The notes below the pieces were generated by a model. It was not told the origin of the DNA, did not search any database, and saw only the letters and a list, made by a program, of their open reading frames with translations. A DNA stretch of 64,000 nt, taken from IMG/VR virus record IMGVR_UViG_3300036944_001289, positions 124,001 through 188,000 of that record; one strand, 5' to 3'. Of the stretch, positions 1-64,000 are shown one piece after another (the first letter of the stretch is position 1; each line of letters begins with the position of its first letter). The translations under genes were made by a program, and so were the position numbers.

Positions 1-281
1 GTTGGTCTAACTACCTTTGGTATATCTTTATCAATATCTAGGTTTACATCAGTAAAACTTACAGATATAAATTTACATATATCAAAAAATAGCCCCGGCT
101 CAAACATACCTGTAGGTGTTATAAAGTATTTTCTATCAGCAACAAACCTCATCCCTTTTTTTCTCATAAAAAAGGCACCTTCGTTCTTTACACTGAAATG
201 TTCCCTTATTTCAGTTAGAAAATCACCAGATAACCTACAAAGTCCACGATTTTTTAGATAATCTATACGTATACTTTTCAT
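1..281 (-). CDS. uvsW: N-terminal fragment of UvsW-like helicase (runs off window edge)
   Basis: Hand-translated open frame from ATG at 281 (TAATG overlap with uvsY stop): MKSIRIDY...EIREHFSVKNEGAFF...ITPTGMFEPGLFFDICKF, resembling the N-terminus of T4-like UvsW; adjacent to uvsY. Confidence 0.6.
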   Translation of the reverse strand, partial: MKSIRIDYLKNRGLCRLSGDFLTEIREHFSVKNEGAFFMRKKGMRFVADRKYFITPTGMFEPGLFFDICKFISVSFTDVNLDIDKDIPKVVRP

Positions 282-676
282 TACAATTGCTCTAATTGCA
301 TTATTTTTATAATATTTGAAACATCGTAGGTCATAGATGAAAATGTCTTTTCTGTCTTTTCAAGAAATTCTATGATTATTTTCTCTTCACCTATTTTAAT
401 ATTCATCTCTCTCATTTTATCATGGTTTTCAGCAGCATTTTCTGCTGTAATCAAACTTAATTTAACAGGTGACTGTGTTTGTAGTTCAGTCATTACAGTT
501 TTTTTAAAAAAATTCTTATCGTTTTCGAGCTTTAATAGATTACGTTTATGATTGATCAGTCTACTAACCCAAAAATGTTTACGAGCAGGTATTCTTAGGC
601 CTACTTCTTTTATGTTAAATTCGTCAATCTTAAGATCTTCTTCGATTTCTTTTATATATCGTTCTAACAATTCCAT
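281..676 (-). CDS. uvsY: recombination mediator UvsY
   Basis: 131 aa helical protein; EEDLKIDEFN...HFWVSRL...IEFLEKT...NIIKIMQLE aligns by eye with T4 UvsY. Confidence 0.75.
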   Translation of the reverse strand: MELLERYIKEIEEDLKIDEFNIKEVGLRIPARKHFWVSRLINHKRNLLKLENDKNFFKKTVMTELQTQSPVKLSLITAENAAENHDKMREMNIKIGEEKIIIEFLEKTEKTFSSMTYDVSNIIKIMQLEQL

Positions 677-681
677 ATTAT

Positions 682-708
682 ATTATAAATATATAATACA
701 ATTATCAA
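682..708 (-). promoter_or_regulatory. sigma70-like promoter of uvsY (TTGATA-N15-TATAAT, 5 nt before ATG)
   Basis: Read directly; overlaps the divergent TAAATA element (686-691) of the 708 ORF. Confidence 0.5.
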
Positions 709-917
709 TGATAAGTTTTAAAAAATTCTATGCTATTTTTAAAGAAGATAGCTCTTACTCAGATGGTACATTAGGGCCTGCTGCAAATGTATCTCACAAT
801 GCAATAGCCAATAGCGATTGGTATGCACCTGGTGACTATAGAATACCAAAAGGTGGTAGAGTATATAGACGCAGTGGTGTTGTAAAGCGTAAAAAGAGAC
901 GTAAATACAAAAAATGA
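708..917 (+). CDS. small basic virion-type protein containing a major-capsid-like YAPGDYRIPK motif
   Basis: Start re-called at ATG 708 (the track ORF extends into uvsY antisense); MISFKKFYAIFKE leader and polybasic C-terminus. Confidence 0.65.
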   Translation: MISFKKFYAIFKEDSSYSDGTLGPAANVSHNAIANSDWYAPGDYRIPKGGRVYRRSGVVKRKKRRKYKK

Positions 918-1339
918 TAACAGATTTTGGTCATTGGATTAATTGCACATCATTAAATGTTGAGGAGTTACCCTATGGCTTTATCTATTTGATAGAGAAT
1001 AAAGTAACAAATAAAAAGTATATAGGTAAAAAACAAATTAAAAGTGTAAAAAAGCTTAAACCATTAAAAGGTAAGAAGAATAAAAGGCATTTTGACGTTG
1101 AGACAGATTGGAAGACTTATACATCTTCTTCTAATGAGGTTAATAGTGACATAGAAAAGTACGGAAAAGATAACTTTTCGTTCTCAATTATAAAATTTTG
1201 TGATTCTAAAAGTGAATTAGCATACTTTGAAGCAAAATTACAATTCGAAGAGAACGTACTATTACGTGAGGATTACTATAACGGTATCATAAATTTGAGA
1301 ATAGGTAAAAATTGTTTTATAAAAAAGTTGAAAACATAA
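914..1339 (+). CDS. GIY-YIG family endonuclease
   Basis: GFIYLIEN...KKYIGKK motif, DWKTY.SSS, conserved E and YYN; type common in T4-like phages. Confidence 0.8.
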   Translation: MITDFGHWINCTSLNVEELPYGFIYLIENKVTNKKYIGKKQIKSVKKLKPLKGKKNKRHFDVETDWKTYTSSSNEVNSDIEKYGKDNFSFSIIKFCDSKSELAYFEAKLQFEENVLLREDYYNGIINLRIGKNCFIKKLKT

Positions 1340-1359
1340 AATACAGTATATAATACAGT

Positions 1360-1917
1360 ATGTCTGTTATATACGATGTTGCTGATGATATTAATATAAT
1401 CGACGTTAATTCGATGTTTGTTGAAAAAACCTACGTAGATATAGTTAATGATTTATATAAGCTAGATCTATTGAAACCTAAAATAACTACAGATGTTAAG
1501 CGAATAATGTATCATCATGTAATACATGATATTTGTGAGTTTTATTTATGTAGTCCTCTTAGAAAACCTGTGGTATTATTCAATAATACTCAGTTAGAAG
1601 ACTGTCTAATCTTTCAATACTTTACAGAAGAAGATATATTGGGCATATTAACAAGTGTATTTGCAAAAATACAAAAGACTTTACCTATTAGATGCTACTT
1701 AAGTAAGTATAGTGGCAAGCATCTAAAGTACAAATCTAACTCTGATGATGGTAAAATACTAAATACCTTGAATTTAATAAAGGAAATTAGTAATTCACCT
1801 GTTAAATCTGATATAACATTCGAGAATATTAAAAAATTTACTAAGAAATACGGATTGATATACTTAAATCAAGAATACTTTACCAGGCTTGCAACTAAAC
1901 ATCTTTATATTCGTTAA
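1360..1917 (+). CDS. hypothetical protein
   Basis: 185 aa ORF with TTGAAA-N15-TATAAT promoter at 1328-1354; weak resemblance to a PIN/5'-nuclease N-terminus only. Confidence 0.6.
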   Translation: MSVIYDVADDINIIDVNSMFVEKTYVDIVNDLYKLDLLKPKITTDVKRIMYHHVIHDICEFYLCSPLRKPVVLFNNTQLEDCLIFQYFTEEDILGILTSVFAKIQKTLPIRCYLSKYSGKHLKYKSNSDDGKILNTLNLIKEISNSPVKSDITFENIKKFTKKYGLIYLNQEYFTRLATKHLYIR

Positions 1918-1934
1918 TAAATATAAATATTATT

Positions 1935-2465
1935 ATGAGTATTTTCGATAAAAAAGCTAACCAGATCATTTCATCATTTTTATTAGAAGGTGTAGATTCC
2001 GGATGCACAGTTGTAAAAGTTTCAACACCAACAGGTAAAGTTGATATTAATGCAAAATGTATACAAACGGCTTCAGGTTTATCATACGTGGCTGATGAAG
2101 TTGTTGAAAATATTAATAAAGGTGACGATATTACCGATCTAGTTGTTACCGATGAAGATGAAGAGTTTGATTTTAAGAAAGCTGATCTTGATAAAGACGG
2201 TAAATTATCTTCATATGAAAAAGCACGTGGTGAGGCAGTAGCAGGTGCTAAAGAAGAGAGCGAAGAAGTAGAAGACCCACAACTTAAGAAAATGGGTTTA
2301 GGTAAAGACGCAATTGCCGCTGTAACAGTTGCAGGTAAATTAGCAACAAAAGCAGGCGGGCTTGGTGCTGCAGCACTAACACAAAACAGAATGAATGCTG
2401 CTTACGGTACATTAATGAGAAAAATTGCTAAAAAGGTCACAGATATTTCAAATAAAATACAATGA
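1935..2465 (+). CDS. late protein with EF-hand-like DLDKDGKLSSYE motif
   Basis: TAAATA 5 nt upstream of ATG; leader ending FLLE; DxDxDG loop. Confidence 0.65.
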   Translation: MSIFDKKANQIISSFLLEGVDSGCTVVKVSTPTGKVDINAKCIQTASGLSYVADEVVENINKGDDITDLVVTDEDEEFDFKKADLDKDGKLSSYEKARGEAVAGAKEESEEVEDPQLKKMGLGKDAIAAVTVAGKLATKAGGLGAAALTQNRMNAAYGTLMRKIAKKVTDISNKIQ

Positions 2466-2812
2466 AATTTTTAAGTAAATTAAATTTTTATAAGAATCAG
2501 CTAATTAATGAAGCTGATGAGGAAGCCCCATTACCTCCTAATACTGAAGAGAATCCAACACCTCAAGAAGCTCAACAAACAGAAGAGCAACCAGCTGAAC
2601 CTGAACAACAAACTAAAGAGCTAACACCAGAAGGTGAAGTTCTTTTAATAAGGTTACTTAAGAAAGCATTCGTAATATCACCCAAACCTGAGGATATAGA
2701 GCAGATGTCTGATATTGATAATATCAACGAAAATAATGCAAGAGAATCTCTATCTAAGATAATAGGTTTAATGAAAAAATATTCTACAGATATAGAGTTA
2801 GATATCGATTAA
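2462..2812 (+). CDS. acidic late protein
   Basis: ATGA overlap with previous gene; MKFLSK...LINE leader; E/P-rich linker. Confidence 0.65.
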   Translation: MKFLSKLNFYKNQLINEADEEAPLPPNTEENPTPQEAQQTEEQPAEPEQQTKELTPEGEVLLIRLLKKAFVISPKPEDIEQMSDIDNINENNARESLSKIIGLMKKYSTDIELDID

Positions 2813-2973
2813 TGAAAAAATTTAAAGAGTTTTTTACAGAACGTAAGGTTATAAAACGTAAATTAAAAAAGAAGCCTGCATACTCTAATAATCAGTATAG
2901 AAATACTGTAAATTATATAAATCAACCACCATATGGTGCTGAAGGTAGAACATTAACACCTACAATTAATTAA
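2812..2973 (+). CDS. 53-aa basic protein with T4 IP-like leader (not in ORF track)
   Basis: Hand translation MKKFKEFFTERKVIKRKLKKKPAY...TPTIN*; TAATG overlap with upstream stop. Confidence 0.6.
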   Translation: MKKFKEFFTERKVIKRKLKKKPAYSNNQYRNTVNYINQPPYGAEGRTLTPTIN

Positions 2974-3763
2974 TCTTTTAGTGGTGTACTATAAGGTATA
3001 GAACCGTAATACTCTGCAACACTCTCTGCTTTCTTAATAGATTCCTTAGGTGTTGTACCTGGTTTATATTCTATGTCCATACCTGCATCTATATCTATAA
3101 CATCAAATACGCACCTAACAAACCCTAATTTAAACATTTGTTCGTGTACAAAACTTGTATCGATACCTTTTGTAAGCAAATACGCTCTACCTGTGTTCCA
3201 ATGAGCACCTGGACCACCTCTTACAGGTATAATTTCATTATATTTAATCCAGAAACCATATGGTGCTGATACTGGTAGATCGTATTGAACTGATTCAAAT
3301 AGTTTATCGTTTTCTATTACAGGTTAGAGACCGTAGTGTAATGCTACATCCCTTGCTATCCTTCTTGCTGAGATGTTAGGTTTATTTACAGATGATTGTA
3401 CATACATTATATCTTCACCTTTATCTGCAACTACACGTACAAAACCTCTATTGTACATCTGTGTATACATAGAACCTTCACCAAAATTTCTATTTTTACC
3501 TAGATATCTCGTTGCAGTGGTAATATGATTATCTAGTACAGGTATAATTTGATCTAAACTGATCCAAAACCATAAGGACATGCATCAGGTAGCTTATTAA
3601 AATCTATACTCTCAAAAAAGAACTGTTTAAATGTCTTAAATGATTCATTGGCTGTTGCAATTCTGAGAGCAGTTATATATTTCTTAACAGAACCGTTTGT
3701 ACATCCAACTTTTTTACCAGTGTCCTTACGATAGACACATTTACCTTTTGTTATATATGGCAT
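2970..3763 (-). pseudogene. two-domain protein interrupted by a 1-nt frameshift (3566-3569) and an in-frame TAA (3324-3326)
   Basis: Three track ORFs join into one ~264-aa frame; the two domains share LPxxxPYGFWIxxxxIIPV and GFVRxV. Confidence 0.7.
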
Positions 3764-3766
3764 GAT

Positions 3767-4066
3767 TTACCAGTCCTTACAAGCCATGTATCTAGCTGTA
3801 CCAGGTTTTGCAGTAGAGCACTTATGTCTAGCTCTAAAACTCTTTTTACGTTTAGTATTACCTGATTTACCTGTAACACGTACACCTGCTTGACCCCAAT
3901 GTATGCGCTTAAATCCACCACCAGGCTTACGTACACATTGCATCCACTTCTTACCAGGCCTTGTAGATGATGCCTTTTTAGTTGCCTTCGTGCATCTTGC
4001 TGAAGATTTTTCTTCTAATACATCATATTGTGTTAATAACTGTTCGACAATTACGTTAAAACTCAT
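3767..4066 (-). CDS. basic Cys-containing protein (RKKSFRARHKC...ARYMAC type)
   Basis: Start re-called at 4066; motif typical of a small phage family of unknown function. Confidence 0.65.
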   Translation of the reverse strand: MSFNVIVEQLLTQYDVLEEKSSARCTKATKKASSTRPGKKWMQCVRKPGGGFKRIHWGQAGVRVTGKSGNTKRKKSFRARHKCSTAKPGTARYMACKDW

Positions 4067-4077
4067 AAATATATTTA
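4066..4077. promoter_or_regulatory. palindromic bidirectional late-promoter element TAAATATATTTA
   Basis: Perfect 12-bp palindrome between divergent ATGs at 4066 and 4077; TAAATA on each strand 5 nt from the ATG. Confidence 0.6.
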
Positions 4078-4451
4078 TGGCATCAAACAATAATGATCAG
4101 CAAAAACTTTTCGAAAGTTATATAAGGATATTAAACGAAGATGTAGGTCTTGGACCTAAACATAAGGGTACTGATAATATGAATGTTACTTCAATTGGCT
4201 CTACAGGTAAGCCAGGCACATCACATATGGATATTTCTAAGAGTAATCTTACACCGGCGAGTGAAAACGAAGAAGTTCAGAACTATAAAGGTAGCTTAGA
4301 TCAAGTAATAGATGATATTGTTCAGAATCTAGAATTTATAAGAACTAAGAAACCTGTATTAAAAACAACAGATCGTAAACTATTACTAAAAAGCGTACAA
4401 CATGAAGTTGATCGCGTAGTGCACATAATAAGTAAAGGTGAGATACAATAA
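4077..4451 (+). CDS. late hypothetical protein
   Basis: Start re-called at 4077: MASNNNDQQKLFESYIRILNE. Confidence 0.6.
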   Translation: MASNNNDQQKLFESYIRILNEDVGLGPKHKGTDNMNVTSIGSTGKPGTSHMDISKSNLTPASENEEVQNYKGSLDQVIDDIVQNLEFIRTKKPVLKTTDRKLLLKSVQHEVDRVVHIISKGEIQ

Positions 4452-4452
4452 T

Positions 4453-4647
4453 ATGAACGAAAACATTGAAACAATAAAACAAGAATACTCAGCATTTATA
4501 GAAGATATTAGCAAATTTACCGAAAAAGGTACTGTTGCTGCTGCCAGTAGAGCACGCAAATCATTGCTTAAAATAGGAAAGACAGTAAAAGTCCTAAGAA
4601 AGCAAATTCAAGAAAGAAAAAAAGAGCTTCAAACTACCAATAAATAA
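4453..4647 (+). CDS. histone H1-like (Hc1-type) small DNA-binding protein
   Basis: EDISKFTEKGTVAAASRARKSLLKIGK...LRKQIQE pattern. Confidence 0.6.
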   Translation: MNENIETIKQEYSAFIEDISKFTEKGTVAAASRARKSLLKIGKTVKVLRKQIQERKKELQTTNK

Positions 4648-4651
4648 TTTG

Positions 4652-5050
4652 GTGATAACATTTAAGATATTTTTTGAACAAAAAGCCCTCGGTCTAATCG
4701 AGACGATTAATATCGAGGGTATTGGACCTATTGCTGCAAAAGTAGATAGCGGTAACGGTGCCTATAATGTATTACACGGTACAGATGTATCTGTTAAAGG
4801 TGATAAGGTAACTTTTACTACAGTAAATGGTAAGAAGTTAAATAAACCTTTTAAAGGCTATATAGATATCAATATTGGTTCTGGTAATATTGAACAAAGA
4901 CCAACTATAGAGTTTAGTGTATCTATAAATGGAGAAGATCATGAAAATGTACGGTTTTCCATTGCAGATAGAACCCAGAACGAAGAAAAAGTGCTGCTAG
5001 GTAAAGACTTCATAGCAGCACTTGGTGGTTTAATAGACGTAAATAAATAA
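4652..5050 (+). CDS. retropepsin-like aspartic protease (RimK-associated ATP-dependent zinc protease family)
   Basis: AKVDSGN catalytic motif, R-P-x-I, ADR...VLLGKDFI; GTG start 5 nt after TAAATA. Confidence 0.8.
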   Translation: MITFKIFFEQKALGLIETINIEGIGPIAAKVDSGNGAYNVLHGTDVSVKGDKVTFTTVNGKKLNKPFKGYIDINIGSGNIEQRPTIEFSVSINGEDHENVRFSIADRTQNEEKVLLGKDFIAALGGLIDVNK

Positions 5051-5064
5051 GTTACTTACGATTA

Positions 5065-6060
5065 CTAGCGTTTGAGACTTCTGTACGTCTCAAACGAGAC
5101 GTCTGCATTAAACCCGTCTTTAACACCTTTTATAATAACAGCTATCGCGTCGTGTGAATGTAGAGATTCAAGATGACTTAATACCACTTTAAAATCTAAA
5201 ATCTTATCGTTTGTATTGAGTGCTTTGTATAAAAGTCTTGCTGCGTCTTCAACAAACTTAGGGTTCGCACCGTTTAATTCAGCAAAAGCTTGTTCATCCT
5301 CACGTAATACCATTACTTGAGTTTCTGTCTTAAGTGCAGATAAACAGAGTTGCTGTAAATCTTCTAACCAAATAAGATCGTTACACATTACAGATACTCT
5401 CGCTGTAGATCTTTGTGAGTGTGGAATTGCAGCTCTATTCCTGTACTTTCTTGCATGTTCACTTAATTCATTAGAGCAAGGGCATGCACTACTATATACG
5501 AAATCGAAATGGATTACTTTTTTAATTTCATTATTGCGATTTACAGATATCTCAAACGTGACATCATAATATTGATATCCTGATAGCCCTGTTCTTAGTG
5601 ATTCTTGTAATATAGGATAGCTTATATGTAGCGCTATTTTAGCATCGAAAGAACCTATTTTATTTCTATATTCTTGTAATACTTTTTCGACGAGATTGAT
5701 ATTAAAATGTTCTTCTTTATACTCATAAAATGATCTAACTATGCGAGACATATTAATACCTCTTGACTCTGCATCGAGAGAGACTGTACCAGTAACAATA
5801 GTTTCGAGTTCTATGGGTGTGTAGTCTTTTCTGTCCCATTTGAGAGGTAATCTGAAACCGTGTATACCAACATGTTCTATGTGTTCACGTATACCTCCAT
5901 ATATATCATTTTGTAAATCTGGTAACGTTTGTTTATACTCTGCAGATGTTTTAAAATCTACATCATATTCCTTGATAGGTTCAATATATTGACTTGAATA
6001 TAGTGTTCCTATCAATTGTTCTGCTAATTTATTCTTGTCTTGTGTATTCATCGAGATCAT
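5065..6060 (-). CDS. folE2: GTP cyclohydrolase IB
   Basis: LPDLQ, RGINMSR, YSSACPCS, PHSQRS, REDEQAFAE, PKFVEDAAR, ESLHSHDA motifs. Confidence 0.95.
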   Translation of the reverse strand: MISMNTQDKNKLAEQLIGTLYSSQYIEPIKEYDVDFKTSAEYKQTLPDLQNDIYGGIREHIEHVGIHGFRLPLKWDRKDYTPIELETIVTGTVSLDAESRGINMSRIVRSFYEYKEEHFNINLVEKVLQEYRNKIGSFDAKIALHISYPILQESLRTGLSGYQYYDVTFEISVNRNNEIKKVIHFDFVYSSACPCSNELSEHARKYRNRAAIPHSQRSTARVSVMCNDLIWLEDLQQLCLSALKTETQVMVLREDEQAFAELNGANPKFVEDAARLLYKALNTNDKILDFKVVLSHLESLHSHDAIAVIIKGVKDGFNADVSFETYRSLKR

Positions 6061-6859
6061 TATAGTATATAATTGTTTTCTTAGAAATCCAAAAAACTCC
6101 TACTTTTTTTGATATTTTTAATGCGTGTGATATTTTTGCACAATCTCTGTCGAAAGATTCTTTTTTAGTTAGGGATTGTGGTTGAAAATATACACATTTT
6201 CCATCTGGGTCTAGATCTACCTGTTGTTTGGTAAAATGGTATGGTCCGTGATATTCCAATATTAGCTTAATACTACCATCTTCGTCTAGACAAACAAAAT
6301 CATAACTACAAAAACGCTTAATACCATTTATTTCTAAAACTTGATAATATTCTTTACCATTTATACCACCATTTTTAAAATAACACATTTTTTCATCAAT
6401 ACCATTTTCGTTGCAAAACTTTTTTATAAAAATAAATGCCGATTTAGAAAATCTACCGTTTATGTTTAAAGTGTTTATAGTACCGTAGCGCTCAAACATA
6501 GTTTTCCTGCGTTTAATAGATGTTTCAGATGTTATTCCTAATTTTATGTTTAATTTACGCTCTTCAGGGTTTTTATAAATACCACACTTTTGTTTTCTTA
6601 TTTCTAGTTGTTCTCTAGAAAGCATCTGTTTTTTAGCTTTTTCAGATCTTATTTTCTTCATTTTTTGGGCTAACTCAACACCATACCTCTCTTCATATGT
6701 AAGACCTTTAACTGTATTGACATACTTATCAATAGTTTCCTTATTTTTTAAGCAACTTACATTAAAACGTTGTTTATATTCCTCTGCTGTTAGATTATGT
6801 TGTTTGAGATGGGTGTTAGTTATTGCGTTAAATTCTTTATCACATATTAAACATATCAT
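6029..6859 (-). CDS. putative free-standing homing endonuclease (Zn-finger plus PD-(D/E)xK/Vsr-like domain)
   Basis: N-terminal CxxC...HLKQH...EEYK finger; C-terminal YDF...LEYHGPYH; overlaps folE2 start. Confidence 0.6.
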   Translation of the reverse strand: MICLICDKEFNAITNTHLKQHNLTAEEYKQRFNVSCLKNKETIDKYVNTVKGLTYEERYGVELAQKMKKIRSEKAKKQMLSREQLEIRKQKCGIYKNPEERKLNIKLGITSETSIKRRKTMFERYGTINTLNINGRFSKSAFIFIKKFCNENGIDEKMCYFKNGGINGKEYYQVLEINGIKRFCSYDFVCLDEDGSIKLILEYHGPYHFTKQQVDLDPDGKCVYFQPQSLTKKESFDRDCAKISHALKISKKVGVFWISKKTIIYYNDLDEYTRQE

Positions 6860-6938
6860 ATATTATTATTTAATGTTCACATCACCATTTAGACGTATAT
6901 AAATATGTGAAATAAACTGAAAATCAATAAATATTAAT

Positions 6939-7322
6939 ATGCGTATCAATAAAGTAATAGAGAATACTTTTAACACATTAAACTTAAAGAGAATCAGACT
7001 TAAAAGTGATCCTAACAATAACATAGTTCCTTATGAAGGTTATGTATTAGAAGAATGTGATGATGGCACTATGCAGATATATGCAATAGGTGCTGAAAAT
7101 CCTTATATGCAAGTAACACCTGATATGGTTGATGTACAGCAATCACTAACACCTTTAGATAAAATTAAGCTTATAATAGCTGGATGCATAGATAAAGGTG
7201 TTGCATGTCAAATTAAAGACTTAAATAATTTATCTGATATTGAAGCAACATTACTTTCAAGTGGATGTACAATGGAAGATATGTATAACATTTTCAAAAA
7301 ATACTTCTTAACAAATGAGTAA
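6939..7322 (+). CDS. late hypothetical protein
   Basis: 127 aa ORF with TAAATA 5 nt upstream. Confidence 0.6.
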   Translation: MRINKVIENTFNTLNLKRIRLKSDPNNNIVPYEGYVLEECDDGTMQIYAIGAENPYMQVTPDMVDVQQSLTPLDKIKLIIAGCIDKGVACQIKDLNNLSDIEATLLSSGCTMEDMYNIFKKYFLTNE

Positions 7323-8505
7323 ATTTTTACAAACAATAAATGAACAAGCTCCTACAGGTAAAATGCCAATTGGTAGTATACCTACAGGTAAAGGTATAAA
7401 GCCACAGCAACCTGTTCCACCTAAACCCACAACCCCACAAAACTATCAGAACAAAAGTTCATTAGGTCAAATAGGTGGCGCTTTAAGAAAAATTGGTTCT
7501 GGATTTCAAAAAGTAAAAGGAGCAGTCTCTGCTGTAAAAGACTTCACAGCTACAGGTGATCTTAGTGTATTACAACAACTTGGACAACAACTAATCAATA
7601 GAGCACTTGATTTAGATACATATAAAATATCTGCTTTTGGTAAAAAGGGATATACAGATGTTTTACTTATCGATGAAGAGTTGATAGCAAAAATTGGATT
7701 ACTAACACCGACAAAAAAAGTTAAAGCAGAGAGCGCAGACATTATTTTACAAAGCGGATTATTGAATGGTAATAAATTCTTACAAGTGTTAAAAGAAGCA
7801 AAACCAGCTGTAAAACAAAAACCGCAAGTTGCTATTGCTCCTCAATTTTTATTTGAACTAACAAAAGAAAGAAATCTAGGTACAAATGGTAAGCAATATA
7901 CGTTAACACCTAAGACACCTGAAGTGCAACAATATCTTAATGATAAAGGTATTAAGTTTGTAACATTTCTACGTGATCCAAATAACTCACCAGAAAATAT
8001 AGTAGGTAATGTCAGATTTGATGATAACTCAGGTAAGTTACAGTTTTATGATCTAGAAAATCAATTTATACAATCATTAGAAACAGAAGTAAAATTTGAA
8101 TATTCACCACAGGATAAACTATATAAAATAGGTTCATCTTTAACAGACCGCTCTTTTGAAGATATAGATCAAACTAAAGAATTACTAAAGAAAGGTATAT
8201 TGCTAATACATCCAAGAGAGAAATTATTTAGATTAGAAGGACCTACACAGGAAGGTAAATTTGCTAATTTTACTAATACACAGACGAAAGAACAATTTCA
8301 CGGTTTGCTAAACACATATCAGACTCCAGATAAAAAGACAAACTTTATTGTAATGTCTAGTATTAAACCTGGGCTAAAACCTTACACACAACCAACTGTA
8401 AGTAAACCAAGTACACCAAAAGTTGTAGCACCTAAGAAGGTTACTAAACCAGTGGCTGCTCCAGCCAAGCCAGCTACAACTGCACCAAATAAAACCACAC
8501 CTTAA
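7315..8505 (+). CDS. late hypothetical protein with P/K-rich ends
   Basis: 396 aa ORF; MSKFLQTINE leader. Confidence 0.65.
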   Translation: MSKFLQTINEQAPTGKMPIGSIPTGKGIKPQQPVPPKPTTPQNYQNKSSLGQIGGALRKIGSGFQKVKGAVSAVKDFTATGDLSVLQQLGQQLINRALDLDTYKISAFGKKGYTDVLLIDEELIAKIGLLTPTKKVKAESADIILQSGLLNGNKFLQVLKEAKPAVKQKPQVAIAPQFLFELTKERNLGTNGKQYTLTPKTPEVQQYLNDKGIKFVTFLRDPNNSPENIVGNVRFDDNSGKLQFYDLENQFIQSLETEVKFEYSPQDKLYKIGSSLTDRSFEDIDQTKELLKKGILLIHPREKLFRLEGPTQEGKFANFTNTQTKEQFHGLLNTYQTPDKKTNFIVMSSIKPGLKPYTQPTVSKPSTPKVVAPKKVTKPVAAPAKPATTAPNKTTP

Positions 8506-8735
8506 GGGTCAAACTCTACGAGTAATGCGTCTTCACCACAAATGACGTTATAACCATCTTTTCGTAGTCTTTTTACTATATCATTTTTATATATACCTAG
8601 GTGTTCATTTAGGATTGTCGATCTCACTTGATTATTTCTTGTCAGAAATATTGGAACTATATTATCTGGTATTAGTTCATAAATTTCACACATCTTTTTG
8701 TCGAAGAGCTTCTTAGCCATCTGTGTAGATTTCAT
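8502..8735 (-). CDS. hypothetical protein
   Basis: 77 aa ORF in an otherwise empty gap. Confidence 0.5.
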   Translation of the reverse strand: MKSTQMAKKLFDKKMCEIYELIPDNIVPIFLTRNNQVRSTILNEHLGIYKNDIVKRLRKDGYNVICGEDALLVEFDP

Positions 8736-8836
8736 ATATTTTCAATAATGTTAAAATACGTTAGTTGATTTTCAACTTAACAAAAATAAATAATTTAGAG
8801 TATTGAAAATCGAATAAAAGTTATAATATAACAGAT

Positions 8837-9469
8837 ATGATATATCAATCGAGTAAAATAATACCGTTAGGTTCTTGTGCATTTAGACAGCCATTTGCAG
8901 AGTCACATTGTAAATTCTTACACGGTTATAGATTACAAGCAAAGATTTGGGTTGCTTGTGATAAATTAGATAATAAAAACTGGGTCTTTGATTTTGGTGG
9001 TTTTAAAAGTATTAAAACTATTCTAGAAGATCAATTTGATCACACTACTGTTGTCGCTGAGAATGATCCTCATATCAATACGTTTAAAGAATTACATGCA
9101 AAGGGTATAATTGATCTAAGAGTCATGTCTGGTGTAGGTATCGAGAAGTTTGCAGAGTATGTACTTGAAGTGGCTAACACATACATAAAGAATTCAACAA
9201 ATGGTCGCTGTTGGGTGTCTCAAGTTGAAGTATGGGAGCATGAGCAAAACTCTGCAATGGCAATTAACTTCTGTAAAGAAGATATTAAACAAGCAGTTAA
9301 TAATATAGTTGCTAACGAAAACAAAACAGAGGTAAAGATTGAAGAGCCTGTTAAACCAGTAGAAAATATAACCCAACAAACAACCAATCAAACCGCAAAT
9401 CCATTATATGCTAAAAAGAGTACTGGGTGGTCTGATCCATTTAAAGGCACTTCTTGGGGTAATAAATAA
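8837..9469 (+). CDS. queD: 6-carboxytetrahydropterin synthase with C-terminal extension
   Basis: SHCKFLHGY, WVFDFG, FDHT, E-K-F-A, VEVWEHEQNSA motifs. Confidence 0.9.
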   Translation: MIYQSSKIIPLGSCAFRQPFAESHCKFLHGYRLQAKIWVACDKLDNKNWVFDFGGFKSIKTILEDQFDHTTVVAENDPHINTFKELHAKGIIDLRVMSGVGIEKFAEYVLEVANTYIKNSTNGRCWVSQVEVWEHEQNSAMAINFCKEDIKQAVNNIVANENKTEVKIEEPVKPVENITQQTTNQTANPLYAKKSTGWSDPFKGTSWGNK

Positions 9470-9473
9470 TTAA

Positions 9474-9683
9474 ATGCTGCCGTTATACTACTCATCAAAT
9501 AGTGGAATTACAAGAGAGTCCAATAATAAACAAGATGAAGTAGCTATAAATGTATTGAATCAACTAAATCAAATACAAAGGCAATTCGAACCAAATGAAA
9601 AACCTCTACAGTCTAAAACAGCTGTAGAGGTTGTTTCTGTTGAGCAAGCTCTTAAAGAGCTTAGAGAATTAGGTGCTATTTAA
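9474..9683 (+). CDS. small late protein
   Basis: TAAATA 5 nt before ATG; 69 aa. Confidence 0.45.
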   Translation: MLPLYYSSNSGITRESNNKQDEVAINVLNQLNQIQRQFEPNEKPLQSKTAVEVVSVEQALKELRELGAI

Positions 9684-10479
9684 CAAACATCTGATCACTA
9701 ACGTGGTGTGAATGTTGATGTCTTGGTTTAGTCTCTATTCTTTCAACAATATACTTCAATATACCAGATCTTACGATATCTTCTTTAGTGAATGAGAAAC
9801 AATGTATCCCTTGTGATTTACTTGTTTCATCGTTAAAAAGATCAAACATGTCCATAAATCCTGACCTTTTACCTATATCAGATTGTAGAGGGTCTCCAAC
9901 AATAATAAATTTGCTGAACTTACCTATTCTGGTTATAGATGTCGTAATCTCTTCAAATGTAAGATTTTGTGCTTCATCTATAAGAACAAACTTTGCGTTT
10001 ATAGATGCACCACGTAGATAATTAACAGGAATACCTTCTATTCTTTCTTCCTTTACAAGCTGTTTTACTTGATTTAAAGGTAATAATTCTTCTAATTTAT
10101 CGTATAAAGGCATTAAAAACGGCTCCATCTTATCGTTAGCCTCACCAGGTAATGAACCCAGTGATTTTGAAGCACTCTCAGCAATACTTCTTACATATAC
10201 TATATCGCTTACCGTCTTTTTATTCATTAACTTAAGACCGGCGTACATAGCAGTGAAAGTTTTACTAGTACCTGCAGGTCCTTGAATAAACACAACTCTA
10301 GTGGATTTATCCTCTATTAAGTCTATTAATTCTTTTTGTTTATTAGTAAAATCATTTCTTTCAATGATCTGTAGTTCGAAATCTATTTTACTATTTTGGT
10401 GTACCCTAGGTGTTATGTCCTTTTTAAGTGCTAACAATTCTTTATCTGTGTTTAGTTTTTTAGAACGTTTTGACATCAA
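9676..10479 (-). CDS. phoH: PhoH family ATPase
   Basis: GPAGTSKT, LGSLPG, YLRG, DEAQN, GDPLQSD, DIVRS motifs. Confidence 0.95.
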   Translation of the reverse strand: MMSKRSKKLNTDKELLALKKDITPRVHQNSKIDFELQIIERNDFTNKQKELIDLIEDKSTRVVFIQGPAGTSKTFTAMYAGLKLMNKKTVSDIVYVRSIAESASKSLGSLPGEANDKMEPFLMPLYDKLEELLPLNQVKQLVKEERIEGIPVNYLRGASINAKFVLIDEAQNLTFEEITTSITRIGKFSKFIIVGDPLQSDIGKRSGFMDMFDLFNDETSKSQGIHCFSFTKEDIVRSGILKYIVERIETKPRHQHSHHVSDQMFVK

Positions 10480-10559
10480 CTATATTTAATGAACCTTAAC
10501 AGATATCAATACTGTAATAAATTTGTTGATTTAAGGAACTTAATTATATAATATAAATT

Positions 10560-11330
10560 ATGAATGATATACTTTCAATATCCGACGATAAAGCATTCTA
10601 TACGCTTGAAGGAGAAGGTCGCTTTGTAGGTCAACCATCAGTTTTCTTGAGGTTGGCAATGTGTAATTTAACGTGTAAAGGGTTTGCATCTGAAGACTCA
10701 CCACACGGTTGTGATTCTTATATCTCTTGGTCAATTAAGAATCGTTTCTCATACGAAGATCTAAACAAATACTTTAGTGATAATGGTTTTGTAGAAAAGT
10801 TAAAAGAAGGTGCAATCTTAAAGTTAACTGGTGGAGAACCATTTCTACAACAGAAAAGACTATATGAATGGGTTGTACAATTCAAGAAGACATTTGGATT
10901 TAGAGAGACCTATCTTGGTGATGAACCTATTCTAAAGATAGACTTTGAAACAAACGGTACTATTTTACCGGATGATAAATGGTCAAGCGTTTTAAACGCT
11001 ACATTTACTACATCACCTAAAATGTCAAATAACGGTGATGAAGAGAAACTAAGATACAAACCAGAAGTACTAAAGTATCTCATTTCAAAAAATGCATGCT
11101 TTAAGTTTGTAATTAACAACCAATCTGATCTAGATGAACTGTATACAAAGTATATCCTCTCTACGGATGTTCTACTACCTAAAGATCTTATCTGGTTAAT
11201 GCCTTGTTGTGGTTCTCGTAAAGAACATGAGTTAAAAGCACCAATGGTTGCAGAGTTATGTAAGGAACATGGATTTAATTTCAGTCCAAGATTGCATTTA
11301 ATTCTTTGGAACCAAGCTTTACGTGTATAA
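10560..11330 (+). CDS. queE: 7-carboxy-7-deazaguanine synthase (radical SAM)
   Basis: YTLEGEG, VFLRL, CNLTC-x11-CDS, TGGEP, ETNGT, SPK, FKFV, PRLH motifs. Confidence 0.9.
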   Translation: MNDILSISDDKAFYTLEGEGRFVGQPSVFLRLAMCNLTCKGFASEDSPHGCDSYISWSIKNRFSYEDLNKYFSDNGFVEKLKEGAILKLTGGEPFLQQKRLYEWVVQFKKTFGFRETYLGDEPILKIDFETNGTILPDDKWSSVLNATFTTSPKMSNNGDEEKLRYKPEVLKYLISKNACFKFVINNQSDLDELYTKYILSTDVLLPKDLIWLMPCCGSRKEHELKAPMVAELCKEHGFNFSPRLHLILWNQALRV

Positions 11331-11363
11331 TCTTAGTATTATATCATATGTTAGGTTGTTGAG

Positions 11364-11397
11364 AAAAGAGCTCTATGATTAATCATAGAGCTCTTTT
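11364..11397. terminator. perfect 34-bp palindrome, intrinsic terminator
   Basis: AAAAGAGCTCTATGATT/AATCATAGAGCTCTTTT followed by a T-run. Confidence 0.75.
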
Positions 11398-11414
11398 TTA
11401 TTATAAATATTATT

Positions 11415-11783
11415 ATGAAGTTATCATATATTTTGGGATGTATCAATCAAATAAAGATACATCACTGGTTTACAGGTTCTTATGCTGAACATAAAGCTTT
11501 ACAAAAAGCTTATAATAATTTAGATGAATTATTCGATAGATTAGTGGAAGTGTATTTAGGTAAAAATGGTAAAAGTACTAACGTTGTATCAAATTATGAT
11601 ATTTCTGTAAACGGTTGGTCACCAACAGAACCACTCGATAAATATTATGAAAATATGCGTAATTCTTTAATAACTTATCTTAGAGGTATTTTTAACCCAG
11701 AAGGGGATAAGGATATACTAAATATAATAGATGAGTTAGAGGGTGAATTTAATCAGCTTATTTATCTTTTAAGGTTGAAGTGA
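11415..11783 (+). CDS. ferritin/Dps-like four-helix protein
   Basis: HHW...SYAEHKAL...Y..LDELFDRLVEVYLG and C-terminal DELEGE..QLIYLL. Confidence 0.7.
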   Translation: MKLSYILGCINQIKIHHWFTGSYAEHKALQKAYNNLDELFDRLVEVYLGKNGKSTNVVSNYDISVNGWSPTEPLDKYYENMRNSLITYLRGIFNPEGDKDILNIIDELEGEFNQLIYLLRLK

Positions 11784-11802
11784 TTTTTGATTAAATAATT
11801 AG

Positions 11803-12234
11803 ATGATACCTACAGAAATCATAAGCCTATTTGGTGGAGCGCTTACAGGTTTCGTGTTCAGATTCTTGGCAGCAAAAGCTGAGGCTGATAAAGTCAGATT
11901 TGAACGAATGATGCAAGCTATTGATAAAAAGGATGCATCAGCAGATAAAGCAGCAGCAAGAGATGGTGATACCGGTAAGGTAGTAAGAAGATTTATAGTT
12001 GTAACAGTAATGTTTTCATTAATTGCATCACCACTCATAATGGCTATATTAGGCATACCTACATATATAGAAGTACCTTTTATAGAAAAAGGTTTCTTTG
12101 GACTTACTGATGATATTACACGTACATCTTTTGTACAGGTTACAGGTAACTTAATAACAGCAGAGGTTAGACAATCATTGATTGCTATTACCGGTTTCTA
12201 CTTCGGTTCTGCATCTGCAAGCAATAAGTCATGA
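11803..12234 (+). CDS. multi-TM membrane protein, holin-like
   Basis: Hydrophobic segments at N-terminus, centre and C-terminus (AITGFYFG); directly precedes a lipoprotein. Confidence 0.5.
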   Translation: MIPTEIISLFGGALTGFVFRFLAAKAEADKVRFERMMQAIDKKDASADKAAARDGDTGKVVRRFIVVTVMFSLIASPLIMAILGIPTYIEVPFIEKGFFGLTDDITRTSFVQVTGNLITAEVRQSLIAITGFYFGSASASNKS

Positions 12235-12707
12235 AAAAGGCAGTAACAATAATATTGTTATTTTTACTACTAACAGGTTGTAATACTGTTTTTAATAAAA
12301 ACAAAAACCAACCAGTAATAATAAAAGAAGGTAATACATATGTACCTATAATAACTGATCAACCTCAAGGGGTTGTACTTCTACCTATACATGAAAAAGT
12401 AGAAAATATGTTTACTAAAAACAGGACAGATGCAAAACCTATTTTTGTACCTGCACAAGATGGTAAACAACCGTCTGTTGCTGTTGTAAAAGAAGCCGTT
12501 GCTAAACAAGATAAAGATGCAAATATAGTGACTGTAGAGCCTATACCTCAACAAATATCTAAAGTAGAACCTGTTGTATCTAACGAAACACCTGTTTGGA
12601 AGAAAATACTAGGTACTATATTTAATGTAATTATAATTGGTGGTATTATATTCTTTCTTTATAAGAAAAGAGATTGGTTCGGCTTTGATAAAAAAGCAAA
12701 ACAATAA
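12231..12707 (+). CDS. lipoprotein with C-terminal TM helix (u-spanin-like)
   Basis: MKK...LLLTGC lipobox and C-terminal ILGTIFNVIIIGGIIFFLY followed by KKR. Confidence 0.55.
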   Translation: MKKAVTIILLFLLLTGCNTVFNKNKNQPVIIKEGNTYVPIITDQPQGVVLLPIHEKVENMFTKNRTDAKPIFVPAQDGKQPSVAVVKEAVAKQDKDANIVTVEPIPQQISKVEPVVSNETPVWKKILGTIFNVIIIGGIIFFLYKKRDWFGFDKKAKQ

Positions 12708-12715
12708 ATAATATT

Positions 12716-13231
12716 ATGAATAATAGAGAGAACGAACTTATTTTCGAAAAGTACATGGGTACTAATAAACAGGTTGAGAGTTTAAACGAAGGTCTTATTG
12801 ATCGTATTAAGTCAAAAGCAGCAGGTGCTGTAGGTGCTGTACAAGGTATGGGTAAACAAGTATCTGGTAAAGTTAAAGGTGCAATAGCAGGTGCTAAAGG
12901 TAATGTAGCTGGTGTTAAACAAGCTACAATACAAGTTCAGCAAGGAAAGACCGCAGGTCCAGTAGCTAAAGTACAATCTTATAGAAATACAGCTATCAAA
13001 AAGTTTGACAAAGTTTCAAACGAAGTCTTTACTGATTTACAAAAGCTAGGTATTGACTTGAAAAAAATATCTCCACAAAGTCTCAATAATTTTAAGAGCA
13101 ATCTAAACAAAGCATTTGATGAAGTAATTAGTAACATCAAAGGTACATCTGGCAAGGCAACAACCAAGGCAACAACCAAGGCAACAACCAAGCCAAAACC
13201 AAAAGTAGCCGCACCTACTAGTACACCATAA
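12716..13231 (+). CDS. late basic protein
   Basis: TAAATA 5 nt upstream; ELIFEKY...SLNE leader; G/A/K-rich. Confidence 0.65.
   Translation: MNNRENELIFEKYMGTNKQVESLNEGLIDRIKSKAAGAVGAVQGMGKQVSGKVKGAIAGAKGNVAGVKQATIQVQQGKTAGPVAKVQSYRNTAIKKFDKVSNEVFTDLQKLGIDLKKISPQSLNNFKSNLNKAFDEVISNIKGTSGKATTKATTKATTKPKPKVAAPTSTP
13154..13192 (+). repeat. 12-bp tandem repeat AAGGCAACAACC x3 (KATT)
   Basis: Read directly. Confidence 0.95.
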
Positions 13232-13244
13232 TTAAAATTAATGT

Positions 13245-13276
13245 AAATCCACGAATTTTTAATTCGTGGATTTTTT
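13245..13276 (+). terminator. intrinsic terminator
   Basis: AAATCCACGAATT-ttt-AATTCGTGGATTT plus T-run. Confidence 0.75.
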
Positions 13277-13301
13277 ATGTCTAAAGCATATAATATCAAT
13301 T

Positions 13302-14093
13302 ATGCGTATCGCGATTTCAGGGACGGCTTCACAAGGGAAGAGTACTCTTATTAAAGACTTTCTAACAGAATGGCCTTTATTTAAATCTGAAAGCTCTACT
13401 TATAGAGACTTAATAAAAACTGCAAATTTACCTCATAGTAAAAATGCTACCAAAGACAGCCAGTGGAAGATATTGAACTTTATGTTGGATGAGCTCCAAA
13501 AATATACACTTACTGATAACGTCATATTCGACAGATGTCCGCTAGATAATCTAGTATACTCACTATGGTGCTTTGAAAATAACGTAGGTGATATTGATAA
13601 GGAATTTATCGATAAGTGCATACCTATTGTAAGAGAAAGTTTAAGACATCTAGATATTATCTTTTTTATACCCATTACTAGGGTATCACCTGTTAAGATT
13701 GAAAATGACGGATTGAGAGAATCCGATGGTGTTTATATTAAAGAGATTGACAATATTTTCAAAGCTCTTAATATGCAATATAGATTGGGTTTAGGTAAAA
13801 CACCGTTCTTTCCTACAGATGACTGCCCTGCGGTTATAGAAATATTTGGTAATCGTCAAGAACGTATTCAAATGATCAAGCTATACTTAAATCAGAACGG
13901 TGAATGTATAGGTGGAGACGTTAATGATCCCAATAATATACTAAACCCTAATAATATACTAAACCCTAATAATTTGTTAGTAGATCAAATAGGCTCAATT
14001 CTTAGTGACCAAAAAGCTATCGATAAGAAAGAAAAAGCCTATAAGAAAGAAATTAAACAAATTAAGGAATTTGTAAAGAAAAATAAACGTTAA
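13302..14093 (+). CDS. P-loop nucleotide kinase/ATPase (AAA_28-like), copy 1
   Basis: MRIAISGTASQGKST, DRCPLDN, DIIFF, DGLRE; start re-called at 13302; PNNILN repeat near 13930. Confidence 0.8.
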   Translation: MRIAISGTASQGKSTLIKDFLTEWPLFKSESSTYRDLIKTANLPHSKNATKDSQWKILNFMLDELQKYTLTDNVIFDRCPLDNLVYSLWCFENNVGDIDKEFIDKCIPIVRESLRHLDIIFFIPITRVSPVKIENDGLRESDGVYIKEIDNIFKALNMQYRLGLGKTPFFPTDDCPAVIEIFGNRQERIQMIKLYLNQNGECIGGDVNDPNNILNPNNILNPNNLLVDQIGSILSDQKAIDKKEKAYKKEIKQIKEFVKKNKR

Positions 14094-14434
14094 TTGGTAG
14101 CACTAAGCATTATTGCGTAGTTTGCACCATTTATTCTTATTTTTATATAGTGTGTAGAACTTGTTAAAACAGCAGAAGTCGTAGTTTGCCCGTAAAAAGT
14201 TGAAGATAACGACGATATATTCAACGTATTAGTAGTAACAGCCGAGGACAACGACAATATATCTGATGAGTTGCTACTAATAGTAGACGCAAACGTGACA
14301 TTATCTAAACCTACTATAAAATCTTTAAAATCTAGACGTCTGGTCTCAATACCATTATCTACTATCAGATAATCTCCATTAATAATTTCATTTGTTACAG
14401 GTAACTGATTGATACCTATGTTTACGGTTGACAT
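14090..14434 (-). CDS. small fibre/appendage-like structural protein
   Basis: Start re-called; INQLP...DYLIVD N-module, S/T-rich body, YIKIRING.NYAI C-terminus. Confidence 0.55.
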   Translation of the reverse strand: MSTVNIGINQLPVTNEIINGDYLIVDNGIETRRLDFKDFIVGLDNVTFASTISSNSSDILSLSSAVTTNTLNISSLSSTFYGQTTTSAVLTSSTHYIKIRINGANYAIMLSATN

Positions 14435-14460
14435 ATATAAAATATTTAATATAATACTAT

Positions 14461-15243
14461 ATGAATAAAATAGGTGTAGCTGTAATAACTTGTAATAGAC
14501 GAGCATTATTCAGTGTTTGTTTAGATTCTCTAAAGAAATGTTCATACGATGAATTGATCGTAATCAACGATGGCGCACCTATTAACGATAATTTTGATTG
14601 CGAGATAATAAACAACGAAAAAAACTTAGGTGTTGGTTTATCTAAAAATAAAGCAATGTCAATTCTTTTATCAAGAAACTGTGATTTTCTATTTATCATT
14701 GAAGATGATATGATTATAAAAGATAAAGATATACTTCAAAAATATATACACGCACATAATGTTACCGGTTTACATCACTTTATGTTTGCATATCATGGTT
14801 ATGCAAATAAAGATTATAATACCAAATCTGCTAAACCTAGAGTTATCATAGATTATGATAACGTAAAGGTATCACTAAATAGACATTGTGTTGGTGCTTT
14901 CTGTTTTTATACCAAATCTTCATTACAGGATGTCGGGTTAAACGACGATAAGTTCTATAATGCTTTCGAACATGTAGATCACTCTTTTAGATTAGCTAAG
15001 AAAGGTTATAGTACACCTTATTGGTGGTGGGCTGATATAGCAAATAGCTTAGATTTAATTGATGAGCAGTGTGCACCTGATGTTAACTCATCTATAAGAC
15101 ATAAACCAGACTGGGAAAAAACAATGAATAACTCTATGAAGTATTTTATGGAGAAACACAAAACCTCACCTCTACATGTACCAGACGCAAGTACAGAGGA
15201 AGTAGTAAATTTTCTTAAAAAAATTAAAGTAAAAAATGCATAA
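14461..15243 (+). CDS. GT2-family glycosyltransferase
   Basis: AVITCNR, VINDG, NLGVG..KN, IIEDD, GLND.KF..AFEHVD. Confidence 0.9.
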   Translation: MNKIGVAVITCNRRALFSVCLDSLKKCSYDELIVINDGAPINDNFDCEIINNEKNLGVGLSKNKAMSILLSRNCDFLFIIEDDMIIKDKDILQKYIHAHNVTGLHHFMFAYHGYANKDYNTKSAKPRVIIDYDNVKVSLNRHCVGAFCFYTKSSLQDVGLNDDKFYNAFEHVDHSFRLAKKGYSTPYWWWADIANSLDLIDEQCAPDVNSSIRHKPDWEKTMNNSMKYFMEKHKTSPLHVPDASTEEVVNFLKKIKVKNA

Positions 15244-15982
15244 AGACTTTACGTTAATAACGTGTTCTTATAATACACCTATAATAACTACAACCTTGTT
15301 AAAGTCATGGGCGTTTTACCATGATACACAAACGAAAATTGTACTAGTAGATAACTCTACTGACGAATTAACACATAAAATACTAATTGAAAATAACATA
15401 CCAGTGACTCGTGTTTTTGGTGATACACATGGTAATGGTGTGAATCGAGCTATAGAATTGTGTAAAACAAAATATGCTTTACTTGTGGATACAGATGTAA
15501 TATTTCTAAAACATCACGAAAAACTACTCAATGATTTTATACAATCAAAGCTAACATTAATGGGTAGATTAGAGGGTGATAGAGGTGGTAAAAATATACA
15601 TGATAGAATAGCACCATGTCATTGTTTTATAGATATTGAAAATATTAAAAAACATAATATTACATTCTTTAATATGCAAAAAATGAGAGATAGCTTTAAC
15701 ACAAATAAAATTTACGACATAGGTTCTACTTTTTTTGAAGATATTAAAAATGTGAAACTCGGTATAGGTCATATAGATGTAGAGAATAATTACTACATTC
15801 ATCTTGAAGGTATGAGTTGGTATAAAAATAAATACGATCCTTCTAAAGAGGATACAGGCATAGATTTTGGAGGTACACACAATAATCGTGCGTATGTAGA
15901 TATAGCAAATCAGAAAGAACTAATGTATCAACCATATGTTAAAAAGTTCGAAAACGTCAATATAGGAAACAAGTATATATGA
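15236..15982 (+). CDS. GT2-like glycosyltransferase
   Basis: SYNT, LVDNS, HG.GVN, LVDTD (DxD). Confidence 0.85.
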   Translation: MHKDFTLITCSYNTPIITTTLLKSWAFYHDTQTKIVLVDNSTDELTHKILIENNIPVTRVFGDTHGNGVNRAIELCKTKYALLVDTDVIFLKHHEKLLNDFIQSKLTLMGRLEGDRGGKNIHDRIAPCHCFIDIENIKKHNITFFNMQKMRDSFNTNKIYDIGSTFFEDIKNVKLGIGHIDVENNYYIHLEGMSWYKNKYDPSKEDTGIDFGGTHNNRAYVDIANQKELMYQPYVKKFENVNIGNKYI

Positions 15983-16731
15983 AAAATAAAATTTTATTCT
16001 TAATCGTTGTGCATAATAAAAGTATAATAGATTTATTTGAGTCCACTAAAAAGTACCACAAGTTAGCAAATTACAAGTATTTATTAGTAGGTAATCACAA
16101 TACTGATTACTCTAACGACATCATTATACAATGTAATAAACTTCAGAACAATATCGAACACAATGCTAATTATCTAGCATATACAGGTTGGTATGCAGCT
16201 GCACATAATAAAGAAATAACAAATTGTTATGATTATGTATGTCTCTTAGAGTATGATACAGATATCAACGAAAACTTCTCTCTCACAGAATTTTGTAACG
16301 AAGTTGTAACAAAAAATAAAAAATGCTACGGTATAACATTTATAGATAATATTAAAGAGTTGTTTATACGTAATCACTTTTCTGATAAGCTAATTGATTT
16401 TTTAATAAAGAATAAAATCACAGAAATAAAACCAACACAGAATAGATGGATAACAACTAATAACGTCGTCTTCAGTACAGATTTTTTACATGCATATTTT
16501 AATCACGATATGACGAAGGAAATACTAGTATATTTTAATAACGATAAAATGTCTGGACACTTCTTAGAAAGATACCTCAGTGTATTTTGTTTCTTGCAAT
16601 CGGTTGATTTTGACATTATTGAATGCAATAATATGCAACATAGAGGTTACGACAGCCATCGTACACAGAATATTTTTTCATCACATAGGGGCTATGAACA
16701 ATTTAAAATTACTAATAAAATTTCCGACTAG
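15979..16731 (+). CDS. GT-A fold glycosyltransferase-like protein
   Basis: CLLEYD, HFLER motifs; array context. Confidence 0.6.
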   Translation: MKNKILFLIVVHNKSIIDLFESTKKYHKLANYKYLLVGNHNTDYSNDIIIQCNKLQNNIEHNANYLAYTGWYAAAHNKEITNCYDYVCLLEYDTDINENFSLTEFCNEVVTKNKKCYGITFIDNIKELFIRNHFSDKLIDFLIKNKITEIKPTQNRWITTNNVVFSTDFLHAYFNHDMTKEILVYFNNDKMSGHFLERYLSVFCFLQSVDFDIIECNNMQHRGYDSHRTQNIFSSHRGYEQFKITNKISD

Positions 16732-17365
16732 ATCTAGACCGGAAAAATTCTTCAACACACTTAACAAGTACTACAGTCTGCTAACTACAGACTCTGTAGA
16801 GTTTGTAGTTTCCTGTGATAATGATGATTATTCAATGAATAATCCTGACGTTATAAGTAAAATGAAGACATATAAGAACCTGTCATTTTTCTTTGATAAT
16901 AATAAATCAAAAGTTGAAGCTTGTAATGCAAACATATCAGGTAAAGAATTCGATATTATTTTACTTGCTTCAGATGATATGGTACCTGAGATAAAAGGTT
17001 ATGACGAAATAATAAAGAAAGTGATGTTTAAGTACTTTCCAGATATGGATGGAGTACTGTGGTTTAATGATGGGTTTCAACAGATGAATCTAAACACACT
17101 ATCCATTTTAGGTAAAAAATATTACGATAGATTTGGATACATATACAACCCTGCATATAAGTCACTATATTGTGATAAAGAGTTTACAGTAGTATCACGT
17201 AGTTTAAAGAAAGTAATCTATATACAGGATTGTATTATTAGACATAAACAATATTCTATTACTAAAGAGAAGCCTGACGAACTTTACATCAAAAACGATA
17301 GACTCGAATCTGACGACTCAAAAACATTTAATATTAGAGCGTTAAACAATTTTCAAAATGGATAA
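16694..17365 (+). CDS. GT-A fold glycosyltransferase
   Basis: Start re-called at 16694; PTRSRP, DNDD, SKVEACN, ASDDM, LYCD. Confidence 0.75.
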   Translation: MNNLKLLIKFPTRSRPEKFFNTLNKYYSLLTTDSVEFVVSCDNDDYSMNNPDVISKMKTYKNLSFFFDNNKSKVEACNANISGKEFDIILLASDDMVPEIKGYDEIIKKVMFKYFPDMDGVLWFNDGFQQMNLNTLSILGKKYYDRFGYIYNPAYKSLYCDKEFTVVSRSLKKVIYIQDCIIRHKQYSITKEKPDELYIKNDRLESDDSKTFNIRALNNFQNG

Positions 17366-18074
17366 AATATTAGTATCATTTGCAACAAACAATAAATGGT
17401 ATGCTTCACAAGCATTACTAAATAAAACCGCAGCAAAAGGTGGTTTCACAGGTTATATATCTTATACAGATAGAAACTGGAGCTTTAAACACGATTACGA
17501 TGACATCTCCAGTACCAGAGGTTATGGTTATTGGATGTGGAAACCTTTAATTATTTTAGATGTAATGTCTAAACTCAATAATGGTGATATAGTAGGATAT
17601 ATCGATAGTGGTAATAGTATAGTGAATAGTTTAGAGTATATATTCAATCACTGCGCATCTAACGAGATTACCTTATTCGACAATCGCGACGGTAATTTCA
17701 ATAACACCACACATAAAAACAAGACATGGACTAAGCGTGACTGTTTTGTACTAATGAATTGCGACAATGATAGATACTACGAAGCCTCTCAAGTTGATGC
17801 ATCATATCAATTTTATAAAAAGACTGATAAGACTATAGCTTTCCTAGAAGAATATAAAGATTATTGCTGCAATAAAAATATAATATCTGATCTACCTAAC
17901 ATAACCGAAAAAAATCTACAAGACTTTAAGGATCATCGACACGATCAATCAATATTATCATTGTTAGCAGTTAAACATAATATAGAACTACTACCTGAAC
18001 CATCAGAGTGGGGAAATTATTTAAAAGATAGACCATACGTTCAGCTGTTTAGACATCATAGAGGTGTAATCTAA
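17358..18074 (+). CDS. GT-A fold glycosyltransferase
   Basis: RGYGYWMWKP, YIDSG, HRHDQSILS. Confidence 0.75.
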   Translation: MDKILVSFATNNKWYASQALLNKTAAKGGFTGYISYTDRNWSFKHDYDDISSTRGYGYWMWKPLIILDVMSKLNNGDIVGYIDSGNSIVNSLEYIFNHCASNEITLFDNRDGNFNNTTHKNKTWTKRDCFVLMNCDNDRYYEASQVDASYQFYKKTDKTIAFLEEYKDYCCNKNIISDLPNITEKNLQDFKDHRHDQSILSLLAVKHNIELLPEPSEWGNYLKDRPYVQLFRHHRGVI

Positions 18075-18084
18075 CTACTATAAT

Positions 18085-18849
18085 ATGGAAGTAAATATTA
18101 ATTTTTTCTTAATTACCTATAATATGCTACTGGATAAAGCGGTTCAACACCTCACTCCAGAAGAGCTTGATAAGTTAACTTGTTATACTGTACAGAAAAA
18201 GGTTCCAAAACAAATAACTACCAAGGTAGCTAAGAGAATTAATGAATGGGAATTACCATGGAATGACTATTTTTATCAAAGAAGTCAATGCTATGAATAT
18301 GGTGCTATGGTACATTTATATACAAACAAAGAGTTGATAGAAAAACTAACACATGTTGGTATCATGCATTATGATGTTATTTTTAATACAAACTCTGTGC
18401 AAAGCGTTATTTCAGAACTAACAAAAAATCCAGATACAATTTTCTACCAAATGATAAGACCAAAAGAGCAACTCTCTCTATCAAAGTATGAAGTATCTAA
18501 GCTTTGCGAATTTATGAGTGAAAAAATGGAAACAGAAGTCGATGGATCCATTGCCTGGGATAACGGATGGATAAGTGAAGCTCTAAGCCTAACACCTAAG
18601 TATGTTTTCGAAAAATACGCAAAATTTTTATATGAACACCATCTAGAAATTCTCGATATATTAAAAAACAATAGATGGAATATCATGAACCATTGCCCGC
18701 ACCGGATGTGCGGTATCTTAGAAAGAATGTGGGGATTTTATTTAGTATCTAGAAATTTACCCTTAAAACAATTAGATATTAAACATGATTGGGATTCTTA
18801 CCAACATAAACATATGGAGAGTAATGGTACAGGTGCAAAAATTTTATGA
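18085..18849 (+). CDS. glycosyltransferase-like protein
   Basis: HYDV and CGILERMW motifs similar to the 15979 ORF; array context. Confidence 0.5.
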   Translation: MEVNINFFLITYNMLLDKAVQHLTPEELDKLTCYTVQKKVPKQITTKVAKRINEWELPWNDYFYQRSQCYEYGAMVHLYTNKELIEKLTHVGIMHYDVIFNTNSVQSVISELTKNPDTIFYQMIRPKEQLSLSKYEVSKLCEFMSEKMETEVDGSIAWDNGWISEALSLTPKYVFEKYAKFLYEHHLEILDILKNNRWNIMNHCPHRMCGILERMWGFYLVSRNLPLKQLDIKHDWDSYQHKHMESNGTGAKIL

Positions 18850-19511
18850 TAACAAAACTAACAGAATTAGCAAATAAACACGGTACAGATAAAGGTACCA
18901 CATTTAATATAAGACACGGTTATACTGAAGTATATCCTAAATATATACCTGAAAAGGTAAATAAAATTTTAGAGATAGGTGTAAGGTTTGGCTCAAGTAT
19001 AAGGATGTGGTCAGATTACTATCCAGAAGCATCGACTATTTACGGATTAGACTATTGTGTTGAAATTTCTGTAGATCAACTAAAGCAAATTCAATCTGAA
19101 AATCCTAAGTATAAGTTTTTCCACGCAGATCAATCTAATCGAATACATCTCAAAGAAGTTGCAGATACGATTGGTGATAATCAACTTGATTTTATTTTAG
19201 ATGACGGTAGTCACTGCGTTGACCATCAGCAAATATCTCTAGCTGGATTATTTAGAACCGTTAAATCAGGTGGGCTGTATATGATAGAAGATTTAGCAGA
19301 TATGTATTACCCGCAAGGTGGTTGGAATATAAAAGACTTAAAAAACTTTACAGACGTAACACTTAATGTTTTAGATAAATTTAGTAAGACAGGTAAATTT
19401 GAATCACCTTACTTAACAGCAGAAGAAAATACTTATCTCGAAAATGCTATTGATAAAATTGTATTAGAAATTAAGTTGGAAAACAATATAGCGTTTATTT
19501 ATAAACGTTAA
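18846..19511 (+). CDS. class I SAM methyltransferase (sugar O-methyltransferase-like)
   Basis: GTDKG, HGY, LEIGV, GLD, ILDDGSH, GGLYMIED. Confidence 0.85.
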   Translation: MITKLTELANKHGTDKGTTFNIRHGYTEVYPKYIPEKVNKILEIGVRFGSSIRMWSDYYPEASTIYGLDYCVEISVDQLKQIQSENPKYKFFHADQSNRIHLKEVADTIGDNQLDFILDDGSHCVDHQQISLAGLFRTVKSGGLYMIEDLADMYYPQGGWNIKDLKNFTDVTLNVLDKFSKTGKFESPYLTAEENTYLENAIDKIVLEIKLENNIAFIYKR

Positions 19512-19528
19512 TAATTCTTTAAACAATA

Positions 19529-20311
19529 ATGGATTTTCATATAAACAATATTCTGAACGCTGCTAACTACGAGGATATCTGCGATTATTCTATAATACCA
19601 CCATACGGTAAATACTTTAACCCAGAGATTCTAAATAGAGACGCTATTATTTTTTGCAAAACAGATTTTATAGAATATCTGTTTAGTAATATTAAAGACT
19701 CTAAACAAAAATATAATCTAATTACACATCATAGTGATTACCCTATAGATGAATCTCGTTGGAATATAAAACCACATTGTATTAAAAAATGGTTTGCTAT
19801 AAACCCCACTATAAAGCATCCAGATCTCATACCAATACCGTTAGGTCTTAAAACTCATAAGAGTGCCTATTTAGAACCTGTTTACATGACAAGTTGGTTT
19901 GCTGAAAACTTTAAACGATTACAAAACAATAATAAGTCAAATAACGTATACTGTAACTGGAATATCACTAATATAAACCGTAAAGGAATTATAGATAATC
20001 TCAAAAATAATAACGTTAGTTATATCCATGACTCTAACATACCTTTTAATGAATATATTGAAAGAATGTCGCAAAATAAATTCGTACTATCTCCACCTGG
20101 AAACGGTATAGATTGCCATAGAACATGGGAGGCTTTATATGTTGGATGCATACCTATTGTTATCAAAAACTATATCTACGAAAATTGGAATCTACCGATT
20201 TTACAAGTAAATGATTTTTCAGAAGTTACTCAATCTTTGCTAGACAATTTTATTGCTAGTGCAAATTTAGAACAACTTAATATCAACTACTGGAAATCAA
20301 AGTTGATTTAA
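19529..20311 (+). CDS. exostosin/GT47-like glycosyltransferase
   Basis: FVLSPPGNGIDCHRTWEALYVGCIPIV. Confidence 0.8.
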   Translation: MDFHINNILNAANYEDICDYSIIPPYGKYFNPEILNRDAIIFCKTDFIEYLFSNIKDSKQKYNLITHHSDYPIDESRWNIKPHCIKKWFAINPTIKHPDLIPIPLGLKTHKSAYLEPVYMTSWFAENFKRLQNNNKSNNVYCNWNITNINRKGIIDNLKNNNVSYIHDSNIPFNEYIERMSQNKFVLSPPGNGIDCHRTWEALYVGCIPIVIKNYIYENWNLPILQVNDFSEVTQSLLDNFIASANLEQLNINYWKSKLI

Positions 20312-20334
20312 TCTCGATTACATCTATATTATTA

Positions 20335-21429
20335 ATGAATAGACCGTTAAGAGTATGTGTGTTAGGTAGCTGCAACTATCAGCAATTTCCAAATATAGGT
20401 TATGGTGGTATAGAAGCTTCGATTGAAAATCTCTGTAAAGGTTTGTATAAACACTTTAAAGATACTGTATCATTTACAGTTATTGTACCGAAAATTTTAG
20501 AAAAACGGGAGATAACAAAAACATACGGATTTAATATTGTAGAGACAGGATATACTCCAATGAGTATATCAAACATATATCCTACCCACTTTGCAGCAGC
20601 TGCTAAAGACATTATATTAAGTGCAGACATAAAACCAGATATAATTTGGTCAGTTGGTCACTGGTCAGCACTCATACTTAAAGATATTAATATACCGGTT
20701 ATCACAACAATGCAGGATTCTGGCCCATGGGAGGATCATAAATTTATAAACCATCAAAACATTACGTATCGGTTTATTTCTAAATTTATATATGATTTGA
20801 CATTTAAAGACTCCGCAATAAATGACAATATATGTAAAGTCAAAGAACGTAGTACTTGGTTTCATGTTGGTTTAGATGATTCAGAATTTGAATTTCAAAA
20901 AACAAAACAAGATTATATTTTATGGGTTGCTGGGCTTGGTTGGGGGTATGAAGGAAAAGGGCTAGATACATTTGTTAATCTTGCTAAGAGACTACCTAAT
21001 GAAAAATTTGTAGCATACGGTTCTGGTGATGATAACTTAGCAAAAAAACTTATTGCTCTATCTGATACAGTACCAAATTTTCAATTTAAAGGTAATTTAA
21101 ATAGAGGTAAGGAACATATAGATACATTTAAGAATGCTAAATTATTTGCAATGCTTACTAAAACATCAGAAGCATTCGGTAGAACAAATATTGAGGCCTT
21201 ATCAAAAGGTACACCAGTAATTGGTTCACTACATGGTGCAGTACCAGAGCTAGTAAACTATCCCAATATAGGTTTTTGTTCTAATGATAATGATGAGTTA
21301 GCAAAAGCAATTACGGAATATAATTTTAATACTGAAGCATGTTACAATTTTGCATATGACAAATATCATATCAAGTGTGAGATACAAAAGTTATTAGATT
21401 TAAGTTTAAACATATTAAACAAATCTTGA
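20335..21429 (+). CDS. GT4 (GT-B) glycosyltransferase
   Basis: PNIGYGGIE, KGLD, EAFG...IEALSKGTPVI, GAVPE. Confidence 0.9.
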   Translation: MNRPLRVCVLGSCNYQQFPNIGYGGIEASIENLCKGLYKHFKDTVSFTVIVPKILEKREITKTYGFNIVETGYTPMSISNIYPTHFAAAAKDIILSADIKPDIIWSVGHWSALILKDINIPVITTMQDSGPWEDHKFINHQNITYRFISKFIYDLTFKDSAINDNICKVKERSTWFHVGLDDSEFEFQKTKQDYILWVAGLGWGYEGKGLDTFVNLAKRLPNEKFVAYGSGDDNLAKKLIALSDTVPNFQFKGNLNRGKEHIDTFKNAKLFAMLTKTSEAFGRTNIEALSKGTPVIGSLHGAVPELVNYPNIGFCSNDNDELAKAITEYNFNTEACYNFAYDKYHIKCEIQKLLDLSLNILNKS

Positions 21430-21472
21430 ATTTTTAAGTAAGTTATACTAAAATGTAAAAAAAATCTAAAAT

Positions 21473-22006
21473 ATGAAAACATTAAAAACAAGAAACGATT
21501 TACTAAATTTAGTACCGAAAAACGCTACTATAGCAGAGATTGGTGTATTTAGAGGTGAGTTTGCAAAGTATATAATTCAAGTAACACAACCTGAACATTT
21601 ATACCTAGTCGATATATGGCAAGGTAGTTGGGGATCAGGTGATAAAGACGGTAATAACTATGTTAAAATAGAAAACATGGAAGAGATTTATCTACAGCTA
21701 TTTCACCAAGTAAAAAACAAACCAAATATTCATATAGTAAGATCATCCTCACATAACTTCTTAAAGAGTTGCTCTGAAAATTATTTTGATGCTGTATATG
21801 TTGATGGTGATCATACAGAGGAAGCAGTGTATCAAGATATGGTAGATTCGTTTAGAGTAGTGAAAGCAGGAGGTCTGCTAATGGGTCATGACTATCACCA
21901 TCAAATTAAAATAGCAGTTGATAGATTCTGTATCAATTTTAATCAAAAAATAAAAATAGTTACAGATGATGGATGTCCTTCTTTCCTAATTGAGATTATA
22001 AAATAA
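21473..22006 (+). CDS. class I SAM methyltransferase (Methyltransf_24-like)
   Basis: AEIGVFRG, LVDIW, VYVDGDH, GGLLMGHDY. Confidence 0.85.
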   Translation: MKTLKTRNDLLNLVPKNATIAEIGVFRGEFAKYIIQVTQPEHLYLVDIWQGSWGSGDKDGNNYVKIENMEEIYLQLFHQVKNKPNIHIVRSSSHNFLKSCSENYFDAVYVDGDHTEEAVYQDMVDSFRVVKAGGLLMGHDYHHQIKIAVDRFCINFNQKIKIVTDDGCPSFLIEIIK

Positions 22007-22007
22007 T

Positions 22008-22844
22008 ATGAAGATACTCATCATACAAGAATATAGCAGACACATTGAAAACGTTAAGTATAGAGAGTGTCTATGTTTTGAACGCGCATTCAAACGGCTC
22101 GGACATGAAGCGTATAGCTGGGGATTGGGACACCCTAATTTCGATAAAACTCCAGACTTTGACAGTTTCGACTTAATACTCTGTTGTGAGAATTACGGAG
22201 ATAATTGGATACCTAATCTATCGAAGTATAAAAAACCATATAAAATATTTTATGCAATAGACCCCCATGTTAGAGGTATTGAACCATACGAAGCTATTGT
22301 ACGTGATAAAGGTTTTGATTTTATGTTTGTAGCTGTTCATGATTTTTGTACAAAGTCTAATACAGCATGGCTACCACCTGCAATTGATGAAGAATTATTC
22401 TATAATAAACAGATAAGACGTGATATACCTATAGGATTTGTAGGTCATGTTGCTACTGTTGAGCGTAGCCATTATTTACAGGTATTAAAATCGAGACTTA
22501 ACTTATCCGTAAATCTTGAAGTTTTCGGTGACGCTATGGTTGATCTACTAAATCGATTTAAGATTTCTTTTAACAAAAATATATCTAATGATACTAATTA
22601 TAGAAACTTTGAAAGTATAGCGTGTGGTTCTTTGCTTATTACAGATGATAATCCTGCGTTATATGATCTTGGATTTAAACATGGTGAAAACTGTCTTATG
22701 TATAAAACAGTCGATGATATCGTATCGTTATTTCCTTTAGATGTAAACAAATACGATACGGTTACTAAAAACGGTATTGAGTTAGCTAAGAAACATACAT
22801 ATACAAAAAGATGTATAAGCATTTTAAATTTTTTAAATAAATGA
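22008..22844 (+). CDS. GT-B glycosyltransferase (CgeB-like)
   Basis: IGFVG, KISFN, NYRNFESIACG.LLITD. Confidence 0.8.
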   Translation: MKILIIQEYSRHIENVKYRECLCFERAFKRLGHEAYSWGLGHPNFDKTPDFDSFDLILCCENYGDNWIPNLSKYKKPYKIFYAIDPHVRGIEPYEAIVRDKGFDFMFVAVHDFCTKSNTAWLPPAIDEELFYNKQIRRDIPIGFVGHVATVERSHYLQVLKSRLNLSVNLEVFGDAMVDLLNRFKISFNKNISNDTNYRNFESIACGSLLITDDNPALYDLGFKHGENCLMYKTVDDIVSLFPLDVNKYDTVTKNGIELAKKHTYTKRCISILNFLNK

Positions 22845-23812
22845 AAAAAATAGCGTTCCACACAAATGAGTTAAATTTACGCGGCACTAATGTTGCATTA
22901 TACGACTACGCGCATTACAACGAACAAATACTCAATAATACCTCTTATATTATTTCAAATAAAAATGCAGACATGTCTGCGTATAAGAAGTTTATTGAAA
23001 GATGGCCTTCTCGTGTATTTCTCTATGATAACTTTTCTGAGGTTGATGCCTTTCTAAAAAAAGAAAATATAGAGTTTATTTATATTGTAAAAGCTGGTGG
23101 TGTAGATGGTAAGACAGTAAACAATGCAAAAAATCTTATACATGCTGTATTTCAACACTACGAACCGCACGGTGAAAAATATGTATACATATCACAGTGG
23201 TTAGCGCAAAAAATGTGTAAAGATAGTGATAACTATATACCTTATATAGTAGACTTACCACCATCTAATGCTAATTTAAGACAGAAATTAAATATACCTG
23301 AAACAGCTACAGTAATGGGTAGACACGGAGGTTATGATGAATTTGATTTTTATTACACAATACAAGCGGTAGTAGAGTCACTAAATAAGCGACAGGATTT
23401 GTACTATGTATTCATGAATACAAGGCCGTTTATTAATCACCCACGTGTATTTTTTATCGAAGGTACATATAATTTACAACATAAGTCAAACTTTATATCT
23501 ATGTGTGATTGTATGATCCATGGCAGACAGCAAGGAGAAACGTTTGGACTTGCAATAGGTGAATTCTTATTCTTTGATAAACCGGTTATTCTATCAACAC
23601 AAGGTATCGATGAAAATCACCGTTATATGTTAAGCGATAAAGGTTTTTGGTATGACGATTATTCTAGTTGTTTATCTATGTTACTAGAGTTTGATAAGAC
23701 TAAGCTTATACCTGGCACATACAAAGCACTAGTAAGTCAGTATACACCACAGAAAGTAATGGAACAATTCAATAGTAAATTTCTTGGGGGTTTAAAGACT
23801 GGTTTTTATTGA
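22841..23812 (+). CDS. GT4-like glycosyltransferase
   Basis: RGTNVALYDY, GRHGG, HGRQQGETFGLAIGEF...KPVI. Confidence 0.85.
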   Translation: MKKIAFHTNELNLRGTNVALYDYAHYNEQILNNTSYIISNKNADMSAYKKFIERWPSRVFLYDNFSEVDAFLKKENIEFIYIVKAGGVDGKTVNNAKNLIHAVFQHYEPHGEKYVYISQWLAQKMCKDSDNYIPYIVDLPPSNANLRQKLNIPETATVMGRHGGYDEFDFYYTIQAVVESLNKRQDLYYVFMNTRPFINHPRVFFIEGTYNLQHKSNFISMCDCMIHGRQQGETFGLAIGEFLFFDKPVILSTQGIDENHRYMLSDKGFWYDDYSSCLSMLLEFDKTKLIPGTYKALVSQYTPQKVMEQFNSKFLGGLKTGFY

Positions 23813-23832
23813 AACTGATATTATTATAACGA

Positions 23833-24420
23833 ATGATCATTAAAAATCTCAAAAAATACGATGGTTCTTTGATTCATAAGAGATTTGCTTATGAATACTT
23901 TAGAAAGAAAACATTACCTATCGGTAATATAGTAGCATTTCGTGGTGAAATGGATGTAACTACTAATCTTATCGATAGCGAAGATCTACTTAATAACGAC
24001 TATATTCATAGTGAAGATGCAATAAACTTCTGTTGGGAGATTCCTAATCTCGACGCATTTGGTGCAGTAGCCTTTCAAAGACTATTCAATACATATATTG
24101 CAAACATTCTATCATCAAAGTATCTCAAAAAGCCCATTGAAGTAGATGGTGATGACTTAATGGTGCATGATGAGTTTGAAGGTTCAGATGGTTCATTGCA
24201 AAAGGTTGGTAAGTGTAGTGTTAGCATTACATATTCTAAAGATGGTATTGCATTAGGGCATACTGGTATCAATATCGATGCTGGTAGAAAAGCTCCTAAC
24301 TTTGCATATAGTACTAAGCTTACTGATGAACAAGCTGAACAGTTTATGAAAGACGTTATCGACGTATTTTACGCTACGACAGACGATATTTTCATTGCCA
24401 CGACGAAAGTTATCGTGTAA
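23833..24420 (+). CDS. DUF366-like protein (biotin/lipoate-ligase fold)
   Basis: YDGS, IVAFRG.MDV, FCWEIP, AVAFQRL, DGDDL, K.SVSI, HTGINI pattern recalled for DUF366. Confidence 0.7.
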   Translation: MIIKNLKKYDGSLIHKRFAYEYFRKKTLPIGNIVAFRGEMDVTTNLIDSEDLLNNDYIHSEDAINFCWEIPNLDAFGAVAFQRLFNTYIANILSSKYLKKPIEVDGDDLMVHDEFEGSDGSLQKVGKCSVSITYSKDGIALGHTGINIDAGRKAPNFAYSTKLTDEQAEQFMKDVIDVFYATTDDIFIATTKVIV

Positions 24421-24463
24421 CAGTCACCCTATTAAGATTTCATCGTCGTTTGTATAAAAAAAA

Positions 24464-24820
24464 ATGACAATATTCGATCAACTTAATAGTATTCTATTTA
24501 CAAAAAAGAAAATTGAACTAAACTGTGATGATGAGTCACAGTTTAGTCCTTTTATGTTAAATAGATGGTTATCTTTTCATAGTAGTGAGATGACATTATT
24601 CATAAATGATACTGCAAACAAGTACCAGCACTTTTCTGATAAACATGAGGCTTACAATTTTTACTTCAACATATGTCCTAGATTGAAGTTTAAGAGAATA
24701 AACTATATTAAAAAAGCTAAAAAAGAAGATACAAAAGAGGAAGAAGTAATATTACCTGACTTTTTGAGTAAAAAAGAATATAATATGTATGTTGATCTAT
24801 TAAAAGAGACTAATATATAA
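24464..24820 (+). CDS. clamp loader small subunit gp62
   Basis: PFMLNRWLS...N...Y.F...PRLKFKRINYIK. Confidence 0.7.
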   Translation: MTIFDQLNSILFTKKKIELNCDDESQFSPFMLNRWLSFHSSEMTLFINDTANKYQHFSDKHEAYNFYFNICPRLKFKRINYIKKAKKEDTKEEEVILPDFLSKKEYNMYVDLLKETNI

Positions 24821-24825
24821 CGTAT

Positions 24826-25230
24826 ATGGCACTAAGTGTAGATATTCTAGAAACACAGAGATCTCTTATCGATCTCACATCACATAGTGATGGTAACTTT
24901 GGTTTTGGCGAAGACTTTAAGTTGTCTTTTTTGTTTGAAGACATTGTACTCGTTGAATTTATCGATGAAGCAGATGATGGTCATGGTGATGCAATCCTGA
25001 GAGGTGGTATCTTTGTACCGACCAATACTTTAACTAAAGCATGGAGAAAAGCTAAAGTTATTCTAGCTGGCCCTAATGCACAATACGCTAAAGTTGGAGA
25101 TATAGTTATATTTCCAAATGATAAGGGTGTATCAGTGTCTAATATTGAAATAGAAGGTCATGGTATTCTAAAGAAAGGTATGTTCCTAAACGAAAAAAGA
25201 CTTTTCGGTATTTGTAAGAAGAAAGAGTAA
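24826..25230 (+). CDS. GroES-like co-chaperonin
   Basis: DIVLVE, GGIFVP, AKVILAGP, KVGDIVIF. Confidence 0.75.
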   Translation: MALSVDILETQRSLIDLTSHSDGNFGFGEDFKLSFLFEDIVLVEFIDEADDGHGDAILRGGIFVPTNTLTKAWRKAKVILAGPNAQYAKVGDIVIFPNDKGVSVSNIEIEGHGILKKGMFLNEKRLFGICKKKE

Positions 25231-25610
25231 TGCCGCAAGTAACTATAGCATCATTAAAAAACCTGCTTAGGTCTAACGTTTGTGAGATAGAATTCTTACG
25301 GCGTAGACCTAAAGCGGGTCGCCCTTTGTATAGGAAAATGATGTGTACGTTATGTAATGATCTTTTAAACTCAACAAATGGTAGAATATCCTTAAACTAC
25401 AGACCACCAGTTTATGGTTTACCATATAATGCAGAGTCAAAAAATCTATTACCGGTTTGGGACATCTTTATGCAAGATTGGAGAATGGTAAATATGGATG
25501 CTTGTAATCTTCTCAATACAATAAAAGCAGATGATTCATTCTGGAAACATTATAACGAAAATCTATATACTATGTCAGCGCAAGATAAAATCAATTATAT
25601 GGACCTATGA
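25230..25610 (+). CDS. WYL/SH3-like protein (DUF2693 type)
   Basis: L...VCEIEF.....RKMMCTL...VWDIFMQDWRMV. Confidence 0.6.
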   Translation: MPQVTIASLKNLLRSNVCEIEFLRRRPKAGRPLYRKMMCTLCNDLLNSTNGRISLNYRPPVYGLPYNAESKNLLPVWDIFMQDWRMVNMDACNLLNTIKADDSFWKHYNENLYTMSAQDKINYMDL

Positions 25611-25951
25611 TAGACCCGCTAATAGAAAATAAAATCAATTCTTTTTTACAAAAAAAGATAAGCATCTTTGTAGAAGGTGCTAAGCCTATGAAAGAAGGTA
25701 AATTTTTAATATTCAGATTTAAAGAGTTTTATCTTAATTTTACTATCAAGCACAGTACAACATCTAAGATTATAGAGCTTCCATATCCCTTTAAAATTAC
25801 AGAAGAGCATAATTGTTTAAAGTTCTCATATAAAGTAGAAGAATTTGCTGCAGAGAACGAAGATTTGCAATTCAAGTTAATGCTATATAAACCAGAAAAG
25901 AAAAATAAATTATATAATTCTGTAGTGGTTTTATCTGCAATTGAAATATAA
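25607..25951 (+). CDS. hypothetical protein
   Basis: 114 aa, ATGA-coupled. Confidence 0.6.
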   Translation: MIDPLIENKINSFLQKKISIFVEGAKPMKEGKFLIFRFKEFYLNFTIKHSTTSKIIELPYPFKITEEHNCLKFSYKVEEFAAENEDLQFKLMLYKPEKKNKLYNSVVVLSAIEI

Positions 25952-25958
25952 TTAACGG

Positions 25959-27590
25959 GTGTTAAAAAATCTAGTCTCTTTCTTTCCCGAAAATTATACA
26001 CCCAGTAATCAGCAGCAAGCGCTCCTAGAAAAAATAGATAAAGCGTTTGAAGAAAATAAGTTTGTAATATGTAATGCACCTACGGGTTCTGGTAAGAGTT
26101 TTTTATCTAAAACATTAGGTAATTACTCTACAGAATGTTCTTCCGAATTTAAACAGCTTATTACAAGTTATGATGCGTTTAAACAGACATACGATGGTTC
26201 GTATGAATATGAACCTGACTGTATGGCAGAAGAACCTTTCGGTTCTTTTGTATTAACAATAACAAAATCTCTTCAAGATCAGTATCAAAAACTATTTCAA
26301 GAAGATGCTATTTTAAAAGGTAAAACCAATTATACATGTCAAGTAGATGATCAATTTGATGTAGACACCGCACCATGCTTATTGACACCTAAATTAAAAG
26401 AGACATGTTGGCAAAAAAACATGTGCCCTTATTATAATGCGAGAAATGATATACTGACAAGTAGGTTCGGTATCTTAAATTATAAGATGTTTCTTTCGTT
26501 GCCAGGTCATGTAAAAAGGAAGCAATTTATCATCTGTGATGAAGCTTCTGAATTGGAAGATACATTGGTTAGTCAATTTTCAGCTACGATTGACCCTGAA
26601 AAGCTTAGAATAGCAGGAGCTAAAGTAACACCTCTTATCAATCATACAGACTATAGTCAAGTTCAAAAATGGCTTAATAATATATGCATTACGGTAAGTG
26701 AGGAAGCTGATCTATTACTTTCTAAACTCCTTTCAAAGAAGAACGATAAAAATGCTCAATCGGATAAAATTAAACTTAATTATTTAAGAAGTATACACGG
26801 TAGTATTAAAATGATTTTAGACACATGGCACGAATGTGAATATGTAGTACAGAAAGAGGATAAGGTCGTTAAATTAACACCTCTAAAGGTAGATACTTTA
26901 TCTAAACATATATTTGAACATGCTGATAAAGTGTTATTAATGTCTGCTACTATAATTGACCATAAGACGTTTGCTAAAACTCTAGGTATAACTGATTACA
27001 AGTATGTAGAGGTTGATAGTACTTTTGATCCTGCTAAAGCTCCAATCTTTATTAATACCAAGCTAAAGCTTAATCATGGCAATCTAAAAGATAATCTACC
27101 TACGATTGCTAAACAAATACAAGCTATTTGCGATAAACATAAAAACGATAAAGGTATTATACATACACATTCGATGGCAATTACTAGTTACTTGCAAGGT
27201 TCAATAAAAGGTAAGAGATTCCTTTTTAGATCTGAAGGTCAGAAGAATGAAGTGCTATTAACACAACATGCAGAATCTACAGAACCTACTGTTGTTGTAA
27301 GCCCATCAGTTGCATTTGGTGTTGACTTTAAAGATGATTTAGCTAGATTCCAGATAATAGTAAAAGCAGCATTTCCACCTTTAGGTGATGCAAGAATAAA
27401 GAAGTTATTTGAAATGGATAAACAATGGTACACTGATAAAATGCTTTGTAATTTTGTACAAGCATGTGGTAGAGGTGTTAGAAGTAAGGATGATCATTGT
27501 ATAACGTATGTGTTAGATGCGTGTATATATGATGCTATTATTAAAAATAACCGTAATCTACCTAAGTACTTTCTCAATAGATTCGTATAA
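25959..27590 (+). CDS. DinG/XPD-like Fe-S helicase
   Basis: APTGSGKS, four Cys (TCQ, APC, TCW, MCPY), CDEAS, LMSAT, GVDF, QACGRGVRS. Confidence 0.9.
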   Translation: MLKNLVSFFPENYTPSNQQQALLEKIDKAFEENKFVICNAPTGSGKSFLSKTLGNYSTECSSEFKQLITSYDAFKQTYDGSYEYEPDCMAEEPFGSFVLTITKSLQDQYQKLFQEDAILKGKTNYTCQVDDQFDVDTAPCLLTPKLKETCWQKNMCPYYNARNDILTSRFGILNYKMFLSLPGHVKRKQFIICDEASELEDTLVSQFSATIDPEKLRIAGAKVTPLINHTDYSQVQKWLNNICITVSEEADLLLSKLLSKKNDKNAQSDKIKLNYLRSIHGSIKMILDTWHECEYVVQKEDKVVKLTPLKVDTLSKHIFEHADKVLLMSATIIDHKTFAKTLGITDYKYVEVDSTFDPAKAPIFINTKLKLNHGNLKDNLPTIAKQIQAICDKHKNDKGIIHTHSMAITSYLQGSIKGKRFLFRSEGQKNEVLLTQHAESTEPTVVVSPSVAFGVDFKDDLARFQIIVKAAFPPLGDARIKKLFEMDKQWYTDKMLCNFVQACGRGVRSKDDHCITYVLDACIYDAIIKNNRNLPKYFLNRFV

Positions 27591-27598
27591 ATATATTT

Positions 27599-28162
27599 GT
27601 GAAGTTCTCTACATATTACAAATTGGATGAGTCTCTCAAGACTAAACTAAAAGCATTAGGATTAGCAGGTCTAGCTGCTTTAACACCTTACACTAAAGCT
27701 TCAGATATGAGTGTAAATTTTCAGATGCCTGCAACTATCGCACAGTCGCAACGTAATAGGACGGCTTCCAAAACTGCGACAGATATAGATATTGTTGCTG
27801 CTACGTTATATAAGGAAGCTAGAGGTGAAGGTAAGAAAGGTATGGAGGCTGTAAATGAGGTTATACATAATAGATCTAAAAAGAAAAAAAAATCTCTATC
27901 TCAAATATGTACTGAACCTAAGCAATTCTCATGCTGGAATAATATAGCACCTACAAAAGATGTTATAGACTCTATTGCTAAAAAAGATCCAAAAAGTTTT
28001 TCAATAGCTAAGAAAATTGCATCTGATGATTTAACAAACCATACTAAAGGTGCTGAGTATTACCATACACTAGCTGTAAAGCCAACGTGGGGACCAAAAC
28101 TAAAGAAAAGCGGCTACCAAACAGTAATTATAGGTAATCACATTTTTTATTATAAAAAGTAG
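27599..28162 (+). CDS. SleB/Hydrolase_2 cell-wall hydrolase
   Basis: EARGE, VIHNR, QFSCWN, GAEYYH, IGNHIFY; leader MKFSTYYKLDE then a hydrophobic stretch. Confidence 0.9.
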   Translation: MKFSTYYKLDESLKTKLKALGLAGLAALTPYTKASDMSVNFQMPATIAQSQRNRTASKTATDIDIVAATLYKEARGEGKKGMEAVNEVIHNRSKKKKKSLSQICTEPKQFSCWNNIAPTKDVIDSIAKKDPKSFSIAKKIASDDLTNHTKGAEYYHTLAVKPTWGPKLKKSGYQTVIIGNHIFYYKK

Positions 28163-28163
28163 A

Positions 28164-28391
28164 CTACTTTTTCTTCTTCTTTCTAGGTAATCTGAATGTT
28201 ACTGTAGATATAGATGGATTTAGTCTATCACCTTTAAATCCACTGTACGCAGAGGGTGTAGACTTATTACCAATAAGAGGGTTCACAGTACCATGATTAG
28301 GCATATTAGGAACCTTTACAGGTCTTTTTGTATCTATAGGTGCTCTAAAACCACCCTCCAATAGAAATTTAACTAATTTATTGAACCCCAT
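28164..28391 (-). CDS. small basic late protein
   Basis: TAAATA 5 nt upstream; MGFNKLVKFLLE leader; RKKKKK tail. Confidence 0.55.
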   Translation of the reverse strand: MGFNKLVKFLLEGGFRAPIDTKRPVKVPNMPNHGTVNPLIGNKSTPSAYSGFKGDRLNPSISTVTFRLPRKKKKK

Positions 28392-28414
28392 ATTATTATT
28401 TATATAATAACAGA

Positions 28415-28777
28415 ATGACTAAAACTAAAACTTTAACCTGCGTAGTTACAGGAAGTACTACTGTTTACTCAGGTGAATTCCTTGCAAAGAAAATTGAAGA
28501 GTATGGTTCTGAAGAAAACTTAGAAAAACGATATATTTGTAAAGAAGTAAAAAGCTTTCTTAAAAAGAGATATAAGATTAAAGATATTAGAAAAGTATTA
28601 TCTGTGGATGATAAGATACCACTACCTGATAATGAAACTCTGGTCTTTTTAGAAATGAATTTTAATAGCAGTATTAATACTGAGAACTCAGCATCTACAA
28701 CAATAACAGAATTTACATACAATAAGTCAGATAAAGATGTTGAAGAATTTATCAACAAGTATATAATTCAAAAATGA
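28415..28777 (+). CDS. hypothetical protein
   Basis: 120 aa; TTGAAC-N16-TATAAT promoter 6 nt upstream. Confidence 0.6.
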   Translation: MTKTKTLTCVVTGSTTVYSGEFLAKKIEEYGSEENLEKRYICKEVKSFLKKRYKIKDIRKVLSVDDKIPLPDNETLVFLEMNFNSSINTENSASTTITEFTYNKSDKDVEEFINKYIIQK

Positions 28778-29295
28778 TACCTATATCTTTAGTAGATACA
28801 CCTGTTAATGTGGAGGAATTTAAAATTTTAACACCAGCAGAAACTAAGTACGCGCTCTTTTTAGGATTTATTATTCGTAATGAATATGATAACAAAAGGC
28901 TAAAAATAGCTGAAAATTTTAAGCCGGTAAAGTTTTTACATGTAAAAAGAAAAGATAATCAAATAACAGAGTGTATACCATTGTATGGTGTATTATTAAC
29001 ACCTAATAGTGCTATTGTAAACTTAATGAAGACAGTGCGATCACAAGAAAAAGTAAAAGAAATGCCGCTTATAACATACAGAAACATACTTTCTCAGTAT
29101 AATTTTTCATGTGATAATACATATTCATTATACAGCGATATGATATACCCAATTGATTTCACAAATTTAAAATCAGTTTGCGATGATACATTTAACGAAG
29201 ATAAAAAAGTATTTCAACACCTACTATCATTAGATGAAAAACATTTTGATTTCCAATCTTTTGCATCATTGAAATTATTAATTCTTAACATATAA
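28774..29295 (+). CDS. hypothetical protein
   Basis: 173 aa, ATGA-coupled. Confidence 0.6.
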   Translation: MIPISLVDTPVNVEEFKILTPAETKYALFLGFIIRNEYDNKRLKIAENFKPVKFLHVKRKDNQITECIPLYGVLLTPNSAIVNLMKTVRSQEKVKEMPLITYRNILSQYNFSCDNTYSLYSDMIYPIDFTNLKSVCDDTFNEDKKVFQHLLSLDEKHFDFQSFASLKLLILNI

Positions 29296-29320
29296 TAGCA
29301 GATAAATAATAATCTAATTT

Positions 29321-30292
29321 ATGTTATTCGAAGAGCAAATATCACGCAAACCTAACTTGTACCCTTGGACAAAGGAATTTATCAAAGCAATGCATAACGG
29401 TTTTTGGACAGAAGATGAATTCTCATTTAAATCTGATGTACAGCAATTTAAAGTAAATTTAACTAAACAAGAACAAGATATGATAATCAAAGTTCTATCC
29501 GCTATAGGGCAAATAGAGGTAGAAGTAAAAACATTCTGGGGAGAGCTTGGTAAGAATCTACCACACCCATCGATTAAAGATCTTGGGTTTGTTATGGCTA
29601 ACACCGAAGTTATTCATAATAACGCTTATGAAAAACTTTTAACACTTTTGGGACTAGAAGATATTTTCCAAGAAAATCTCAAGCTAGACTGGATTCAAGG
29701 TAGAGTTAAGTACCTAAAAAAGCACAATCATAGATTTTACAAAGACTCTAAAAAACAATACTTATACGCTATAATTCTATTCACATTATATGTTGAAAAC
29801 GTTTCATTATTTTCTCAGTTTTATATAGTCAACTGGTTTGCAAGATTTAAAAATCTCTTAAAAGATACTGATCAACAAGTCAAATATACACGTAACGAAG
29901 AAAATATACACGCACTAGTAGGTATTAAAATAATTAACACATTGAGAGAAGAATACCCGGAACTTTTTGATAATGAACTCGAAGAAAGAATACTAAGTGA
30001 AGCACGCGAATCTATTAAGGCTGAATCAATCATAATCGATTGGATGGTAGGTGATCTACGTGAAGAAAATGTATCACCAGATATTCTTAAAGAGTTTATT
30101 AAAAACAGAATGAATCAATCATTATTAAACATAGGTTTTAAGAGTATATTTGATATAGATCAAGATCTACTAAGCAAAACAACCTGGTTTGATGAAGAGT
30201 TACTTGGTAATAATATGACCGACTTTTTTCATACTCGACCTGTCGAATACAGCAAAAAAGGGCATTCATTCTCTGAATCTGATTTATTTTAA
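29321..30292 (+). CDS. nrdB: ribonucleotide reductase beta subunit
   Basis: FW...E, EVIHNNAY, ENVSLFSQF, NEENIH, TDFF. Confidence 0.95.
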   Translation: MLFEEQISRKPNLYPWTKEFIKAMHNGFWTEDEFSFKSDVQQFKVNLTKQEQDMIIKVLSAIGQIEVEVKTFWGELGKNLPHPSIKDLGFVMANTEVIHNNAYEKLLTLLGLEDIFQENLKLDWIQGRVKYLKKHNHRFYKDSKKQYLYAIILFTLYVENVSLFSQFYIVNWFARFKNLLKDTDQQVKYTRNEENIHALVGIKIINTLREEYPELFDNELEERILSEARESIKAESIIIDWMVGDLREENVSPDILKEFIKNRMNQSLLNIGFKSIFDIDQDLLSKTTWFDEELLGNNMTDFFHTRPVEYSKKGHSFSESDLF

Positions 30293-30295
30293 TTT

Positions 30296-31942
30296 ATGGA
30301 AACAATATATTGGTTAAACGAGGACTCTAGAACGTACTTGCAGCGGGGATATTTATTACCTGGAGAGACTGCAGAGAATCGTATTAGAGATATTGCGGTT
30401 TTTGCAGAAGGTATATTACAAATACAAGGATTTGCGAATAAATTTGAAGACTATTTAAAGAAAGGTTTTTATAGCTTATCAAGCCCTATTTGGAGTAATT
30501 TTGGCAGAAAACGTGGCCTACCTATATCATGTTTTGGTTCGTACATAAACGATGACATCAATGATATTCTATTTAAAATAGGTGAGGTTGGATCAATGTC
30601 TAAATCTGGTGGAGGTACTTCCGGTTATTTCGGTAAAGTTAGATCAAGAGGTTCTAAGATCTCTTCTGGAGGTGAATCAACTGGTGTACATCATCAGTTG
30701 ACTGTCTTCAACGCTATTACAAACTACATCTCACAAGGTAACGTGCGCAGAGGATCATTTGCTGCATATCTACCAATTGATCATGGAGACTTTGATGAGT
30801 TTATAAATATAAGATCTGACGGTGATTCTATTCAGGATCTATCAATAGGTGTTTGTATCACAAATGAGTGGATGGAGGATATGATTGCTGGCAACACCGA
30901 GAAACGTCAACGTTGGGGTAAGGTAATTAAGAAGAGATTCGAATCAGGTTACCCGTACATATTCTTTACAGATAATGCAAATGATCAAGCTCCTAAGGTT
31001 TATAAAGATAAAGGGTTAAAAATAACTCATTCTAACTTATGCTCTGAAATTATGCTTGCAAATGGTATTGATGAATCATTTGTATGTGACCTATCATCTC
31101 TTAATCTTGAAAAATGGGATGAGTGGAAAGATACAGATGCTGTAGAAGTGCTTACATTCTTTCTGGATGCCGTAATGACTGATTTTATTAATAAAACAGA
31201 AGGTGACCTATTTTTATCTCACGCACGTAAATTTGCTATCAATCAACGTGCACTAGGTATAGGTGTATTAGGTTGGCATACATATTTGCAATCTAAAATG
31301 ATTGCATTTGAGTCTGTTCAAGCGAAATCATTAAATGCACAAATCTGGAAAAATATAAGAACTAAAGCAGATAATGCATCGCAGAAATTGGCTGATTTAT
31401 TTGGAGAACCAGAACTACTTAAAGGTTATGGACGTAGAAATACTACTACACTTGCTATCGCACCTACAACGTCGAGTTCTTTTATTTTAGGTCAAGTATC
31501 ACCTTCTATAGAACCATTAAATTCAAATTACTTTGTAAAAGACTTAGCAAAAGGTAAATTTACGTTTAGGAATCCACAATTAGTAAAGCTATTAGAATCT
31601 AAAGATAAAAACAAAGAGGATATTTGGAGATCTATTCTCGTAAAAGGTGGTTCTGTACAGCATTTAGATTTCTTTACGGAAGATGAAAAGAATGTATTTA
31701 AAACATTTGGAGAGATATCTCAAAAAGAAATTATAATACAAGCTGCTACACGCCAAAAGTACATCGACCAAGGTCAATCCCTTAATATAATGATACCACC
31801 CGATACCAAACCTAAAGATGTAAGTGAACTAACGATCTTTGCGTGGAGAGAAGGTATTAAAGCGCTTTATTATCAAAGAAGTGCTAACCCAGCTCAGGAG
31901 CTGGCGAGAAACATATTAAATTGTCAGTCCTGCCAATCATAA
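30296..31942 (+). CDS. nrdA: ribonucleotide reductase alpha subunit (no ATP cone)
   Basis: PISCF, RRGSFAAY, SNLCSEI, CDLSS, IAPTTSSS, IDQGQSLN, LYY, C-terminal CQSC. Confidence 0.97.
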   Translation: METIYWLNEDSRTYLQRGYLLPGETAENRIRDIAVFAEGILQIQGFANKFEDYLKKGFYSLSSPIWSNFGRKRGLPISCFGSYINDDINDILFKIGEVGSMSKSGGGTSGYFGKVRSRGSKISSGGESTGVHHQLTVFNAITNYISQGNVRRGSFAAYLPIDHGDFDEFINIRSDGDSIQDLSIGVCITNEWMEDMIAGNTEKRQRWGKVIKKRFESGYPYIFFTDNANDQAPKVYKDKGLKITHSNLCSEIMLANGIDESFVCDLSSLNLEKWDEWKDTDAVEVLTFFLDAVMTDFINKTEGDLFLSHARKFAINQRALGIGVLGWHTYLQSKMIAFESVQAKSLNAQIWKNIRTKADNASQKLADLFGEPELLKGYGRRNTTTLAIAPTTSSSFILGQVSPSIEPLNSNYFVKDLAKGKFTFRNPQLVKLLESKDKNKEDIWRSILVKGGSVQHLDFFTEDEKNVFKTFGEISQKEIIIQAATRQKYIDQGQSLNIMIPPDTKPKDVSELTIFAWREGIKALYYQRSANPAQELARNILNCQSCQS

Positions 31943-31950
31943 CAATAATA

Positions 31951-31984
31951 AAAAAAAGATATCATTTAAATGATATCTTTTTTT
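31951..31984. terminator. perfect 34-bp palindrome, bidirectional terminator
   Basis: AAAAAAAGATATCATTT/AAATGATATCTTTTTTT between convergent genes. Confidence 0.75.
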
Positions 31985-31985
31985 A

Positions 31986-32345
31986 TTATTTTTTAGAAAT
32001 ATTATCTTTGATATATTCTATATCTTTTTGTATCAAACCTATATCTCTTTCCATATTTATGATTTTATTATCATAAATTATCTTACCATCTTCGGTAATG
32101 ATATTGCTCAATCTCTTTTCAATATTTTTTAGTACCGGTACTATGTCTCCCATCTGTCTCTCAAGATTATTAGTCTTAGATTCTACCACGACTATTCTAT
32201 TTGTTAACTCTTTAAACTCGTTTTGTTTAACGTAGTTACTGTTTAACCAAACAACACATGTTGCTATAAAAAAAGTACCTACAACTTTAACTATATTGAT
32301 TGTAGTAAACAACTCTGATAATGTAGAGTTACTTGATGACGGCAT
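31986..32345 (-). CDS. single-TM coiled-coil protein
   Basis: Hydrophobic helix at about aa 16-34, then heptads; TAAATA 6 nt upstream. Confidence 0.55.
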   Translation of the reverse strand: MPSSSNSTLSELFTTINIVKVVGTFFIATCVVWLNSNYVKQNEFKELTNRIVVVESKTNNLERQMGDIVPVLKNIEKRLSNIITEDGKIIYDNKIINMERDIGLIQKDIEYIKDNISKK

Positions 32346-32363
32346 ATAATCTATTTATTAGTT

Positions 32364-34649
32364 TCACTTACGTTCGTTGTGTATACCTTCAGATACTGAT
32401 CGTTGTGACCCATCGTTTAATTCTTTAGCAGCAACTCTTACAGCATCATTAGTTGCGAGTAATGTGAGAGGTAAGTTTGCAAATGCATGAGAATGCGGAT
32501 AACATTCAATTATATTAGTACCCGTACTGGTATATTCCAATGTTGCAGGACTTCCGTTTATTTTAACATTTACTACTGTACCTGTAACAAATTTACCAAA
32601 TAGTGTAACTTGTTCAGTCACCTGATATTCCTTAGGTGCTGTTATATGCTGTATGTAAGTTTCACCTTCTACGTGTAGACCTCCACCAATAATAACATTA
32701 TTATTAACACCGAGACTTTCGTTTATTAGTACTTGTCTTTGATTTTTATTTCTTAATCTTAGGATTTCAGCAGATATGTTAATTGTTTTTGCATCTATAT
32801 TAATTTCATTAGATGATGCAATATTTACTTGCTCGCCTACTATATTAGTAACAGTGCCTGTTATGTTAGTTTGTCCAAGAGATTTAATATTGATGCCGCC
32901 AGCACCTACTAAAACGTTCATTCTATTACATGCTGTTATCGTATAATTACCACCTGGTAAGTCTTGCACGTGTACCAACTCTACTAATGGACTCTCTTTT
33001 TTGTTTACATATACACCAAAATCATCAACAAGTACTTCATTGCTTAACATTTTACCGATACCATCGTATCGTATACTACCGAAATCATTAAACGTTAAAC
33101 CTATAGTTTCAATTTTATGCTTGGCAATTTGCGATATCTCACTACCACCAACACCAAGTTGTTTTTCTATTTCTGTTAGCTGTTGTATATTAAGTTCTAT
33201 TAACTGGTTTAAAATATCTTTTTGATCTTCTACATCCCAATTACCACCTTGTGAAGATGTGCTCTTACCTACACCACCAGGTCCCCATTCAGTGTTAGAT
33301 TCAGCAAGATATCTTGAAGTAGGTGGTAATGATCTATCAACAGTAGAACCTAAATTATTATTAATATTATAAGCACCGTCAGATGATGCATTTGTTGTTG
33401 TGTTATATGTGTCAAATGATTGACTACCTGTAATAGTATCATACGTTACTGATCCATCTGTTACTGGATGTGCAGCAAAAGCACCTGATCTTGTTTGCAG
33501 TAAACTATTACGTTTTAGTCTTATATTACCGTCTGCATCTAAAACGTTATTATTATCCGTACGCTTAATTTCAAATAGTTGCTTATTTTCATGTATTATA
33601 GCATAAGTTAGTTTCCACTGATCAAATAGTTCACTATTTAATAACCCGACTTTTTTATACTTATCACGCATTACTATTTCATCTAAGCTCTTACCGGTAT
33701 ATACATTATTAAAACCTCTTACCGTTTCATACTGATCATTTAGTACTAGCTTTTGGCTATTCTTTGTAGCGAGCTCTATATTAGATTGATTATTAAATTC
33801 TTTAAACGACCCTGAAAAATGCGTAAACTTTAACTTCTCATTTAAGTCTGTATTAACAACCTCTATAGTACCACCTTTTTGATTTATAACAAATTTATTT
33901 CTGTACGTATCTACATTATTATTATATTCGGTTTGTATCTTATTTTCGAAACTACCAGGGTAATCTATACCACCATTTTCAGAATTAAAAATTCCCTGCC
34001 AATCTATATTACCGTATGTTGTGGCAAAATAAATAGGTGCTGTAGGGTTACCATCTCTGAAAAATACCCATACATGTGAACCTACACTTGGTATAGCGAA
34101 AGAGCCTTTTGCTTTATTAGAATATGATGAAGGTAAATACTCGTAAGATAAAGGATTAGGTCTATTAATATTATTTGAAGCAGAATCAAACGCGTCTTGA
34201 AGTCTATATGTTTGATCTTCGTAGAAAGCAGCAGGTTTCCCAGGTATATCTTTTGAGTCAATATCTGGCGATAGCTGATCTGCAAAATTAGAGTCCGAAG
34301 TAGTACCTACTTGCCTTGTATTATTATACCTACCACTAGTGTTCTCACCTACTAATGGGCATGCACATTCTGCCCAAGGTAATATACGTTTTAATTCTTC
34401 AGCAACGTTTATGATTGTAGAACTAGTCGAAGATTCACCACCTGTCTCTGTTTGTTGCTTTAATATCTGTGTTAGTACAGATTGTATATTATCACCTAAA
34501 AACTTAAATGATTTATTAGTTTTCTGTTGTATCCATCTTTCGTACACAGTAGGTGAAATATAAGGTATGAATACCTTAACTTTACCTGATTTGTCTGGAT
34601 CGTTATTTTGTATAACTATACCTACATGATTGCCGTAATATTTTTTCAT
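32364..34649 (-). CDS. gp5/VgrG-like baseplate hub-spike protein
   Basis: YYG..VGIVIQNNDPDKSGKVKV, PWA, PSVGSHVWVFF.DG.P..PIYF OB-fold; C-terminal beta-helix-like repeats and an HSH motif. Confidence 0.8.
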   Translation of the reverse strand: MKKYYGNHVGIVIQNNDPDKSGKVKVFIPYISPTVYERWIQQKTNKSFKFLGDNIQSVLTQILKQQTETGGESSTSSTIINVAEELKRILPWAECACPLVGENTSGRYNNTRQVGTTSDSNFADQLSPDIDSKDIPGKPAAFYEDQTYRLQDAFDSASNNINRPNPLSYEYLPSSYSNKAKGSFAIPSVGSHVWVFFRDGNPTAPIYFATTYGNIDWQGIFNSENGGIDYPGSFENKIQTEYNNNVDTYRNKFVINQKGGTIEVVNTDLNEKLKFTHFSGSFKEFNNQSNIELATKNSQKLVLNDQYETVRGFNNVYTGKSLDEIVMRDKYKKVGLLNSELFDQWKLTYAIIHENKQLFEIKRTDNNNVLDADGNIRLKRNSLLQTRSGAFAAHPVTDGSVTYDTITGSQSFDTYNTTTNASSDGAYNINNNLGSTVDRSLPPTSRYLAESNTEWGPGGVGKSTSSQGGNWDVEDQKDILNQLIELNIQQLTEIEKQLGVGGSEISQIAKHKIETIGLTFNDFGSIRYDGIGKMLSNEVLVDDFGVYVNKKESPLVELVHVQDLPGGNYTITACNRMNVLVGAGGINIKSLGQTNITGTVTNIVGEQVNIASSNEINIDAKTINISAEILRLRNKNQRQVLINESLGVNNNVIIGGGLHVEGETYIQHITAPKEYQVTEQVTLFGKFVTGTVVNVKINGSPATLEYTSTGTNIIECYPHSHAFANLPLTLLATNDAVRVAAKELNDGSQRSVSEGIHNERK

Positions 34650-35728
34650 ACCAATGAACCTTTAATTGTTTTAATTACTAATTTTTTTGGAGGTGTTTTA
34701 GCTTCACCTTCTTGTATTAAAGTAAGTCTTTCTCGTAGTGTTTTATTAATATTCTGTATATATGTTTCTGATGACATCGTACCGTTAGTTTTTTGAACTG
34801 CAAATTTAACTATCATACACTGTTTATTGTTTACATCGAGATTAAATTTTGTATTATCTAGATCTAATTCATTCTGAGTATATAATTTATCTAAACCGTT
34901 AACGTTTTCAACTAACGTGCTATACGTTCTCTTTATGATATTACCTGCAGTAATCTTATCGTCATCAATATATGGTTTAGCATTAGTAAATAAGAAAACC
35001 AAACCTGCTTGTATGTCCTTAAGCAACAGAGTACTTTCGTTATAAAGATTATCTGTATCTTTTTCAAATTTTTCGTCTTGAGGTGCTGATACAGTTTGCA
35101 AAGCGCTTAGAGATGTTGTTTGTGTATTTACTATTTGTTTATTACTTTGTGAATCAGAAGCTTTTGTTGTACCTTTACTTATAGTATCGCTTGTTATCTC
35201 TTGCGTTTTCTTATCTTTATATTCAGTATTTTCTGATACTTTTTTAATTTCACTGTTTGTTAAATTTTTAGTACTAGAAACGCTAGTAGACATAACTGAA
35301 GATTTTATAGCTGTAGTTTCTTGAGTCGATTGTAACGCTTCTGCAGTTGTTTCATCTTCGCAATCAAAAGCTGATTTCATATTTTGATACTGTTTGGATA
35401 TCTCATTTTTTGCAGATATAATACCATTTGCAATGCTTGTTTTGATTCCCTTTAAATCTTCAGGTATACCTGCTTTTAAATCAGTACCTAATCCCGATAC
35501 TAAACCACCTAGATTAGAGAGTTTACCTGTAGCATCATTTGCAAAATTACCTATTTGGTTTCCTACCTGCCTTGTAAGATCTCCAGCCATGTCACCAAAA
35601 CCTTCAGCAATTTTTTTTGCCTTTAATTTTGGTGATAAGCCTTCTAAGCTACTTGGTGTTAATTTCTTAAACTGTTCGTTTATGTTAGATAAGCCTGGTA
35701 AGTTGGATAACTTATTTTTACATGACAT
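34646..35728 (-). CDS. late hypothetical protein, probably baseplate-associated
   Basis: Coupled to the gp5-like gene; TAAATA 5 nt upstream. Confidence 0.55.
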   Translation of the reverse strand: MSCKNKLSNLPGLSNINEQFKKLTPSSLEGLSPKLKAKKIAEGFGDMAGDLTRQVGNQIGNFANDATGKLSNLGGLVSGLGTDLKAGIPEDLKGIKTSIANGIISAKNEISKQYQNMKSAFDCEDETTAEALQSTQETTAIKSSVMSTSVSSTKNLTNSEIKKVSENTEYKDKKTQEITSDTISKGTTKASDSQSNKQIVNTQTTSLSALQTVSAPQDEKFEKDTDNLYNESTLLLKDIQAGLVFLFTNAKPYIDDDKITAGNIIKRTYSTLVENVNGLDKLYTQNELDLDNTKFNLDVNNKQCMIVKFAVQKTNGTMSSETYIQNINKTLRERLTLIQEGEAKTPPKKLVIKTIKGSLV

Positions 35729-35781
35729 ATCAATATTTAAAGAAAATATTGATTTTTCAAATTTACATATATAATGAAACT

Positions 35782-36585
35782 ATGAATCATAAGATTTTAA
35801 TTTCACATGAATCACCTATATCAATACTGACCGACTCCCTTCAGTTTAACGATTATGATTACTGTCTAGTACATCTTTTAGAACAGAAACCTGAATATGC
35901 TGAGTTTTTTAAAAGGAGTAAAGCACTCAATCGTGAAATCCTACTAGATAATAGTATATTTGAATTAGGTACATCGTTCGAACCTTCTAAATTTGCTAAG
36001 TATGTAGAATCACTACAACCTAATTGGTATATAGTACCAGATGTTTTAGAAGATGGTTATGCTACGATAGAATCGTTCAATAAGTTTACGTCTACATACA
36101 AAGATCTACCTGGATTAAAAATAGGTGCAGTACAAGGTAAATGTTATGATGAATTAGTTGACTGTTATAAGTATATGTCGCAAAATGCTGACTATATTGC
36201 TATAAGTTTTGATTTTAGCTACTATATCGGTACAGGTATTGGTTTATCAAAATTAGATAGATGGTGTGATGGTAGAAAGCGATTTATTAAATCTTTGATA
36301 AATGATGGTGTATGGGATTGGAATAAACCACACCATTTACTAGGTTGTTCTTTAGCAAAAGAGTTTAGCTATTACGTGAATAATAACATCTATAATATTA
36401 GATCGATTGATACATCAAACCCTGTTGTAGCTGGTATCAAAGGCATGAGATATAATGGAGATTTAGGGTTAAATGATAAACCTTCGATTAAACTTGCTGA
36501 CTTAATTGACCACGAAGTAACAACTGATGAATTGGAAATTATTAATTATAATACACGTCAATTTAAAAACATATTAAAAAGATGA
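35782..36585 (+). CDS. TGT-fold DpdA-like deazaguanine DNA transglycosylase
   Basis: Start at 35782; LDNSIFE, VPDV, AVQG, HHLLGC, SIDTSNP match TGT catalytic-barrel motifs; no Zn-binding CxCxxC; operon with queF. Confidence 0.7.
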   Translation: MNHKILISHESPISILTDSLQFNDYDYCLVHLLEQKPEYAEFFKRSKALNREILLDNSIFELGTSFEPSKFAKYVESLQPNWYIVPDVLEDGYATIESFNKFTSTYKDLPGLKIGAVQGKCYDELVDCYKYMSQNADYIAISFDFSYYIGTGIGLSKLDRWCDGRKRFIKSLINDGVWDWNKPHHLLGCSLAKEFSYYVNNNIYNIRSIDTSNPVVAGIKGMRYNGDLGLNDKPSIKLADLIDHEVTTDELEIINYNTRQFKNILKR

Positions 36586-37151
36586 TAATAACATTTACAG
36601 GTACACAATCAGTAGGTAAAAGTACTTTGCTTTCAGCTCTTCAAAAAGATGAAAGATATAAAGACTGGATGTTTGAACCGGAAATAACGCGTAGTCTAAA
36701 AGAGAAGTTTGGACTGAATATAAATGAATCAGGTGATTCAATAACGCAGTTATTCGTTCTAAATTCGCATTTAGAAAATGTAGTAAAACATAAGAACAAT
36801 AATGTTATTTTAGATAGATGTATAGTTGATGGGCTTGTATATACAACATATCAGTATATGACAGGTAAGATTCATACAGATGTATTTTTGCATGCAAAGT
36901 ATATGTTCGATCTTATTATAGATAAATATGATATAATATTTCATATTGAGCCTGAATTTCCTGTTGTTGATGATGGTGTAAGAAGTATAGATGAAAAGTT
37001 TAGAACAACTATAGCTTCATTGATAAACGAAGCCTTACAATCTAATAGTGTAGTTAGAACTAAGATAGTAAAGTTAACAGGTACTGTAGAAGAAAGATTG
37101 AAACAAATAGATATAGCTATTGAAAACTTAAAAGCACAAAATATAATATAA
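36582..37151 (+). CDS. P-loop nucleotide kinase/ATPase (AAA_28-like), copy 2
   Basis: FTGTQSVGKST, DRCIVDG, YDIIF, DDGVR. Confidence 0.8.
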   Translation: MIITFTGTQSVGKSTLLSALQKDERYKDWMFEPEITRSLKEKFGLNINESGDSITQLFVLNSHLENVVKHKNNNVILDRCIVDGLVYTTYQYMTGKIHTDVFLHAKYMFDLIIDKYDIIFHIEPEFPVVDDGVRSIDEKFRTTIASLINEALQSNSVVRTKIVKLTGTVEERLKQIDIAIENLKAQNII

Positions 37152-37153
37152 AC

Positions 37154-38074
37154 ATGGCACTTAAAAAACTCGACAATAAAAACATAAGCAAGCACCTTGG
37201 TAAGGTATCACAATACAAATCAACATATGATGCTTCTCTCTTGGTAAGAGAGCCAAGATCATCTAATAGAGTACATCTTAATATTAAAGATGATAACTTA
37301 CCCTTTGTAGGTTATGATACTTGGAATGCATATGAAGTTAGTGCATTAACAGATAGTGGTTTACCTGTTGCAGGTGTAGCTAAAATTGTTTACCCTGCTT
37401 CAAGCAAATATATCGTAGAATCAAAGTCTATTAAACTTTACTTTAATTCTTTTAATATGACTAAACTAGGGTTTCATAGCGATGCAGTTCTTGATAAAAT
37501 AGCAATTACTGCTTCAGAAGATCTCTCAAAACTACTCGAAACAGATGTACAAGTTTACGTACATTCGAATGCTGAAGTACTACGTCAACAAAGCACTGCA
37601 TATACCGAATGGAATCACAAAAAATACTCAACAATAGAGGATGAGTATAATGTTAATGATGTAACCTTTGAAATCTATAAGGAAACACCAGAACTACTAC
37701 AAGTAGTAGATAGTGTTAACGATACAGTTCACTATCATAGTGCTCTACTTAAGAGTAATTGTAGAGTAACATCACAACCAGACTGGGGTGATGTATATAT
37801 AACCATCACAAAAAAAGATAAAACTATTGACCCTATCTCTTTACTAAAGTATATAATATCATTTAGAGATGAGTGCCACTTTCATGAAGAGATATGTGAG
37901 ACAATTTATAAACGCATATATGATAAGCTAACACCTGATGAACTTACGGTAAGATGTTTGTATGCACGTAGGGGTGGTATTGATATAAACCCTGAGCGTG
38001 CAAATAAAGAGGTATTATTAAGTACTAATCTACAACTTAATTGTATACCACATATTAAAACACCTAAGCAATAA
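37154..38074 (+). CDS. queF: NADPH-dependent preQ0 reductase (bimodular QueF)
   Basis: WNAYEVS, IVESKSIKLYFNSF, LKSNCRVTSQPDWG (catalytic Cys), FHEEICE, YARRGGIDINP. Confidence 0.95.
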   Translation: MALKKLDNKNISKHLGKVSQYKSTYDASLLVREPRSSNRVHLNIKDDNLPFVGYDTWNAYEVSALTDSGLPVAGVAKIVYPASSKYIVESKSIKLYFNSFNMTKLGFHSDAVLDKIAITASEDLSKLLETDVQVYVHSNAEVLRQQSTAYTEWNHKKYSTIEDEYNVNDVTFEIYKETPELLQVVDSVNDTVHYHSALLKSNCRVTSQPDWGDVYITITKKDKTIDPISLLKYIISFRDECHFHEEICETIYKRIYDKLTPDELTVRCLYARRGGIDINPERANKEVLLSTNLQLNCIPHIKTPKQ

Positions 38075-38101
38075 TAACTAAATCAGTTAATAAATAATAT
38101 T

Positions 38102-38689
38102 ATGGCAGATACAAAATTAACAGAGTTAGACGCACTTTCATCAGTGCAAAGTACCGACTTACTGTACGTTGTTAGTCTACAAACTTTACCTTCAGGTGAA
38201 TCCAAGAAAATCACTGTCAATGATTTTCTTGGCAATCTTAGTGATTCTATAGAGACGAGTAGCACGATTACAGCAGCTTCTATATTAGCTAATACGGTAG
38301 CTGGTACTAACGTAAATGCAGTAGCATTTACGAGTAATACAATAAATACGTCTTACATAAATGCAACTTCTGGTAATTTTGATAGTATTACCTCAGGCTT
38401 CTTTCCATTAACGGCAGTTACATCTATAACTGCTGATAATACATATGATAACAGTAGAGTATATAATTTAAATACAAATTCTACTAATTTAAGTGTTATA
38501 CTACCATCAGAACTTTCTAACGGTTTTAATATGGGTATAACAAATATAGGTACAGGTACTATATACATATCATCAACACAAGTGCCAATGATTTGTGCAT
38601 TCTCCAATAGATGCTCCACACAATTCGGTAGCTTATTTATATATAAATCAAATAATATTCTTTTTGGTATAGGTGGCTTCGATCTATGA
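38102..38689 (+). CDS. fibre/appendage-like structural protein
   Basis: KLTEL...DLLYVV N-module, S/T-rich, beta-rich C-terminus. Confidence 0.55.
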   Translation: MADTKLTELDALSSVQSTDLLYVVSLQTLPSGESKKITVNDFLGNLSDSIETSSTITAASILANTVAGTNVNAVAFTSNTINTSYINATSGNFDSITSGFFPLTAVTSITADNTYDNSRVYNLNTNSTNLSVILPSELSNGFNMGITNIGTGTIYISSTQVPMICAFSNRCSTQFGSLFIYKSNNILFGIGGFDL

Positions 38690-39489
38690 TACTTAAAGAT
38701 TTCATGATATTATGTTGCGCACAAACGTATGATTATGATGCGCTAAAATATATAAAAAGTGTTGAACAAGCAGATGGTCAACCACTGGAAACTATTGTAA
38801 AAGATGCAATACGAACTTTTATCTTTAATTGTAAACGCGATAACACTTGGCAATACATTAACAATTCATGTTTATTGTGTGGCCCACACACTATTCAAGG
38901 TGCTTTAGTACCACTAAAAGGTGCTGCACCTATAAGTTATAATTTTACCTCATCTAATTATGATAGAAAAACTGGATTAGAATCACCATCAACTTCTGTA
39001 AATGCTTATATCGATACAGGATTCGATTCAAAAAGCGTTGGATTAGATGATATACATATAGCAACATATGCTTCATCAATACCTTTCGGATCTTTTGGTA
39101 ATATAATGGGAGATATTACAGATTCAAATTCTAGAATGACATTATTTAGATCTACATTAGGTTTAGGTAGTTATTGCAGAGCTACCAACCCTGATGGATA
39201 TTTTTCTACTGGTTTTGATTACACTAATAATCTGCTGGGTATTACAAGAGCATCATCCACTACATTTAATATGAGAGCTACAAGCACCAATAATTCTTTT
39301 ACGCGTGGATCGAGAGCAACAACTACAGCAAGTAATATTTACGTATATACAAGAAATCTAGGCGGTGCTTCTAATACACCTATAGGTATGACAAGACTAC
39401 AATTTTATTCATGCGGTAGAAACGTAGATCTTCAAAAGATTGAAAATAGAATATCTCAATACGTATCAGCAGTTTCGTTATTACCATGA
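38686..39489 (+). CDS. beta-sandwich structural protein (receptor-binding-like)
   Basis: YIKSVEQADG...ALVPLKG, YIDTGF; T/S/G-rich. Confidence 0.5.
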   Translation: MILKDFMILCCAQTYDYDALKYIKSVEQADGQPLETIVKDAIRTFIFNCKRDNTWQYINNSCLLCGPHTIQGALVPLKGAAPISYNFTSSNYDRKTGLESPSTSVNAYIDTGFDSKSVGLDDIHIATYASSIPFGSFGNIMGDITDSNSRMTLFRSTLGLGSYCRATNPDGYFSTGFDYTNNLLGITRASSTTFNMRATSTNNSFTRGSRATTTASNIYVYTRNLGGASNTPIGMTRLQFYSCGRNVDLQKIENRISQYVSAVSLLP

Positions 39490-39740
39490 CAACATATATC
39501 GACATAATGACAGCTACAGATTTAGAAAACTTTCGTTTTTTAATTTCTGATGAGTTAGGAAACGAAATTAATTTAGCACAACAAGGAAGTAATATGAAGA
39601 TTTCTCTCCATGAAATATCACCAGGTATACAATCTTTTACTTGTTATATTGTAAATGAAATAACAGAAACAGGTATATATAATCATTTATATAGCGTACT
39701 AAAAAATAAACTTTCAAGTATAGAAGTAGAACCTGTATAA
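39486..39740 (+). CDS. small hypothetical protein
   Basis: 84 aa, ATGA-coupled. Confidence 0.5.
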   Translation: MTTYIDIMTATDLENFRFLISDELGNEINLAQQGSNMKISLHEISPGIQSFTCYIVNEITETGIYNHLYSVLKNKLSSIEVEPV

Positions 39741-39763
39741 CTATTAAATCTAACCATTAGTTT

Positions 39764-39795
39764 AAAAAAGCAGCTTTTTATAGCTGCTTTTTTTT
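39764..39795 (+). terminator. intrinsic terminator
   Basis: AAAAAAGCAGCT-loop-AGCTGCTTTTTT. Confidence 0.75.
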
Positions 39796-39820
39796 TATGT
39801 CTGTATTACAAATATAGACA

Positions 39821-39850
39821 TAAAAAAGAGCTGCTCTTTCGAGCAGCTCT
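39821..39850 (-). terminator. gp23 terminator
   Basis: AGAGCTGCTC-GAAA-GAGCAGCTCT plus U-run on the minus strand. Confidence 0.85.
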
Positions 39851-39885
39851 GAAGTTGTTTATGATTCGTTGTACTAGCGTTAAGC

Positions 39886-41340
39886 TTAGAAGTAAACTGA
39901 CTGATTGCCAGGTGTGAATGCCTGACCGAGTCCGCTTACTATAATAACGTGGTAGTAGAGGTTTGCGCCGAAAATGTTGTCTACAACACCGTAACGGGTT
40001 AATAGACCAACACGTGGTGCAAAGTCGTTCTGACCAATGGTGCGTTGTACCATAACAGGTATGTATGGGCAGTAGATGATACCGGTATCGTAGAATTCTG
40101 GACCCTTGTAGCCAAGTAGTGCATATTCTGGACGATTTGTAGTATCAACGTATTGACCTTCTGTTCTGGTGTCTCTGTAAACCTGGAAACGACCACCAAG
40201 GCTACCTACCTTAGCAACACCGACTGGCTGTGTGTTAACATTGCCTTGAACTGGTACCCATTGGAATTCAGGTAGCATTTCAAGGATTGCGCAAACGCGA
40301 GGTGTTGCAACAATGAAGTTTGCAGCGCCACGACGATTACGTACAGCAATACGGTTAGCTTCGATAATTAGTCTTTGATAGAAGTCACGGTTACGTTCGA
40401 CCAACCAACGGCCATCTGCTGAAGCAGGAGACCAGATAGAATAACCAACGCCAGCACCTGCATTGAGGGCGACTTGGATCATTCTAATAATCATTTCACG
40501 GTCGATTTCGGCCTGAATTTCATAGCTCATAGCGTTTGTTAATTCAGTGTCGATATCAATACCGTTCATGTTCTTGAGGTCTTGCTCAAGCTCTACGGAC
40601 CAGCGGGCGCCTAAGCGTCTTGTACCAGCTTCAACAGCAGTCTTTTCAAATGAAACTTCAAATGTCGGAATGTTTTCCGAGATTTCAAAGCTTGATAGAA
40701 GAGCTGCTACACCGTTATTTTGACCGTTATTAATAAAATTAACGGGCAATGCAGAGCTACCAGAAAGGTAGGCTGCGGATGTACCGGTGTAAGCACTGTT
40801 AAGGTACTGATAGCCTGCTTCCTGACCAGCTGCAGAGGTAAGAATACCAGACTGACCGGCAGGAGCGTTGCCATTAGAACCTAAAGTGCTACCTGTGTAG
40901 CGATAACGAAGAGCGAATGCGAGACCTACTGGACCAGCCATTGGTTGAACGCCGACAATTTCGTTAGAGATAAGCTCTGGGAAAGTACGGCGGATCATGG
41001 GGATCAAGATTTTTGGAAGACGGTAGTCACCAGGTGCGTATGTATCTGTACCAGGTGTACCGGTAGAGTTCCATGAGTTCATACCTGCTGTGCCACCAAC
41101 TGCACCACCGAAACCGGCAGTATTAACTGTACCGGATGGGTTGTAGTTAGGACCAGCTTCGTTAACCATACACCATTGCTCTTGGTTTTCCAATAGCATT
41201 GCTGTATTTAAACGGGTGTGGTTGTCTTCAATCGGAGCAACGTTCTTAGAAGAGTAATCCAAAACTGGACCCCACTTCTCAAGAAGCGCCTTTGCTCTTG
41301 ATTCATTGATATATGCTTGTGTAGGACGAATAGTGTTCAT
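39886..41340 (-). CDS. major capsid protein gp23
   Basis: LLEKW.PVL, TA.LLENQ, VGVQPMAGPVGLAFALR, RRL.ARWSVELEQDLK, EIDRE, YCPYIP, TRYG. Confidence 0.97.
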   Translation of the reverse strand: MNTIRPTQAYINESRAKALLEKWGPVLDYSSKNVAPIEDNHTRLNTAMLLENQEQWCMVNEAGPNYNPSGTVNTAGFGGAVGGTAGMNSWNSTGTPGTDTYAPGDYRLPKILIPMIRRTFPELISNEIVGVQPMAGPVGLAFALRYRYTGSTLGSNGNAPAGQSGILTSAAGQEAGYQYLNSAYTGTSAAYLSGSSALPVNFINNGQNNGVAALLSSFEISENIPTFEVSFEKTAVEAGTRRLGARWSVELEQDLKNMNGIDIDTELTNAMSYEIQAEIDREMIIRMIQVALNAGAGVGYSIWSPASADGRWLVERNRDFYQRLIIEANRIAVRNRRGAANFIVATPRVCAILEMLPEFQWVPVQGNVNTQPVGVAKVGSLGGRFQVYRDTRTEGQYVDTTNRPEYALLGYKGPEFYDTGIIYCPYIPVMVQRTIGQNDFAPRVGLLTRYGVVDNIFGANLYYHVIIVSGLGQAFTPGNQSVYF

Positions 41341-41420
41341 CGATAATTATTTATTCCTTTTTTCTTCGACCCCAGGGTTTTTTACCAGGTAACTCAGGAA
41401 AAAATAGCCTAATTCTTCTC

Positions 41421-42275
41421 TTAGTACTTACCTAATTCTTTTAGGTAAGGAGAAATTTGTTGCACGCCTTCTGTGATCACTTCTTCTGTCTGTTCTGTAA
41501 CAACATGATCAACATCTTGGCGCTCATTTAGTGCTTCTTCTTTCAAGACTTCGAGTCTATCTGTTAATTTCTTATTGAAGAGTTTGACTGTGTAATCAAA
41601 ATTTTCATTTATAAATTCCAGCGATTTGCCAGCCATTACTTTCTTAACGTAATATTTTTCTTGATCGTTAAGTTTGGCGGTTTTTTGTTCTAGAATCAAA
41701 CCAGCTTGTATTTGCTGTAGGGATTCTTTTAACATAGCGTTTTCGCTTTGGATAGACTCAAGCTTTTTAGAAGCTTCATTTATTTGGTTTTTACCATCAA
41801 GCACTGCATCTTTGATAGAATCTCTTTCAAGTGCAGATGTGACAGCTAAAGTGTTTCGTAGTGATTCAAGTAGTTTGGCTGCTTTCTTGTTTTTAACAGC
41901 TTCTTGAATGTCAGCAGCAGGTACTATCTCTTCAAGATAAGCTTCGAGATAGTCACTGATAGATTCAACTAAGGTTTGTTTAAACTTCTTAGCATCTTCA
42001 TTTAGTGTTCTCTCATACTTAGAAACAACCTTCTTAAGTTTGTTTGCTCTATCTAGTTCAATAGCTTCTACTACCTTTTCTAATTTAATTGTATGATCTT
42101 TATCAATAGCTTCGAGTAGTTGCTCGAGCTTCTTAGTATAAAGTTCATCTTGTTCAGCAAGAGCTTTCTCAACATGGAGTTCAACTTTTGCTTTTACCTT
42201 TGATTCAATAGCCTCTTGAATCATTTTTAAAGATTCAGGTGAGAGGTCTTTTAATTGTTCGTTAATATTCTCCAT
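41421..42275 (-). CDS. prohead core scaffold gp22
   Basis: Acidic coiled coil between gp21 and gp23, multiple (L/I)xE sites. Confidence 0.85.
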   Translation of the reverse strand: MENINEQLKDLSPESLKMIQEAIESKVKAKVELHVEKALAEQDELYTKKLEQLLEAIDKDHTIKLEKVVEAIELDRANKLKKVVSKYERTLNEDAKKFKQTLVESISDYLEAYLEEIVPAADIQEAVKNKKAAKLLESLRNTLAVTSALERDSIKDAVLDGKNQINEASKKLESIQSENAMLKESLQQIQAGLILEQKTAKLNDQEKYYVKKVMAGKSLEFINENFDYTVKLFNKKLTDRLEVLKEEALNERQDVDHVVTEQTEEVITEGVQQISPYLKELGKY

Positions 42276-42278
42276 AAA

Positions 42279-42473
42279 TTAGAAAAGTTTTGCGTTATTA
42301 TTATTTATTATTTTTTGCTTTATTTTTTGTTCAATGGCAACTTTTATTGAGTCTTTAGCAGATTTAGGCTTATTACTCAATATATTGTCAATAAAATTAT
42401 GCAAGGACTCTTTAACTACAGAACGCTTACTGTGTTTTTTTACCTTTTCTTTTATCTTATGTTTTTTTCTCAT
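42279..42473 (-). CDS. small basic head-module protein
   Basis: 64 aa between gp21 and gp22. Confidence 0.5.
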   Translation of the reverse strand: MRKKHKIKEKVKKHSKRSVVKESLHNFIDNILSNKPKSAKDSIKVAIEQKIKQKIINNNNAKLF

Positions 42474-42474
42474 A

Positions 42475-43137
42475 TTATAATTTATTTATAAAACTAAGAA
42501 TCGCGCTACGTAGATATTGATCTTTATCGGAGCGAGGTAAAGTTATTAACTTCTTTTCAAAAGTATCATATAATTCTTCATAATGTCCATTCTCTCTCAA
42601 TACATATTGTTTAGATTCGAGAATACCATTAACAAACGCTTTACCGAAACTTGGATCTGCAACGCAATCGATTGCTACTAGTCTAAAATCTTTTACTCTA
42701 TTACAACCGTTTGATTCAGGTATTAATTGCCCTAAAGCTCTAGAACTCATACCAACTTTAACACCGTCGTTAATAAGTGAGCGAACTATAAGACCTGTAG
42801 GTGTTGATAGTACTTTACTTTTACCGTAAAATACATTACCATCTCTTTTTAGTTCTGTAACTAAGTGACAGACTCTAGATAGATCTACGTCAGCTGTGGT
42901 AGGGTGATTAAGTTCACCCATTGCTCTACCAGGCTTAATCATATCATCTTCGTAGCGCTGAACTTCACGGACCATTTCATCGATAGGATATAGACGCTTA
43001 TTTCTATTGACACCCTCTGCCATCATATATGGCCCCTTTATATAGAGTGTTCTAGGTTCATTAGCATTACGCTCTTCAACGATATAAGAAAAATCGTTGT
43101 TATTAGTAGGTGTCTCAACTATTAGTCTAAAACTCAT
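42475..43137 (-). CDS. prohead protease gp21
   Basis: NRNKRLYP, GELNHP, GMSSRALG, DCVADPS. Confidence 0.95.
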   Translation of the reverse strand: MSFRLIVETPTNNNDFSYIVEERNANEPRTLYIKGPYMMAEGVNRNKRLYPIDEMVREVQRYEDDMIKPGRAMGELNHPTTADVDLSRVCHLVTELKRDGNVFYGKSKVLSTPTGLIVRSLINDGVKVGMSSRALGQLIPESNGCNRVKDFRLVAIDCVADPSFGKAFVNGILESKQYVLRENGHYEELYDTFEKKLITLPRSDKDQYLRSAILSFINKL

Positions 43138-43171
43138 TTAATATTATTTATATGATGGTGTATCATATCCA

Positions 43172-43621
43172 TTAAGTTTTTATATTTAATTCTTTTTCTG
43201 TTAGTATAATAAACTCCATATTCTTTCTTTTAGCCCATTCTTTAGCTGCTATCCATTTTGCTTGATTGGTAATCCAGGTAGTTTGTTCGTATAGTATTGT
43301 TTTTTTATGTTTACCTTTTGTAGGTACTGGTTGTACCGTTTGTTTGCTAGGCTTAATTTCTATCAAAAGTTTTTGTTTATTACCGTCTTTATCTTTAAAG
43401 ACAACAAAATTATCTACAAAATATCTGTGAACTTTCTGATCTAAAGGGTTGATATATGGTACAATTATATTTTCACTACCCCATGCTAATATATTAGGAT
43501 TTGTATCAGCCCATCTAAAGAATTTTAACTCCCAACCACTACGATATACAGGATTGTTCTTTCCTAGATATTTTTCTATATTAATCGGTCGGTAAATTCC
43601 TTGCTTATATTTATTGGCCAT
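43172..43621 (-). CDS. head completion nuclease gp4
   Basis: YRSGWE, WGSE, HRYFVD, IEIKP, KW.AAKEW. Confidence 0.95.
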   Translation of the reverse strand: MANKYKQGIYRPINIEKYLGKNNPVYRSGWELKFFRWADTNPNILAWGSENIIVPYINPLDQKVHRYFVDNFVVFKDKDGNKQKLLIEIKPSKQTVQPVPTKGKHKKTILYEQTTWITNQAKWIAAKEWAKRKNMEFIILTEKELNIKT

Positions 43622-43650
43622 AAATTAACTATTTAAAAAGTTAAATGTTT

Positions 43651-44496
43651 TCATTTTACAAACACACCACTATACATCATTGCATTACCCCATTTACTCG
43701 GATATAAAGACACATGTACATGTTTGAGACCATGGCTAATCAAATTAGCAGTAGTGTAGTTAGCATTTTTAACTTGTAGTAGGTTGTTCTTAATATTTTT
43801 ACCTATGTTTATGTTAAACTCATCTATATATGCGTCTTCCGGTAACTCATAGAAATTAGCATCATCTGGTTCAGTAGTGTTTATTGTATCACTCTCATCA
43901 TACTTAGACCTATTAATTCTGGTATCTATATAAGACTTAGATCTAATTAGATTAGTGAATGTAACATGAATAAATCCATTAGGTGTAAGATTATTGAATA
44001 CATGTGCTATCGCATCTATAGCCTCTGGTATTGCTGTAGTAGTAGTATCATAATCGACTATATCGAATAATATTGGTTTGTCTACAATATTATTATCAAC
44101 AACATTGATGAATTTTTGCGGTTGTTGTAATACATTTTCAAACTTAACAATTTTTCTTTTTGTAAAAGGCACATACACACTTAATTTATTATTAGATGCA
44201 TCTCTAATAAATCTTCGACCTTGTTCAAAAGCTTTAGTAGGGGTATAATCGACACCATATATCTCTATGGTTGGATTAGGTAGATTTGATATTATTTTAC
44301 GTTCAAAATCATAGGTATCTGGGAGAGATGCTATTCTAACCACTGGCTGTGCATTTAATTTATCAAACACCCCAAGTCTAGATAATATAGATATATAATT
44401 TTCTCTATCTTTAAGTTTGTTCTCGATAGAGAACCCAGTATGATACTCCTCTCTACGTTTACGTTCAATTAAAAAATAGTCCTTAAATGTTATCAT
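43651..44496 (-). CDS. SAM-methyltransferase-like protein with capsid-targeting leader
   Basis: MITFKDYFLIE; RIASLP, EIYGVD, FDIVDYD, LTPNGFIHVTF in Rossmann MTase strand order. Confidence 0.45.
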   Translation of the reverse strand: MITFKDYFLIERKRREEYHTGFSIENKLKDRENYISILSRLGVFDKLNAQPVVRIASLPDTYDFERKIISNLPNPTIEIYGVDYTPTKAFEQGRRFIRDASNNKLSVYVPFTKRKIVKFENVLQQPQKFINVVDNNIVDKPILFDIVDYDTTTTAIPEAIDAIAHVFNNLTPNGFIHVTFTNLIRSKSYIDTRINRSKYDESDTINTTEPDDANFYELPEDAYIDEFNINIGKNIKNNLLQVKNANYTTANLISHGLKHVHVSLYPSKWGNAMMYSGVFVK

Positions 44497-44517
44497 TATT
44501 ATTATGTGACCTAGTCC

Positions 44518-45666
44518 CTAGCCGACAAAGAATAGAGGAGGTTCATTATCACCAAGCCCGGGTGTAGCACCGGTATATAGTTGCTCTTCGAGTTTTTCCT
44601 TCTCAGCAAGACCTTCCGATAACATGTCTGCATTTACAGATCCACCACCGAATAATGTAGTACCTTGGTACTTACCACGCACTCTTGCAAGTACTATTTT
44701 TGTTAATGCAAGAGAATATTGATATACCCACTGCTCTTGTATTACATCTCTTAAAGGCTTTTCAACATAACAGCTTATAACACCATAATATTGTGAAGTG
44801 CTTTCACCAGCTTTTGGTTGAGGATATATTCTCATTAACTGAGTTCTTTCATTAAAGTCGTATGAAGGTTTAATTGCCAGTAACTTCTCTCTATTGTTTA
44901 ACCAGTCCTTTAATACATACCAGCTTATTAAATCAAAGCCGTAATTACCCATCGCATAACTGAAATAGGTTTGTTGTGCTAATGTTTGTTCAATTGTAAA
45001 CAGCGTATTAATACCTGTTGTAGATCCTTGTTCAAAGTCTGTAATAGCGATTACTTTACGATAATCCATTACGTCATAATCAAAAGAGTTATTATATTTT
45101 GTAGATGATACTGGTGTACCTAATTGTGTTATCTGTCTTTGAGATGTTTGTGTAAAATTAGCTGATAGAGATGAATTAAAAGCAGTAATTTGACTATATA
45201 TTGTTGTATCAAATATTTCATTTACAAATAGACCACCACTTAGTGCTGCAGATAAACTTGTAGATGTATTAAAGTAACCTGAATTTGTTGCTGTATTTAC
45301 TACGTATGCAACAGTTTGCTGTGGTACGTAATTTGTATATTGAGGGTTAGAAGTTTTACCTTTTGTCTGATCTAACACACTTGCATCGTTTAATGTTACT
45401 AAAGAGTCTAGTCTAATACCAACATCTTTCTCATAAAGGTTACTATTGAATAATATATACTCTCTGGTATAACCGGCAAATTTAGTAAACATTTCACAAG
45501 CTATGCTAATATTTTCATATAACTGGTCTCTATGAACCTCTACATTTATAAATGGGTAACCAAGGCTTCTAAGAATTCTTTCTGATAATCTATTAAAAGA
45601 AGTTATCTTGTTTGAAAGATTAGTACTTTGAAAAGCAGAGATGGGTGTTATATCGCACTGTGACAT
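44518..45666 (-). CDS. neck protein gp13
   Basis: RSLGYPFINVE, WVYQYSLAL.K..L, KYQGTTLFGG, PPLFFVG. Confidence 0.85.
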   Translation of the reverse strand: MSQCDITPISAFQSTNLSNKITSFNRLSERILRSLGYPFINVEVHRDQLYENISIACEMFTKFAGYTREYILFNSNLYEKDVGIRLDSLVTLNDASVLDQTKGKTSNPQYTNYVPQQTVAYVVNTATNSGYFNTSTSLSAALSGGLFVNEIFDTTIYSQITAFNSSLSANFTQTSQRQITQLGTPVSSTKYNNSFDYDVMDYRKVIAITDFEQGSTTGINTLFTIEQTLAQQTYFSYAMGNYGFDLISWYVLKDWLNNREKLLAIKPSYDFNERTQLMRIYPQPKAGESTSQYYGVISCYVEKPLRDVIQEQWVYQYSLALTKIVLARVRGKYQGTTLFGGGSVNADMLSEGLAEKEKLEEQLYTGATPGLGDNEPPLFFVG

Positions 45667-45705
45667 ATAGTTATTTATTAAGAGTCTATGATGTCAATGT
45701 TTTCG

Positions 45706-47475
45706 TTATTGTGGTGCGGGTGTTTCAGCTGGTGCTGCTTCTGCACCACCAGTTTCAACTGGAGCTTCTCCACCTACTTCAGCGGGACCTCCACCAAACT
45801 CCGGTGGTGAACCTGCTGGTGATTGTTGCTCACCCGCACCACCTATTTCACTACCTGCTGCTGCTTGATTTTGTTGACTCATTGTCTGTAGTTGATCTCT
45901 CCAATTTGGACCAGCATTTGTAATATTATTAAGCTCCCACTCAAGCTCTTTATCCTTACGGAGGAATTCACGATTTGCCTTAATGTCAATATCACTCCAA
46001 CCAAGAATTTTCTTTTGTAAATATGTAGGAGAGATAGTAGGATTGCTCGCAAGGGTATTAAAGTTATTTGTTTTAAGTTCTAATTTTTGGCTCTCTCTTA
46101 ACTCATAAAAGTTAGTAGGTACATTAAATTCTAATGATATATGCTGTTCTTTAATGTCGTATTTTTCTACTAGACCTTTAAGATTTAAGTGTGTTAAAAA
46201 TCCATTTTTTAATGCACCTGCAAATTGTTGTTGTAAGCGAATAATAAACTTAGCAAACTTGAGCTCTTCTCTTAAAATTTCTGCACCATCTTTGAAAGTA
46301 CTCTCAGAGTTAAGTCTATTAGTAGGTACTTTTAATGATTTGTAAAGTTTGTTTACAAAGTACATTAAGTCTGTTAGCTCACCAAGATTTGCACCACCAG
46401 CTAATTGTGTAACAGATGTGCCTTCGCTACCTTGTCTTTTTGCAAACCAAAAAGAGTCCAACATTGATTGTGGATTAAATTTCTGAACTATACCAGATTG
46501 ATTGACGTCGAAAGTCTTCTTGCTCCAGTACTCTTGAATTAATTTACGTAAATAAGCTTCAGCTTTTGGTGGTGGCATGTTACCAACATCAACATTAAAT
46601 ACTAGACGTTCAGGAGCTCTTACCAATCTATATATTACTATAGAGTCTTCTATAAGAGATAACTGTCTGTAAGCTCTTCTTGAATTTTCAATAAACGGTA
46701 ATCTAAAAGATTTATCTTGATTCCATATGCCAGAATTAATATATGTAACCTGGTTTTTATCCATAGGGATAAACTCATACTTAATTACTTTATTAGGCTT
46801 AGCAGGATCAAAAATAGGCTTTCTTAGAATATAACCTTTAATAATCATATTCTGAATATTATCAAAAATAGGATCGATTAACTCCGTAGGCAACTGTACC
46901 ACGCCAAGTATACCTTCTTCTGGAAACTTTTTATGAACTACATGTTCAAAGTAAACTTCACCCTCCACTATTAACTGTCTAAAATATTCCCAGCCTTTTC
47001 TTTCAAGATTAAAATATTCTACGTATTTTTGAAACTCTTTAATTATCTGTTCCTTATCTATATCTTTTAAGTCAATATTTTTAAATTGTAACTTAACAAT
47101 ATCACCTGCTTGATCTTTATTGATTGTTTCATCACAAATCTCATCTAAACAATCAGATATTTCAGAGAATGCCGCCATCACTCTGTAATCCATTATTCTC
47201 GCACCCTTATCAGCCTGTATATTGGCATATACCATATCATTGTATATGCCACCTTTTGCTATAGAACCAGATGGTGTGTTATTATAATCATTATCAAAAA
47301 ATACGCTATTACGAGCTAAAGCTTCGGAACGTTTAGACCCTGTGTCCTGGAATATTTGATACTTAGGATTTATCTGATTTAAGTATCCATTTAGATCAAG
47401 AGTTTGGTATGGTAACTTATTTACAAGGTTTTTAAAGAAACCACCGGATACTGTATTTTTATCGTCTGCAGCCAT
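45706..47475 (-). CDS. portal protein gp20
   Basis: RQLSLIEDSIVIYRLVRAPERLVFNVDVGNMPPPKAEAY, GEILREELKFAKFI.RLQ. Confidence 0.97.
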   Translation of the reverse strand: MAADDKNTVSGGFFKNLVNKLPYQTLDLNGYLNQINPKYQIFQDTGSKRSEALARNSVFFDNDYNNTPSGSIAKGGIYNDMVYANIQADKGARIMDYRVMAAFSEISDCLDEICDETINKDQAGDIVKLQFKNIDLKDIDKEQIIKEFQKYVEYFNLERKGWEYFRQLIVEGEVYFEHVVHKKFPEEGILGVVQLPTELIDPIFDNIQNMIIKGYILRKPIFDPAKPNKVIKYEFIPMDKNQVTYINSGIWNQDKSFRLPFIENSRRAYRQLSLIEDSIVIYRLVRAPERLVFNVDVGNMPPPKAEAYLRKLIQEYWSKKTFDVNQSGIVQKFNPQSMLDSFWFAKRQGSEGTSVTQLAGGANLGELTDLMYFVNKLYKSLKVPTNRLNSESTFKDGAEILREELKFAKFIIRLQQQFAGALKNGFLTHLNLKGLVEKYDIKEQHISLEFNVPTNFYELRESQKLELKTNNFNTLASNPTISPTYLQKKILGWSDIDIKANREFLRKDKELEWELNNITNAGPNWRDQLQTMSQQNQAAAGSEIGGAGEQQSPAGSPPEFGGGPAEVGGEAPVETGGAEAAPAETPAPQ

Positions 47476-47539
47476 TTTAAATATTTAATATAAAAAATAG
47501 ATTTATCAATTATAATAAATCTATAGATTTTAATTTATA

Positions 47540-49792
47540 TTAAGTATATAAACCACCCGTTGCTGCTACACCAAGAGCATTACCAAGTAAATAATTACTG
47601 GCACCACCATTTGTATAAATTAATGAATTATTCCATACATTATAATATTTACCTGAATAAACAGCGACACCAGAAAAGGTAGGTCTAGTTCCAAATGTTG
47701 GTGTAAGGTTAATTGTAGCAAGGTTACGTGCAACAGCAAAAGCATCTGTTAATGTCAAATTACCAGCACCATAAGCCAAATTAGACCCTGGATTAACACG
47801 TATATATCCATTGTTTTCAGCTAACATATGTGCATAAATTTGCGAACCACTTACGACACTTATATTCCAACTAGCATTTACCCATATTTCACCACCTTCT
47901 GTAGCATACAGATGAATTAACGCAGAATTACTACCTATAAACGTTATACCTGTACCTATTAACAATCTTGCTGTAGATCTTGCACAAGATGCAAATGTAA
48001 CTAATAAGTTTGATATACTTACCTGACCTCTACCTATACGAAATGGATTAGTATTATTTCCTAGTGTAACTGTACCGACACCAATACCACTTAGTGTCGT
48101 TAAATTAACATTCGTTGGTCCAAGAAGAAGATTACTAGATATTTCATATGTACCTGGTTTTAATAATATTGTTGGTGATACTGATGTTTGTATAGCTAAA
48201 CCACCAATGTAGTCAAATGCTTTTTGAACAGTTAAAAAAGGATTATCATCAGTACCGGTACCTGATAAATTACTACCTGTAGTTGAAACGTATAGTGTAA
48301 AATTAGTATCTATAGCGTTAGCTGTATTGACAGTTACATCTATATTTTGAGAACCAGCATCGGTAGCAGATATAGTTGTACCAACAAAATTAATACCAGT
48401 AACACCTACAACAACGGTAGTACCTTCATCCTTTATTGTTAACGATGATACAGCAAGGTTAGGATTAAAACTACTTAGAGTATTTAATACTATTTTCTCT
48501 GCAGATGTTATTAAACCTTTTGTTGAGGTAGTAGCTAGATCAAGCATCGAAGTTACTTGTGTAGGTGTTAAATCCTCAACATTACCGGTACCTGCTGTTA
48601 TTCTACCTTTAATGACATTAGTTGATACTTGCGATAATTTAGTATTACCAATTACACCGCTATCAACAGTCCAAGATGTACCGCTACCTGATACAGTTAT
48701 ATCACCTTTATCACCGTCAGTAAGACTGCCTGAAACACTTACTGTAATATTACCTGGTGAAGATAATGATGATTGAACACTTGCACCAATAAAATTAATA
48801 GATGATACAGATGTGGATATAGTAATACCTTCATCTTTTACGGTTAAAGATGGTGAGATGATATTGGGGTTGAAACTACTTAGAGTATTTAATACTATTT
48901 TCTCTGCAGATGTTATTAAACCTTTTGAAGACGTAGTAGCTAGATCAAGCATTAAAGTTGCTTGTGTAGTCGTTAAGTCTTCTAGATTACCTGTACCTGC
49001 TGTTGTTCTACCTTTAAAAACACCTGAAGATACTTGTGATAATTTAGCGTTACTAACTACATTAGAATCAATTGTCCAAGATGTACCTGAGCCAGATACA
49101 GTTATATCACCTTTATCGCCATCGGTAATTGCTCCAGAAACACTTACTATAATATTACTCGGTGATGATAATGATGATTGAACGCTTGCACCAATAAAGT
49201 TAATCGATGTTACAGAAGTTGATACAGTAGTACCTTCATCCTTTATTGTTAACGATGATACAGCAAGGTTAGGATTGAAACTACTTAGAGTATTTAATAC
49301 TATTTTCTCTGCAGATGTTATTAAACCTTTTGTGGAGGTAGTGGCTAAATCAAGCATTGAAGTTATCTGTGCTGTAGTTAGGTCTTGTACATCGCCCATA
49401 CCAGTTGATATTCTACCTTTAATAGTATTAGCAGATATAGTAGCTAATTTTGTATTTGTTACTGCATTAGAATCAATAGTCCAGGTAGCTCCTGAACTAG
49501 ACACGGTTATATCGCCTTTATCACCATCTGTAATTGATCCAGAAACACTTACAGTTATATTACCAGGAGAAGAGATAGATGCTTGTACTGTAGCTCCGAC
49601 AAAATTAATTGATGATACAGTAGTTGAAACTGTTGTACCTTCGTCTTTTATAGTTAAAACTTGTGGTATAGAAGACTTTATATCTGAAAATGTAATTTTA
49701 TTAACAACACCATCTGTGGTAGATATAGGAATAATATCACTATCACTTGGAGTTGTAATAGAAGATAAATCAATAAACTGTTTGTATTTCAT
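47540..49792 (-). CDS. long tail-fibre-like protein with three 135-aa repeats
   Basis: Repeated TIKDEG...ITDGDKGDITVS...LDLATT..KGL; C-terminal YVSTTG...PF.TVQKA beta-helix-type domain. Confidence 0.75.
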   Translation of the reverse strand: MKYKQFIDLSSITTPSDSDIIPISTTDGVVNKITFSDIKSSIPQVLTIKDEGTTVSTTVSSINFVGATVQASISSPGNITVSVSGSITDGDKGDITVSSSGATWTIDSNAVTNTKLATISANTIKGRISTGMGDVQDLTTAQITSMLDLATTSTKGLITSAEKIVLNTLSSFNPNLAVSSLTIKDEGTTVSTSVTSINFIGASVQSSLSSPSNIIVSVSGAITDGDKGDITVSGSGTSWTIDSNVVSNAKLSQVSSGVFKGRTTAGTGNLEDLTTTQATLMLDLATTSSKGLITSAEKIVLNTLSSFNPNIISPSLTVKDEGITISTSVSSINFIGASVQSSLSSPGNITVSVSGSLTDGDKGDITVSGSGTSWTVDSGVIGNTKLSQVSTNVIKGRITAGTGNVEDLTPTQVTSMLDLATTSTKGLITSAEKIVLNTLSSFNPNLAVSSLTIKDEGTTVVVGVTGINFVGTTISATDAGSQNIDVTVNTANAIDTNFTLYVSTTGSNLSGTGTDDNPFLTVQKAFDYIGGLAIQTSVSPTILLKPGTYEISSNLLLGPTNVNLTTLSGIGVGTVTLGNNTNPFRIGRGQVSISNLLVTFASCARSTARLLIGTGITFIGSNSALIHLYATEGGEIWVNASWNISVVSGSQIYAHMLAENNGYIRVNPGSNLAYGAGNLTLTDAFAVARNLATINLTPTFGTRPTFSGVAVYSGKYYNVWNNSLIYTNGGASNYLLGNALGVAATGGLYT
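48468..49332 (-). repeat. 405-bp period tandem repeat inside the fibre gene
   Basis: Identical ~55-bp block at 48468, 48873 and 49278. Confidence 0.9.
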
Positions 49793-49801
49793 TGTTATTA
49801 T

Positions 49802-50335
49802 TTATATAAGATAAATAGCGCTTGTGCTATCTACAAAAACATTATTATCGTTATCTACACATATGCTTAATAAAGACTCTGGCGTTAGGAATAACGATCT
49901 ACCATCTGGTCTTCTATATGTAAAAGATGATACGGGTCTAATATAGGTTATTATTAATGGTGTTGTTACAGATATTACAGTACTATTTGAAGATAAATAT
50001 GGTGAAAATAACGTTTTAGAGCTCTCTGAGTACCCAGCAACATTATATGGTATGAATTGTATATCACAATCACCTATTAATCTAGGTACATTTATTAAAA
50101 TATTATTTTTGTCTATAACAGTATAATCAACTAAAGAACCTGTAATAGGCTGCTGTCTTTTGAATATGTTTATACTAGTTAGTGATGGTAAAGAAAATGT
50201 ATCGTTACTCGATAACATAACATTTAAAAGCTTATCAAAATTATATCCCTGTAAACCTACAACACTTAAATTATTTGTGTTTGTGGTTAACGTATCGTAT
50301 AATTTTATACCATCGACTGTAATGCTGGTTATCAT
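49802..50335 (-). CDS. structural protein downstream of gp15
   Basis: Start re-called at ATG 50335 (ATGA overlap with gp15 stop); Ig-like T/S/N-rich sequence. Confidence 0.55.
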   Translation of the reverse strand: MITSITVDGIKLYDTLTTNTNNLSVVGLQGYNFDKLLNVMLSSNDTFSLPSLTSINIFKRQQPITGSLVDYTVIDKNNILINVPRLIGDCDIQFIPYNVAGYSESSKTLFSPYLSSNSTVISVTTPLIITYIRPVSSFTYRRPDGRSLFLTPESLLSICVDNDNNVFVDSTSAIYLI

Positions 50336-51090
50336 GGATTTGCTGATACTCCTACAAATTCCGTTTCTGTTAAAATACCTGTAGATACAGGCCATGTATA
50401 GGTATTACCTGAGAGACTATCATAGGTTGTTATCCTACTCTCAACATTAAAATTATTATTAATATAATATATTAATCCTTTTGGATTTTGCTGAGTCTTA
50501 AACAACCAACCTTTTATCGTAAAAGACGTGTCAGCTGTACATCTATATTTATCGGTACTTGAGATATCTGTAGGGTATGATAATGCAATACCACCTTCCC
50601 AGAGAACTTCGCTTCTTATTTCTTGATTTAATGATAGACCTAAATCCTCTGGTACCTTCCAACCTATTATAATGTATGGATTAGCATAAGGTACAAAGTT
50701 ACTTAGTATTTGATCCATGTCTGTCTGATATTTTGTTATTATCGACATACTTACACTTATATTAATAGGTACAGGTGATAAAAGATGAGATACACTATTT
50801 TGAGTACCATCGTTTTTACCATAATAGAAACCATCAAGTTTATTGAAAACTCTATTAACATCCCTAGATATATTTGTTATAGATACAGATACTACTGGTA
50901 GTGTTAAGTTTTTAGCTTGGTTTATTATATCATATAATACACGCTGTTTAGGTGCATATACATATCTTACTTCAATTGACTGTTCTGTTTTTCTTTCTCT
51001 ATTATATCGCTGAATTACAGTATCGTCAAACGCAGCAATAAACTGCGTTATAAGATCTTTTACTTCGAAAAAATACGTTTTTGATTTAAT
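50332..51090 (-). CDS. tail terminator/sheath stabiliser gp15 with probable AUU start
   Basis: Frame stays open 114 codons upstream of the track start: IKSKTYFFEVKDLITQFIAAFDD...VRYVYAPKQR...TLPVVSV; no NTG before the upstream TAA. Confidence 0.8.
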   Translation of the reverse strand: MKSKTYFFEVKDLITQFIAAFDDTVIQRYNRERKTEQSIEVRYVYAPKQRVLYDIINQAKNLTLPVVSVSITNISRDVNRVFNKLDGFYYGKNDGTQNSVSHLLSPVPINISVSMSIITKYQTDMDQILSNFVPYANPYIIIGWKVPEDLGLSLNQEIRSEVLWEGGIALSYPTDISSTDKYRCTADTSFTIKGWLFKTQQNPKGLIYYINNNFNVESRITTYDSLSGNTYTWPVSTGILTETEFVGVSANP

Positions 51091-51095
51091 GTTGC

Positions 51096-51104
51096 ACCTC
51101 CTTA
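51096..51104 (-). promoter_or_regulatory. perfect Shine-Dalgarno TAAGGAGGT, 5 nt before ATT
   Basis: Read directly; preceded by a TAAATA late element. Confidence 0.8.
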
Positions 51105-51113
51105 TAATATTTA

Positions 51114-51506
51114 TTAGTTATAATGCTTTAATAGAGTCGCAAGCATTTCCAGTTTTGTTGTAATCTGACTATATTTTTTAAGCTTCTTCATTTCGGATAC
51201 AGAATCAACAGTTTTATCTATCAAATTTTTTAGTTGATTTTTAGTCATCTTACCGTATCCTTTTACCATAATTTCTTCACTTTCACTAAACGAACCTGAT
51301 GCTCCTGGAATACCTGCAGTGTTTGTTTTAGCTGAATTACCTGGTAAGTTACTAGTACTGTTAGCATTAGCGTAGCTGTTCTTTACGTCAGATGTTGGCA
51401 TATTATTATGTGCTTGATTTTTTTGCTGTGTATCAGCAATAGCCCACATATTGAGACCGCTTTCATACAACATACCTATCTGCTTTATGTCATTAAGTTT
51501 ATCCAT
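51114..51506 (-). CDS. late hypothetical protein
   Basis: TAAATA 5 nt upstream; MLYE leader. Confidence 0.6.
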   Translation of the reverse strand: MDKLNDIKQIGMLYESGLNMWAIADTQQKNQAHNNMPTSDVKNSYANANSTSNLPGNSAKTNTAGIPGASGSFSESEEIMVKGYGKMTKNQLKNLIDKTVDSVSEMKKLKKYSQITTKLEMLATLLKHYN

Positions 51507-51519
51507 AATTATATTTACA

Positions 51520-51557
51520 TAAAAAAAGCTGGGTTGTTAACAACCCAGCTTTTTTTA
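51520..51557. terminator. perfect 38-bp palindrome, terminator
   Basis: TAAAAAAAGCTGGGTTGTT/AACAACCCAGCTTTTTTTA. Confidence 0.8.
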
Positions 51558-51570
51558 AAATTTTTATATA

Positions 51571-51972
51571 TTATCCGTTAAGATTCCAACGACGTCTATT
51601 ATCTGGACCAATATTATCAAACCCACCAGCACTAACTCTTGCTATTATAGTTGAGCTAGAAGTTAGTACTGTAAATGAGGTTGTAAAGTTATTTGACGCT
51701 TGAAGGCAGAGTGTTACACCTGTAGCAGATCCGGATAGTAGTCTTACTATTGTAGATGTATCTCCAGGGCTTGAAATTGTTACTACTTGTGTGGTAGACA
51801 GCGATGCTGTAAATTCTGTAGAATTGTACAATACACCCTCTACATCTACACCATTAAATGTACCAGCACTAGAAAGTACTATTGCATTGTTAACACCACT
51901 CAGAGAGTAGATTAAAGGTGCTGGGTTACCCATTTTTGTTACATCGTATACTGCGTCTGTAAAGCTTGCCAT
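51571..51972 (-). CDS. S/T-rich structural protein
   Basis: 133 aa, beta-rich, TAAATA upstream. Confidence 0.55.
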   Translation of the reverse strand: MASFTDAVYDVTKMGNPAPLIYSLSGVNNAIVLSSAGTFNGVDVEGVLYNSTEFTASLSTTQVVTISSPGDTSTIVRLLSGSATGVTLCLQASNNFTTSFTVLTSSSTIIARVSAGGFDNIGPDNRRRWNLNG

Positions 51973-52028
51973 ATGTATTATTATTTATTGTTTTTGATCA
52001 GAATTTATTGAATTTAATAAATAATTAT

Positions 52029-52679
52029 ATGAGCTTTCACGAAGAATTAAATAATCTTTACGCAAAACAAATAGCAGGTAAATCTATACTTGTAAATGAA
52101 AATAGTCAAAAGACAGTAAATGAAGCATTCCCACCCTATGAAGCAGGTGAATATGCCCCCGAACATCCTACTGCTCGTGAAAAAATGTTAGCTTTAGCAA
52201 AGAGTACACATGAAGAAACACCAGAAGGTGAAAGACCACGTGTTGCATATCAAGGTGCAGAACCTGGTACACATACATGGCGCTTCTATTTAGCGTTTAT
52301 AACAAAATTTAGAGAAATGTCACCAGAAACATCTGTTAAAGTTGCTAATTTAATTTTAACACAAATACTTGATAAACTATCTGAAAGCCCAGATGGTAGA
52401 TTTATGGGTACAAATCTTCAATTTAGAGAGCAAGTAGTTAAGCCTATTGTTGCAAGAGCAATACCTGAAATGACAAAAGGTGATGTAAAGATAGGTAAAA
52501 CATATGTTGAGTATATTGCAAGAGGTATAACCGATGCTGCAGTACAATCAGGTATATTAAGAAACTTCTCTGATGACGAGTTTCCACGCAACAAACCAAA
52601 GGATAAACCAATTACAGATCCTGCAGGTCTAGGTAAGTACTCAGCACAAAATCTAGATAAATTACTCGGACTAGATTAA
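52029..52679 (+). CDS. late hypothetical protein
   Basis: Start re-called at 52029 (TAAATA 5 nt upstream). Confidence 0.6.
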   Translation: MSFHEELNNLYAKQIAGKSILVNENSQKTVNEAFPPYEAGEYAPEHPTAREKMLALAKSTHEETPEGERPRVAYQGAEPGTHTWRFYLAFITKFREMSPETSVKVANLILTQILDKLSESPDGRFMGTNLQFREQVVKPIVARAIPEMTKGDVKIGKTYVEYIARGITDAAVQSGILRNFSDDEFPRNKPKDKPITDPAGLGKYSAQNLDKLLGLD

Positions 52680-53374
52680 TGTACGTTACACCTACAAGCG
52701 AGCTTGCTACTGCTGTACGTGAAAACTTACGTAGAGCAGTATTAAATAAAGAATCCTGCTGGGTGTTTGATAAAATCGAACCTTCAGGTAAGTACTTTAC
52801 ATCTTTTAAGATAGTCGATGAGAATAACATAATTATGTACGCTTACAGAAATGGTAACGTATATAAGCTAAATAATCTTAACGGACCTGCATTCTATCAC
52901 GTAAGAGGTAATAAAAAAATGTTCTTTATTGATAATGAAGCTTATTCTGAGTTTGATTATAGTAGACACTACGCTATTAAATTTATCAAAAATTTACAGC
53001 TTAGAGATCCTAATCAACCTATAGTTGGACCTGGACGCTACAGATTAGTAAATAATGGTATACTTGAGATAAAAATAAATTACAGCGGTGATATGTCATT
53101 AAAAACATATAATTCAAGAGGTAATCTACATAATGAAAACGGACCTGCAGTTATTGATTTTGCTTTCTATCATATGATAGAATATTATAGAAACGGTGAA
53201 TTACATAATTCAACAGGACCTGCAGTCCTCAAATTGAGTAAAGATTCTAATGTAGATACACAAGAGCTATTTTTTATAGGCGGTAAAGCGCTGACACAAA
53301 ATGAATTCAAGTCATTTGCTAAAGGTTATGATTCTACTGACATTGACTTATACTCGGATTTAACAGGACTTTAA
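52679..53374 (+). CDS. LHxxxGPA-repeat protein with shared C-terminal tag
   Basis: LNNLNGPA, LHNENGPA, LHNSTGPA; tail IGGKALTQNEFKSFAKGYDSTDIDLYSDLTGL. Confidence 0.75.
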   Translation: MYVTPTSELATAVRENLRRAVLNKESCWVFDKIEPSGKYFTSFKIVDENNIIMYAYRNGNVYKLNNLNGPAFYHVRGNKKMFFIDNEAYSEFDYSRHYAIKFIKNLQLRDPNQPIVGPGRYRLVNNGILEIKINYSGDMSLKTYNSRGNLHNENGPAVIDFAFYHMIEYYRNGELHNSTGPAVLKLSKDSNVDTQELFFIGGKALTQNEFKSFAKGYDSTDIDLYSDLTGL

Positions 53375-53375
53375 T

Positions 53376-55007
53376 ATGAGTAATATTTTAGAAGACTATC
53401 ACATATACACAAGATATACTAATAACCTCATTCTTGAGTTTAATGAAGCTACGCTTAAAAAATTGAGCGTAACATACAAGAAAGAGAGACCAGAACTAAC
53501 TGATGATGCTATAACAGCATACTTAGAGGCATATGAACAACTAAAAAACACTCCTAGGTTTATTGGTGTAGTTAATAGATTTTATCCTAAAATTAAAAAC
53601 CCTAAGGATATATATTCATTCACTTGGGAGCAACTTGAACAGGTAATAGATAGTTTAAAAGATATTCAGATAAGTACCGATACTAAAGTCGATAGTACTA
53701 AGTATAAAGAAATTTACGAAGACGATACAATAAAGATAATTCTAGGTAGAGATGCAGAAGAGTGGATATATATTCGTAATACATTATTACCAGCGTTACC
53801 ACCATTTAAGGGTTCTTCATGGTGTATAGGCAACCCCGGTGGTAGTAATATGTATTACTCTTATAGAATTAAAAAGTTAAATCAATATTCACCAGAACAA
53901 TTCTGGTCACAATATCTTATTCATAGCAAAGTACCTACACCTTCTCCTAAGTATCAAAATGCAGTATTGATGATATCACAAGATGGTGAGTATTATTTAA
54001 CTTCTCAAGATAACAGGGATGATACACGCATGGAATGGAGCAGGGTAATACATCTTATACCTGCATTAAAAAATAAAGAGAAGTATATAAAATTTATACC
54101 ATTATCGAAAAAAGAACAAGAAGAATATGCTGTCACAAAAGCTACACCGGAAAGTTTTGACAAACTAAGATATAGAGCAAAACAGGTATATTGTCAAGTA
54201 GGTAAGCCATTATTTATAAAAGATTTTATAAACATGGATAAAGATCTACAAACCATGTACATAAATGGTAGATTTGATAGAGGTGGTTTTTCTCTGTACA
54301 ATAAAAGTACATACGATTCATATAGTAAAAATCTATTTGCAATTCCTGGACCCAAAGAGATAGATTTACCTCAAGGTAATATTCAATCACCTGAGTTTGT
54401 AGAGCGACTTAACAGCCTACTTGGAGATATTTCTATAGAAGATAAGTTTAGTATCTATAAACAACTCTTGTTTTATATATCACCTGAGCTTAAAAACTTT
54501 CCTCAAGCAATACAAACATTCTGCAGACAATGTGAGAAGTATTTACCTGCATTAAAAAATACACTACTTTCAAAACTTATATCAGAGTATAATATTAAAA
54601 ATTTCAAAACATTACCAGATATGATAAAGTATACACTTTGCGAACTGCCTCAAATTTTCATAACAAGTTCTGATTTTATAAACCTACCTGAAAAATCACA
54701 AAATAACTATATTAATAGTAGAAAAACGTTAAGACATTTAGTGTATTTATTTTTTACACCTAAGATGATAAAAAAGATAGAATCTCTAAAACCATCTGAA
54801 ATTAATGAACAAGCAATTACAAATATATGGAAAAATAACTCTGTAACATATAGACAAGTTATTGATATGGCTACAAGAGAAGGACAAAAACAAAAAGGTA
54901 AAGGGATTACATATTTGTTAAACTTCAATAATTTGAGCGGTGATATACCTGTACGAAAATTATACGCTTCAAAAGTCTTAGAAAAGATTAAAGAAGAAAA
55001 CGAATAA
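53376..55007 (+). CDS. large hypothetical protein with SWC...YYSY motif (PcfJ-like)
   Basis: 543 aa; GSSWCIG...MYYSYR. Confidence 0.6.
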   Translation: MSNILEDYHIYTRYTNNLILEFNEATLKKLSVTYKKERPELTDDAITAYLEAYEQLKNTPRFIGVVNRFYPKIKNPKDIYSFTWEQLEQVIDSLKDIQISTDTKVDSTKYKEIYEDDTIKIILGRDAEEWIYIRNTLLPALPPFKGSSWCIGNPGGSNMYYSYRIKKLNQYSPEQFWSQYLIHSKVPTPSPKYQNAVLMISQDGEYYLTSQDNRDDTRMEWSRVIHLIPALKNKEKYIKFIPLSKKEQEEYAVTKATPESFDKLRYRAKQVYCQVGKPLFIKDFINMDKDLQTMYINGRFDRGGFSLYNKSTYDSYSKNLFAIPGPKEIDLPQGNIQSPEFVERLNSLLGDISIEDKFSIYKQLLFYISPELKNFPQAIQTFCRQCEKYLPALKNTLLSKLISEYNIKNFKTLPDMIKYTLCELPQIFITSSDFINLPEKSQNNYINSRKTLRHLVYLFFTPKMIKKIESLKPSEINEQAITNIWKNNSVTYRQVIDMATREGQKQKGKGITYLLNFNNLSGDIPVRKLYASKVLEKIKEENE

Positions 55008-55020
55008 CATAAATATTAAC

Positions 55021-55269
55021 ATGGCAAAATTTGACGACTTAATAAAGCACATACTTAGTGAATCACCAGCACCTGCTATTACACCAGAAAAACCTACAGT
55101 AAAACCTGGCACAAAACCAGAAACACCAAGTAAACCATCTAAACCAGAACATCCTTTTGCACCTAAACCAGGTATAAAACCACGCCCTGATGCAAAGAAG
55201 AAATCACGTGAAGAGAATGAAGAAAATGCTGATGTTAAGTTATTTTTATCACACCGTCGTAAAAAATGA
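55021..55269 (+). CDS. Pro/Lys-rich late protein
   Basis: TAAATA 5 nt upstream; MAKFDDLIKHILSE; KP repeats. Confidence 0.65.
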   Translation: MAKFDDLIKHILSESPAPAITPEKPTVKPGTKPETPSKPSKPEHPFAPKPGIKPRPDAKKKSREENEENADVKLFLSHRRKK

Positions 55270-56423
55270 AATTTAATAAAAAAATATTCGAAGCTATAGA
55301 TAAAGGTGATGCACCTAATCTCTTTCACAGTGATAAAGAGAAAAAATATAAACCATCTTTAGATGTAGAGAAGTTAATGCCTTCTCTATCTCAAAAAGAA
55401 TCAAATTACATAGAAACAGTTACAAGTGCATCATATAAAAAGGCAATTGAAAGATTAAGAAATTATACCGGGTTAAATCCGGCTAGGACAGGTCTACCGC
55501 AACTACTAACAGTTGCAATGAGTGCTATACCTAAGATACAGCAGGTACAACACGCACACAAACAACATCTTGAAAAATTAGCAGTAGATACAGTTTTAAG
55601 TCTTCCAGAATTTGAGTTTTTTAAGCACATGATTGATCGTGGTCAGCTTAAAATAGTTGCTAAATTAGAGCAAGCAGATTTAAGTAATGCTATTACAAAA
55701 GAGGATCTTGAAAATAAAGAAGAAGAACCTGAAGAGGGCGAACTAACTAATGCTGAAGAAATTACATTAAACCTGGCCGTAGATCTCGGAGATGCAAGCG
55801 ATGATAAGTTAAAATGGAAGTTTGCAAATATGTTAAAACAAGGAAATGCATTTAATAAGACATACTTGTTTAATATGGTTTCTGATGAACTAAATAAAAT
55901 AGATCCAAACTTAGTAAAATTATATGGCACATTATCATCAGTAATACAAGTTGCATACTATGCAATGCCTGATATACCTCTTAATATGCGTTCATCAGAA
56001 TCTGAAATGGGTTCATCTGAAGTTGTTCCAGAAGACGATATTTATACTGTATATGCTTTATCACCTTTCTTTCCGGTATTGATACATGAGATTGTAAAGG
56101 GGTTGTGGACATATCTAACCATGTCACTTGTAGGTCAAGGAGAACATGATGAAAGAACAATAGACGATGAAACTGTTGAGTTAATGACTGGACCTGAATT
56201 ATACGCAAAATTCGTTGAGTTTATACCTTTCAAAGATTCAAAATATCTACCTCAGACAGTAATGCAATTAATAAAGACAAATAAGATTGCTGATGTTCTA
56301 GGTGGTGGTGATAAAGCTAAATCAGCTGTATATACAGCTTTAGATCAGGTAAAACAAATAATGGCAGAGTACGAAGATCAAATGGACGACTTTAACGGTG
56401 ATAAATATAAGGATATAGAATAA
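55266..56423 (+). CDS. helical late protein
   Basis: 385 aa; MKFNKKIFE leader; LEKLAVD, F.NML.QG, LIHEIVKG. Confidence 0.7.
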   Translation: MKFNKKIFEAIDKGDAPNLFHSDKEKKYKPSLDVEKLMPSLSQKESNYIETVTSASYKKAIERLRNYTGLNPARTGLPQLLTVAMSAIPKIQQVQHAHKQHLEKLAVDTVLSLPEFEFFKHMIDRGQLKIVAKLEQADLSNAITKEDLENKEEEPEEGELTNAEEITLNLAVDLGDASDDKLKWKFANMLKQGNAFNKTYLFNMVSDELNKIDPNLVKLYGTLSSVIQVAYYAMPDIPLNMRSSESEMGSSEVVPEDDIYTVYALSPFFPVLIHEIVKGLWTYLTMSLVGQGEHDERTIDDETVELMTGPELYAKFVEFIPFKDSKYLPQTVMQLIKTNKIADVLGGGDKAKSAVYTALDQVKQIMAEYEDQMDDFNGDKYKDIE

Positions 56424-56807
56424 ATGGAAAATATTTTTCTTACACAATATATAAATGAAGCTTTTGATACAAAATCTTTAGCAGCTCATAGAAAAAGTCT
56501 AATATCTAAATACGGTAAAAAGGGTACGACAAGTGTAAAAGACGTAATAATAACTCCAGAGAAATTACAAATGCTCAAGACTATCAGAAATGATATGGGA
56601 TTATTTAATGAAGGTGAGCCTGCACCAGCTTGGAATAGTTTTACAGCAGCGCTACTAAACAATATAAAAACCAATCCAGTTTTTGTTAAGAAGATGCTAT
56701 CTAACGAGCAAACAGCTAAAAAATTTATAGCGTCCTTTATATTAAAGTTTAGACGCGAAATTGAAAGTACTTCCAGCTACCTTAGCGAAAAATTAAAGAC
56801 TGGTTAA
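56424..56807 (+). CDS. late hypothetical protein
   Basis: MENIFLTQYINE leader. Confidence 0.6.
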   Translation: MENIFLTQYINEAFDTKSLAAHRKSLISKYGKKGTTSVKDVIITPEKLQMLKTIRNDMGLFNEGEPAPAWNSFTAALLNNIKTNPVFVKKMLSNEQTAKKFIASFILKFRREIESTSSYLSEKLKTG

Positions 56808-57611
56808 GTCGTTATACATTTGTATATCTTCTGTACTATACTGCTTAGTTAGTTGCTTAAACTCACCAGGTAATATTTGTTTACCATCAATGTAATACTC
56901 CATAATATCAGGTAGAACTGAGCCTGATGGACTAGTCATACCATAAAAATTAATTATAATGGCAGGGCCTGTTAGACGGTGAAGCTGACCGTGTTTTAAC
57001 CACTTTGTTTCCTTAGTTTTACTAAAAGAAGAAGGCTGTAAGATATAAGCAGGTTTATCATCTTCTCTGTGTAATCTATTTTGAGGATCACGATACTGTA
57101 TAAGTTCTCTATTGCTGGCTGTTATAGAAGTTTGTTTCTTGTATTGTAACTTACCTTCAATATAAAAATCTTCATCTTTAAACTTACCGCTTCCTTGTGA
57201 AATATATACATTTGCAGGTCCACCTATACGGTGATACTTGCCATTTTTGTACCATTCTTGTGATTCTATCTTACCATTTTTTATAGTAGTTTTAGCAGGG
57301 CCATTCTCCCTGTTCAACTTACCGTGTGTATACCAAGCTTCAATATGATGTATATTGGGATACTCTTGTATAATCTCATTAAGATTTAACTCTAGAGACC
57401 ATTCATTATCAGTTAAAATCATAGCAGGTCCATCATCTCTATGTAATCTACCTTGTTTATCTCTCCATGATTTTCTGGTATATACTTCGTCGAATGCTGA
57501 ACTATCTCTTTTAGATACGTGTGTTCGAGTAGTTTTCTCTACATCAGTAGGTGGTATAAGATACTTACTCTTAAGGCCTTCCTGTAAATAAAATTTTTTA
57601 AACGATAACAT
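56793..57611 (-). CDS. LHRxDGPA-repeat protein with shared C-terminal tag
   Basis: Five degenerate repeats; MLSFKKFYLQE leader. Confidence 0.8.
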   Translation of the reverse strand: MLSFKKFYLQEGLKSKYLIPPTDVEKTTRTHVSKRDSSAFDEVYTRKSWRDKQGRLHRDDGPAMILTDNEWSLELNLNEIIQEYPNIHHIEAWYTHGKLNRENGPAKTTIKNGKIESQEWYKNGKYHRIGGPANVYISQGSGKFKDEDFYIEGKLQYKKQTSITASNRELIQYRDPQNRLHREDDKPAYILQPSSFSKTKETKWLKHGQLHRLTGPAIIINFYGMTSPSGSVLPDIMEYYIDGKQILPGEFKQLTKQYSTEDIQMYNDLTSL

Positions 57612-57988
57612 TACGAATTAAGGTCGTTTAGTATATCAAGATCTTCATCAGTGTAATCTTTAGCTGCTTGAGATACTTCATTAGGTAAGACTTCTTTACC
57701 TTTAATATAGTATTTCTTCTCGATGAGAGAACCGTCTTGATCATACTCTTCTAAAGCAGGACCTTTTATATTGTGTAATTGACCATCTCTATAATGAGAT
57801 ATAAGTTTAGGCTTACCATCTTTATAGAATAGCTCTACAGCAGGACCACTCTCATTATGCAGTACTTTAGTACTTGGCTTAAAAACGACATTAACACCTA
57901 CTACACCATTACCCCAATTTAAAGTGTAAGCATTACTACCAGTCTCAGACATTTCATTTAAGATTTCTAGAAGAGCGTTGAAATTCAT
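57611..57988 (-). CDS. LHRxDGPA-repeat protein with shared C-terminal tag
   Basis: Two repeats; MNFNALLEILNE leader. Confidence 0.8.
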   Translation of the reverse strand: MNFNALLEILNEMSETGSNAYTLNWGNGVVGVNVVFKPSTKVLHNESGPAVELFYKDGKPKLISHYRDGQLHNIKGPALEEYDQDGSLIEKKYYIKGKEVLPNEVSQAAKDYTDEDLDILNDLNS

Positions 57989-58005
57989 ATGTTAATATTT
58001 ATTAT

Positions 58006-58554
58006 TTATGAATTTAAGTCATCTAAGATATCTAAGTCTTCTTTATCATATTGCTTAGTTAGCTGTTTAAATTCATTTGGTGTTAGTTCTTTACCATCTA
58101 TATAGTACTCTTCTTCTATTTTATCACCATTTTGATTCCACACTTGACTAGCAGGACCATCTAAGCGATGAAGCTTGCTATCTTTATACCATTCTTCACT
58201 TCGCCTTTTACCATTTTTATGCCATGATTGATAAGCAGGTCTATCTAACCTATAACGTTTATTATCTCTAAACCATTCTTCAATATGTTTTTGACCATCT
58301 ATATACCACAGTTGAACAGCAGGACCATCTAAGCGATGAAGCTTGCTATTCTTAAACCACTCTTCAAATTCTTTTTGACCATTTTTATACCACCATTGAC
58401 GAGCAGGACCATCTAATCTATGAAATTCACCATCTTTAAGCCATTCTTCAGACTTAAGCTTTGTATCATCCTCATCCCAATACGTATGTATAACTTTAAT
58501 ATCTTGGTAATCTTCAATATTCTCTACTAATAAAATCAATTGATCAAACTTCAT
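58006..58554 (-). CDS. LHRLDGPA-repeat protein (4 x 28 aa) with shared C-terminal tag
   Basis: 84-bp repeat units; MKFDQLILLVE leader. Confidence 0.85.
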   Translation of the reverse strand: MKFDQLILLVENIEDYQDIKVIHTYWDEDDTKLKSEEWLKDGEFHRLDGPARQWWYKNGQKEFEEWFKNSKLHRLDGPAVQLWYIDGQKHIEEWFRDNKRYRLDRPAYQSWHKNGKRRSEEWYKDSKLHRLDGPASQVWNQNGDKIEEEYYIDGKELTPNEFKQLTKQYDKEDLDILDDLNS

Positions 58555-58562
58555 AAGATTAT

Positions 58563-59186
58563 TTATGAATTTAAGTTATCTAATATATCCATATCTTCTT
58601 TATCGTATTGCTTAGTTAGTTGTTTAAGCTCATTTGGTGGTATTTCTTTACCGTTTATATAGTACTCTTCAATCATCTTTTGACCATCTTCATCCCACTC
58701 TTGACTAGCAGGACCATCTAAGCGATGAAGCTTGCTATCTTTATACCATTCTTCAAATTCTTTTTGACCATTTTTATACCAATCTTGACGAGCAGGTCCA
58801 TCTAAGCGATGAGGTCTACCATCTATATAGTACTCTTCAATCATCTTTTGACCATTTGTATACCAGTATTGACGAGCAGGTCCATCTAATCTATGAAATT
58901 CATCATCTCTAAACCATTCTTCAATATATTTTTGACCATCTATATACCACAGTTGAACAGCAGGACCATCTAAGCGATGAAGCTTGTTATCTTTATACCA
59001 TTCTTCAAATTCTTTTTGACCATTTTTATACCACCCTTGACGAGCAGGACAATCTAATCTATGAGGTTTACCATCTTTATACCAATACTCCTCCTTAGGT
59101 TTTGTCTCAGCATCATCCCAGTACACTCTTTCAACTCGAATATTTTCATTATCTTCTGCTAATAAAACTAAATCTTTAAACTTCAT
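58563..59186 (-). CDS. LHRLDGPA-repeat protein (5 x 28 aa) with shared C-terminal tag
   Basis: 84-bp repeat units; MKFKDLVLLAE leader. Confidence 0.85.
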   Translation of the reverse strand: MKFKDLVLLAEDNENIRVERVYWDDAETKPKEEYWYKDGKPHRLDCPARQGWYKNGQKEFEEWYKDNKLHRLDGPAVQLWYIDGQKYIEEWFRDDEFHRLDGPARQYWYTNGQKMIEEYYIDGRPHRLDGPARQDWYKNGQKEFEEWYKDSKLHRLDGPASQEWDEDGQKMIEEYYINGKEIPPNELKQLTKQYDKEDMDILDNLNS

Positions 59187-59341
59187 AAGATTATTTATAA
59201 GAAAACCTCTCTTTATATTTTTACGCCGCCCAAAAATTCCCGAAAGGCGTAATACTATCTATATTACCGAAAGTTCCGGGCCCTATATAGCGTTTCTATT
59301 TTTCTGCGCGCGTCGCGAGAATTTCCGAGGGTTCCGAGCTT

Positions 59342-59436
59342 TTTATGGTTCCGAGCGCTCTCTGCGGCGAATATAGAATTTCCCGCGACTTTTGCGGCGA
59401 GAATAGCGCTATTTATGGTTCCGAGCGCTCTCTGCG
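59342..59436. repeat. 25-bp direct repeat TTTATGGTTCCGAGCGCTCTCTGCG x2 (70-bp period) in a GC-rich patch
   Basis: Copies at 59342-59366 and 59412-59436. Confidence 0.9.
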
Positions 59437-59837
59437 CAGAGAATTGGGCATGGGGCTCATTATACGAAAGTTCCTTTAACTAATAAGTGAAAACTCCTTT
59501 GCCCTGGTCTCTGAAACCTTTTTATATGAAAACCTTTTTTGAACTAGAGGTTCCGACTTTTCCGAAAAAAGTTATCTGCGATATAACCACTATCTTTTCT
59601 GAAAAGGTTCCTTTTATGCAGCCAAAGGAACATCTATATAATTAATGTAACTATTTATTATGAAGCGACAACCATTAGCTTATCCGAAATGTATAATATG
59701 AAATATTCTTTTAGGAGTTATATATCAAAGCTTTTCTGAAATGTATAATATGAAGATAGTATATAGCAGTTTCTGAAAAGTATAATATGAAGACCAATTA
59801 AGGCTACAAATAATATGCAGCCCTAATAAGTGCTAAC

Positions 59838-60032
59838 TTATCCTTTATTACATTCTTCCCAACAAGTTAGCTCATCCTCGTTTTCTAATATTAATACCAG
59901 ATCTTTTAAGTCATCAATTAGTTGTTGCAAATCTATTTTATCTTTAATGGCGTCTTCCTTTAATAGAGGATGCCCTTTAACAGGTTCTTTTTCTAGATAT
60001 TTCTTTGCAAGTTCTAAATGTTTATTTGTCAT
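59838..60032 (-). CDS. small early-type protein
   Basis: 64 aa; GGAAC-N5-TATACT upstream (60053-60068). Confidence 0.55.
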   Translation of the reverse strand: MTNKHLELAKKYLEKEPVKGHPLLKEDAIKDKIDLQQLIDDLKDLVLILENEDELTCWEECNKG

Positions 60033-60269
60033 AATAATTAGGGTGCATAATAAGTATATACTTGTTCCATCCTATAAAGTGAAACATTATTATATGAAAC
60101 CATTATTTAATACCGTTTCAGAAACGCTCTTATATGCAAAAGAGGTGATCAACCGTTTCAGAAAAGTATTATATGAAATATGTACTAGAGCGGTTTCTGA
60201 AAGCTACAAGAGGATATCAGATCAACAAACTTTTCAGAAATAAACGGATTTGAAAAATGAGTGAGAAAA

Positions 60270-60306
60270 TAATAGTAGGCTGCTTATATTAAGCAGCCTA
60301 CTATTA
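60270..60306. terminator. hairpin terminator downstream of the 60319 ORF
   Basis: TAATAGTAGGCTGCTTA-tat-TAAGCAGCCTACTATTA. Confidence 0.75.
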
Positions 60307-60318
60307 TGCTAATTACTT

Positions 60319-60681
60319 TTAGTCAATGCTGGGTTCTGAATCTTCGTCATCCGAATCCATATCTTCATCTTCTACATCCTCCACCATATCATTCTTCTTA
60401 ACCTTACCTGCCGCAATCAAACGACGCGCTTCCTTTTGCGCCTCCTTAAACTCTTCATACTTAGCCTTGCGACGAGCCTCCTTTTCCTCAGCCTCAATCT
60501 TATTCTTAGCTTCCGCTGCCAATTCCATCTCTTCCATATGCTGAATGGCCGCATCCAAAATTGCGGTCATCGTATCTTTTTCCGTCAAGTTAAGCTTCTT
60601 GCGGATTTCGATAATGCGATTCTTATCGGCTTCATGGAGTAGAGCTGCGGTGAACTTGGCTGGCACTTTTAGGGTCTTCAT
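60319..60681 (-). CDS. RHH-like DNA-binding protein with coiled coil and acidic tail
   Basis: beta-strand then two helices (KFTAALLHEADKNRIIEIRKKLNLTEKDTMTAILDAAI); visibly higher GC than the bulk genome. Confidence 0.5.
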   Translation of the reverse strand: MKTLKVPAKFTAALLHEADKNRIIEIRKKLNLTEKDTMTAILDAAIQHMEEMELAAEAKNKIEAEEKEARRKAKYEEFKEAQKEARRLIAAGKVKKNDMVEDVEDEDMDSDDEDSEPSID

Positions 60682-61196
60682 TTTAGTAGTTAGTTTGTTG
60701 TTGTTGTTAATAAGGGCTCTATCGGCCCTACATTTATATTACTAAAGTTCCGTTGTAAGAGTTGAAGGAGGATCCGAGGAAAAATAAGTCCTAAGCTTTT
60801 CAGAAAAGTAAAAAATGCAAGCCGCACTTTTCTGAAAAAATAGAATACACCTTTCATACCTGACTTTTCTGAAAAGCTTTGAATGCTGCTTCCAATTCGT
60901 AAACCACTTTTCGAGGAACTTTGATATTATAAAGTTTAAGGGTCTATATTTTTCCTGTATACTATTTCAGTTCCTGCGTTTCGTACGCATTAAAATGCAA
61001 GGCTTTATATGATACTAATATAAAAGAAGCTTACAAGTACGCAGGAACAAGTACTTGTGCCTAGTAAGCAGGAACTGGAACAGAGTACTATATAGCCGTA
61101 CTAAGAATCGGAACAATAAGAAAGGAGAGCCGCATAAAGCAGACTCTCCTTGTTCCTATATACTAGCTAACTAAAACTGTTCCTAGATACTATTGA

Positions 61197-61379
61197 TTAC
61201 TTACTAATCTTATCATCGACCTTATTTGAGAAGTATAGCATGATATAACCGAATACTGCCATCTTAATGATTACTAGTACTTGCATTACTAGAGTAGTTT
61301 GTTGCTTGAATGTAGCTCCTTCTAAGATAGCCAGTATTAGAAAGAATAGTGTTAGTAGTAGATTGATAGCTGTACGCAT
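61197..61379 (-). CDS. small two-TM membrane protein
   Basis: Two hydrophobic helices in 60 aa. Confidence 0.5.
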   Translation of the reverse strand: MRTAINLLLTLFFLILAILEGATFKQQTTLVMQVLVIIKMAVFGYIMLYFSNKVDDKISK

Positions 61380-61439
61380 ATAGTATGATCTAATATGTAT
61401 ATGAGGTTCTTATATCCAAGAATAACAATGTGTTTCGGG

Positions 61440-61469
61440 GCTCTCAGAGCGCTGTTTGTCTCTGAGAGC
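61440..61469. other. GC-rich hairpin without U-tract
   Basis: GCTCTCAGAG-N10-CTCTGAGAGC. Confidence 0.6.
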
Positions 61470-61510
61470 TGGGCGGGGCTATGATATCAGTGAGTGGGTT
61501 CTGTGAATGG

Positions 61511-62047
61511 TTAACTCATCTCGTCTAACCAGTTTTTGTAATAGGCTCTACCAGCTTTTGCTGCATTTGGACCACCTATAAATAGTGTTAACCCACCTGA
61601 ACCTACTACGAAACGTGGACCTCCACTTTGTTTATACAAAATCTCAGTGCAAGCCAAAATTGTAAGCTTACCACTAGCAATTGAATTAAAGAATGATAAT
61701 GGATCATCCACGAGTGTGATGTCTTTTGTTTTGAATACTCCTTTAGCAATAGCATCTTCGATAGTTAATTTAGCCTCGTCTGCATCTGGACCTGGTTTAC
61801 CAGTGTCGACGAATTCATAAGGCATATGTAGCATAAGGTCTTCAAACCCATAATTAGTGTAGATGTCTGAATTATTATCTTCTGGTAAAATTATAAAACA
61901 GGTTGGATCATCACCAAGACTATCATAGTTATCTTCGCACCTTACTACCGCGTTAGCTACTTTTGTTCCGTAGTCCTCGTCGGTGTTCTCTTTATAGATA
62001 GAAGCATAAGCTTCTGAAATTAACTTATAATCATGTTTGTCTTTCAT
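61511..62047 (-). CDS. acidic late protein
   Basis: TAAATA 5 nt upstream; KLISEAY...YKE leader. Confidence 0.65.
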   Translation of the reverse strand: MKDKHDYKLISEAYASIYKENTDEDYGTKVANAVVRCEDNYDSLGDDPTCFIILPEDNNSDIYTNYGFEDLMLHMPYEFVDTGKPGPDADEAKLTIEDAIAKGVFKTKDITLVDDPLSFFNSIASGKLTILACTEILYKQSGGPRFVVGSGGLTLFIGGPNAAKAGRAYYKNWLDEMS

Positions 62048-62244
62048 AGGTATATTTATTTATTCAGCGCTGCTCATAGATTTGAGAATCTTAGCTTGGG
62101 CTTCGAATTCTCTCTTGAAGCAGCATTATTTTTGTTTATATTTTGTTAGCATTCTGACATTTCTATGATCTCCCATACCTCTCTTGTAAATCCCTCTCCC
62201 ATCCTCCTATAACCTTCCGGTGCCGCATTAGGTTTTTCGTTAAT

Positions 62245-62463
62245 TTAACTATGATTTTTAACTATTTTATTAACGTATTCCTTAGCTTCCTTATTACTTA
62301 CCCCTACTAATACAGGTGTTTGATATAGAGGCTCTCCTACATATTCATATACTGTATATGTATTAAGAGCTACTTGCTTATTCTTCATCCATTGCTTTGT
62401 TACCGGGTTTTGTTCACTCACCCATTTATAGTCTTGTTCGATATGGAAGCTTTGATCGTTCAT
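62245..62463 (-). CDS. small hypothetical protein
   Basis: 72 aa in an early-type cluster. Confidence 0.5.
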   Translation of the reverse strand: MNDQSFHIEQDYKWVSEQNPVTKQWMKNKQVALNTYTVYEYVGEPLYQTPVLVGVSNKEAKEYVNKIVKNHS

Positions 62464-62474
62464 ATGAGTAATAA

Positions 62475-62867
62475 TTAAAATATACCATCACAGAAGCCTT
62501 GCTCAATACCATTAACAATTTCCAATACCTTAGCCTTATCTGGACCTGCTACAAACAATGCACCATCTACGCAAGTTGCATCTATATACTCTCCTTCTTC
62601 ATCTACCTCATTTGGCGCCGTATAAAGTGCTACATAACCTGTCTTTGCTAACTTCTGGAAGTTAAGCATATTTGCTACTACAGTAACATTCTTAAGTTCT
62701 TTTACCCGTCCCTTAATATAATCCATATGATCTTTATACATATCCATCTCATCTGGATTACTTGTGCGTAAAGCATCCGAAACCTCTTTAATGTTGCTAA
62801 TAAAAGGACCAGGATCAGAGACTTCATGACCTTCATCACCGCCTAGGACTACTTTATAGATATTCAT
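62475..62867 (-). CDS. hypothetical protein
   Basis: 130 aa; GGAAC-N5-TATAAT at 62905-62920. Confidence 0.6.
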   Translation of the reverse strand: MNIYKVVLGGDEGHEVSDPGPFISNIKEVSDALRTSNPDEMDMYKDHMDYIKGRVKELKNVTVVANMLNFQKLAKTGYVALYTAPNEVDEEGEYIDATCVDGALFVAGPDKAKVLEIVNGIEQGFCDGIF

Positions 62868-62940
62868 AATGTTTTAGATGTTATTTGTTTTACTGTGCAC
62901 TATAATTATATGTTTGTTCCGAGGGCTAACTAATTACTAA

Positions 62941-63189
62941 TTAAGCTTCCAAGTCAATATAAATCTCATCACCATTCTCATCCATAATAAGCTTACTAAG
63001 CTTATGATCTTTACCCACACCCCAATCACTCAGCTCATCAATAATACGCTGCACAGTGATAAGAGTCTTATCATTGTCGCCGAAACTAAAACTGTTACTT
63101 TCGCAGATGAAGTCGTATTGCTCATCACTGATATACTTTTCATCATACAAGGCACTTAGCTCTAAGATAGGTGTATATGTTGGTTTCAC
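62941..63189 (-). CDS. small acidic protein
   Basis: Start re-called at GTG 63189, 6 nt after GGAAC-N5-TATTAT. Confidence 0.55.
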   Translation of the reverse strand: MKPTYTPILELSALYDEKYISDEQYDFICESNSFSFGDNDKTLITVQRIIDELSDWGVGKDHKLSKLIMDENGDEIYIDLEA

Positions 63190-63217
63190 GTTATTATAAT
63201 ATATTTGTTCCCTTTGC

Positions 63218-63400
63218 TTACTCTTCTTCGTCTTTGAAAAGTGCTTCAAGATACTCTCGATCCTGAGCTTTATCAAAAGCTTCATTGACAGATTTTACAA
63301 ACTCTTTAAGCTGTTCAATAGTGTCTACATTATGTAGCGCTTCGCTTAAGTTATCCTTTGCGCACTCAATATAGGTTTCTTGTTTTTCTTTTTGAGTCAT
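63218..63400 (-). CDS. small acidic protein
   Basis: 60 aa; GGAAC-N5-TAATAT 6 nt upstream. Confidence 0.55.
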   Translation of the reverse strand: MTQKEKQETYIECAKDNLSEALHNVDTIEQLKEFVKSVNEAFDKAQDREYLEALFKDEEE

Positions 63401-63431
63401 ACCAATATATTATATTGGTTCCCGGGGCTTA

Positions 63432-63842
63432 CTATTGGCGTATCCCGTTTTTATATACAATTAGTTTTTTATTTGGATTATCTAATATAATATCCATTAC
63501 ATGATTAGTAATTACTTGTTCTGTATATGTAATTATTACACCGTTACTAAACATATTATTAAACCATTTATAGTACTTTGAACTTTCGAGTATAACAACA
63601 TAGTCTACAATATCAAAGGTAAGTATAAATACATTGTTATCTATACTCTTAAAAGCCAACCAATCTACTTCATCTGGGTCGAACTGTCCTTTACTTTGTA
63701 GATTGTCTATATAGTATTGAAAGATACCATCTGATATCTCTTCTGGTGTATGTCTATTTTCTAGCTGATCTAGACGTGTATTAAAAAAGTGCTCAAGACT
63801 TGTAGTTGTTCTTATAACACATATTATAGCCTTGTTATTCAT
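63432..63842 (-). CDS. hypothetical protein
   Basis: 136 aa ORF. Confidence 0.55.
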   Translation of the reverse strand: MNNKAIICVIRTTTSLEHFFNTRLDQLENRHTPEEISDGIFQYYIDNLQSKGQFDPDEVDWLAFKSIDNNVFILTFDIVDYVVILESSKYYKWFNNMFSNGVIITYTEQVITNHVMDIILDNPNKKLIVYKNGIRQ

Positions 63843-64000
63843 TTTATACGTTCTCCATCTCTATATACAATAAGCTCAGTATTATTACTATCATGTATAA
63901 GCTTTAATATGTGTTCGTATATATCAATCCAATCGGTATTACTACTCACCATTTTCATGATTTTATAGTACTTAGATGTATCAGGAATAATATATACATC

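Follow-up and report, generated by a model that had tools for sequence, protein, structure and literature searches.

A tandemly expanding family of MORN-variant repeat proteins with a shared C-terminal tail in a divergent T4-like phage

Five genes in the window (by which we mean the whole 64 kb stretch of DNA that was analysed) are paralogs in a tandemly expanding MORN-variant (YwqK-like) beta-hairpin repeat family. Taking together their repeats, tails, N-terminal leaders and genomic surroundings, we give a probability of roughly 0.45 to the reading that they are processed internal head proteins, in which a variable binding sheet is combined with a constant docking tail. The genome that carries them belongs to a T4-like myophage that is very divergent and has been seen in metagenomes only (shale-gas); its capsid protein is only 34% identical to that of the nearest cultured phages.

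The repeat family and its fold

The five ORFs (231, 272, 125, 182 and 207 aa) combine xHRxDGPA repeats with a common C-terminus of 31-32 aa. All of them were found where the original prediction had placed them, on both strands, and the five tails quoted there are correct to the letter.

52679-53374, plus strand: 231-aa member; tail 53276-53371 (36.7 bits with the tail matrix described below)
56793-57611, minus strand: 272-aa member, 5 repeats, pI 9.0; leader MLSFKKFYLQE 57579-57611; tail 56796-56891 (39.8 bits)
57611-57988, minus strand: 125-aa member, 2 repeats; leader MNFNALLEILNE 57953-57988; tail 57614-57706 (41.2 bits); AF2 model m6d016b40ca1a
58006-58554, minus strand: 182-aa member, 4 repeats, pI 5.1; leader MKFDQLILLVE 58522-58554; tail 58009-58101 (45.0 bits); AF2 model mec5bf792d705
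58563-59186, minus strand: 207-aa member, 5 repeats, pI 4.9; leader MKFKDLVLLAE 59154-59186; tail 58566-58658 (41.0 bits)

A six-frame scan for the repeat core (H/N-R-x-D/G-G-P-A) detected 2-5 copies in each family ORF, the same count as had been predicted, and none elsewhere in the 64 kb. The units are tandem hairpins of about 23-28 aa with a G-x-x-H-R-x-D-G-P-A type signature. The 231-aa protein resembles two MORN-variant modules, with a cap-like FFIDNEAYSEFDY located internally and the tail at the end. Three members have acidic computed pI values (4.8, 4.9 and 5.1), the others being 7.8 and 9.0. The stop of the 125-aa gene and the start of the 272-aa gene overlap (TAATG), and the 3' end of the 272-aa gene overlaps by 15 nt the convergent ORF at 56424-56807.

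The proposal that the bodies would be MORN-variant beta-hairpin structures was supported by the two AF2 models (pLDDT 91.5 for the 182-aa member and 82.2 for the 125-aa member), both consisting of a leader helix, hairpins that form a single-layer antiparallel beta-sheet, and two C-terminal helices. Foldseek gave 161 viral MORN-type matches at E<=1e-3 (best E 7e-11) and, within the PDB, SET7/9, junctophilin and OspA. The best family score against PF07661 (MORN repeat variant) was 19.5 bits, below the gathering cut-off of 29.6, but several homologs do carry PF07661 or PF20530, and "YwqK antitoxin component" is the JGI name of several of them. With these proteins the phage family has in common the repeat signature, the single-layer hairpin sheet and a generic C-terminal cap (W/Y-x-x-G-K-x-L-[ST]-x-E-E-F). 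YwqK itself binds and neutralises YwqJ, a deaminase toxin (bioRxiv 10.64898/2026.09.29.755374). Unlike such immunity proteins, the phage members have an additional leader and an acidic helix specific to the lineage, and adjoin no toxin gene: none of the genes beside the family was toxin-like, and the neighbours had no Pfam, NCBIfam or PHROG match. PADLOC returned a single weak, sub-threshold match, for the 207-aa member (E 0.0034).

Both the length and the sequence of the repeat sheet vary among paralogs and strains. A sister strain (strain B) has eight members as opposed to five in the window phage, including four short paralogs instead of two, and its ortholog of the 231-aa protein is located at L003 7369-8061.

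The shared C-terminal tail

Within the last 32 alignment columns of the five members I, G, K, E, K, Y, D and L are invariant. We have used a tail matrix of 15 columns, built from 12 tails of the window phage and the sister strain, which scored the five ORFs at 36.7-45.0 bits and the next best ORF of the window at 7.1, so the conserved tag that had been described is real. Its spacing is K-x-Y-x3-D-h-x5-L, one residue longer before the leucine than the x4 first reported, and the "weaker" sixth tail assigned to the ORF at 52029 scored -5.4 bits (fourth of 84 non-family C-termini) and is noise.

The tail comprises two parts of different distribution. Its first 13 residues (I-x-G-K-x-L-x-x-x-E-F) constitute the generic cap seen at the C-terminus throughout the MORN-variant/YwqK-like family. 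Of 120 homologs 60 have it, and in half of the homologs 11-40 variable residues come after the cap. Specific to the lineage are the last ~18 residues (K-x-Y-x3-D-h-D-h-h-x-D-L-N-S), with matches in only 6 clusters among 1.84 billion representatives, all of them C-terminal and all on MORN bodies. The objection that the tail might be merely a generic capping helix thus applies to the first part and fails for the second, while the idea of a portable tag is not supported, every occurrence of the tail in that collection being C-terminal, on a MORN-variant protein and within one phage lineage.

Between classes, the two tail halves are 56% and 46% identical, compared to 31% for the last repeat and 18% for the body. 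Divergent paralogs agree at only 32-58% of their third codon positions, so that gene conversion is not the source of this conservation. The tail is conserved at the protein level, under purifying selection, and more so than the bodies; shared descent explains its presence and selection its persistence. In neither of the two AlphaFold models is the terminal helix packed on the body. Its pLDDT is 47-66, while most of the sheet exceeds 90; the low values of this second helix could partly reflect a shallow alignment. Helix 2 (E-D-L-D-I-L-D-D-L-N-S) is acidic and amphipathic, and the conservation reaches the very C-terminus at a fixed distance. The conserved surface acids D22, D24 and D28, together with the low pLDDT, argue against a purely structural cap. 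In another lineage (L005), four tandem paralogs have a leader and a shared tail of their own, the equivalent tail being internal in one of them.

Leaders and the head module

Four members share an N-terminal leader of 11-12 aa (M-x-F-...-L-x-E), from which the 231-aa protein is the exception. The capsid-targeting sequence (CTS) of T4 is MKTYQEFIAE, and gp21 cleaves after L/I-x-E (PMC8442874, PMC9026906). The suggestion of capsid-targeting-like leaders on four of the proteins was well founded, to the extent that these four look like the T4 CTS, end in the gp21 cleavage motif and are accompanied by a Peptidase_S77 protease in the window. We regard the likeness as one of form (length, amphipathicity, L-x-E) and not as demonstrable homology. 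In all 17 leader-bearing family members listed, the leader ends in [LF]-x-E at residue 9-12, and the natural homolog P0039 lacks exactly the leader, its start coinciding with the leader boundary. Since most homologs begin directly with a repeat, the N-terminal helix is not a requirement of the fold. The relative P0087 has a leader but just 6 residues beyond the cap, so that the leader, whatever its function, can do without the long tail. The phage L017, likewise T4-like, encodes a MORN-variant protein that starts with MYIKLFEQFIAE, at a distance of four genes from the portal, and has its LFEQFI leader in common with an ORF of the head module.

The family cluster is situated a few kb from the head module, in which the following genes were identified, the prohead protease lying 9 kb from the family:

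39886-41340, minus strand: gp23-type major capsid protein (PF07068, E 7e-90)
41421-42275, minus strand: gp22-type scaffold (PF25623, E 3.2e-6)
42475-43137, minus strand: gp21-type prohead serine protease, starting MSFRLIVE (PF03420 Peptidase_S77, E 7.8e-30)
45706-47475, minus strand: gp20-type portal (PF07230, E 1.2e-99)

P0121, the eighth member in strain B, is 321 aa long and has both a leader and the tail. Its gene follows directly after that of the portal, the stop codon of which it overlaps by one base, and is placed between the portal and the neck genes.

The block next to the family is syntenic in strain B:

51114-56807: neighbouring ORFs of 130, 133, 216, 543, 82, 385 and 127 aa, no database matches

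A [LIVFMY]-x-E motif within the first 18 residues is present in five of these seven ORFs and in 35% of other ORFs, and three in the block are small and basic (pI 9.2-9.8). The enrichment in non-family ORFs alone is not significant (p=0.07), and a matrix trained on the family leaders did not pick out the neighbouring ORFs.

Another element found upstream of family genes is the motif ATAAATA:

59192-59198, minus strand: 5 nt upstream of the 207-aa gene
58560-58566, minus strand: ahead of the 182-aa gene and across the stop codon that ends the 207-aa gene
57996-58002 / 58003-58009, minus strand: before the 125-aa gene

It accompanies 22 of 89 ORFs, among them capsid, protease and tail genes, mostly starting at or near -12 from the ATG, and is found at -12 to -14 in three of the four minus-strand family genes. 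It is no proof of late expression because some non-structural genes also have it upstream.

Possible roles of the family

If these are indeed internal head proteins, the amphipathic leader would act like the T4 CTS and bring the protein into the prohead scaffolding core, the gp23-type shell and gp22-type core forming the prohead to be loaded. The gp21-type protease would then cut off the leader after L-x-E, and the mature proteins would remain in the head until they pass into the cell together with the DNA. The repeat sheet would likely be a variable target-binding surface, paralleling the binding of toxin by YwqK and of a restriction enzyme by IPI* of T4. As for the tail, helix 1 is the cap that ends most superfamily members, and helix 2 may be a short motif for docking, which folds when it binds a single partner shared by all paralogs. 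This partner is most likely basic and, the motif being confined to one lineage, phage-encoded.

A close parallel is with the internal proteins of T4 (IPI, IPII, IPIII and Alt), cargo that is injected and blocks host defence, as IPI* does against GmrSD (PMC3012670, PMC9026906, PMC8442874). Both groups have a short leader ending in L/I-x-E (~10 aa in T4, 11-12 aa here), both are found with a gp21-type prohead protease and in both, close strains differ in their set of genes but retain the leader. The T4 proteins are, however, small, highly basic and devoid of a conserved C-terminal tail, whereas the family described here consists of MORN-variant sheets with a tail, with three of the five members acidic and one leaderless. 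In giant phages of the phiKZ-like and SPN3US-like types, the ejection and inner-body proteins are also paralogous and lose propeptides after Glu by a gp21-related protease (PMC9026906, PMC5694885), but their folds are unrelated and their location in the head was established by mass spectrometry. A bolder version, which we consider improbable, is that the phage packs and injects a small library of repeat-protein binders, which differ in their sheets and share an acidic docking helix, potentially a GpsB-like arginine clamp, for one common partner (effector, scaffold or host hub), the library being reshuffled in sister strains by tandem duplication. If true, it would amount to a modular set of adaptors delivered by the capsid, for which no phage precedent has been described.

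It is also possible, if on the unlikely side, that these are ordinary cytoplasmic proteins like the MORN-variant families of giant viruses and many uncultured phages, in which the terminal helices cap the open sheet edges and the tail is kept for folding, with neither packaging nor a common partner. The superfamily is huge (more than 3000 matches, besides the 161 viral fold matches) and mostly without any capsid link, half of the homologs have the same cap with its variable extension, the tail never leaves a MORN body and the proteins are acidic, unlike those inside the T4 head. What speaks against it is the dispensability of the N-terminal helix for the fold, the consistent L-x-E at the leader boundary and its agreement with the start of P0039, the strain B member between portal and neck genes, the surface acids among the conserved tail positions and a last helix for which no packing on the body is predicted. 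The tail might itself be a capsid-loading or retention signal, docking on the scaffold core or on the inner side of the HK97-fold shell together with the leader or instead of it. Encapsulin cargo-loading peptides, which are likewise short, conserved and C-terminal and are borne by the diverse cargo of an HK97-fold shell, are an analogy only, without sequence similarity, and the putative cargo bodies in the phage are all of one family. The leaderless 231-aa member does retain the tail, a lineage-specific tail is expected for a partner from the same phage, and its conservation up to the C-terminus would fit. T4 Alt and gp21, both C-terminally processed, indicate that C-terminal segments of head proteins can matter (PMC9026906). 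Here the tail neither contains an L/I-x-E site nor is preceded by one and would therefore stay on the mature protein; moreover, P0087 has the leader without the long tail and the equivalent tail is internal in one L005 paralog, and we rate such a signal as rather improbable.

Still less credence goes to two more specific functions for the tail. One is that it is a miniature GpsB-like arginine-finger pocket, in which Y18, D24 and D28 (with E10) would clamp the arginine at a helix start in an S-R-x-x-R-(R/K) partner peptide. The best PDB matches of the tail profile were GpsB N-terminal domains (E 0.0028, gapless, 29 columns), and a profile-profile comparison over the GpsB/DivIVA signature R-G-Y-x-x-E-[DE]-V-D-x-F-L-D (hhalign against 60 GpsB sequences) gave Prob 88%, P 3e-6 and a score of 31.5, none of 300 column shuffles exceeding 19.7. 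In that register the most conserved tail residues fall on those of the arginine pocket, E10, Y18, D24 and D28 aligning with Glu17, Tyr25, Asp31 and Asp35 of BsGpsB, any of which lowers affinity for the PBP1 peptide more than 8-fold when mutated (PMC6335420). Against DivIVA proper the score was 12.5, within the shuffle range though with the register unchanged, and hmmscan of ten 40-aa tails gave no PF05103 (DivIVA) match at E<=10. More than half of the GpsB signal stems from the generic cap G-K-E-L-x-x-x-E-F, which also matches an unrelated S100 helix. In the AF2 models, tail positions 1-7 belong to the last hairpin, and a helix takes the place of the Gly-rich loop of GpsB; the tail is C-terminal instead of N-terminal and stops 2-3 residues after L29, with no coiled-coil continuation, and the S-R-x-x-R-[RK] motif is absent from all ORFs of the window. 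The resemblance may be taken as a lead only. Equally slim are the chances that the tail drives homo- or hetero-oligomerisation of the paralogs, mixed dimers combining two binding sheets. Its helix carries a net charge of about -5, for which self-repulsion would be expected. On the other side, eukaryotic MORN proteins have been reported to dimerise via their C-terminal ends, the amphipathic helix L-x-I-L-x-x-L is common to all paralogs, and the low pLDDT of the single chain is compatible with folding on assembly.

Repeat bodies of the family

The original prediction had described five repeat proteins with a shared C-terminal tag in this block, and all five ORFs are found in their predicted places, with tails exactly as quoted.

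Members of the MORN-variant family in the window
52679-53374 (+), 231-aa member, without leader
56793-57611 (-), 272-aa member
57611-57988 (-), 125-aa member
58006-58554 (-), 182-aa member
58563-59186 (-), 207-aa member

Each of these ORFs has two to five copies of the core H/N-R-x-D/G-G-P-A, which is absent from every other reading frame of the window. The five-member family is real, far beyond chance. The 182-aa and 125-aa members were modelled with AlphaFold2 (pLDDT 91.5 and 82.2); each model opens with an N-terminal helix, continues in successive beta-hairpins and closes with two C-terminal helices. At E<=1e-3 Foldseek retrieved 161 viral proteins, mostly annotated as MORN repeat, MORN variant or YwqK antitoxin, in giant viruses and in tailed phages that are uncultured. 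The best fold matches in the PDB were OspA (a single-layer sheet) and the MORN domains of SET7/9 and junctophilin-2 (E ~3e-3); no solved structure related by sequence was found. Pfam MORN_2 matches on the family were all under the cut-off, and a word-indexed search returned >3000 relatives, several called YwqK by JGI and several with PF07661 or PF20530. The predicted MORN-variant nature of the bodies is backed by the AlphaFold2 fold, the Foldseek matches and the YwqK-named relatives. YwqK is an immunity protein that binds and neutralises the deaminase toxin YwqJ (bioRxiv 10.64898/2026.09.29.755374), so that inhibition by binding is documented for this fold. A search for cultured phages that have a virion proteome and encode such a protein yielded only short fragments, in Atu_ph07 and Celeribacter phage P12053L, and our search found no literature connecting MORN-variant proteins with phage virions.

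The C-terminal tail

Eight residues are invariant in the last 32 alignment columns of the five ORFs, and a 15-column tail matrix gives them 36.7-45.0 bits versus 7.1 for the next ORF of the window. The spacing after the hydrophobic residue of the motif is five, not four as first described. A weaker sixth tail had also been read at the end of the neighbouring ORF at 52029 (K-Y-S-A-Q-N-L-D-K-L-L-G-L, kept in its ortholog); at -5.4 bits it ranks fourth among 84 unrelated C-termini and we have dismissed it.

Only part of the tail is peculiar to these phages. The motif W/Y-[YF]-x-N-G-K-x-L-[ST]-x-E-E-F lies close to the C-terminus in 60 of the 120 best homologs, so the first 13 residues of the proposed tag are a family-wide cap, after which homologs usually carry 11-40 residues that vary by lineage. 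When 1.84 billion representative proteins were searched with a profile of 18 tails, six clusters were found, in all of which the match is at the extreme C-terminus of a MORN-variant protein, and all complete ones bear a leader. Pattern scans of IMG/VR and JGI metagenomes located the tail only in this phage and one sister strain, apart from one spurious bacterial match. A portable tag is rejected, since only MORN bodies carry the tail among the 1.84e9 representatives. The idea of a constant tag thus survives for the conserved specific half (~18 residues), but the other half is the generic cap. Likewise, the suspicion that the tail is just a generic cap is true of the first 13 residues, whereas the remaining ~18 are lineage-restricted.

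When divergent paralogs are compared, their tails share 32-58% of third codon positions and 39-65% of amino acids. With synonymous positions nearly saturated, gene conversion is rejected as the origin of the tail identity, and conservation is due to selection and not to recent copying. Identity between paralog classes is 56% in the cap, 46% in the specific half, 31% in the last repeat and 18% in the body; the most conserved positions of the specific half are K16, Y18, D22, D28 and L29, and D24 is mostly Asp. In both models the cap helix has a pLDDT of ~78-92 and the terminal acidic helix 47-66, a confidence that stays low even with an alignment of tail-bearing sequences alone. Taken together, the conservation of the sequence and of its surface acids and the low predicted order point to the specific half being a peptide that would fold on a partner, not a packing element.

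One lead on the tail is a likeness to GpsB (GpsB/DivIVA homology), in which the tail would form an arginine-finger pocket. Searched against all PDB sequences, the tail profile had GpsB N-terminal domains as top matches (E 0.0028, gapless). We have fetched 80 gpsB loci and aligned 60 sequences; hhalign against this alignment gave Prob 88%, P 3e-6 and a score of 31.5, the best of 300 column-shuffled tails reaching only 19.7. In that register E10, Y18, D24 and D28 of the tail align with Glu17, Tyr25, Asp31 and Asp35 of BsGpsB, the residues that make up the pocket receiving the PBP1 arginine finger (PMC6335420). However, over half of this score is owed to the generic cap, whose sequence matches an S100 helix as well, and the predicted secondary structure of the first half differs. 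DivIVA proper aligns in the identical register but scores within noise, the Pfam DivIVA model does not match, and a search for the partner motif S-R-x-x-R-[RK] among the window ORFs found none. We consider the GpsB-like pocket very improbable and keep it as a lead only.

Leaders and the head module

The window belongs to a 209 kb contig (IMGVR_UViG_3300036944_001289) from shale-gas metagenomes, in one run of which the assembler depth of the phage was ~250. It encodes a gp23-type capsid protein, a gp22-type scaffold, a gp20-type portal and a gp21-type prohead protease (Peptidase_S77, E 7.8e-30), together with a baseplate spike, a ribonucleotide reductase and a helicase. The phage is distant from anything cultured: megablast against 50,697 phage records gave no match, and identity of the capsid protein to those of cyanomyophages, the nearest cultured, does not exceed 34%. 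The capsid gene region (40001-42000) has a G+C of 42.5%, versus ~32% in the remaining window. Between head genes lies an ORF with a TnsA-like endonuclease domain (43172-43621 (-), PF08722, E 4e-20), which is kept in the sister strain; another T4-like contig, the unrelated L017, has a similar ORF within its head module.

Four family members begin with a leader (MKFDQLILLVE, MKFKDLVLLAE, MNFNALLEILNE and MLSFKKFYLQE). The T4 capsid-targeting sequence (CTS) is MKTYQEFIAE, ten residues that alone suffice for a protein to enter the prohead core; gp21 cleaves after L/I-x-E (PMC8442874, PMC9026906). The likeness between the two is one of form. The leader ends in [LF]-x-E in 17 of the 17 leader-bearing members examined (four in the window, seven in the sister strain, and the homologs P0002, P0003, P0004, P0005, P0011 and P0122), and the tail-bearing homolog P0039 begins at the residue where the leaders of other members stop. 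[LIVFMY]-x-E within 18 residues is also present in 35% of other ORFs. In contig L017 a MORN-variant protein starting MYIKLFEQFIAE is encoded four genes from the portal and protease, and a 102-aa ORF of the same head module starts MKHVMLFEQFI. Another phage lineage (L005, 3798-6600) has four tandem MORN-variant paralogs with a common leader (MKFxDLVNLLLEAKRDKEP) and a tail of their own (F-N-A-I-F-G-V-S-K-D-x-A-x-I-K-Q-R-A-A-S-N-D-L-F), which in one paralog is internal and followed by a further domain. Three family members are acidic, while T4 internal proteins are basic.

These observations support a leader-sheet-tail architecture, the part of the original interpretation that holds, its constant tag being half generic and not portable. 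Targeting to a T4-type head is the most likely meaning of the leader, and the family would be a variant of two known kinds, candidate CTS-bearing head cargo and MORN-variant binders. T4 internal proteins are the classic case of proteins that are injected together with phage DNA and disable the defences of the host and, to our knowledge, almost nothing is known about the cargo of T4-type heads outside the T-even phages. If this reading is true, a very common and functionless-looking viral repeat family would gain a concrete role, as pre-made binders delivered at the moment of infection, and the principle of capsid-targeting leaders would also hold in a lineage with a capsid protein only 34% identical to that of any cultured phage. 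The constant tail would be a handle for finding the common partner, and leader and tail would be natural modules for packaging proteins into engineered phages.

Leaders on the neighbouring ORFs are rejected: enrichment of [LIVFMY]-x-E in the 51-59 kb block (p=0.002 with the family counted) is not significant for the neighbours alone (p=0.07), and a gapless matrix from the family leaders did not pick them. Pfam, PHROGs, NCBIfam, PADLOC and the ESM Atlas yielded nothing usable on the function of neighbours 53376 and 55266. The sole non-family ORF picked by the matrix (10.6 bits versus a control maximum of 6.0) is a basic 75-aa ORF at 28164-28391 (-), starting MGFNKLVKFLLE, with a Lys run at its end and ATAAATA at -12; it is a candidate for a T4 IP-type internal protein, small and basic. 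At 55021-55269 (+) there is an 82-aa Pro/Lys-rich ORF (pI 9.8) with the leader MAKFDDLIKHILSE, kept in the sister strain; on the opposite strand there is a 116-aa ORF (54978-55328), probably spurious.

Gene organisation in the two strains

In the sister strain (strain B; contigs L003, L009, L014-L016) the whole block is syntenic with the window, with four short MKF paralogs versus two. Strain B also has P0121, an eighth member of 321 aa with the leader MKTFKLFFE and the same tail, and its start codon overlaps the portal gene stop by one base. In T4 this slot after the portal contains the prohead-core genes 67 and 68. In the head module of the window there is an unrelated ORF instead.

Leader-bearing gene of the head module differing between the strains
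Window 43651-44496 (-), 281-aa ORF (MITFKDYFLIE), after the 382-aa gene
L009 9131-10096, strain B, MORN/tail protein P0121, directly following the portal

Adjoining the portal, a 750-aa ORF (weak tail-protein PHROG match) and a 197-aa ORF occupy 47540-50395 (-); at the corresponding position strain B shows no more than one ORF, of 156 aa.

Of the 89 window ORFs, 22 have ATAAATA in the 30 nt upstream of them (~1 expected), and in 12 of these the motif starts precisely at -12 relative to the ATG. Structural genes are preceded by it more often than others (14/29 ORFs in 38-62 kb versus 8/60 elsewhere, p=6e-4).

Examples of ATAAATA
41348-41354 (-)
43145-43151 (-)
49799-49805 (-)
52017-52023 (+)
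58560-58566 (-)
59192-59198 (-)

A Shine-Dalgarno-like sequence precedes only 8 of the 89 ORFs, and sigma-70 promoters and terminators in the block showed no excess over shuffles. The motif could be a T4-type late promoter with nearly leaderless transcripts or an A/T-rich translation signal.

The duplication unit of the family contains ATAAATAATCTT-ATG, and each time the stop codon of the upstream tail sits within the ATAAATA motif of the gene that follows. In short-read assemblies of the source runs this stretch is in 60-320 bp pieces, with breaks exactly inside the 182-aa and 207-aa genes (58172-59006), as expected from near-identical repeats; no structural variants were seen in the DNA contigs. 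A search for expression data found no RNA run listed. The 272-aa gene is convergent with a 127-aa gene, their 3' ends overlapping by 15 nt (56793-56807), and its start overlaps the stop of the 125-aa gene at 57611 (TAATG), which suggests that these two family genes are translationally coupled.

What the first reader, a model, noticed from the sequence alone, without database searches (positions are those of the whole stretch)
59262..63422. Unusual early-promoter-like motif GGAAC-N5-TAWWHT confined to the right end
Seen: GGAAC followed 5 nt later by a -10-like hexamer upstream of the ORFs starting at 60032 (TATACT), 60681 (TAATAT), 62867 (TATAAT), 63189 (TATTAT) and 63400 (TAATAT), and without an ORF at about 59470 (minus), 59627 (plus), 60915 (plus) and 60970 (minus). 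No TTGACA-type -35 is evident. GGAAC resembles ECF -35 boxes, but the spacing is far too short. Inference: an extended -10 class read by an unusual host sigma or a phage or packaged factor, forming a third promoter class here.
Basis: partly seen in the sequence, partly recalled or inferred. Interest (0 to 1): 0.6.

Follow-up and report, generated by a model that had tools for sequence, protein, structure and literature searches.

The report
Phage promoter class lacking a −35 box
An uncultured 209-kb T4-like phage places the box GGAAC exactly five bases upstream of a TAnnAT −10 hexamer in front of its early-type genes and tRNAs; this looks like a real promoter class that works without a −35 box, but what reads GGAAC is still unknown.

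Summary
GGAAC-N5-TAWWHT occurs 8 times in the window against 0.97 expected, and all 8 lie in 59459-63422. It is not confined to that end. The window is part of a 209,282-bp circularly assembled T4-like phage. GGAAC-N5-TAnnAT occurs 33 times genome-wide against about 1.6 expected, and 30 copies are on the minus strand. Thirty-two lie in the non-coding hub and the adjoining ~75-kb minus-strand block of ORFans, tRNAs and metabolic genes. The 5-base spacing is strict, and single-base variants of GGAAC stay at background. There is no −35 box and no TGn. In 14 of 33 sites a start codon lies 6-10 nt after the hexamer, which implies leaderless mRNAs. Three sites without an ORF precede tRNA genes. In relatives with about 57% identical primase, the box and hexamer are kept in an orthologous promoter while the spacer drifts. 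In those relatives GGAAC also sits in the same register inside canonical TTGACT-N17-TATAAT promoters. More distant complete relatives lack the motif. The best reading is a −35-independent promoter class for host σ70-type RNA polymerase, with GGAAC at −22 to −18. That position matches the Z-element and plays the role of the T4 MotA box. Transcription starts could not be mapped, and no factor that reads GGAAC was found.

The parts
59261..59277 (-). Near-site GGAAC-N6-TAATAT, with a spacing of 6 instead of 5. It marks the left edge of the finding.
   Evidence: Read directly. It is not counted among the 33 strict sites.
59459..59474 (-). GGAACTTTCGTATAAT, a promoter-like site with no ORF downstream. 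It faces a GC-rich repeat patch.
   Evidence: The 238 nt downstream do not fold unusually well (z = -1.2).
59627..59642 (+). GGAACATCTATATAAT, a site with no ORF. It is divergent from the 59474 site and forms a 19-nt inverted repeat with it. It points into the TTTCWGAAA/TATAATATGAA repeat array.
   Evidence: inverted repeat I14.
60053..60068 (-). GGAACAAGTATATACT, 21 nt upstream of the ATG of ORF 59838-60032 (64 aa, ORFan).
60736..60751 (-). GGAACTTTAGTAATAT, 55 nt upstream of ORF 60319-60681. A small stem-loop at 60713-60729 lies in the leader.
60319..60681 (-). ORF of 120 aa driven by the 60751 site. It may be a ribbon-helix-helix DNA-binding protein with an acidic tail. This is a lead only.
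   Evidence: No Pfam or PHROG hit. The nearest named Atlas clusters are all RHH families, at scores of 0.84-0.86. Sequence.
60915..60930 (+). GGAACTTTGATATTAT, a site with no ORF. It is divergent from the 60751 site and convergent with the 60974 site. A strongly folding stretch (60937-61160) lies downstream.
   Evidence: (inverted repeat I10; z = -4.9).
60959..60974 (-). GGAACTGAAATAGTAT, the ninth site. It fits TAnnAT but not TAWWHT.
62905..62920 (-). GGAACAAACATATAAT, 38 nt upstream of ORF 62475-62867 (130 aa, ORFan).
63196..63211 (-). GGAACAAATATATTAT with a GTG start at 63189, 7 nt after the last T. The ORF is 62941-63189 (82 aa). A leaderless arrangement is inferred.
63407..63422 (-). GGAACCAATATAATAT with the ATG at 63400, 7 nt after the last T. 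The ORF is 63218-63400 (60 aa). The motif takes up 16 nt of the 31-nt intergenic gap.
59596..60874 (.). Non-coding hub that surrounds the sites lacking an ORF. It holds 10 of the genome's 12 TTTCWGAAA palindromes. Five of them are fused to TATWATATGAA on the + strand. A perfect 18-bp hairpin lies at 60269-60307.
   Evidence: No Rfam family matches.

Best explanation
GGAAC-N5-TAnnAT is a genuine promoter class of an uncultured T4-like phage that relies on the host RNA polymerase. TAnnAT is an ordinary sigma70-family -10 hexamer at -12 to -7. GGAAC is a fixed proximal box at -22 to -18, one helical turn upstream, and it takes the place of the -35 box. The class drives the ORFan-rich hyperplastic block, tRNA clusters and metabolic genes in this phage. 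In relatives it drives replication genes. Transcripts often begin at or next to the start codon, so they are leaderless. I judge it most likely that GGAAC is read by a dedicated sequence-specific reader docked on the holoenzyme. This would be a phage-encoded or virion-delivered factor acting like T4 MotA but placed about 10 bp closer to the -10 hexamer, rather than by bare host polymerase. What is shown: the existence, strict geometry, strand and position bias, and conservation of the motif. The confidence of 0.45 applies to the whole statement including the dedicated reader. I rate the promoter-class part alone at about 0.8.
For: Enrichment: 8 against 0.97 in the window and 33 against about 1.6 in the genome. 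Geometry: the spacing is sharply 5, with 29 sites against 0-6 for spacings 0-11. Variants GGAAT, GGAAG, GGCAC, GAAAC and the like stay at background, and only GGAAA is mildly raised at 9 against 3.7. Position: 30 of 33 sites are on the strand of the surrounding genes, and 25 of 33 lie outside called ORFs in a genome that is 91% ORF. Start codons lie 6-10 nt after the hexamer in 14 of 33 sites, including GTG starts. The late class (ATAAATA-N5-ATG) and the canonical class show the same architecture. Three sites without an ORF lie 198-368 nt upstream of tRNA genes, which argues against a translation signal. Genes downstream are of early or middle type: PRPP synthase, primase, HNH endonuclease, exonuclease, ATPases and many ORFans. 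Conservation: in 340 kb of loci from relatives with about 57% primase identity the motif occurs 29 times against 3.8 expected, and 26 of the 30 listed sites are on the gene strand. In the promoter of the gp59-like gene, 14 distinct relatives keep AGGAAC (11), GGAAA (2) or GGGAA (1) together with TAnAAT, while the N5 spacer varies, and GTG or ATG follows 5-7 nt later. GGAAC also occurs in the same register inside canonical promoters of gp41 and gp32 (TTGACT-N7-GGAAC-N5-TATAAT), as expected for an additive element. Pointers to a dedicated reader: five near-invariant bases, the strict spacing and a lineage-specific distribution. Complete relatives G001 and G002 have 3 and 6 hits and use TTGA-N17/18-TATAAT instead. 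Canonical sigma70-type promoters elsewhere in this genome could express such a factor first.
Against: There are no transcript data, because no RNA run was listed. No candidate reader was found. There is no second gp55-like sigma, no sigma region 4, and no MotA or AsiA. Three clade-specific small ORFs near the primase gave no family, no PDB relative and only low-confidence helical models. If a phage-made factor is required, the ORFan block would be a middle rather than an immediate-early region, which is unlike T4. The box coincides in position with the Z-element, which core polymerase reads without any factor.
Confidence: 0.45

Rival explanations
1. The promoter class is as described, but host holoenzyme reads it without help. 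GGAAC would be an unusually strong Z-element-like spacer contact, made by the beta' zipper of core polymerase and/or sigma region 3, that substitutes for the -35 box at promoters with a good -10 hexamer. These would then be immediate-early promoters.
For: The Z-element was mapped to -22..-18, 4 bp upstream of the -10 hexamer (AACCT in T7A1, AACAT in T7A2). It can replace the -35 box when the -10 is strong, and it defines '-10/Z' and '-10/Z/-35' promoters (PMC3173786). GGAAC lies 5 bp upstream of the hexamer, shares the AAC core, and occurs both without a -35 box (this phage) and with one (relatives). A phage without its own polymerase needs promoters that unmodified host polymerase can use, and the ORFan block has almost no other kind. 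No phage factor was detected. Different hosts could explain the patchy distribution among relatives.
Against: The published Z-element is loose, with single substitutions changing activity less than 2-fold. Here all five bases are near-invariant and one-mismatch variants are at background. The register is offset by 1 bp. No bacterial genome among 206 searched shows an excess of the motif over the reversed control, although these are unlikely to include the host.
Confidence: 0.3
2. An alternative sigma factor reads the whole 16-bp element. This could be a host ECF-like sigma or an undetected, highly diverged phage sigma.
For: GGAAC is the classic -35 motif of ECF sigmas (from my own knowledge). 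The GG...-N5-T geometry equals that of sigma54 promoters, TGGCAC-N5-TTGC (from my own knowledge). The phage does encode one small sigma, which is gp55-like (PHROG late sigma, E = 7.7e-28).
Against: ECF promoters need a 16-17 nt spacer, and here the spacer is 5. No conserved bases lie 16-17 nt downstream of GGAAC. A sigma54-type start would fall 3-4 nt inside the ORFs. TAnnAT is a group-1-type -10 hexamer. No second sigma region 2 or region 4 hit and no gp55 paralogue was found. GGAAC coexists in register with canonical TTGACT -35 boxes in relatives.
Confidence: 0.1
3. GGAAC is not an activating promoter element. It could be an operator for a shut-off repressor overlapping -10-only promoters, or an RNA-level signal for processing or translation.
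For: GGAAC sits in the spacer of promoters that already have consensus -35 and -10 boxes. Repressors often bind there. A possible RHH protein is encoded in the hub. GTTCC-containing repeats without a -10 hexamer cluster at 59273-59611.
Against: An operator or RNA signal would not need a spacing fixed to the base in more than 30 sites. The distance to the start codon varies from 6 to more than 100 nt, and three sites precede tRNA genes, which rules out a translation signal. Most copies without a -10 hexamer belong to a different repeat, GGTTCCGAGC.
Confidence: 0.08

Closest known systems
T4 middle promoters (MotA box plus -10; sigma appropriation by MotA/AsiA)
   Same: Both belong to a T4-type phage that depends on host polymerase. 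Both have a good sigma70 -10 hexamer plus a phage-specific upstream box replacing the -35 box. Both number in the tens per genome and sit in front of replication, recombination and tRNA genes. Hybrids carrying a -35 box exist in both (PMC2988021).
   Different: The MotA box, (a/t)3TGCTTtA, is centred at -30, lies 12 +/- 1 bp from the -10 hexamer and tolerates mismatches. GGAAC is centred at -20, lies exactly 5 bp from the hexamer and tolerates almost none. No MotA or AsiA homologue is present.
Z-element / '-10/Z' promoters read by the beta' zipper (Yuzenkova et al. 2011)
   Same: Both are 5-bp spacer elements at about -22..-18. Both can stand in for the -35 box at promoters with a strong -10 hexamer. 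Both also occur together with a -35 box. Both share an AAC core.
   Different: The Z-element consensus is loose and its effects are modest. GGAAC is sharply defined. The register is shifted by 1 bp. Dependence on the zipper is untested here.
Extended -10 (TGn) promoters
   Same: Both are -35-independent, with an extra element just upstream of the -10 hexamer.
   Different: TG at -15/-14 is present in only 1 of 33 sites. The box lies 3-8 bp further upstream.
ECF sigma promoters (sigmaE / EcfG type, -35 GGAAC)
   Same: The pentamer is identical.
   Different: The spacing to the downstream element is 5 rather than 16-17, and the downstream element is TAnnAT rather than a CGT-type -10.
PeSLs (promoter-early stem-loops) of T4-like hyperplastic regions
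   Same: Both are a repeated promoter motif scattered through an ORFan-rich hyperplastic block of a T4-like genome (PMC4122927).
   Different: PeSLs combine a terminator stem-loop with a canonical early promoter. Only 2 of 33 GGAAC sites have a strong hairpin just upstream, and there is no -35 box.

Membership tests
Canonical sigma70 promoter | TTGACA-like -35 box 16-18 bp upstream of the -10 hexamer | tested here: not met
   Only 1 of 33 sites has TTG at that spacing. Positions -37 to -23 carry no information.
Canonical sigma70 promoter | TAnnnT -10 hexamer with the start about 7 nt downstream | tested here: inconclusive
   The hexamers are TAAAAT x10, TATAAT x5 and TACAAT x5 among others. 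Start codons 6-10 nt downstream in 14 of 33 sites fit this, but no transcription start data exist.
Extended -10 promoter | TGn at -15 to -13 | tested here: not met
   1 of 33 sites.
Z-element (-10/Z) promoter | Spacer element at -22..-18 that substitutes for the -35 box | tested here: inconclusive
   The position matches within 1 bp, and both forms (without and with a -35 box) are seen. Function was not tested.
Z-element (-10/Z) promoter | Dependence on the beta' zipper of core polymerase | not testable with these tools
   This needs in vitro transcription with zipper mutants.
T4 middle promoter | MotA box TGCTTtA 12 +/- 1 bp upstream of the -10 hexamer | tested here: not met
   The only enriched upstream pentamer is GGAAC at N5.
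T4 middle promoter | MotA and AsiA genes in the phage | tested here: not met
   PF09158 and PF09010 gave no hit at E <= 10.
T4 late promoter | TATAAATA-type element read by gp55 | tested here: not met
   The late class is present separately: ATAAATA lies in front of 55 ORFs and a gp55-like sigma is encoded. GGAAC sites carry TAnnAT, not ATAAATA.
ECF sigma promoter | -35 GGAAC followed 16-17 nt later by a CGT-type -10 | tested here: not met
   No conservation at that distance. The spacing to the only conserved element is 5.
Sigma54 promoter | GG at -24 and GC at -12 | tested here: not met
   GG-N8-TA has the same geometry, but TA replaces GC, and the implied start would lie inside the ORFs.
PeSL | Terminator stem-loop joined to the promoter | tested here: not met
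   2 of 33 sites are below the 5th percentile of background folding energy.

The most novel reading that the evidence does not exclude
A sub-clade of uncultured T4-like phages re-targets host RNA polymerase with a so-far unknown factor. The factor would read GGAAC one helical turn upstream of the -10 hexamer and so create a MotA/AsiA-independent form of promoter appropriation. If no factor exists, these would be the first natural promoters in which a high-information Z-element-like box fully replaces the -35 box.
Probability: 0.35. Interest if true: 0.75.

Novelty: new variant of a known kind. Interest (0 to 1): 0.55.

Why it matters
Phage promoter classes that bypass the −35 box have repeatedly shown how RNA polymerase can be re-wired. 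Examples are MotA/AsiA and gp55/gp33/gp45 in T4, and gp39 in phage P23-45. This case offers a compact 16-bp element with very sharp specificity at a position (−22 to −18) where only the loosely defined Z-element is known. It is conserved across a widespread environmental phage clade, so it is a ready-made test case. One outcome would be a new polymerase-docking specificity factor. The other would be sequence-specific reading of the promoter spacer by core polymerase or sigma. In practical terms, the motif, together with the late ATAAATA-N5-ATG and the canonical promoters, gives a three-class transcription map for annotating these uncultured genomes. It also indicates that their hosts translate leaderless mRNAs efficiently.

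Tried and rejected
- **Transcript evidence.** No RNA sequencing run was listed for 58500-64000, so no reads were laid.
- **Close DNA relatives.** There is none in the phage collection.
- **Relatives of the early block.**
  - The 178-aa ORFan found only a fragment of the same phage, G006.
  - The phrog_850 protein found nothing.
  - The hub repeat pattern found only the same phage.
  - PRPP synthase in metagenome contigs gave only 26-27% identical hits.
- **Host identification.**
  - MCP relatives sit in MAGs of inconsistent taxonomy.
  - Those 5 MAGs, and 201 genomes of one of their phyla, show no excess of the motif over the reversed control.
  - This says nothing about the true host.
- **Reader of GGAAC.**
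  - No RNA polymerase beta subunit was found. The T7-type polymerase search was uninformative because its control did not ring.
  - No second gp55-like sigma, no sigma region 4_2, no MotA and no AsiA were found.
  - Three small ORFs co-distributed with the motif (genome 92443-92853, 93217-93564, 103260-103646) have no Pfam, PHROG or PDB relatives.
  - AlphaFold models of two of them were low-confidence helical bundles or coiled coils (pLDDT 63-64). I did not run fold searches on them.
- **Other readings considered and dropped.**
  - The conserved GGAAA...TACAAT upstream of the 80-aa ORF in relatives lies inside the upstream ORF's coding sequence, so I dropped it as evidence.
  - 7-deazaguanine DNA modification as a recognition cue: QueC and QueF are present but there is no TGT/DpdA hit.
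  - PeSL-type stem-loops are not present.
  - No Rfam family matches the region.
  - The 'GGAAC-only' copies at 59273-59611 mostly belong to a separate repeat, GGTTCCGAGC. They do not support a free-standing GGAAC-binding protein.

Full report
**What the sequence is.**
- The window is bases 124001-188000 of a 209,282-bp IMG/VR virus record with 32% G+C. A 118-nt terminal overlap indicates a circular assembly.
- PHROG scans identify a T4-type major capsid protein, a portal protein, gp43-like DNA polymerase, gp41-like helicase, gp61-like primase, gp47-like nuclease and a gp55-like late sigma factor (E = 7.7e-28).
- The capsid protein is only about 34% identical to that of cultured T4-like cyanophages. 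More than 600 IMG/VR contigs carry capsids 70-82% identical to it. This is therefore a deep-branching, environmentally common, uncultured T4-like lineage.
- I found no multisubunit RNA polymerase. The T7-type polymerase search was uninformative because its control did not ring. Like T4, the phage evidently relies on host polymerase.

**The observation.**
- GGAAC-N5-TAWWHT occurs 8 times in the window against 0.97 expected. None of 100 shuffles reached 8. All 8 lie in 59459-63422.

**Genome-wide picture.**
- GGAAC-N5-TAnnAT gives 33 hits against about 1.6 in Markov simulations.
- The spacing is sharply 5, with 29 hits against 0-6 for every other spacing from 0 to 11.
- One-base variants of GGAAC at that spacing are at background. 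The exception is GGAAA, at 9 against 3.7.
- An unbiased scan of every pentamer at every spacing upstream of TAnnAT puts GGAAC-N5 far ahead, at z = 22.
- The sixth base is A or T in 31 of 33 sites. The hexamers are TAAAAT (10), TATAAT (5), TACAAT (5), TATTAT (4) and others.
- There is no TG at -15/-14 (1 of 33) and no -35 box (1 of 33). Nothing is conserved further upstream.

**Where the sites are.**
- Thirty of 33 are on the minus strand.
- Thirty-two of 33 lie between genome 183.4 kb and, across the assembly junction, 51 kb. That stretch comprises the non-coding hub plus an adjoining ~75-kb block of minus-strand genes. So 'confined to the right end' is an effect of where the window stops.
- Twenty-five of 33 lie outside called ORFs, in a genome that is 91% ORF.
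- The block is a typical T4-like hyperplastic region. It holds:
  - mostly ORFans;
  - PRPP synthase, a phrog_850 RNA-binding protein, ATPases and an exonuclease;
  - HNH and GIY-YIG endonucleases, a NIF-like phosphatase and an ATP-grasp protein;
  - 27 tRNA genes.
- Three sites without an ORF (genome 45157, 198161, 199247) lie 198, 233 and 368 nt upstream of tRNA-Tyr, tRNA-Leu and tRNA-Met. That fits a promoter and does not fit a translation signal.

**Start codons.**
- In 14 of 33 sites an ATG or GTG that opens an ORF of at least 40 codons lies 6-10 nt after the last T of the hexamer. The remaining ORFs start 20-107 nt away.
- With the hexamer at -12 to -7, the first base of the start codon falls at or next to +1. 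This means leaderless mRNAs, which is an inference.
- The other two classes show the same architecture:
  - ATAAATA lies in front of 55 ORFs, 26 of them with exactly 5 nt to the ATG.
  - Canonical TTGAnn-N16-TATAAT-N5/6-ATG promoters lie in the plus-strand block at window 10-38 kb.

**Conservation.**
- Two complete relatives with 74-76% capsid identity (G001, G002) keep the late motif and are enriched for TTGA-N17/18-TATAAT. They lack the GGAAC class, with 3 and 6 hits.
- Primase-based searching found a closer set: three contigs at 92% identity and about 25 contigs at about 57% identity.
- In the 340 kb of loci from the ~57% clade, the motif occurs 29 times against 3.8 expected. Twenty-six of the 30 listed sites are on the gene strand.
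- In that clade it sits in front of the gp59-like, gp41-like and gp32-like genes.
- The gp59-like promoter was aligned from 14 distinct relatives. It keeps AGGAAC (11), GGAAA (2) or GGGAA (1), plus TAnAAT. The five spacer bases and the flanks vary. GTG or ATG follows 5-7 nt later. This is a phylogenetic footprint in non-coding DNA, because the upstream gene ends at the TAG or TAA just before the box.
- In some relatives GGAAC appears in the same register inside otherwise canonical promoters:
  - gp41: TTGACT-N7-GGAAC-N5-TATAAT.
  - gp32: TTGAAT-N6-GGAAC-N5-TATAAT and TTGACT-N8-GGAAC-N5-TAATAT.
- The box is therefore compatible with, and additive to, a primary-sigma promoter.
- One apparent example, upstream of an 80-aa ORF, was discarded because it lies inside the coding sequence of the preceding ORF.

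**Mechanism.**
- The data fit a -35-independent promoter for sigma70-type holoenzyme. GGAAC would sit at -22 to -18, one helical turn upstream of the -10 hexamer.
- Two known systems come closest.
  - The Z-element is a 5-bp spacer element at -22..-18, 4 bp upstream of the hexamer (AACCT in T7A1, AACAT in T7A2). The beta' zipper of core polymerase reads it. It can replace the -35 box at strong -10 promoters and it also acts together with a -35 box (PMC3173786). GGAAC overlaps it within 1 bp and shares the AAC core. However, the Z-element is described as loose with effects under 2-fold, whereas GGAAC is nearly invariant.
  - T4 middle promoters pair a good -10 hexamer with a phage-specific MotA box. 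That box lies 12 +/- 1 bp upstream and is read by MotA on AsiA-remodelled sigma70 (PMC2988021).
- Several features favour a dedicated reader, and I give that 0.45:
  - the logic resembles that of T4 middle promoters;
  - the same kinds of genes are driven;
  - the distribution is lineage-specific;
  - the box is sharply defined.
- No MotA, AsiA, extra sigma or sigma region 4 was detected, and no candidate emerged.
- Reading by host polymerase alone remains a serious rival at 0.3.
- ECF and sigma54 readings fail on spacing, on the nature of the downstream element and on where the start would fall.
- An operator or an RNA signal is unlikely given the base-exact spacing and the sites upstream of tRNA genes.

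**The non-coding hub (59.2-61.2 kb).**
- The four sites without an ORF form two divergent or convergent pairs within inverted repeats.
- They are embedded in a region with 10 of the genome's 12 TTTCWGAAA palindromes. Five of those are fused to TATWATATGAA on the plus strand.
- The hub also contains a perfect 18-bp hairpin, a GC-rich patch with GGTTCCGAGC repeats, and a 224-nt stretch that folds far better than shuffles (z = -4.9).
- The only sizeable ORF there (60319-60681) is driven by a GGAAC site and may be a ribbon-helix-helix protein, which is a lead only.
- By analogy with the T4 origins that consist of a middle promoter plus an unwinding element (from my own knowledge), the hub could be a regulatory or replication-origin region. 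I did not test this.

**Limits.**
- No run was listed by the reads tool, so nothing was laid on the sequence.
- The standard genetic code was used throughout.
- The host is unknown.

Noticed in passing
Genome-wide. In the window, for example, 59192-59198(-) upstream of ORF 58563-59186, and upstream of 39886-41340(-), the major capsid gene.: A T4-type late motif, ATAAATA, precedes 55 ORFs. In 26 of them exactly 5 nt separate it from the ATG, which implies leaderless late mRNAs. Relatives G001 and G002 show the same pattern. The gp55-like late sigma lies just outside the window, at genome 122373-122822(-).
   Followed up: partly
Window 14428-14463(+), 28381-28417(+), 28740-28776(+) and 37120-37156(+).: Canonical TTGAnn-N16-TATAAT promoters with the ATG 4-6 nt after the hexamer lie in the plus-strand block. 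That block encodes glycosyltransferases, ribonucleotide reductase and QueF. All three promoter classes therefore share a leaderless layout, which suggests a host that translates leaderless mRNAs well, including ones with GTG starts.
   Followed up: partly
Window 59596-60874.: Ten of the genome's 12 TTTCWGAAA palindromes cluster here. Five are followed after 2 nt by TATWATATGAA on the + strand. These are promoter-like repeats with an operator-like palindrome at about -23 to -15. They end at a perfect 18-bp hairpin (60269-60307).
   Followed up: partly
Window 60319-60681(-).: This 120-aa ORFan has an acidic tail. Its nearest named protein-atlas clusters are all ribbon-helix-helix families, at scores of 0.84-0.86, which is below the reliable range. 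It may be the protein that binds the hub repeats.
   Followed up: partly
Window 59290-59450.: A GC-rich patch holds a 29-nt direct repeat (59338-59366 and 59408-59436, 97% identical) and four GGTTCCGAGC-type repeats. These account for most GTTCC copies that lack a -10 hexamer.
   Followed up: no
Window 60937-61160(+).: This 224-nt stretch lies downstream of the 60915(+) site, which has no ORF. It folds with z = -4.9 against shuffles. The fold has long-range GCAGGAACTG/CAGTTCCTGC pairing and a terminal GGAACAA...TTGTTCC hairpin. It could be a non-coding RNA or a bidirectional terminator.
   Followed up: partly
L011:17492-19673, L012:376-4944 and L017:7708-10864 (genome 37.5-45 kb and 195.7-198.9 kb).: There are 27 tRNA genes, all on the minus strand inside the block rich in GGAAC sites. 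Three GGAAC sites without an ORF lie 198-368 nt upstream of tRNA genes.
   Followed up: yes
Genome 110536-111288(-); window 37154-38074(+) and 10560-11330(+).: QueC-like, QueF and radical-SAM (QueE-like) genes are present, but no TGT/DpdA hit was found. There is therefore no evidence here for 7-deazaguanine in the phage DNA.
   Followed up: partly
L017:18405-18956(-), L017:15712-16365(-) and L017:13824-14444(+).: A NIF/FCP1-like phosphatase, an R2K-clade ATP-grasp protein and a SegE-like GIY-YIG endonuclease lie among the ORFans of the early block.
   Followed up: no
L119 (G002, 191.8-193.8 kb) and L114 (G002, 86.7-88.1 kb).: Relative G002 carries arrays of a 42-bp tandem repeat (more than 20 copies), presumably coding for a 14-residue protein repeat.
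   Followed up: no

What the first reader, a model, noticed from the sequence alone, without database searches (positions are those of the whole stretch)
59596..60874. Ten TTTCWGAAA operators in regularly spaced arrays flanking an RHH-like gene
Seen: clusters at 59733/59770, 60116/60156/60194/60232 and 60798/60829/60866 (31-40 bp spacing) plus 59596; I did not notice the 9-mer elsewhere in the window. Several copies abut GTATAATATGAA (-10-like) elements. The arrays bracket the 120-aa RHH-like/coiled-coil/acidic ORF, whose base composition differs from the rest. Inference: a cognate protein-site pair, resembling a centromere-adaptor (ParR/parC-like), an origin, or a master switch for early transcription.
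Basis: partly seen in the sequence, partly recalled or inferred. Interest (0 to 1): 0.65.

Follow-up and report, generated by a model that had tools for sequence, protein, structure and literature searches.

The report
Palindrome arrays around a phage RHH gene
An uncultured T4-like phage carries three conserved clusters of the 9-bp palindrome TTTC-N-GAAA around a small, unclassified ribbon-helix-helix-like DNA-binding gene; this is most likely a self-contained protein and operator regulatory module, not a plasmid-style centromere or a genome-wide switch.

Summary
All ten TTTCWGAAA copies sit at the stated coordinates, against 1.67 expected in the window. An eleventh copy (TTTCCGAAA) lies at 59559. 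In the complete 209,282-bp phage genome, 11 of 13 TTTCNGAAA copies fall within 2.3 kb, and no other short palindrome clusters like this.

Seven related metagenome contigs keep the half-sites: 56 of 56 positions are identical, against about 67% in the spacers. The centre base, spacer sequence and spacing (31-51 bp) all drift.

The 120-aa ORF has no Pfam, PHROG or PDB match. Its sequence pattern, weak fold matches, language-model neighbours and a predicted intertwined homodimer all point to a ribbon-helix-helix (RHH) fold. It belongs to an unnamed family of about 56 clusters.

A diverged lineage (55-65% identity, changed beta-strand) has TTTCNGAC arrays in the same layout.

Each array lies after a terminator hairpin and 5' of a GGAAC-N5-TAnnnT promoter-like element on the minus strand.

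Best reading: cognate operator arrays for local auto- and neighbour regulation (confidence 0.5).

I found no ParA, tubulin or MreB-type partner and no GC-skew sign of an origin. The sites are confined to this locus, so a master switch is not supported. Binding and transcript direction are untested, because no RNA data could be obtained.

The parts
60798..60874 (.). Upstream array U: three TTTCWGAAA palindromes at 60798, 60829 and 60866. It lies 5' (on the minus strand) of the promoter-like element of the RHH-like gene. The centre of the proximal site is 51 nt from the GGAAC.
   Evidence: all 24 specified positions are identical to L045, while the spacers are about 59% identical
60736..60751 (-). 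Promoter-like element GGAAC-N5-TAATAT for the RHH-like gene. A small hairpin follows at 60714-60728, then an A/C-rich leader.
   Evidence: this motif class occurs 51 times in the genome; its promoter function is inferred
60319..60681 (-). 120-aa ORF. It has an RHH-like N-terminal domain (about residues 8-50), a long helix to about residue 90, and an acidic tail ending in the conserved SEPSID.
60271..60305 (.). Perfect 15-bp-stem hairpin. It is followed by a T-run on the minus strand and is the terminator of the RHH-like gene.
   Evidence: conserved in relatives
60076..60240 (.). Middle array M: four TTTCWGAAA at 60116, 60156, 60194 and 60232, plus a degenerate AAAGTGAAA at 60076.
   Evidence: 32 of 32 site positions are identical to L045; L008 has a fifth copy
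60053..60068 (-). Promoter-like element GGAAC-N5-TATACT for the 64-aa ORF. The centre of the proximal full site is 52 nt upstream.
59838..60032 (-). 64-aa ORF with no family match. It is a variable cassette, replaced by a different ORF in L006 and L046 while the arrays stay.
59802..59822 (.). Hairpin after the 64-aa ORF, a terminator candidate on the minus strand.
59508..59778 (.). Downstream array D. It has TTTCTGAAA at 59770, 59733 and 59596, TTTCCGAAA at 59559, and degenerate copies at 59681 and 59508. The hairpin at 59606-59631 is made of inverted GGAAC motifs.
59627..59642 (+). Plus-strand promoter-like element GGAAC-N5-TATAAT, pointing into array D. It is kept in L005 and L006 with a changed spacer.
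59459..59474 (-). Promoter-like element GGAAC-N5-TATAAT downstream of array D. A second one at 59261-59277 precedes the MORN-like repeat genes, which start at 59186.

Best explanation
TTTC-N-GAAA is the operator of a dimeric ribbon-helix-helix-like protein encoded by the 120-aa ORF that the arrays bracket. Each dimer is proposed to place its two-stranded beta-ribbon on one 9-bp palindrome. Three arrays of three to six sites sit in three consecutive intergenic regions. Each array lies after a terminator hairpin and 5' of an early/middle-class promoter-like element (GGAAC-N5-TAnnnT) on the minus strand. Those elements precede the protein's own gene, a variable 64-aa cassette, and the run leading to the MORN-like repeat genes. 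The protein would therefore autoregulate and co-regulate its neighbours by multi-site, probably cooperative, occupancy. The long helix and the conserved acidic tail would be free for higher-order assembly or a partner. What is shown: the clustering, the conservation, the palindromic constraint, the layout and the predicted dimer. What is inferred: the fold assignment, binding of this protein to these sites, the promoter identity, and the sign of regulation.
For: Clustering: there are 11 sites in 2.3 kb against 2 in the other 207 kb. Selection acts on the half-sites only. Against the 77%-identical relative L045, 56 of 56 specified positions are identical, compared with 326 of 484 other noncoding columns. 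The centre base takes all four letters and the spacing drifts from 31 to 51 bp. The protein shows the RHH sequence pattern of strand KFTAALL, helix, and helix N-cap NLTEKD. The AlphaFold monomer has helices 17-30 and 34-90 with a disordered N-terminus. The top Foldseek rows are AmrZ, CopG, ORF56, PutA and MatP, but at E about 2. The nearest Pfam-bearing Atlas clusters are all RHH_1/9/5/3 at 0.84-0.86. The homodimer model scores 0.58 against a best control of 0.00; that mark was reached by 20 of 30 solved one-chain pairs and 1 of 23 single chains. The runs agree in 100% of contacts, partner pLDDT is at least 82, and the interface covers residues 10-17, 19-26 and 34-51, as in an intertwined RHH dimer. 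Co-variation: proteins P0009 and P0010 (strand K[FY]TACLV, shorter N-arm) are flanked by TTTCNGAC[TA] arrays in the same array-promoter-gene-terminator-array layout and have no TTTCNGAAA. The neighbouring 64-aa gene is exchangeable while the arrays stay, so it is not the binder.
Against: All array-bearing contigs belong to two related lineages, so the co-variation is a single contrast. In lineage B only one half-site changed, which a symmetric dimer does not explain simply. Family members with the same beta-strand (P0011 in L039, P0014 in L051) and the phage's own paralogue (genome 194000-194314) have no flanking arrays. The sites lie about 70-190 nt upstream of the predicted start points rather than over the core promoters, which is unusual for RHH repressors. 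The gene has the highest GC3 in the genome and capsid-like codon use. That hints at an abundance greater than a repressor of a dozen or so sites would need.
Confidence: 0.5

Rival explanations
1. The arrays are bound by some other factor, and their adjacency to the 120-aa gene reflects shared ancestry of the locus. Candidates are the phage's second family member (104 aa, basic tail, genome 194000-194314) or a host protein.
For: A paralogue exists with 38% identity. Most of the family has basic tails and no arrays. All array-bearing loci are syntenic relatives.
Against: The site type changes together with the adjacent protein lineage. The array brackets this gene in every relative. No evidence points to any particular other binder.
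Confidence: 0.18
2. The units are tandem promoters, or RNA polymerase recognition elements, with the palindrome joined to a TATAAT-like hexamer. They would fire on the plus strand (antisense or non-coding RNAs) or on the minus strand, with the palindrome at the start site.
For: TATAAT lies 2-7 nt from some sites, always on the same side, and two copies read TGTATAAT. A conserved plus-strand GGAAC-type element points into array D.
Against: Only 11-19 of 66 site contexts have the hexamer. Array U has none. The constraint is a symmetric 4-N-4 with a free centre, which fits a dimer and not a polymerase. The simple sigma-70 scan finds fewer sites than in shuffles. The plus strand has no conserved ORF.
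Confidence: 0.1
3. The locus is a replication origin or another architectural locus, with iteron-like sites nucleating a complex beside AT-rich DNA.
For: It is a gene-poor 2.3-kb hub with many repeats, hairpins and AT-rich spacers. Codon use suggests an abundant protein.
Against: There is no cumulative GC-skew extremum or strand switch here. No initiator, helicase-loader or primase gene is adjacent. The sites are palindromes with drifting spacing, not phased direct iterons. The skew test is weak for T4-like phages.
Confidence: 0.08
4. The locus is a ParR/parC-like centromere, with the RHH adaptor linking the genome to a filament or ATPase.
For: The architecture resembles ParR: an RHH domain, a helical region, and a conserved C-terminal peptide after an acidic tail. 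Site arrays flank the gene.
Against: PF01656 gives only sub-threshold P-loop hits. PF13614, PF00091 and PF06723 give none in a genome rated 100% complete. The StbA search was uninformative because the controls were silent. This is a T4-like virulent-type genome. The repeats are not contiguous.
Confidence: 0.06

Closest known systems
Omega repressor of plasmid pSM19035 (RHH; from my own knowledge)
   Same: A small RHH dimer binds arrays of short repeats upstream of several promoters, including its own. Many sites per array imply cooperative binding.
   Different: Omega binds contiguous 7-bp heptads that overlap the promoters, and it also serves a ParA-type ATPase. Here the sites are 9-bp palindromes 31-51 bp apart, upstream of the core promoter-like elements, and no ATPase partner was found.
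ParR/parC of plasmids R1 and pSK41 (from my own knowledge)
   Same: An RHH N-terminal domain with a C-terminal partner-binding tail, and repeats on both sides of a promoter at its own locus.
   Different: parC consists of contiguous direct repeats, and ParM is encoded in the same operon. Neither feature is present here.
MetJ and its metbox arrays (from my own knowledge)
   Same: One RHH dimer binds each short palindrome (8 bp there, 9 bp here), with 2-5 copies per operator.
   Different: Metboxes abut each other and overlap promoters, and MetJ needs a co-repressor.
Phage P22 Mnt and Arc (from my own knowledge)
   Same: Phage RHH regulators. Mnt adds a C-terminal coiled coil for higher-order assembly.
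   Different: Each has a single operator over a promoter in a temperate phage. There is no sequence similarity by Pfam or PDB searches.

Membership tests
Ribbon-helix-helix (RHH/MetJ-Arc) fold | N-terminal strand followed by two helices, with a G/N-x-S/T cap on helix B | tested here: met
   The alignment shows KFTAALL, then helix, then NLTEKD, then helix. The AlphaFold model has H17-30 and H34-90, and the strand region is disordered in the monomer, as expected. This is a prediction only.
Ribbon-helix-helix (RHH/MetJ-Arc) fold | Intertwined homodimer pairing the two N-terminal strands | tested here: met
   The homodimer model scores 0.58 against a best control of 0.00. The interface covers residues 10-17, 19-26 and 34-51 in both copies. 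This is a model, not a measurement.
Ribbon-helix-helix (RHH/MetJ-Arc) fold | Significant sequence or structure match to a known RHH family | tested here: inconclusive
   There is no Pfam, PHROG or PDB sequence hit. The top Foldseek rows are RHH proteins, but at E about 2. The Atlas neighbours are RHH_1/9/5/3 at 0.84-0.86, which is lead level only.
Ribbon-helix-helix (RHH/MetJ-Arc) fold | Sequence-specific DNA binding through the beta-ribbon | not testable with these tools
   This needs EMSA, footprinting or a structure.
ParR/parC (type II) or ParG/omega (type Ib) partition | Partner NTPase (ParM actin-like or ParA Walker-type) encoded by the replicon | tested here: not met
   PF01656 gives 15.5 bits, below the 25.4 cut-off. 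PF13614, PF00091 and PF06723 give no match. For PF06406 the controls were silent, so that search is uninformative.
ParR/parC (type II) or ParG/omega (type Ib) partition | Centromere of contiguous direct repeats overlapping the operon promoter | tested here: not met
   The sites are palindromes 31-51 bp apart and lie 50 nt or more upstream of the GGAAC elements.
Iteron-type origin | Phased direct repeats beside an initiator gene, with compositional signs of an origin | tested here: not met
   The sites are palindromic with drifting spacing. There is no skew extremum. No initiator gene was recognised nearby. The skew test is weak for this phage type.

The most novel reading that the evidence does not exclude
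The arrays and the abundant RHH-like protein, with its long helix and conserved acidic SEPSID tail, form a higher-order nucleoprotein hub. The hub would bridge the three arrays and recruit a host or phage machine. Possible roles are an enhancer- or insulator-like organiser of early/middle transcription, or a genome-anchoring point. A previously unnamed protein family that is widespread in uncultured phages would carry this out.
Probability: 0.15. Interest if true: 0.7.

Novelty: new variant of a known kind. Interest (0 to 1): 0.45.

Why it matters
Transcription control in T4-like phages outside the T4 and cyanophage models is almost unknown. This locus offers a compact, testable protein and operator pair from an unnamed family of about 56 clusters at 50% identity, with no Pfam, PHROG or PDB relative. 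A natural specificity variant (TTTCNGAAA against TTTCNGAC, with Ala13 against Cys13 on the strand) could map RHH recognition rules. The locus also exposes the two promoter-like classes of this phage group. If the protein is simply a local autoregulator, the finding is a tidy but ordinary addition to RHH biology.

Tried and rejected
- **Known RNAs:** the Rfam scan of 58800-61800 gave only sub-threshold noise.
- **Cultured relatives:** megablast and tblastn against GenBank phages found no relative of the locus or of either paralogue.
- **IMG/VR protein searches:** these returned only the same phage.
- **Wide alignment as a query:** alignment A3 was too diverse to use.
- **Metagenome scan:** this gave three more close relatives only.
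- **IMG/VR pattern scan:** the scan for three spaced sites returned 28 other contigs with tandem repeats of period 21, 36 or 42. None encodes a homologue, so I set them aside as unrelated.
- **Restriction avoidance:** the core TCNGA is only mildly under-represented, at 0.74-0.85 of expectation.
- **Small-RNA idea:** the GC-rich stretch 59200-59455 folds no better than shuffles, z -0.5.
- **Third site type:** beside P0017 (L043) there are only two palindromes, too few to count.
- **P0020 (L054):** this locus shows direct repeats, not palindromes.
- **Complex prediction:** the first call found the machine busy. The repeat of the same request ran.

Full report
**Context**

The window is bases 124001-188000 of a single 209,282-bp IMG/VR virus record. 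The record has direct terminal repeats and is rated 100% complete. GC content is 33%. The genome encodes a T4-type major capsid protein (39886-41340, minus strand; Pfam Gp23, E 7e-90) and a T4-type portal (45706-47475; Portal_T4, E 1e-99). It also carries 27 tRNA genes. The capsid protein is only about 34% identical to its best cultured matches, which are cyanomyoviruses. This is therefore a distant, uncultured T4-like phage. Its host is unknown.

**Observation**

The expectation was 1.67, and 0 of 100 shuffles reached 10.
- Allowing any centre base adds TTTCCGAAA at 59559.
- Degenerate copies lie at 59508, 59681 and 60076.
- Genome-wide, 11 of 13 TTTCNGAAA copies lie in the gene-poor stretch 59187-61510.
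- The remaining 206,958 bp hold 2 copies against 5.7-8.5 expected.
- A scan of all 4- and 5-bp-arm palindromes shows this is the only one that clusters.
- The -10-like GTATAATATGAA abuts three to four copies here. Across relatives only 11-19 of 66 site contexts carry such a hexamer.

**Conservation**

The word search found 11 metagenome homologues of the 120-aa protein. Contigs for the closer ones are L005, L006, L008, L040, L045, L046 and L047, with 77-92% protein identity. All keep the arrays in the same three places.

Against the most distant of these (L045), all 56 specified site positions are identical, while 326 of 484 other noncoding columns are. The centre base takes all four letters. 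The spacers diverge freely and the spacing ranges from 31 to 51 bp. This constraint fits a 4-N-4 palindrome read by a symmetric dimer on DNA. It does not fit an RNA structure or a polymerase element.

**The protein**

No Pfam, PHROG or PDB sequence match exists. Four weak lines of evidence agree on a ribbon-helix-helix fold:
- The sequence pattern is strand KFTAALL, a helix, then an NLTEKD cap and a second helix.
- The AlphaFold monomer has helices 17-30 and 34-90 with a disordered N-terminus. Mean pLDDT is 73.8, and about 90 over residues 21-70.
- The top Foldseek rows are AmrZ, CopG, ORF56, PutA and MatP, at E about 2 and rmsd 1.4-2.2 over 33-39 residues.
- The nearest Pfam-bearing Atlas clusters are all RHH families.

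A homodimer model scored 0.58 against a best control of 0.00. That mark was reached by 20 of 30 solved one-chain pairs and 1 of 23 single chains. The runs agree in 100% of contacts and partner pLDDT is at least 82. The interface covers residues 10-17, 19-26 and 34-51, which is the intertwined RHH pattern. The helix beyond residue 51 is not in that interface. The acidic tail ends in a conserved SEPSID.

The exhaustive profile search with the N-terminal domain found 56 clusters at E up to 0.001. These are small proteins with the domain at the N-terminus, mostly followed by a Lys/Ala-rich tail. None matches Pfam, PHROG or PDB. The family is real and unnamed.

**A paralogue**

The phage has a second member of the family at genome 194000-194314, outside the window (104 aa, 38% identity). 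Both paralogues share the capsid gene's preference for AAG over AAA: 15 of 17 and 16 of 17 lysine codons, against 7 of 8 in the capsid gene and 0.34 genome-wide. This suggests high expression. The paralogue has no flanking arrays.

**Co-variation**

Proteins P0009 and P0010 are 55-65% identical to the window's. Their strand reads K[FY]TACLV instead of KFTAALL, and their N-terminal arm is shorter. They have no TTTCNGAAA. Instead they have about 7-15 copies of TTTCNGAC[TA], in both orientations. The layout is the same: array, GGAAC-type element, gene, terminator hairpin, array, next GGAAC-type element.

This is the strongest computational support for a cognate pair, but it is a single contrast, and only one half-site changed. 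Two further lineages with the window's strand sequence (P0011 in L039, P0014 in L051) show no arrays in their short flanks. The arrays are therefore a derived feature of one branch of the family.

**Layout and mechanism**

A second motif, GGAAC-N4-6-TAnnnT, occurs 51 times in the genome. Forty per cent of all GGAAC copies lie in the 12.6% of the genome that is intergenic. In 15 cases a called ATG lies 5-9 nt after the hexamer. Relatives keep the motif while its spacer changes.

Structural genes are instead preceded by ATAAATA-type elements close to the ATG, like T4 late promoters. I therefore read the GGAAC class as the early/middle promoters of this phage. This is an inference.

On the minus strand the order of features is:
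- Array U (60798-60874), then promoter-like element P60751, then the RHH-like gene, then the hairpin at 60271-60305.
- Array M (60076-60240), then P60068, then the 64-aa cassette, then the hairpin at 59802-59822.
- Array D (59508-59778), then P59474 and P59277, then four MORN-like repeat genes.

The proximal full site lies 51 nt from the GGAAC in array U and 52 nt in array M. The 64-aa gene is replaced by another ORF in L006 and L046 while the arrays stay, so it is not the binder.

The most economical mechanism is multi-site occupancy of three upstream arrays by the RHH-like dimer, controlling its own promoter and the two that follow. I cannot say whether this activates, represses or insulates.

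**Rivals**

- Another binder, such as the paralogue or a host factor, cannot be excluded.
- A promoter reading of the units is weakened by the minority of hexamer-bearing sites and by the symmetric constraint.
- An origin has no skew or strand-switch support.
- A partition system lacks any ParA, tubulin or MreB-like partner in a complete genome. The StbA search was uninformative.
- A genome-wide early switch is excluded by the confinement of the sites to one locus.

**Limits**

No protein-DNA modelling tool was available. All relatives are short metagenome contigs. My gene map comes from a simple codon-score ORF caller and misses some genes.

**Verdict**

This is a real, conserved and unusual cis-element array, paired most plausibly with a new RHH-like regulator. 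In kind it is a variant of known RHH and operator-array systems. Its interest is moderate, and higher if the complex proves to be architectural.

Noticed in passing
whole genome; in the window e.g. 62920, 63422, 60751, 60068 (minus strand): The promoter-like motif GGAAC-N4-6-TAnnnT occurs 51 times and is strongly intergenic. In 15 cases the called ATG lies 5-9 nt after the hexamer, which would give leaderless or near-leaderless mRNAs. Related, GC-richer phage contigs (L039, L051) keep it as GGAAC-N5-TATAAT followed by ttaGGTGC. I could not match it to a known promoter class.
   Followed up: partly
window upstream of 41340, 42275, 43137, 45666, 49792, 52029: Structural genes are preceded by ATAAATA(A) elements only a few bases from the ATG, like T4 late promoters. 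A weak Sigma70_r2 hit at genome 122496-122645 may be the gp55-like late sigma factor. No AsiA or MotA hit was found, but the controls for those searches were silent.
   Followed up: partly
genome 194000-194314 (outside the window; L049:1486-1800, minus strand): This is a second member of the same RHH-like family (104 aa, basic tail, 38% identity). It has no flanking arrays. It shares the high GC3 and the AAG codon preference of the 120-aa gene and the capsid gene.
   Followed up: partly
window 59187-59480: This is a conserved GC-rich (45%) noncoding stretch between array D and the MORN-like genes. It holds five GGAAC copies and a repeated GCGCTCGGAACCATAAA unit, and it is nearly identical in L005. 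Its RNA fold is no better than shuffles (z -0.5).
   Followed up: partly
window 56793-59186 (minus strand): There are four tandem paralogous genes (272, 125, 182 and 207 aa) built of repeats of the type YKNGK.HR.DGPA, all ending in a shared DILDDLNS-like tail. They are MORN-like by eye, but have no Pfam hit at E 0.01.
   Followed up: no
window 60880-61200 and 61197-61379: This is a nearly invariant block with inverted GGAAC/GTTCC pairs around a hairpin (61122-61151), and it is duplicated in L008. In L006-L008 the adjacent 60-aa hydrophobic ORF is replaced by TATA-rich repeats (TATANTATA).
   Followed up: no
L012, L015, L021, L024, L032, L033 and others (IMG/VR contigs): Unrelated viral contigs, including giant-virus bins, carry tandem arrays containing TTTCWGAAA with periods of 21, 36 or 42 bp, often at contig ends. 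None encodes a homologue of the 120-aa protein.
   Followed up: no
P0001 and P0010 (metagenome homologues): The source names given to two homologues are MnmG/GidA tRNA-modifying enzyme and PrlF antitoxin. Both look like mis-annotations, since the only family hit is a sub-threshold MazE match at E 0.011.
   Followed up: partly
genome 1-200 and 209083-209282: The contig ends consist of a short-period coding-like repeat (units such as GGCATTACCACAGACC) that overlaps between the two ends. This is the basis of the 'direct terminal repeat' call, and it may instead reflect circular permutation.
   Followed up: no
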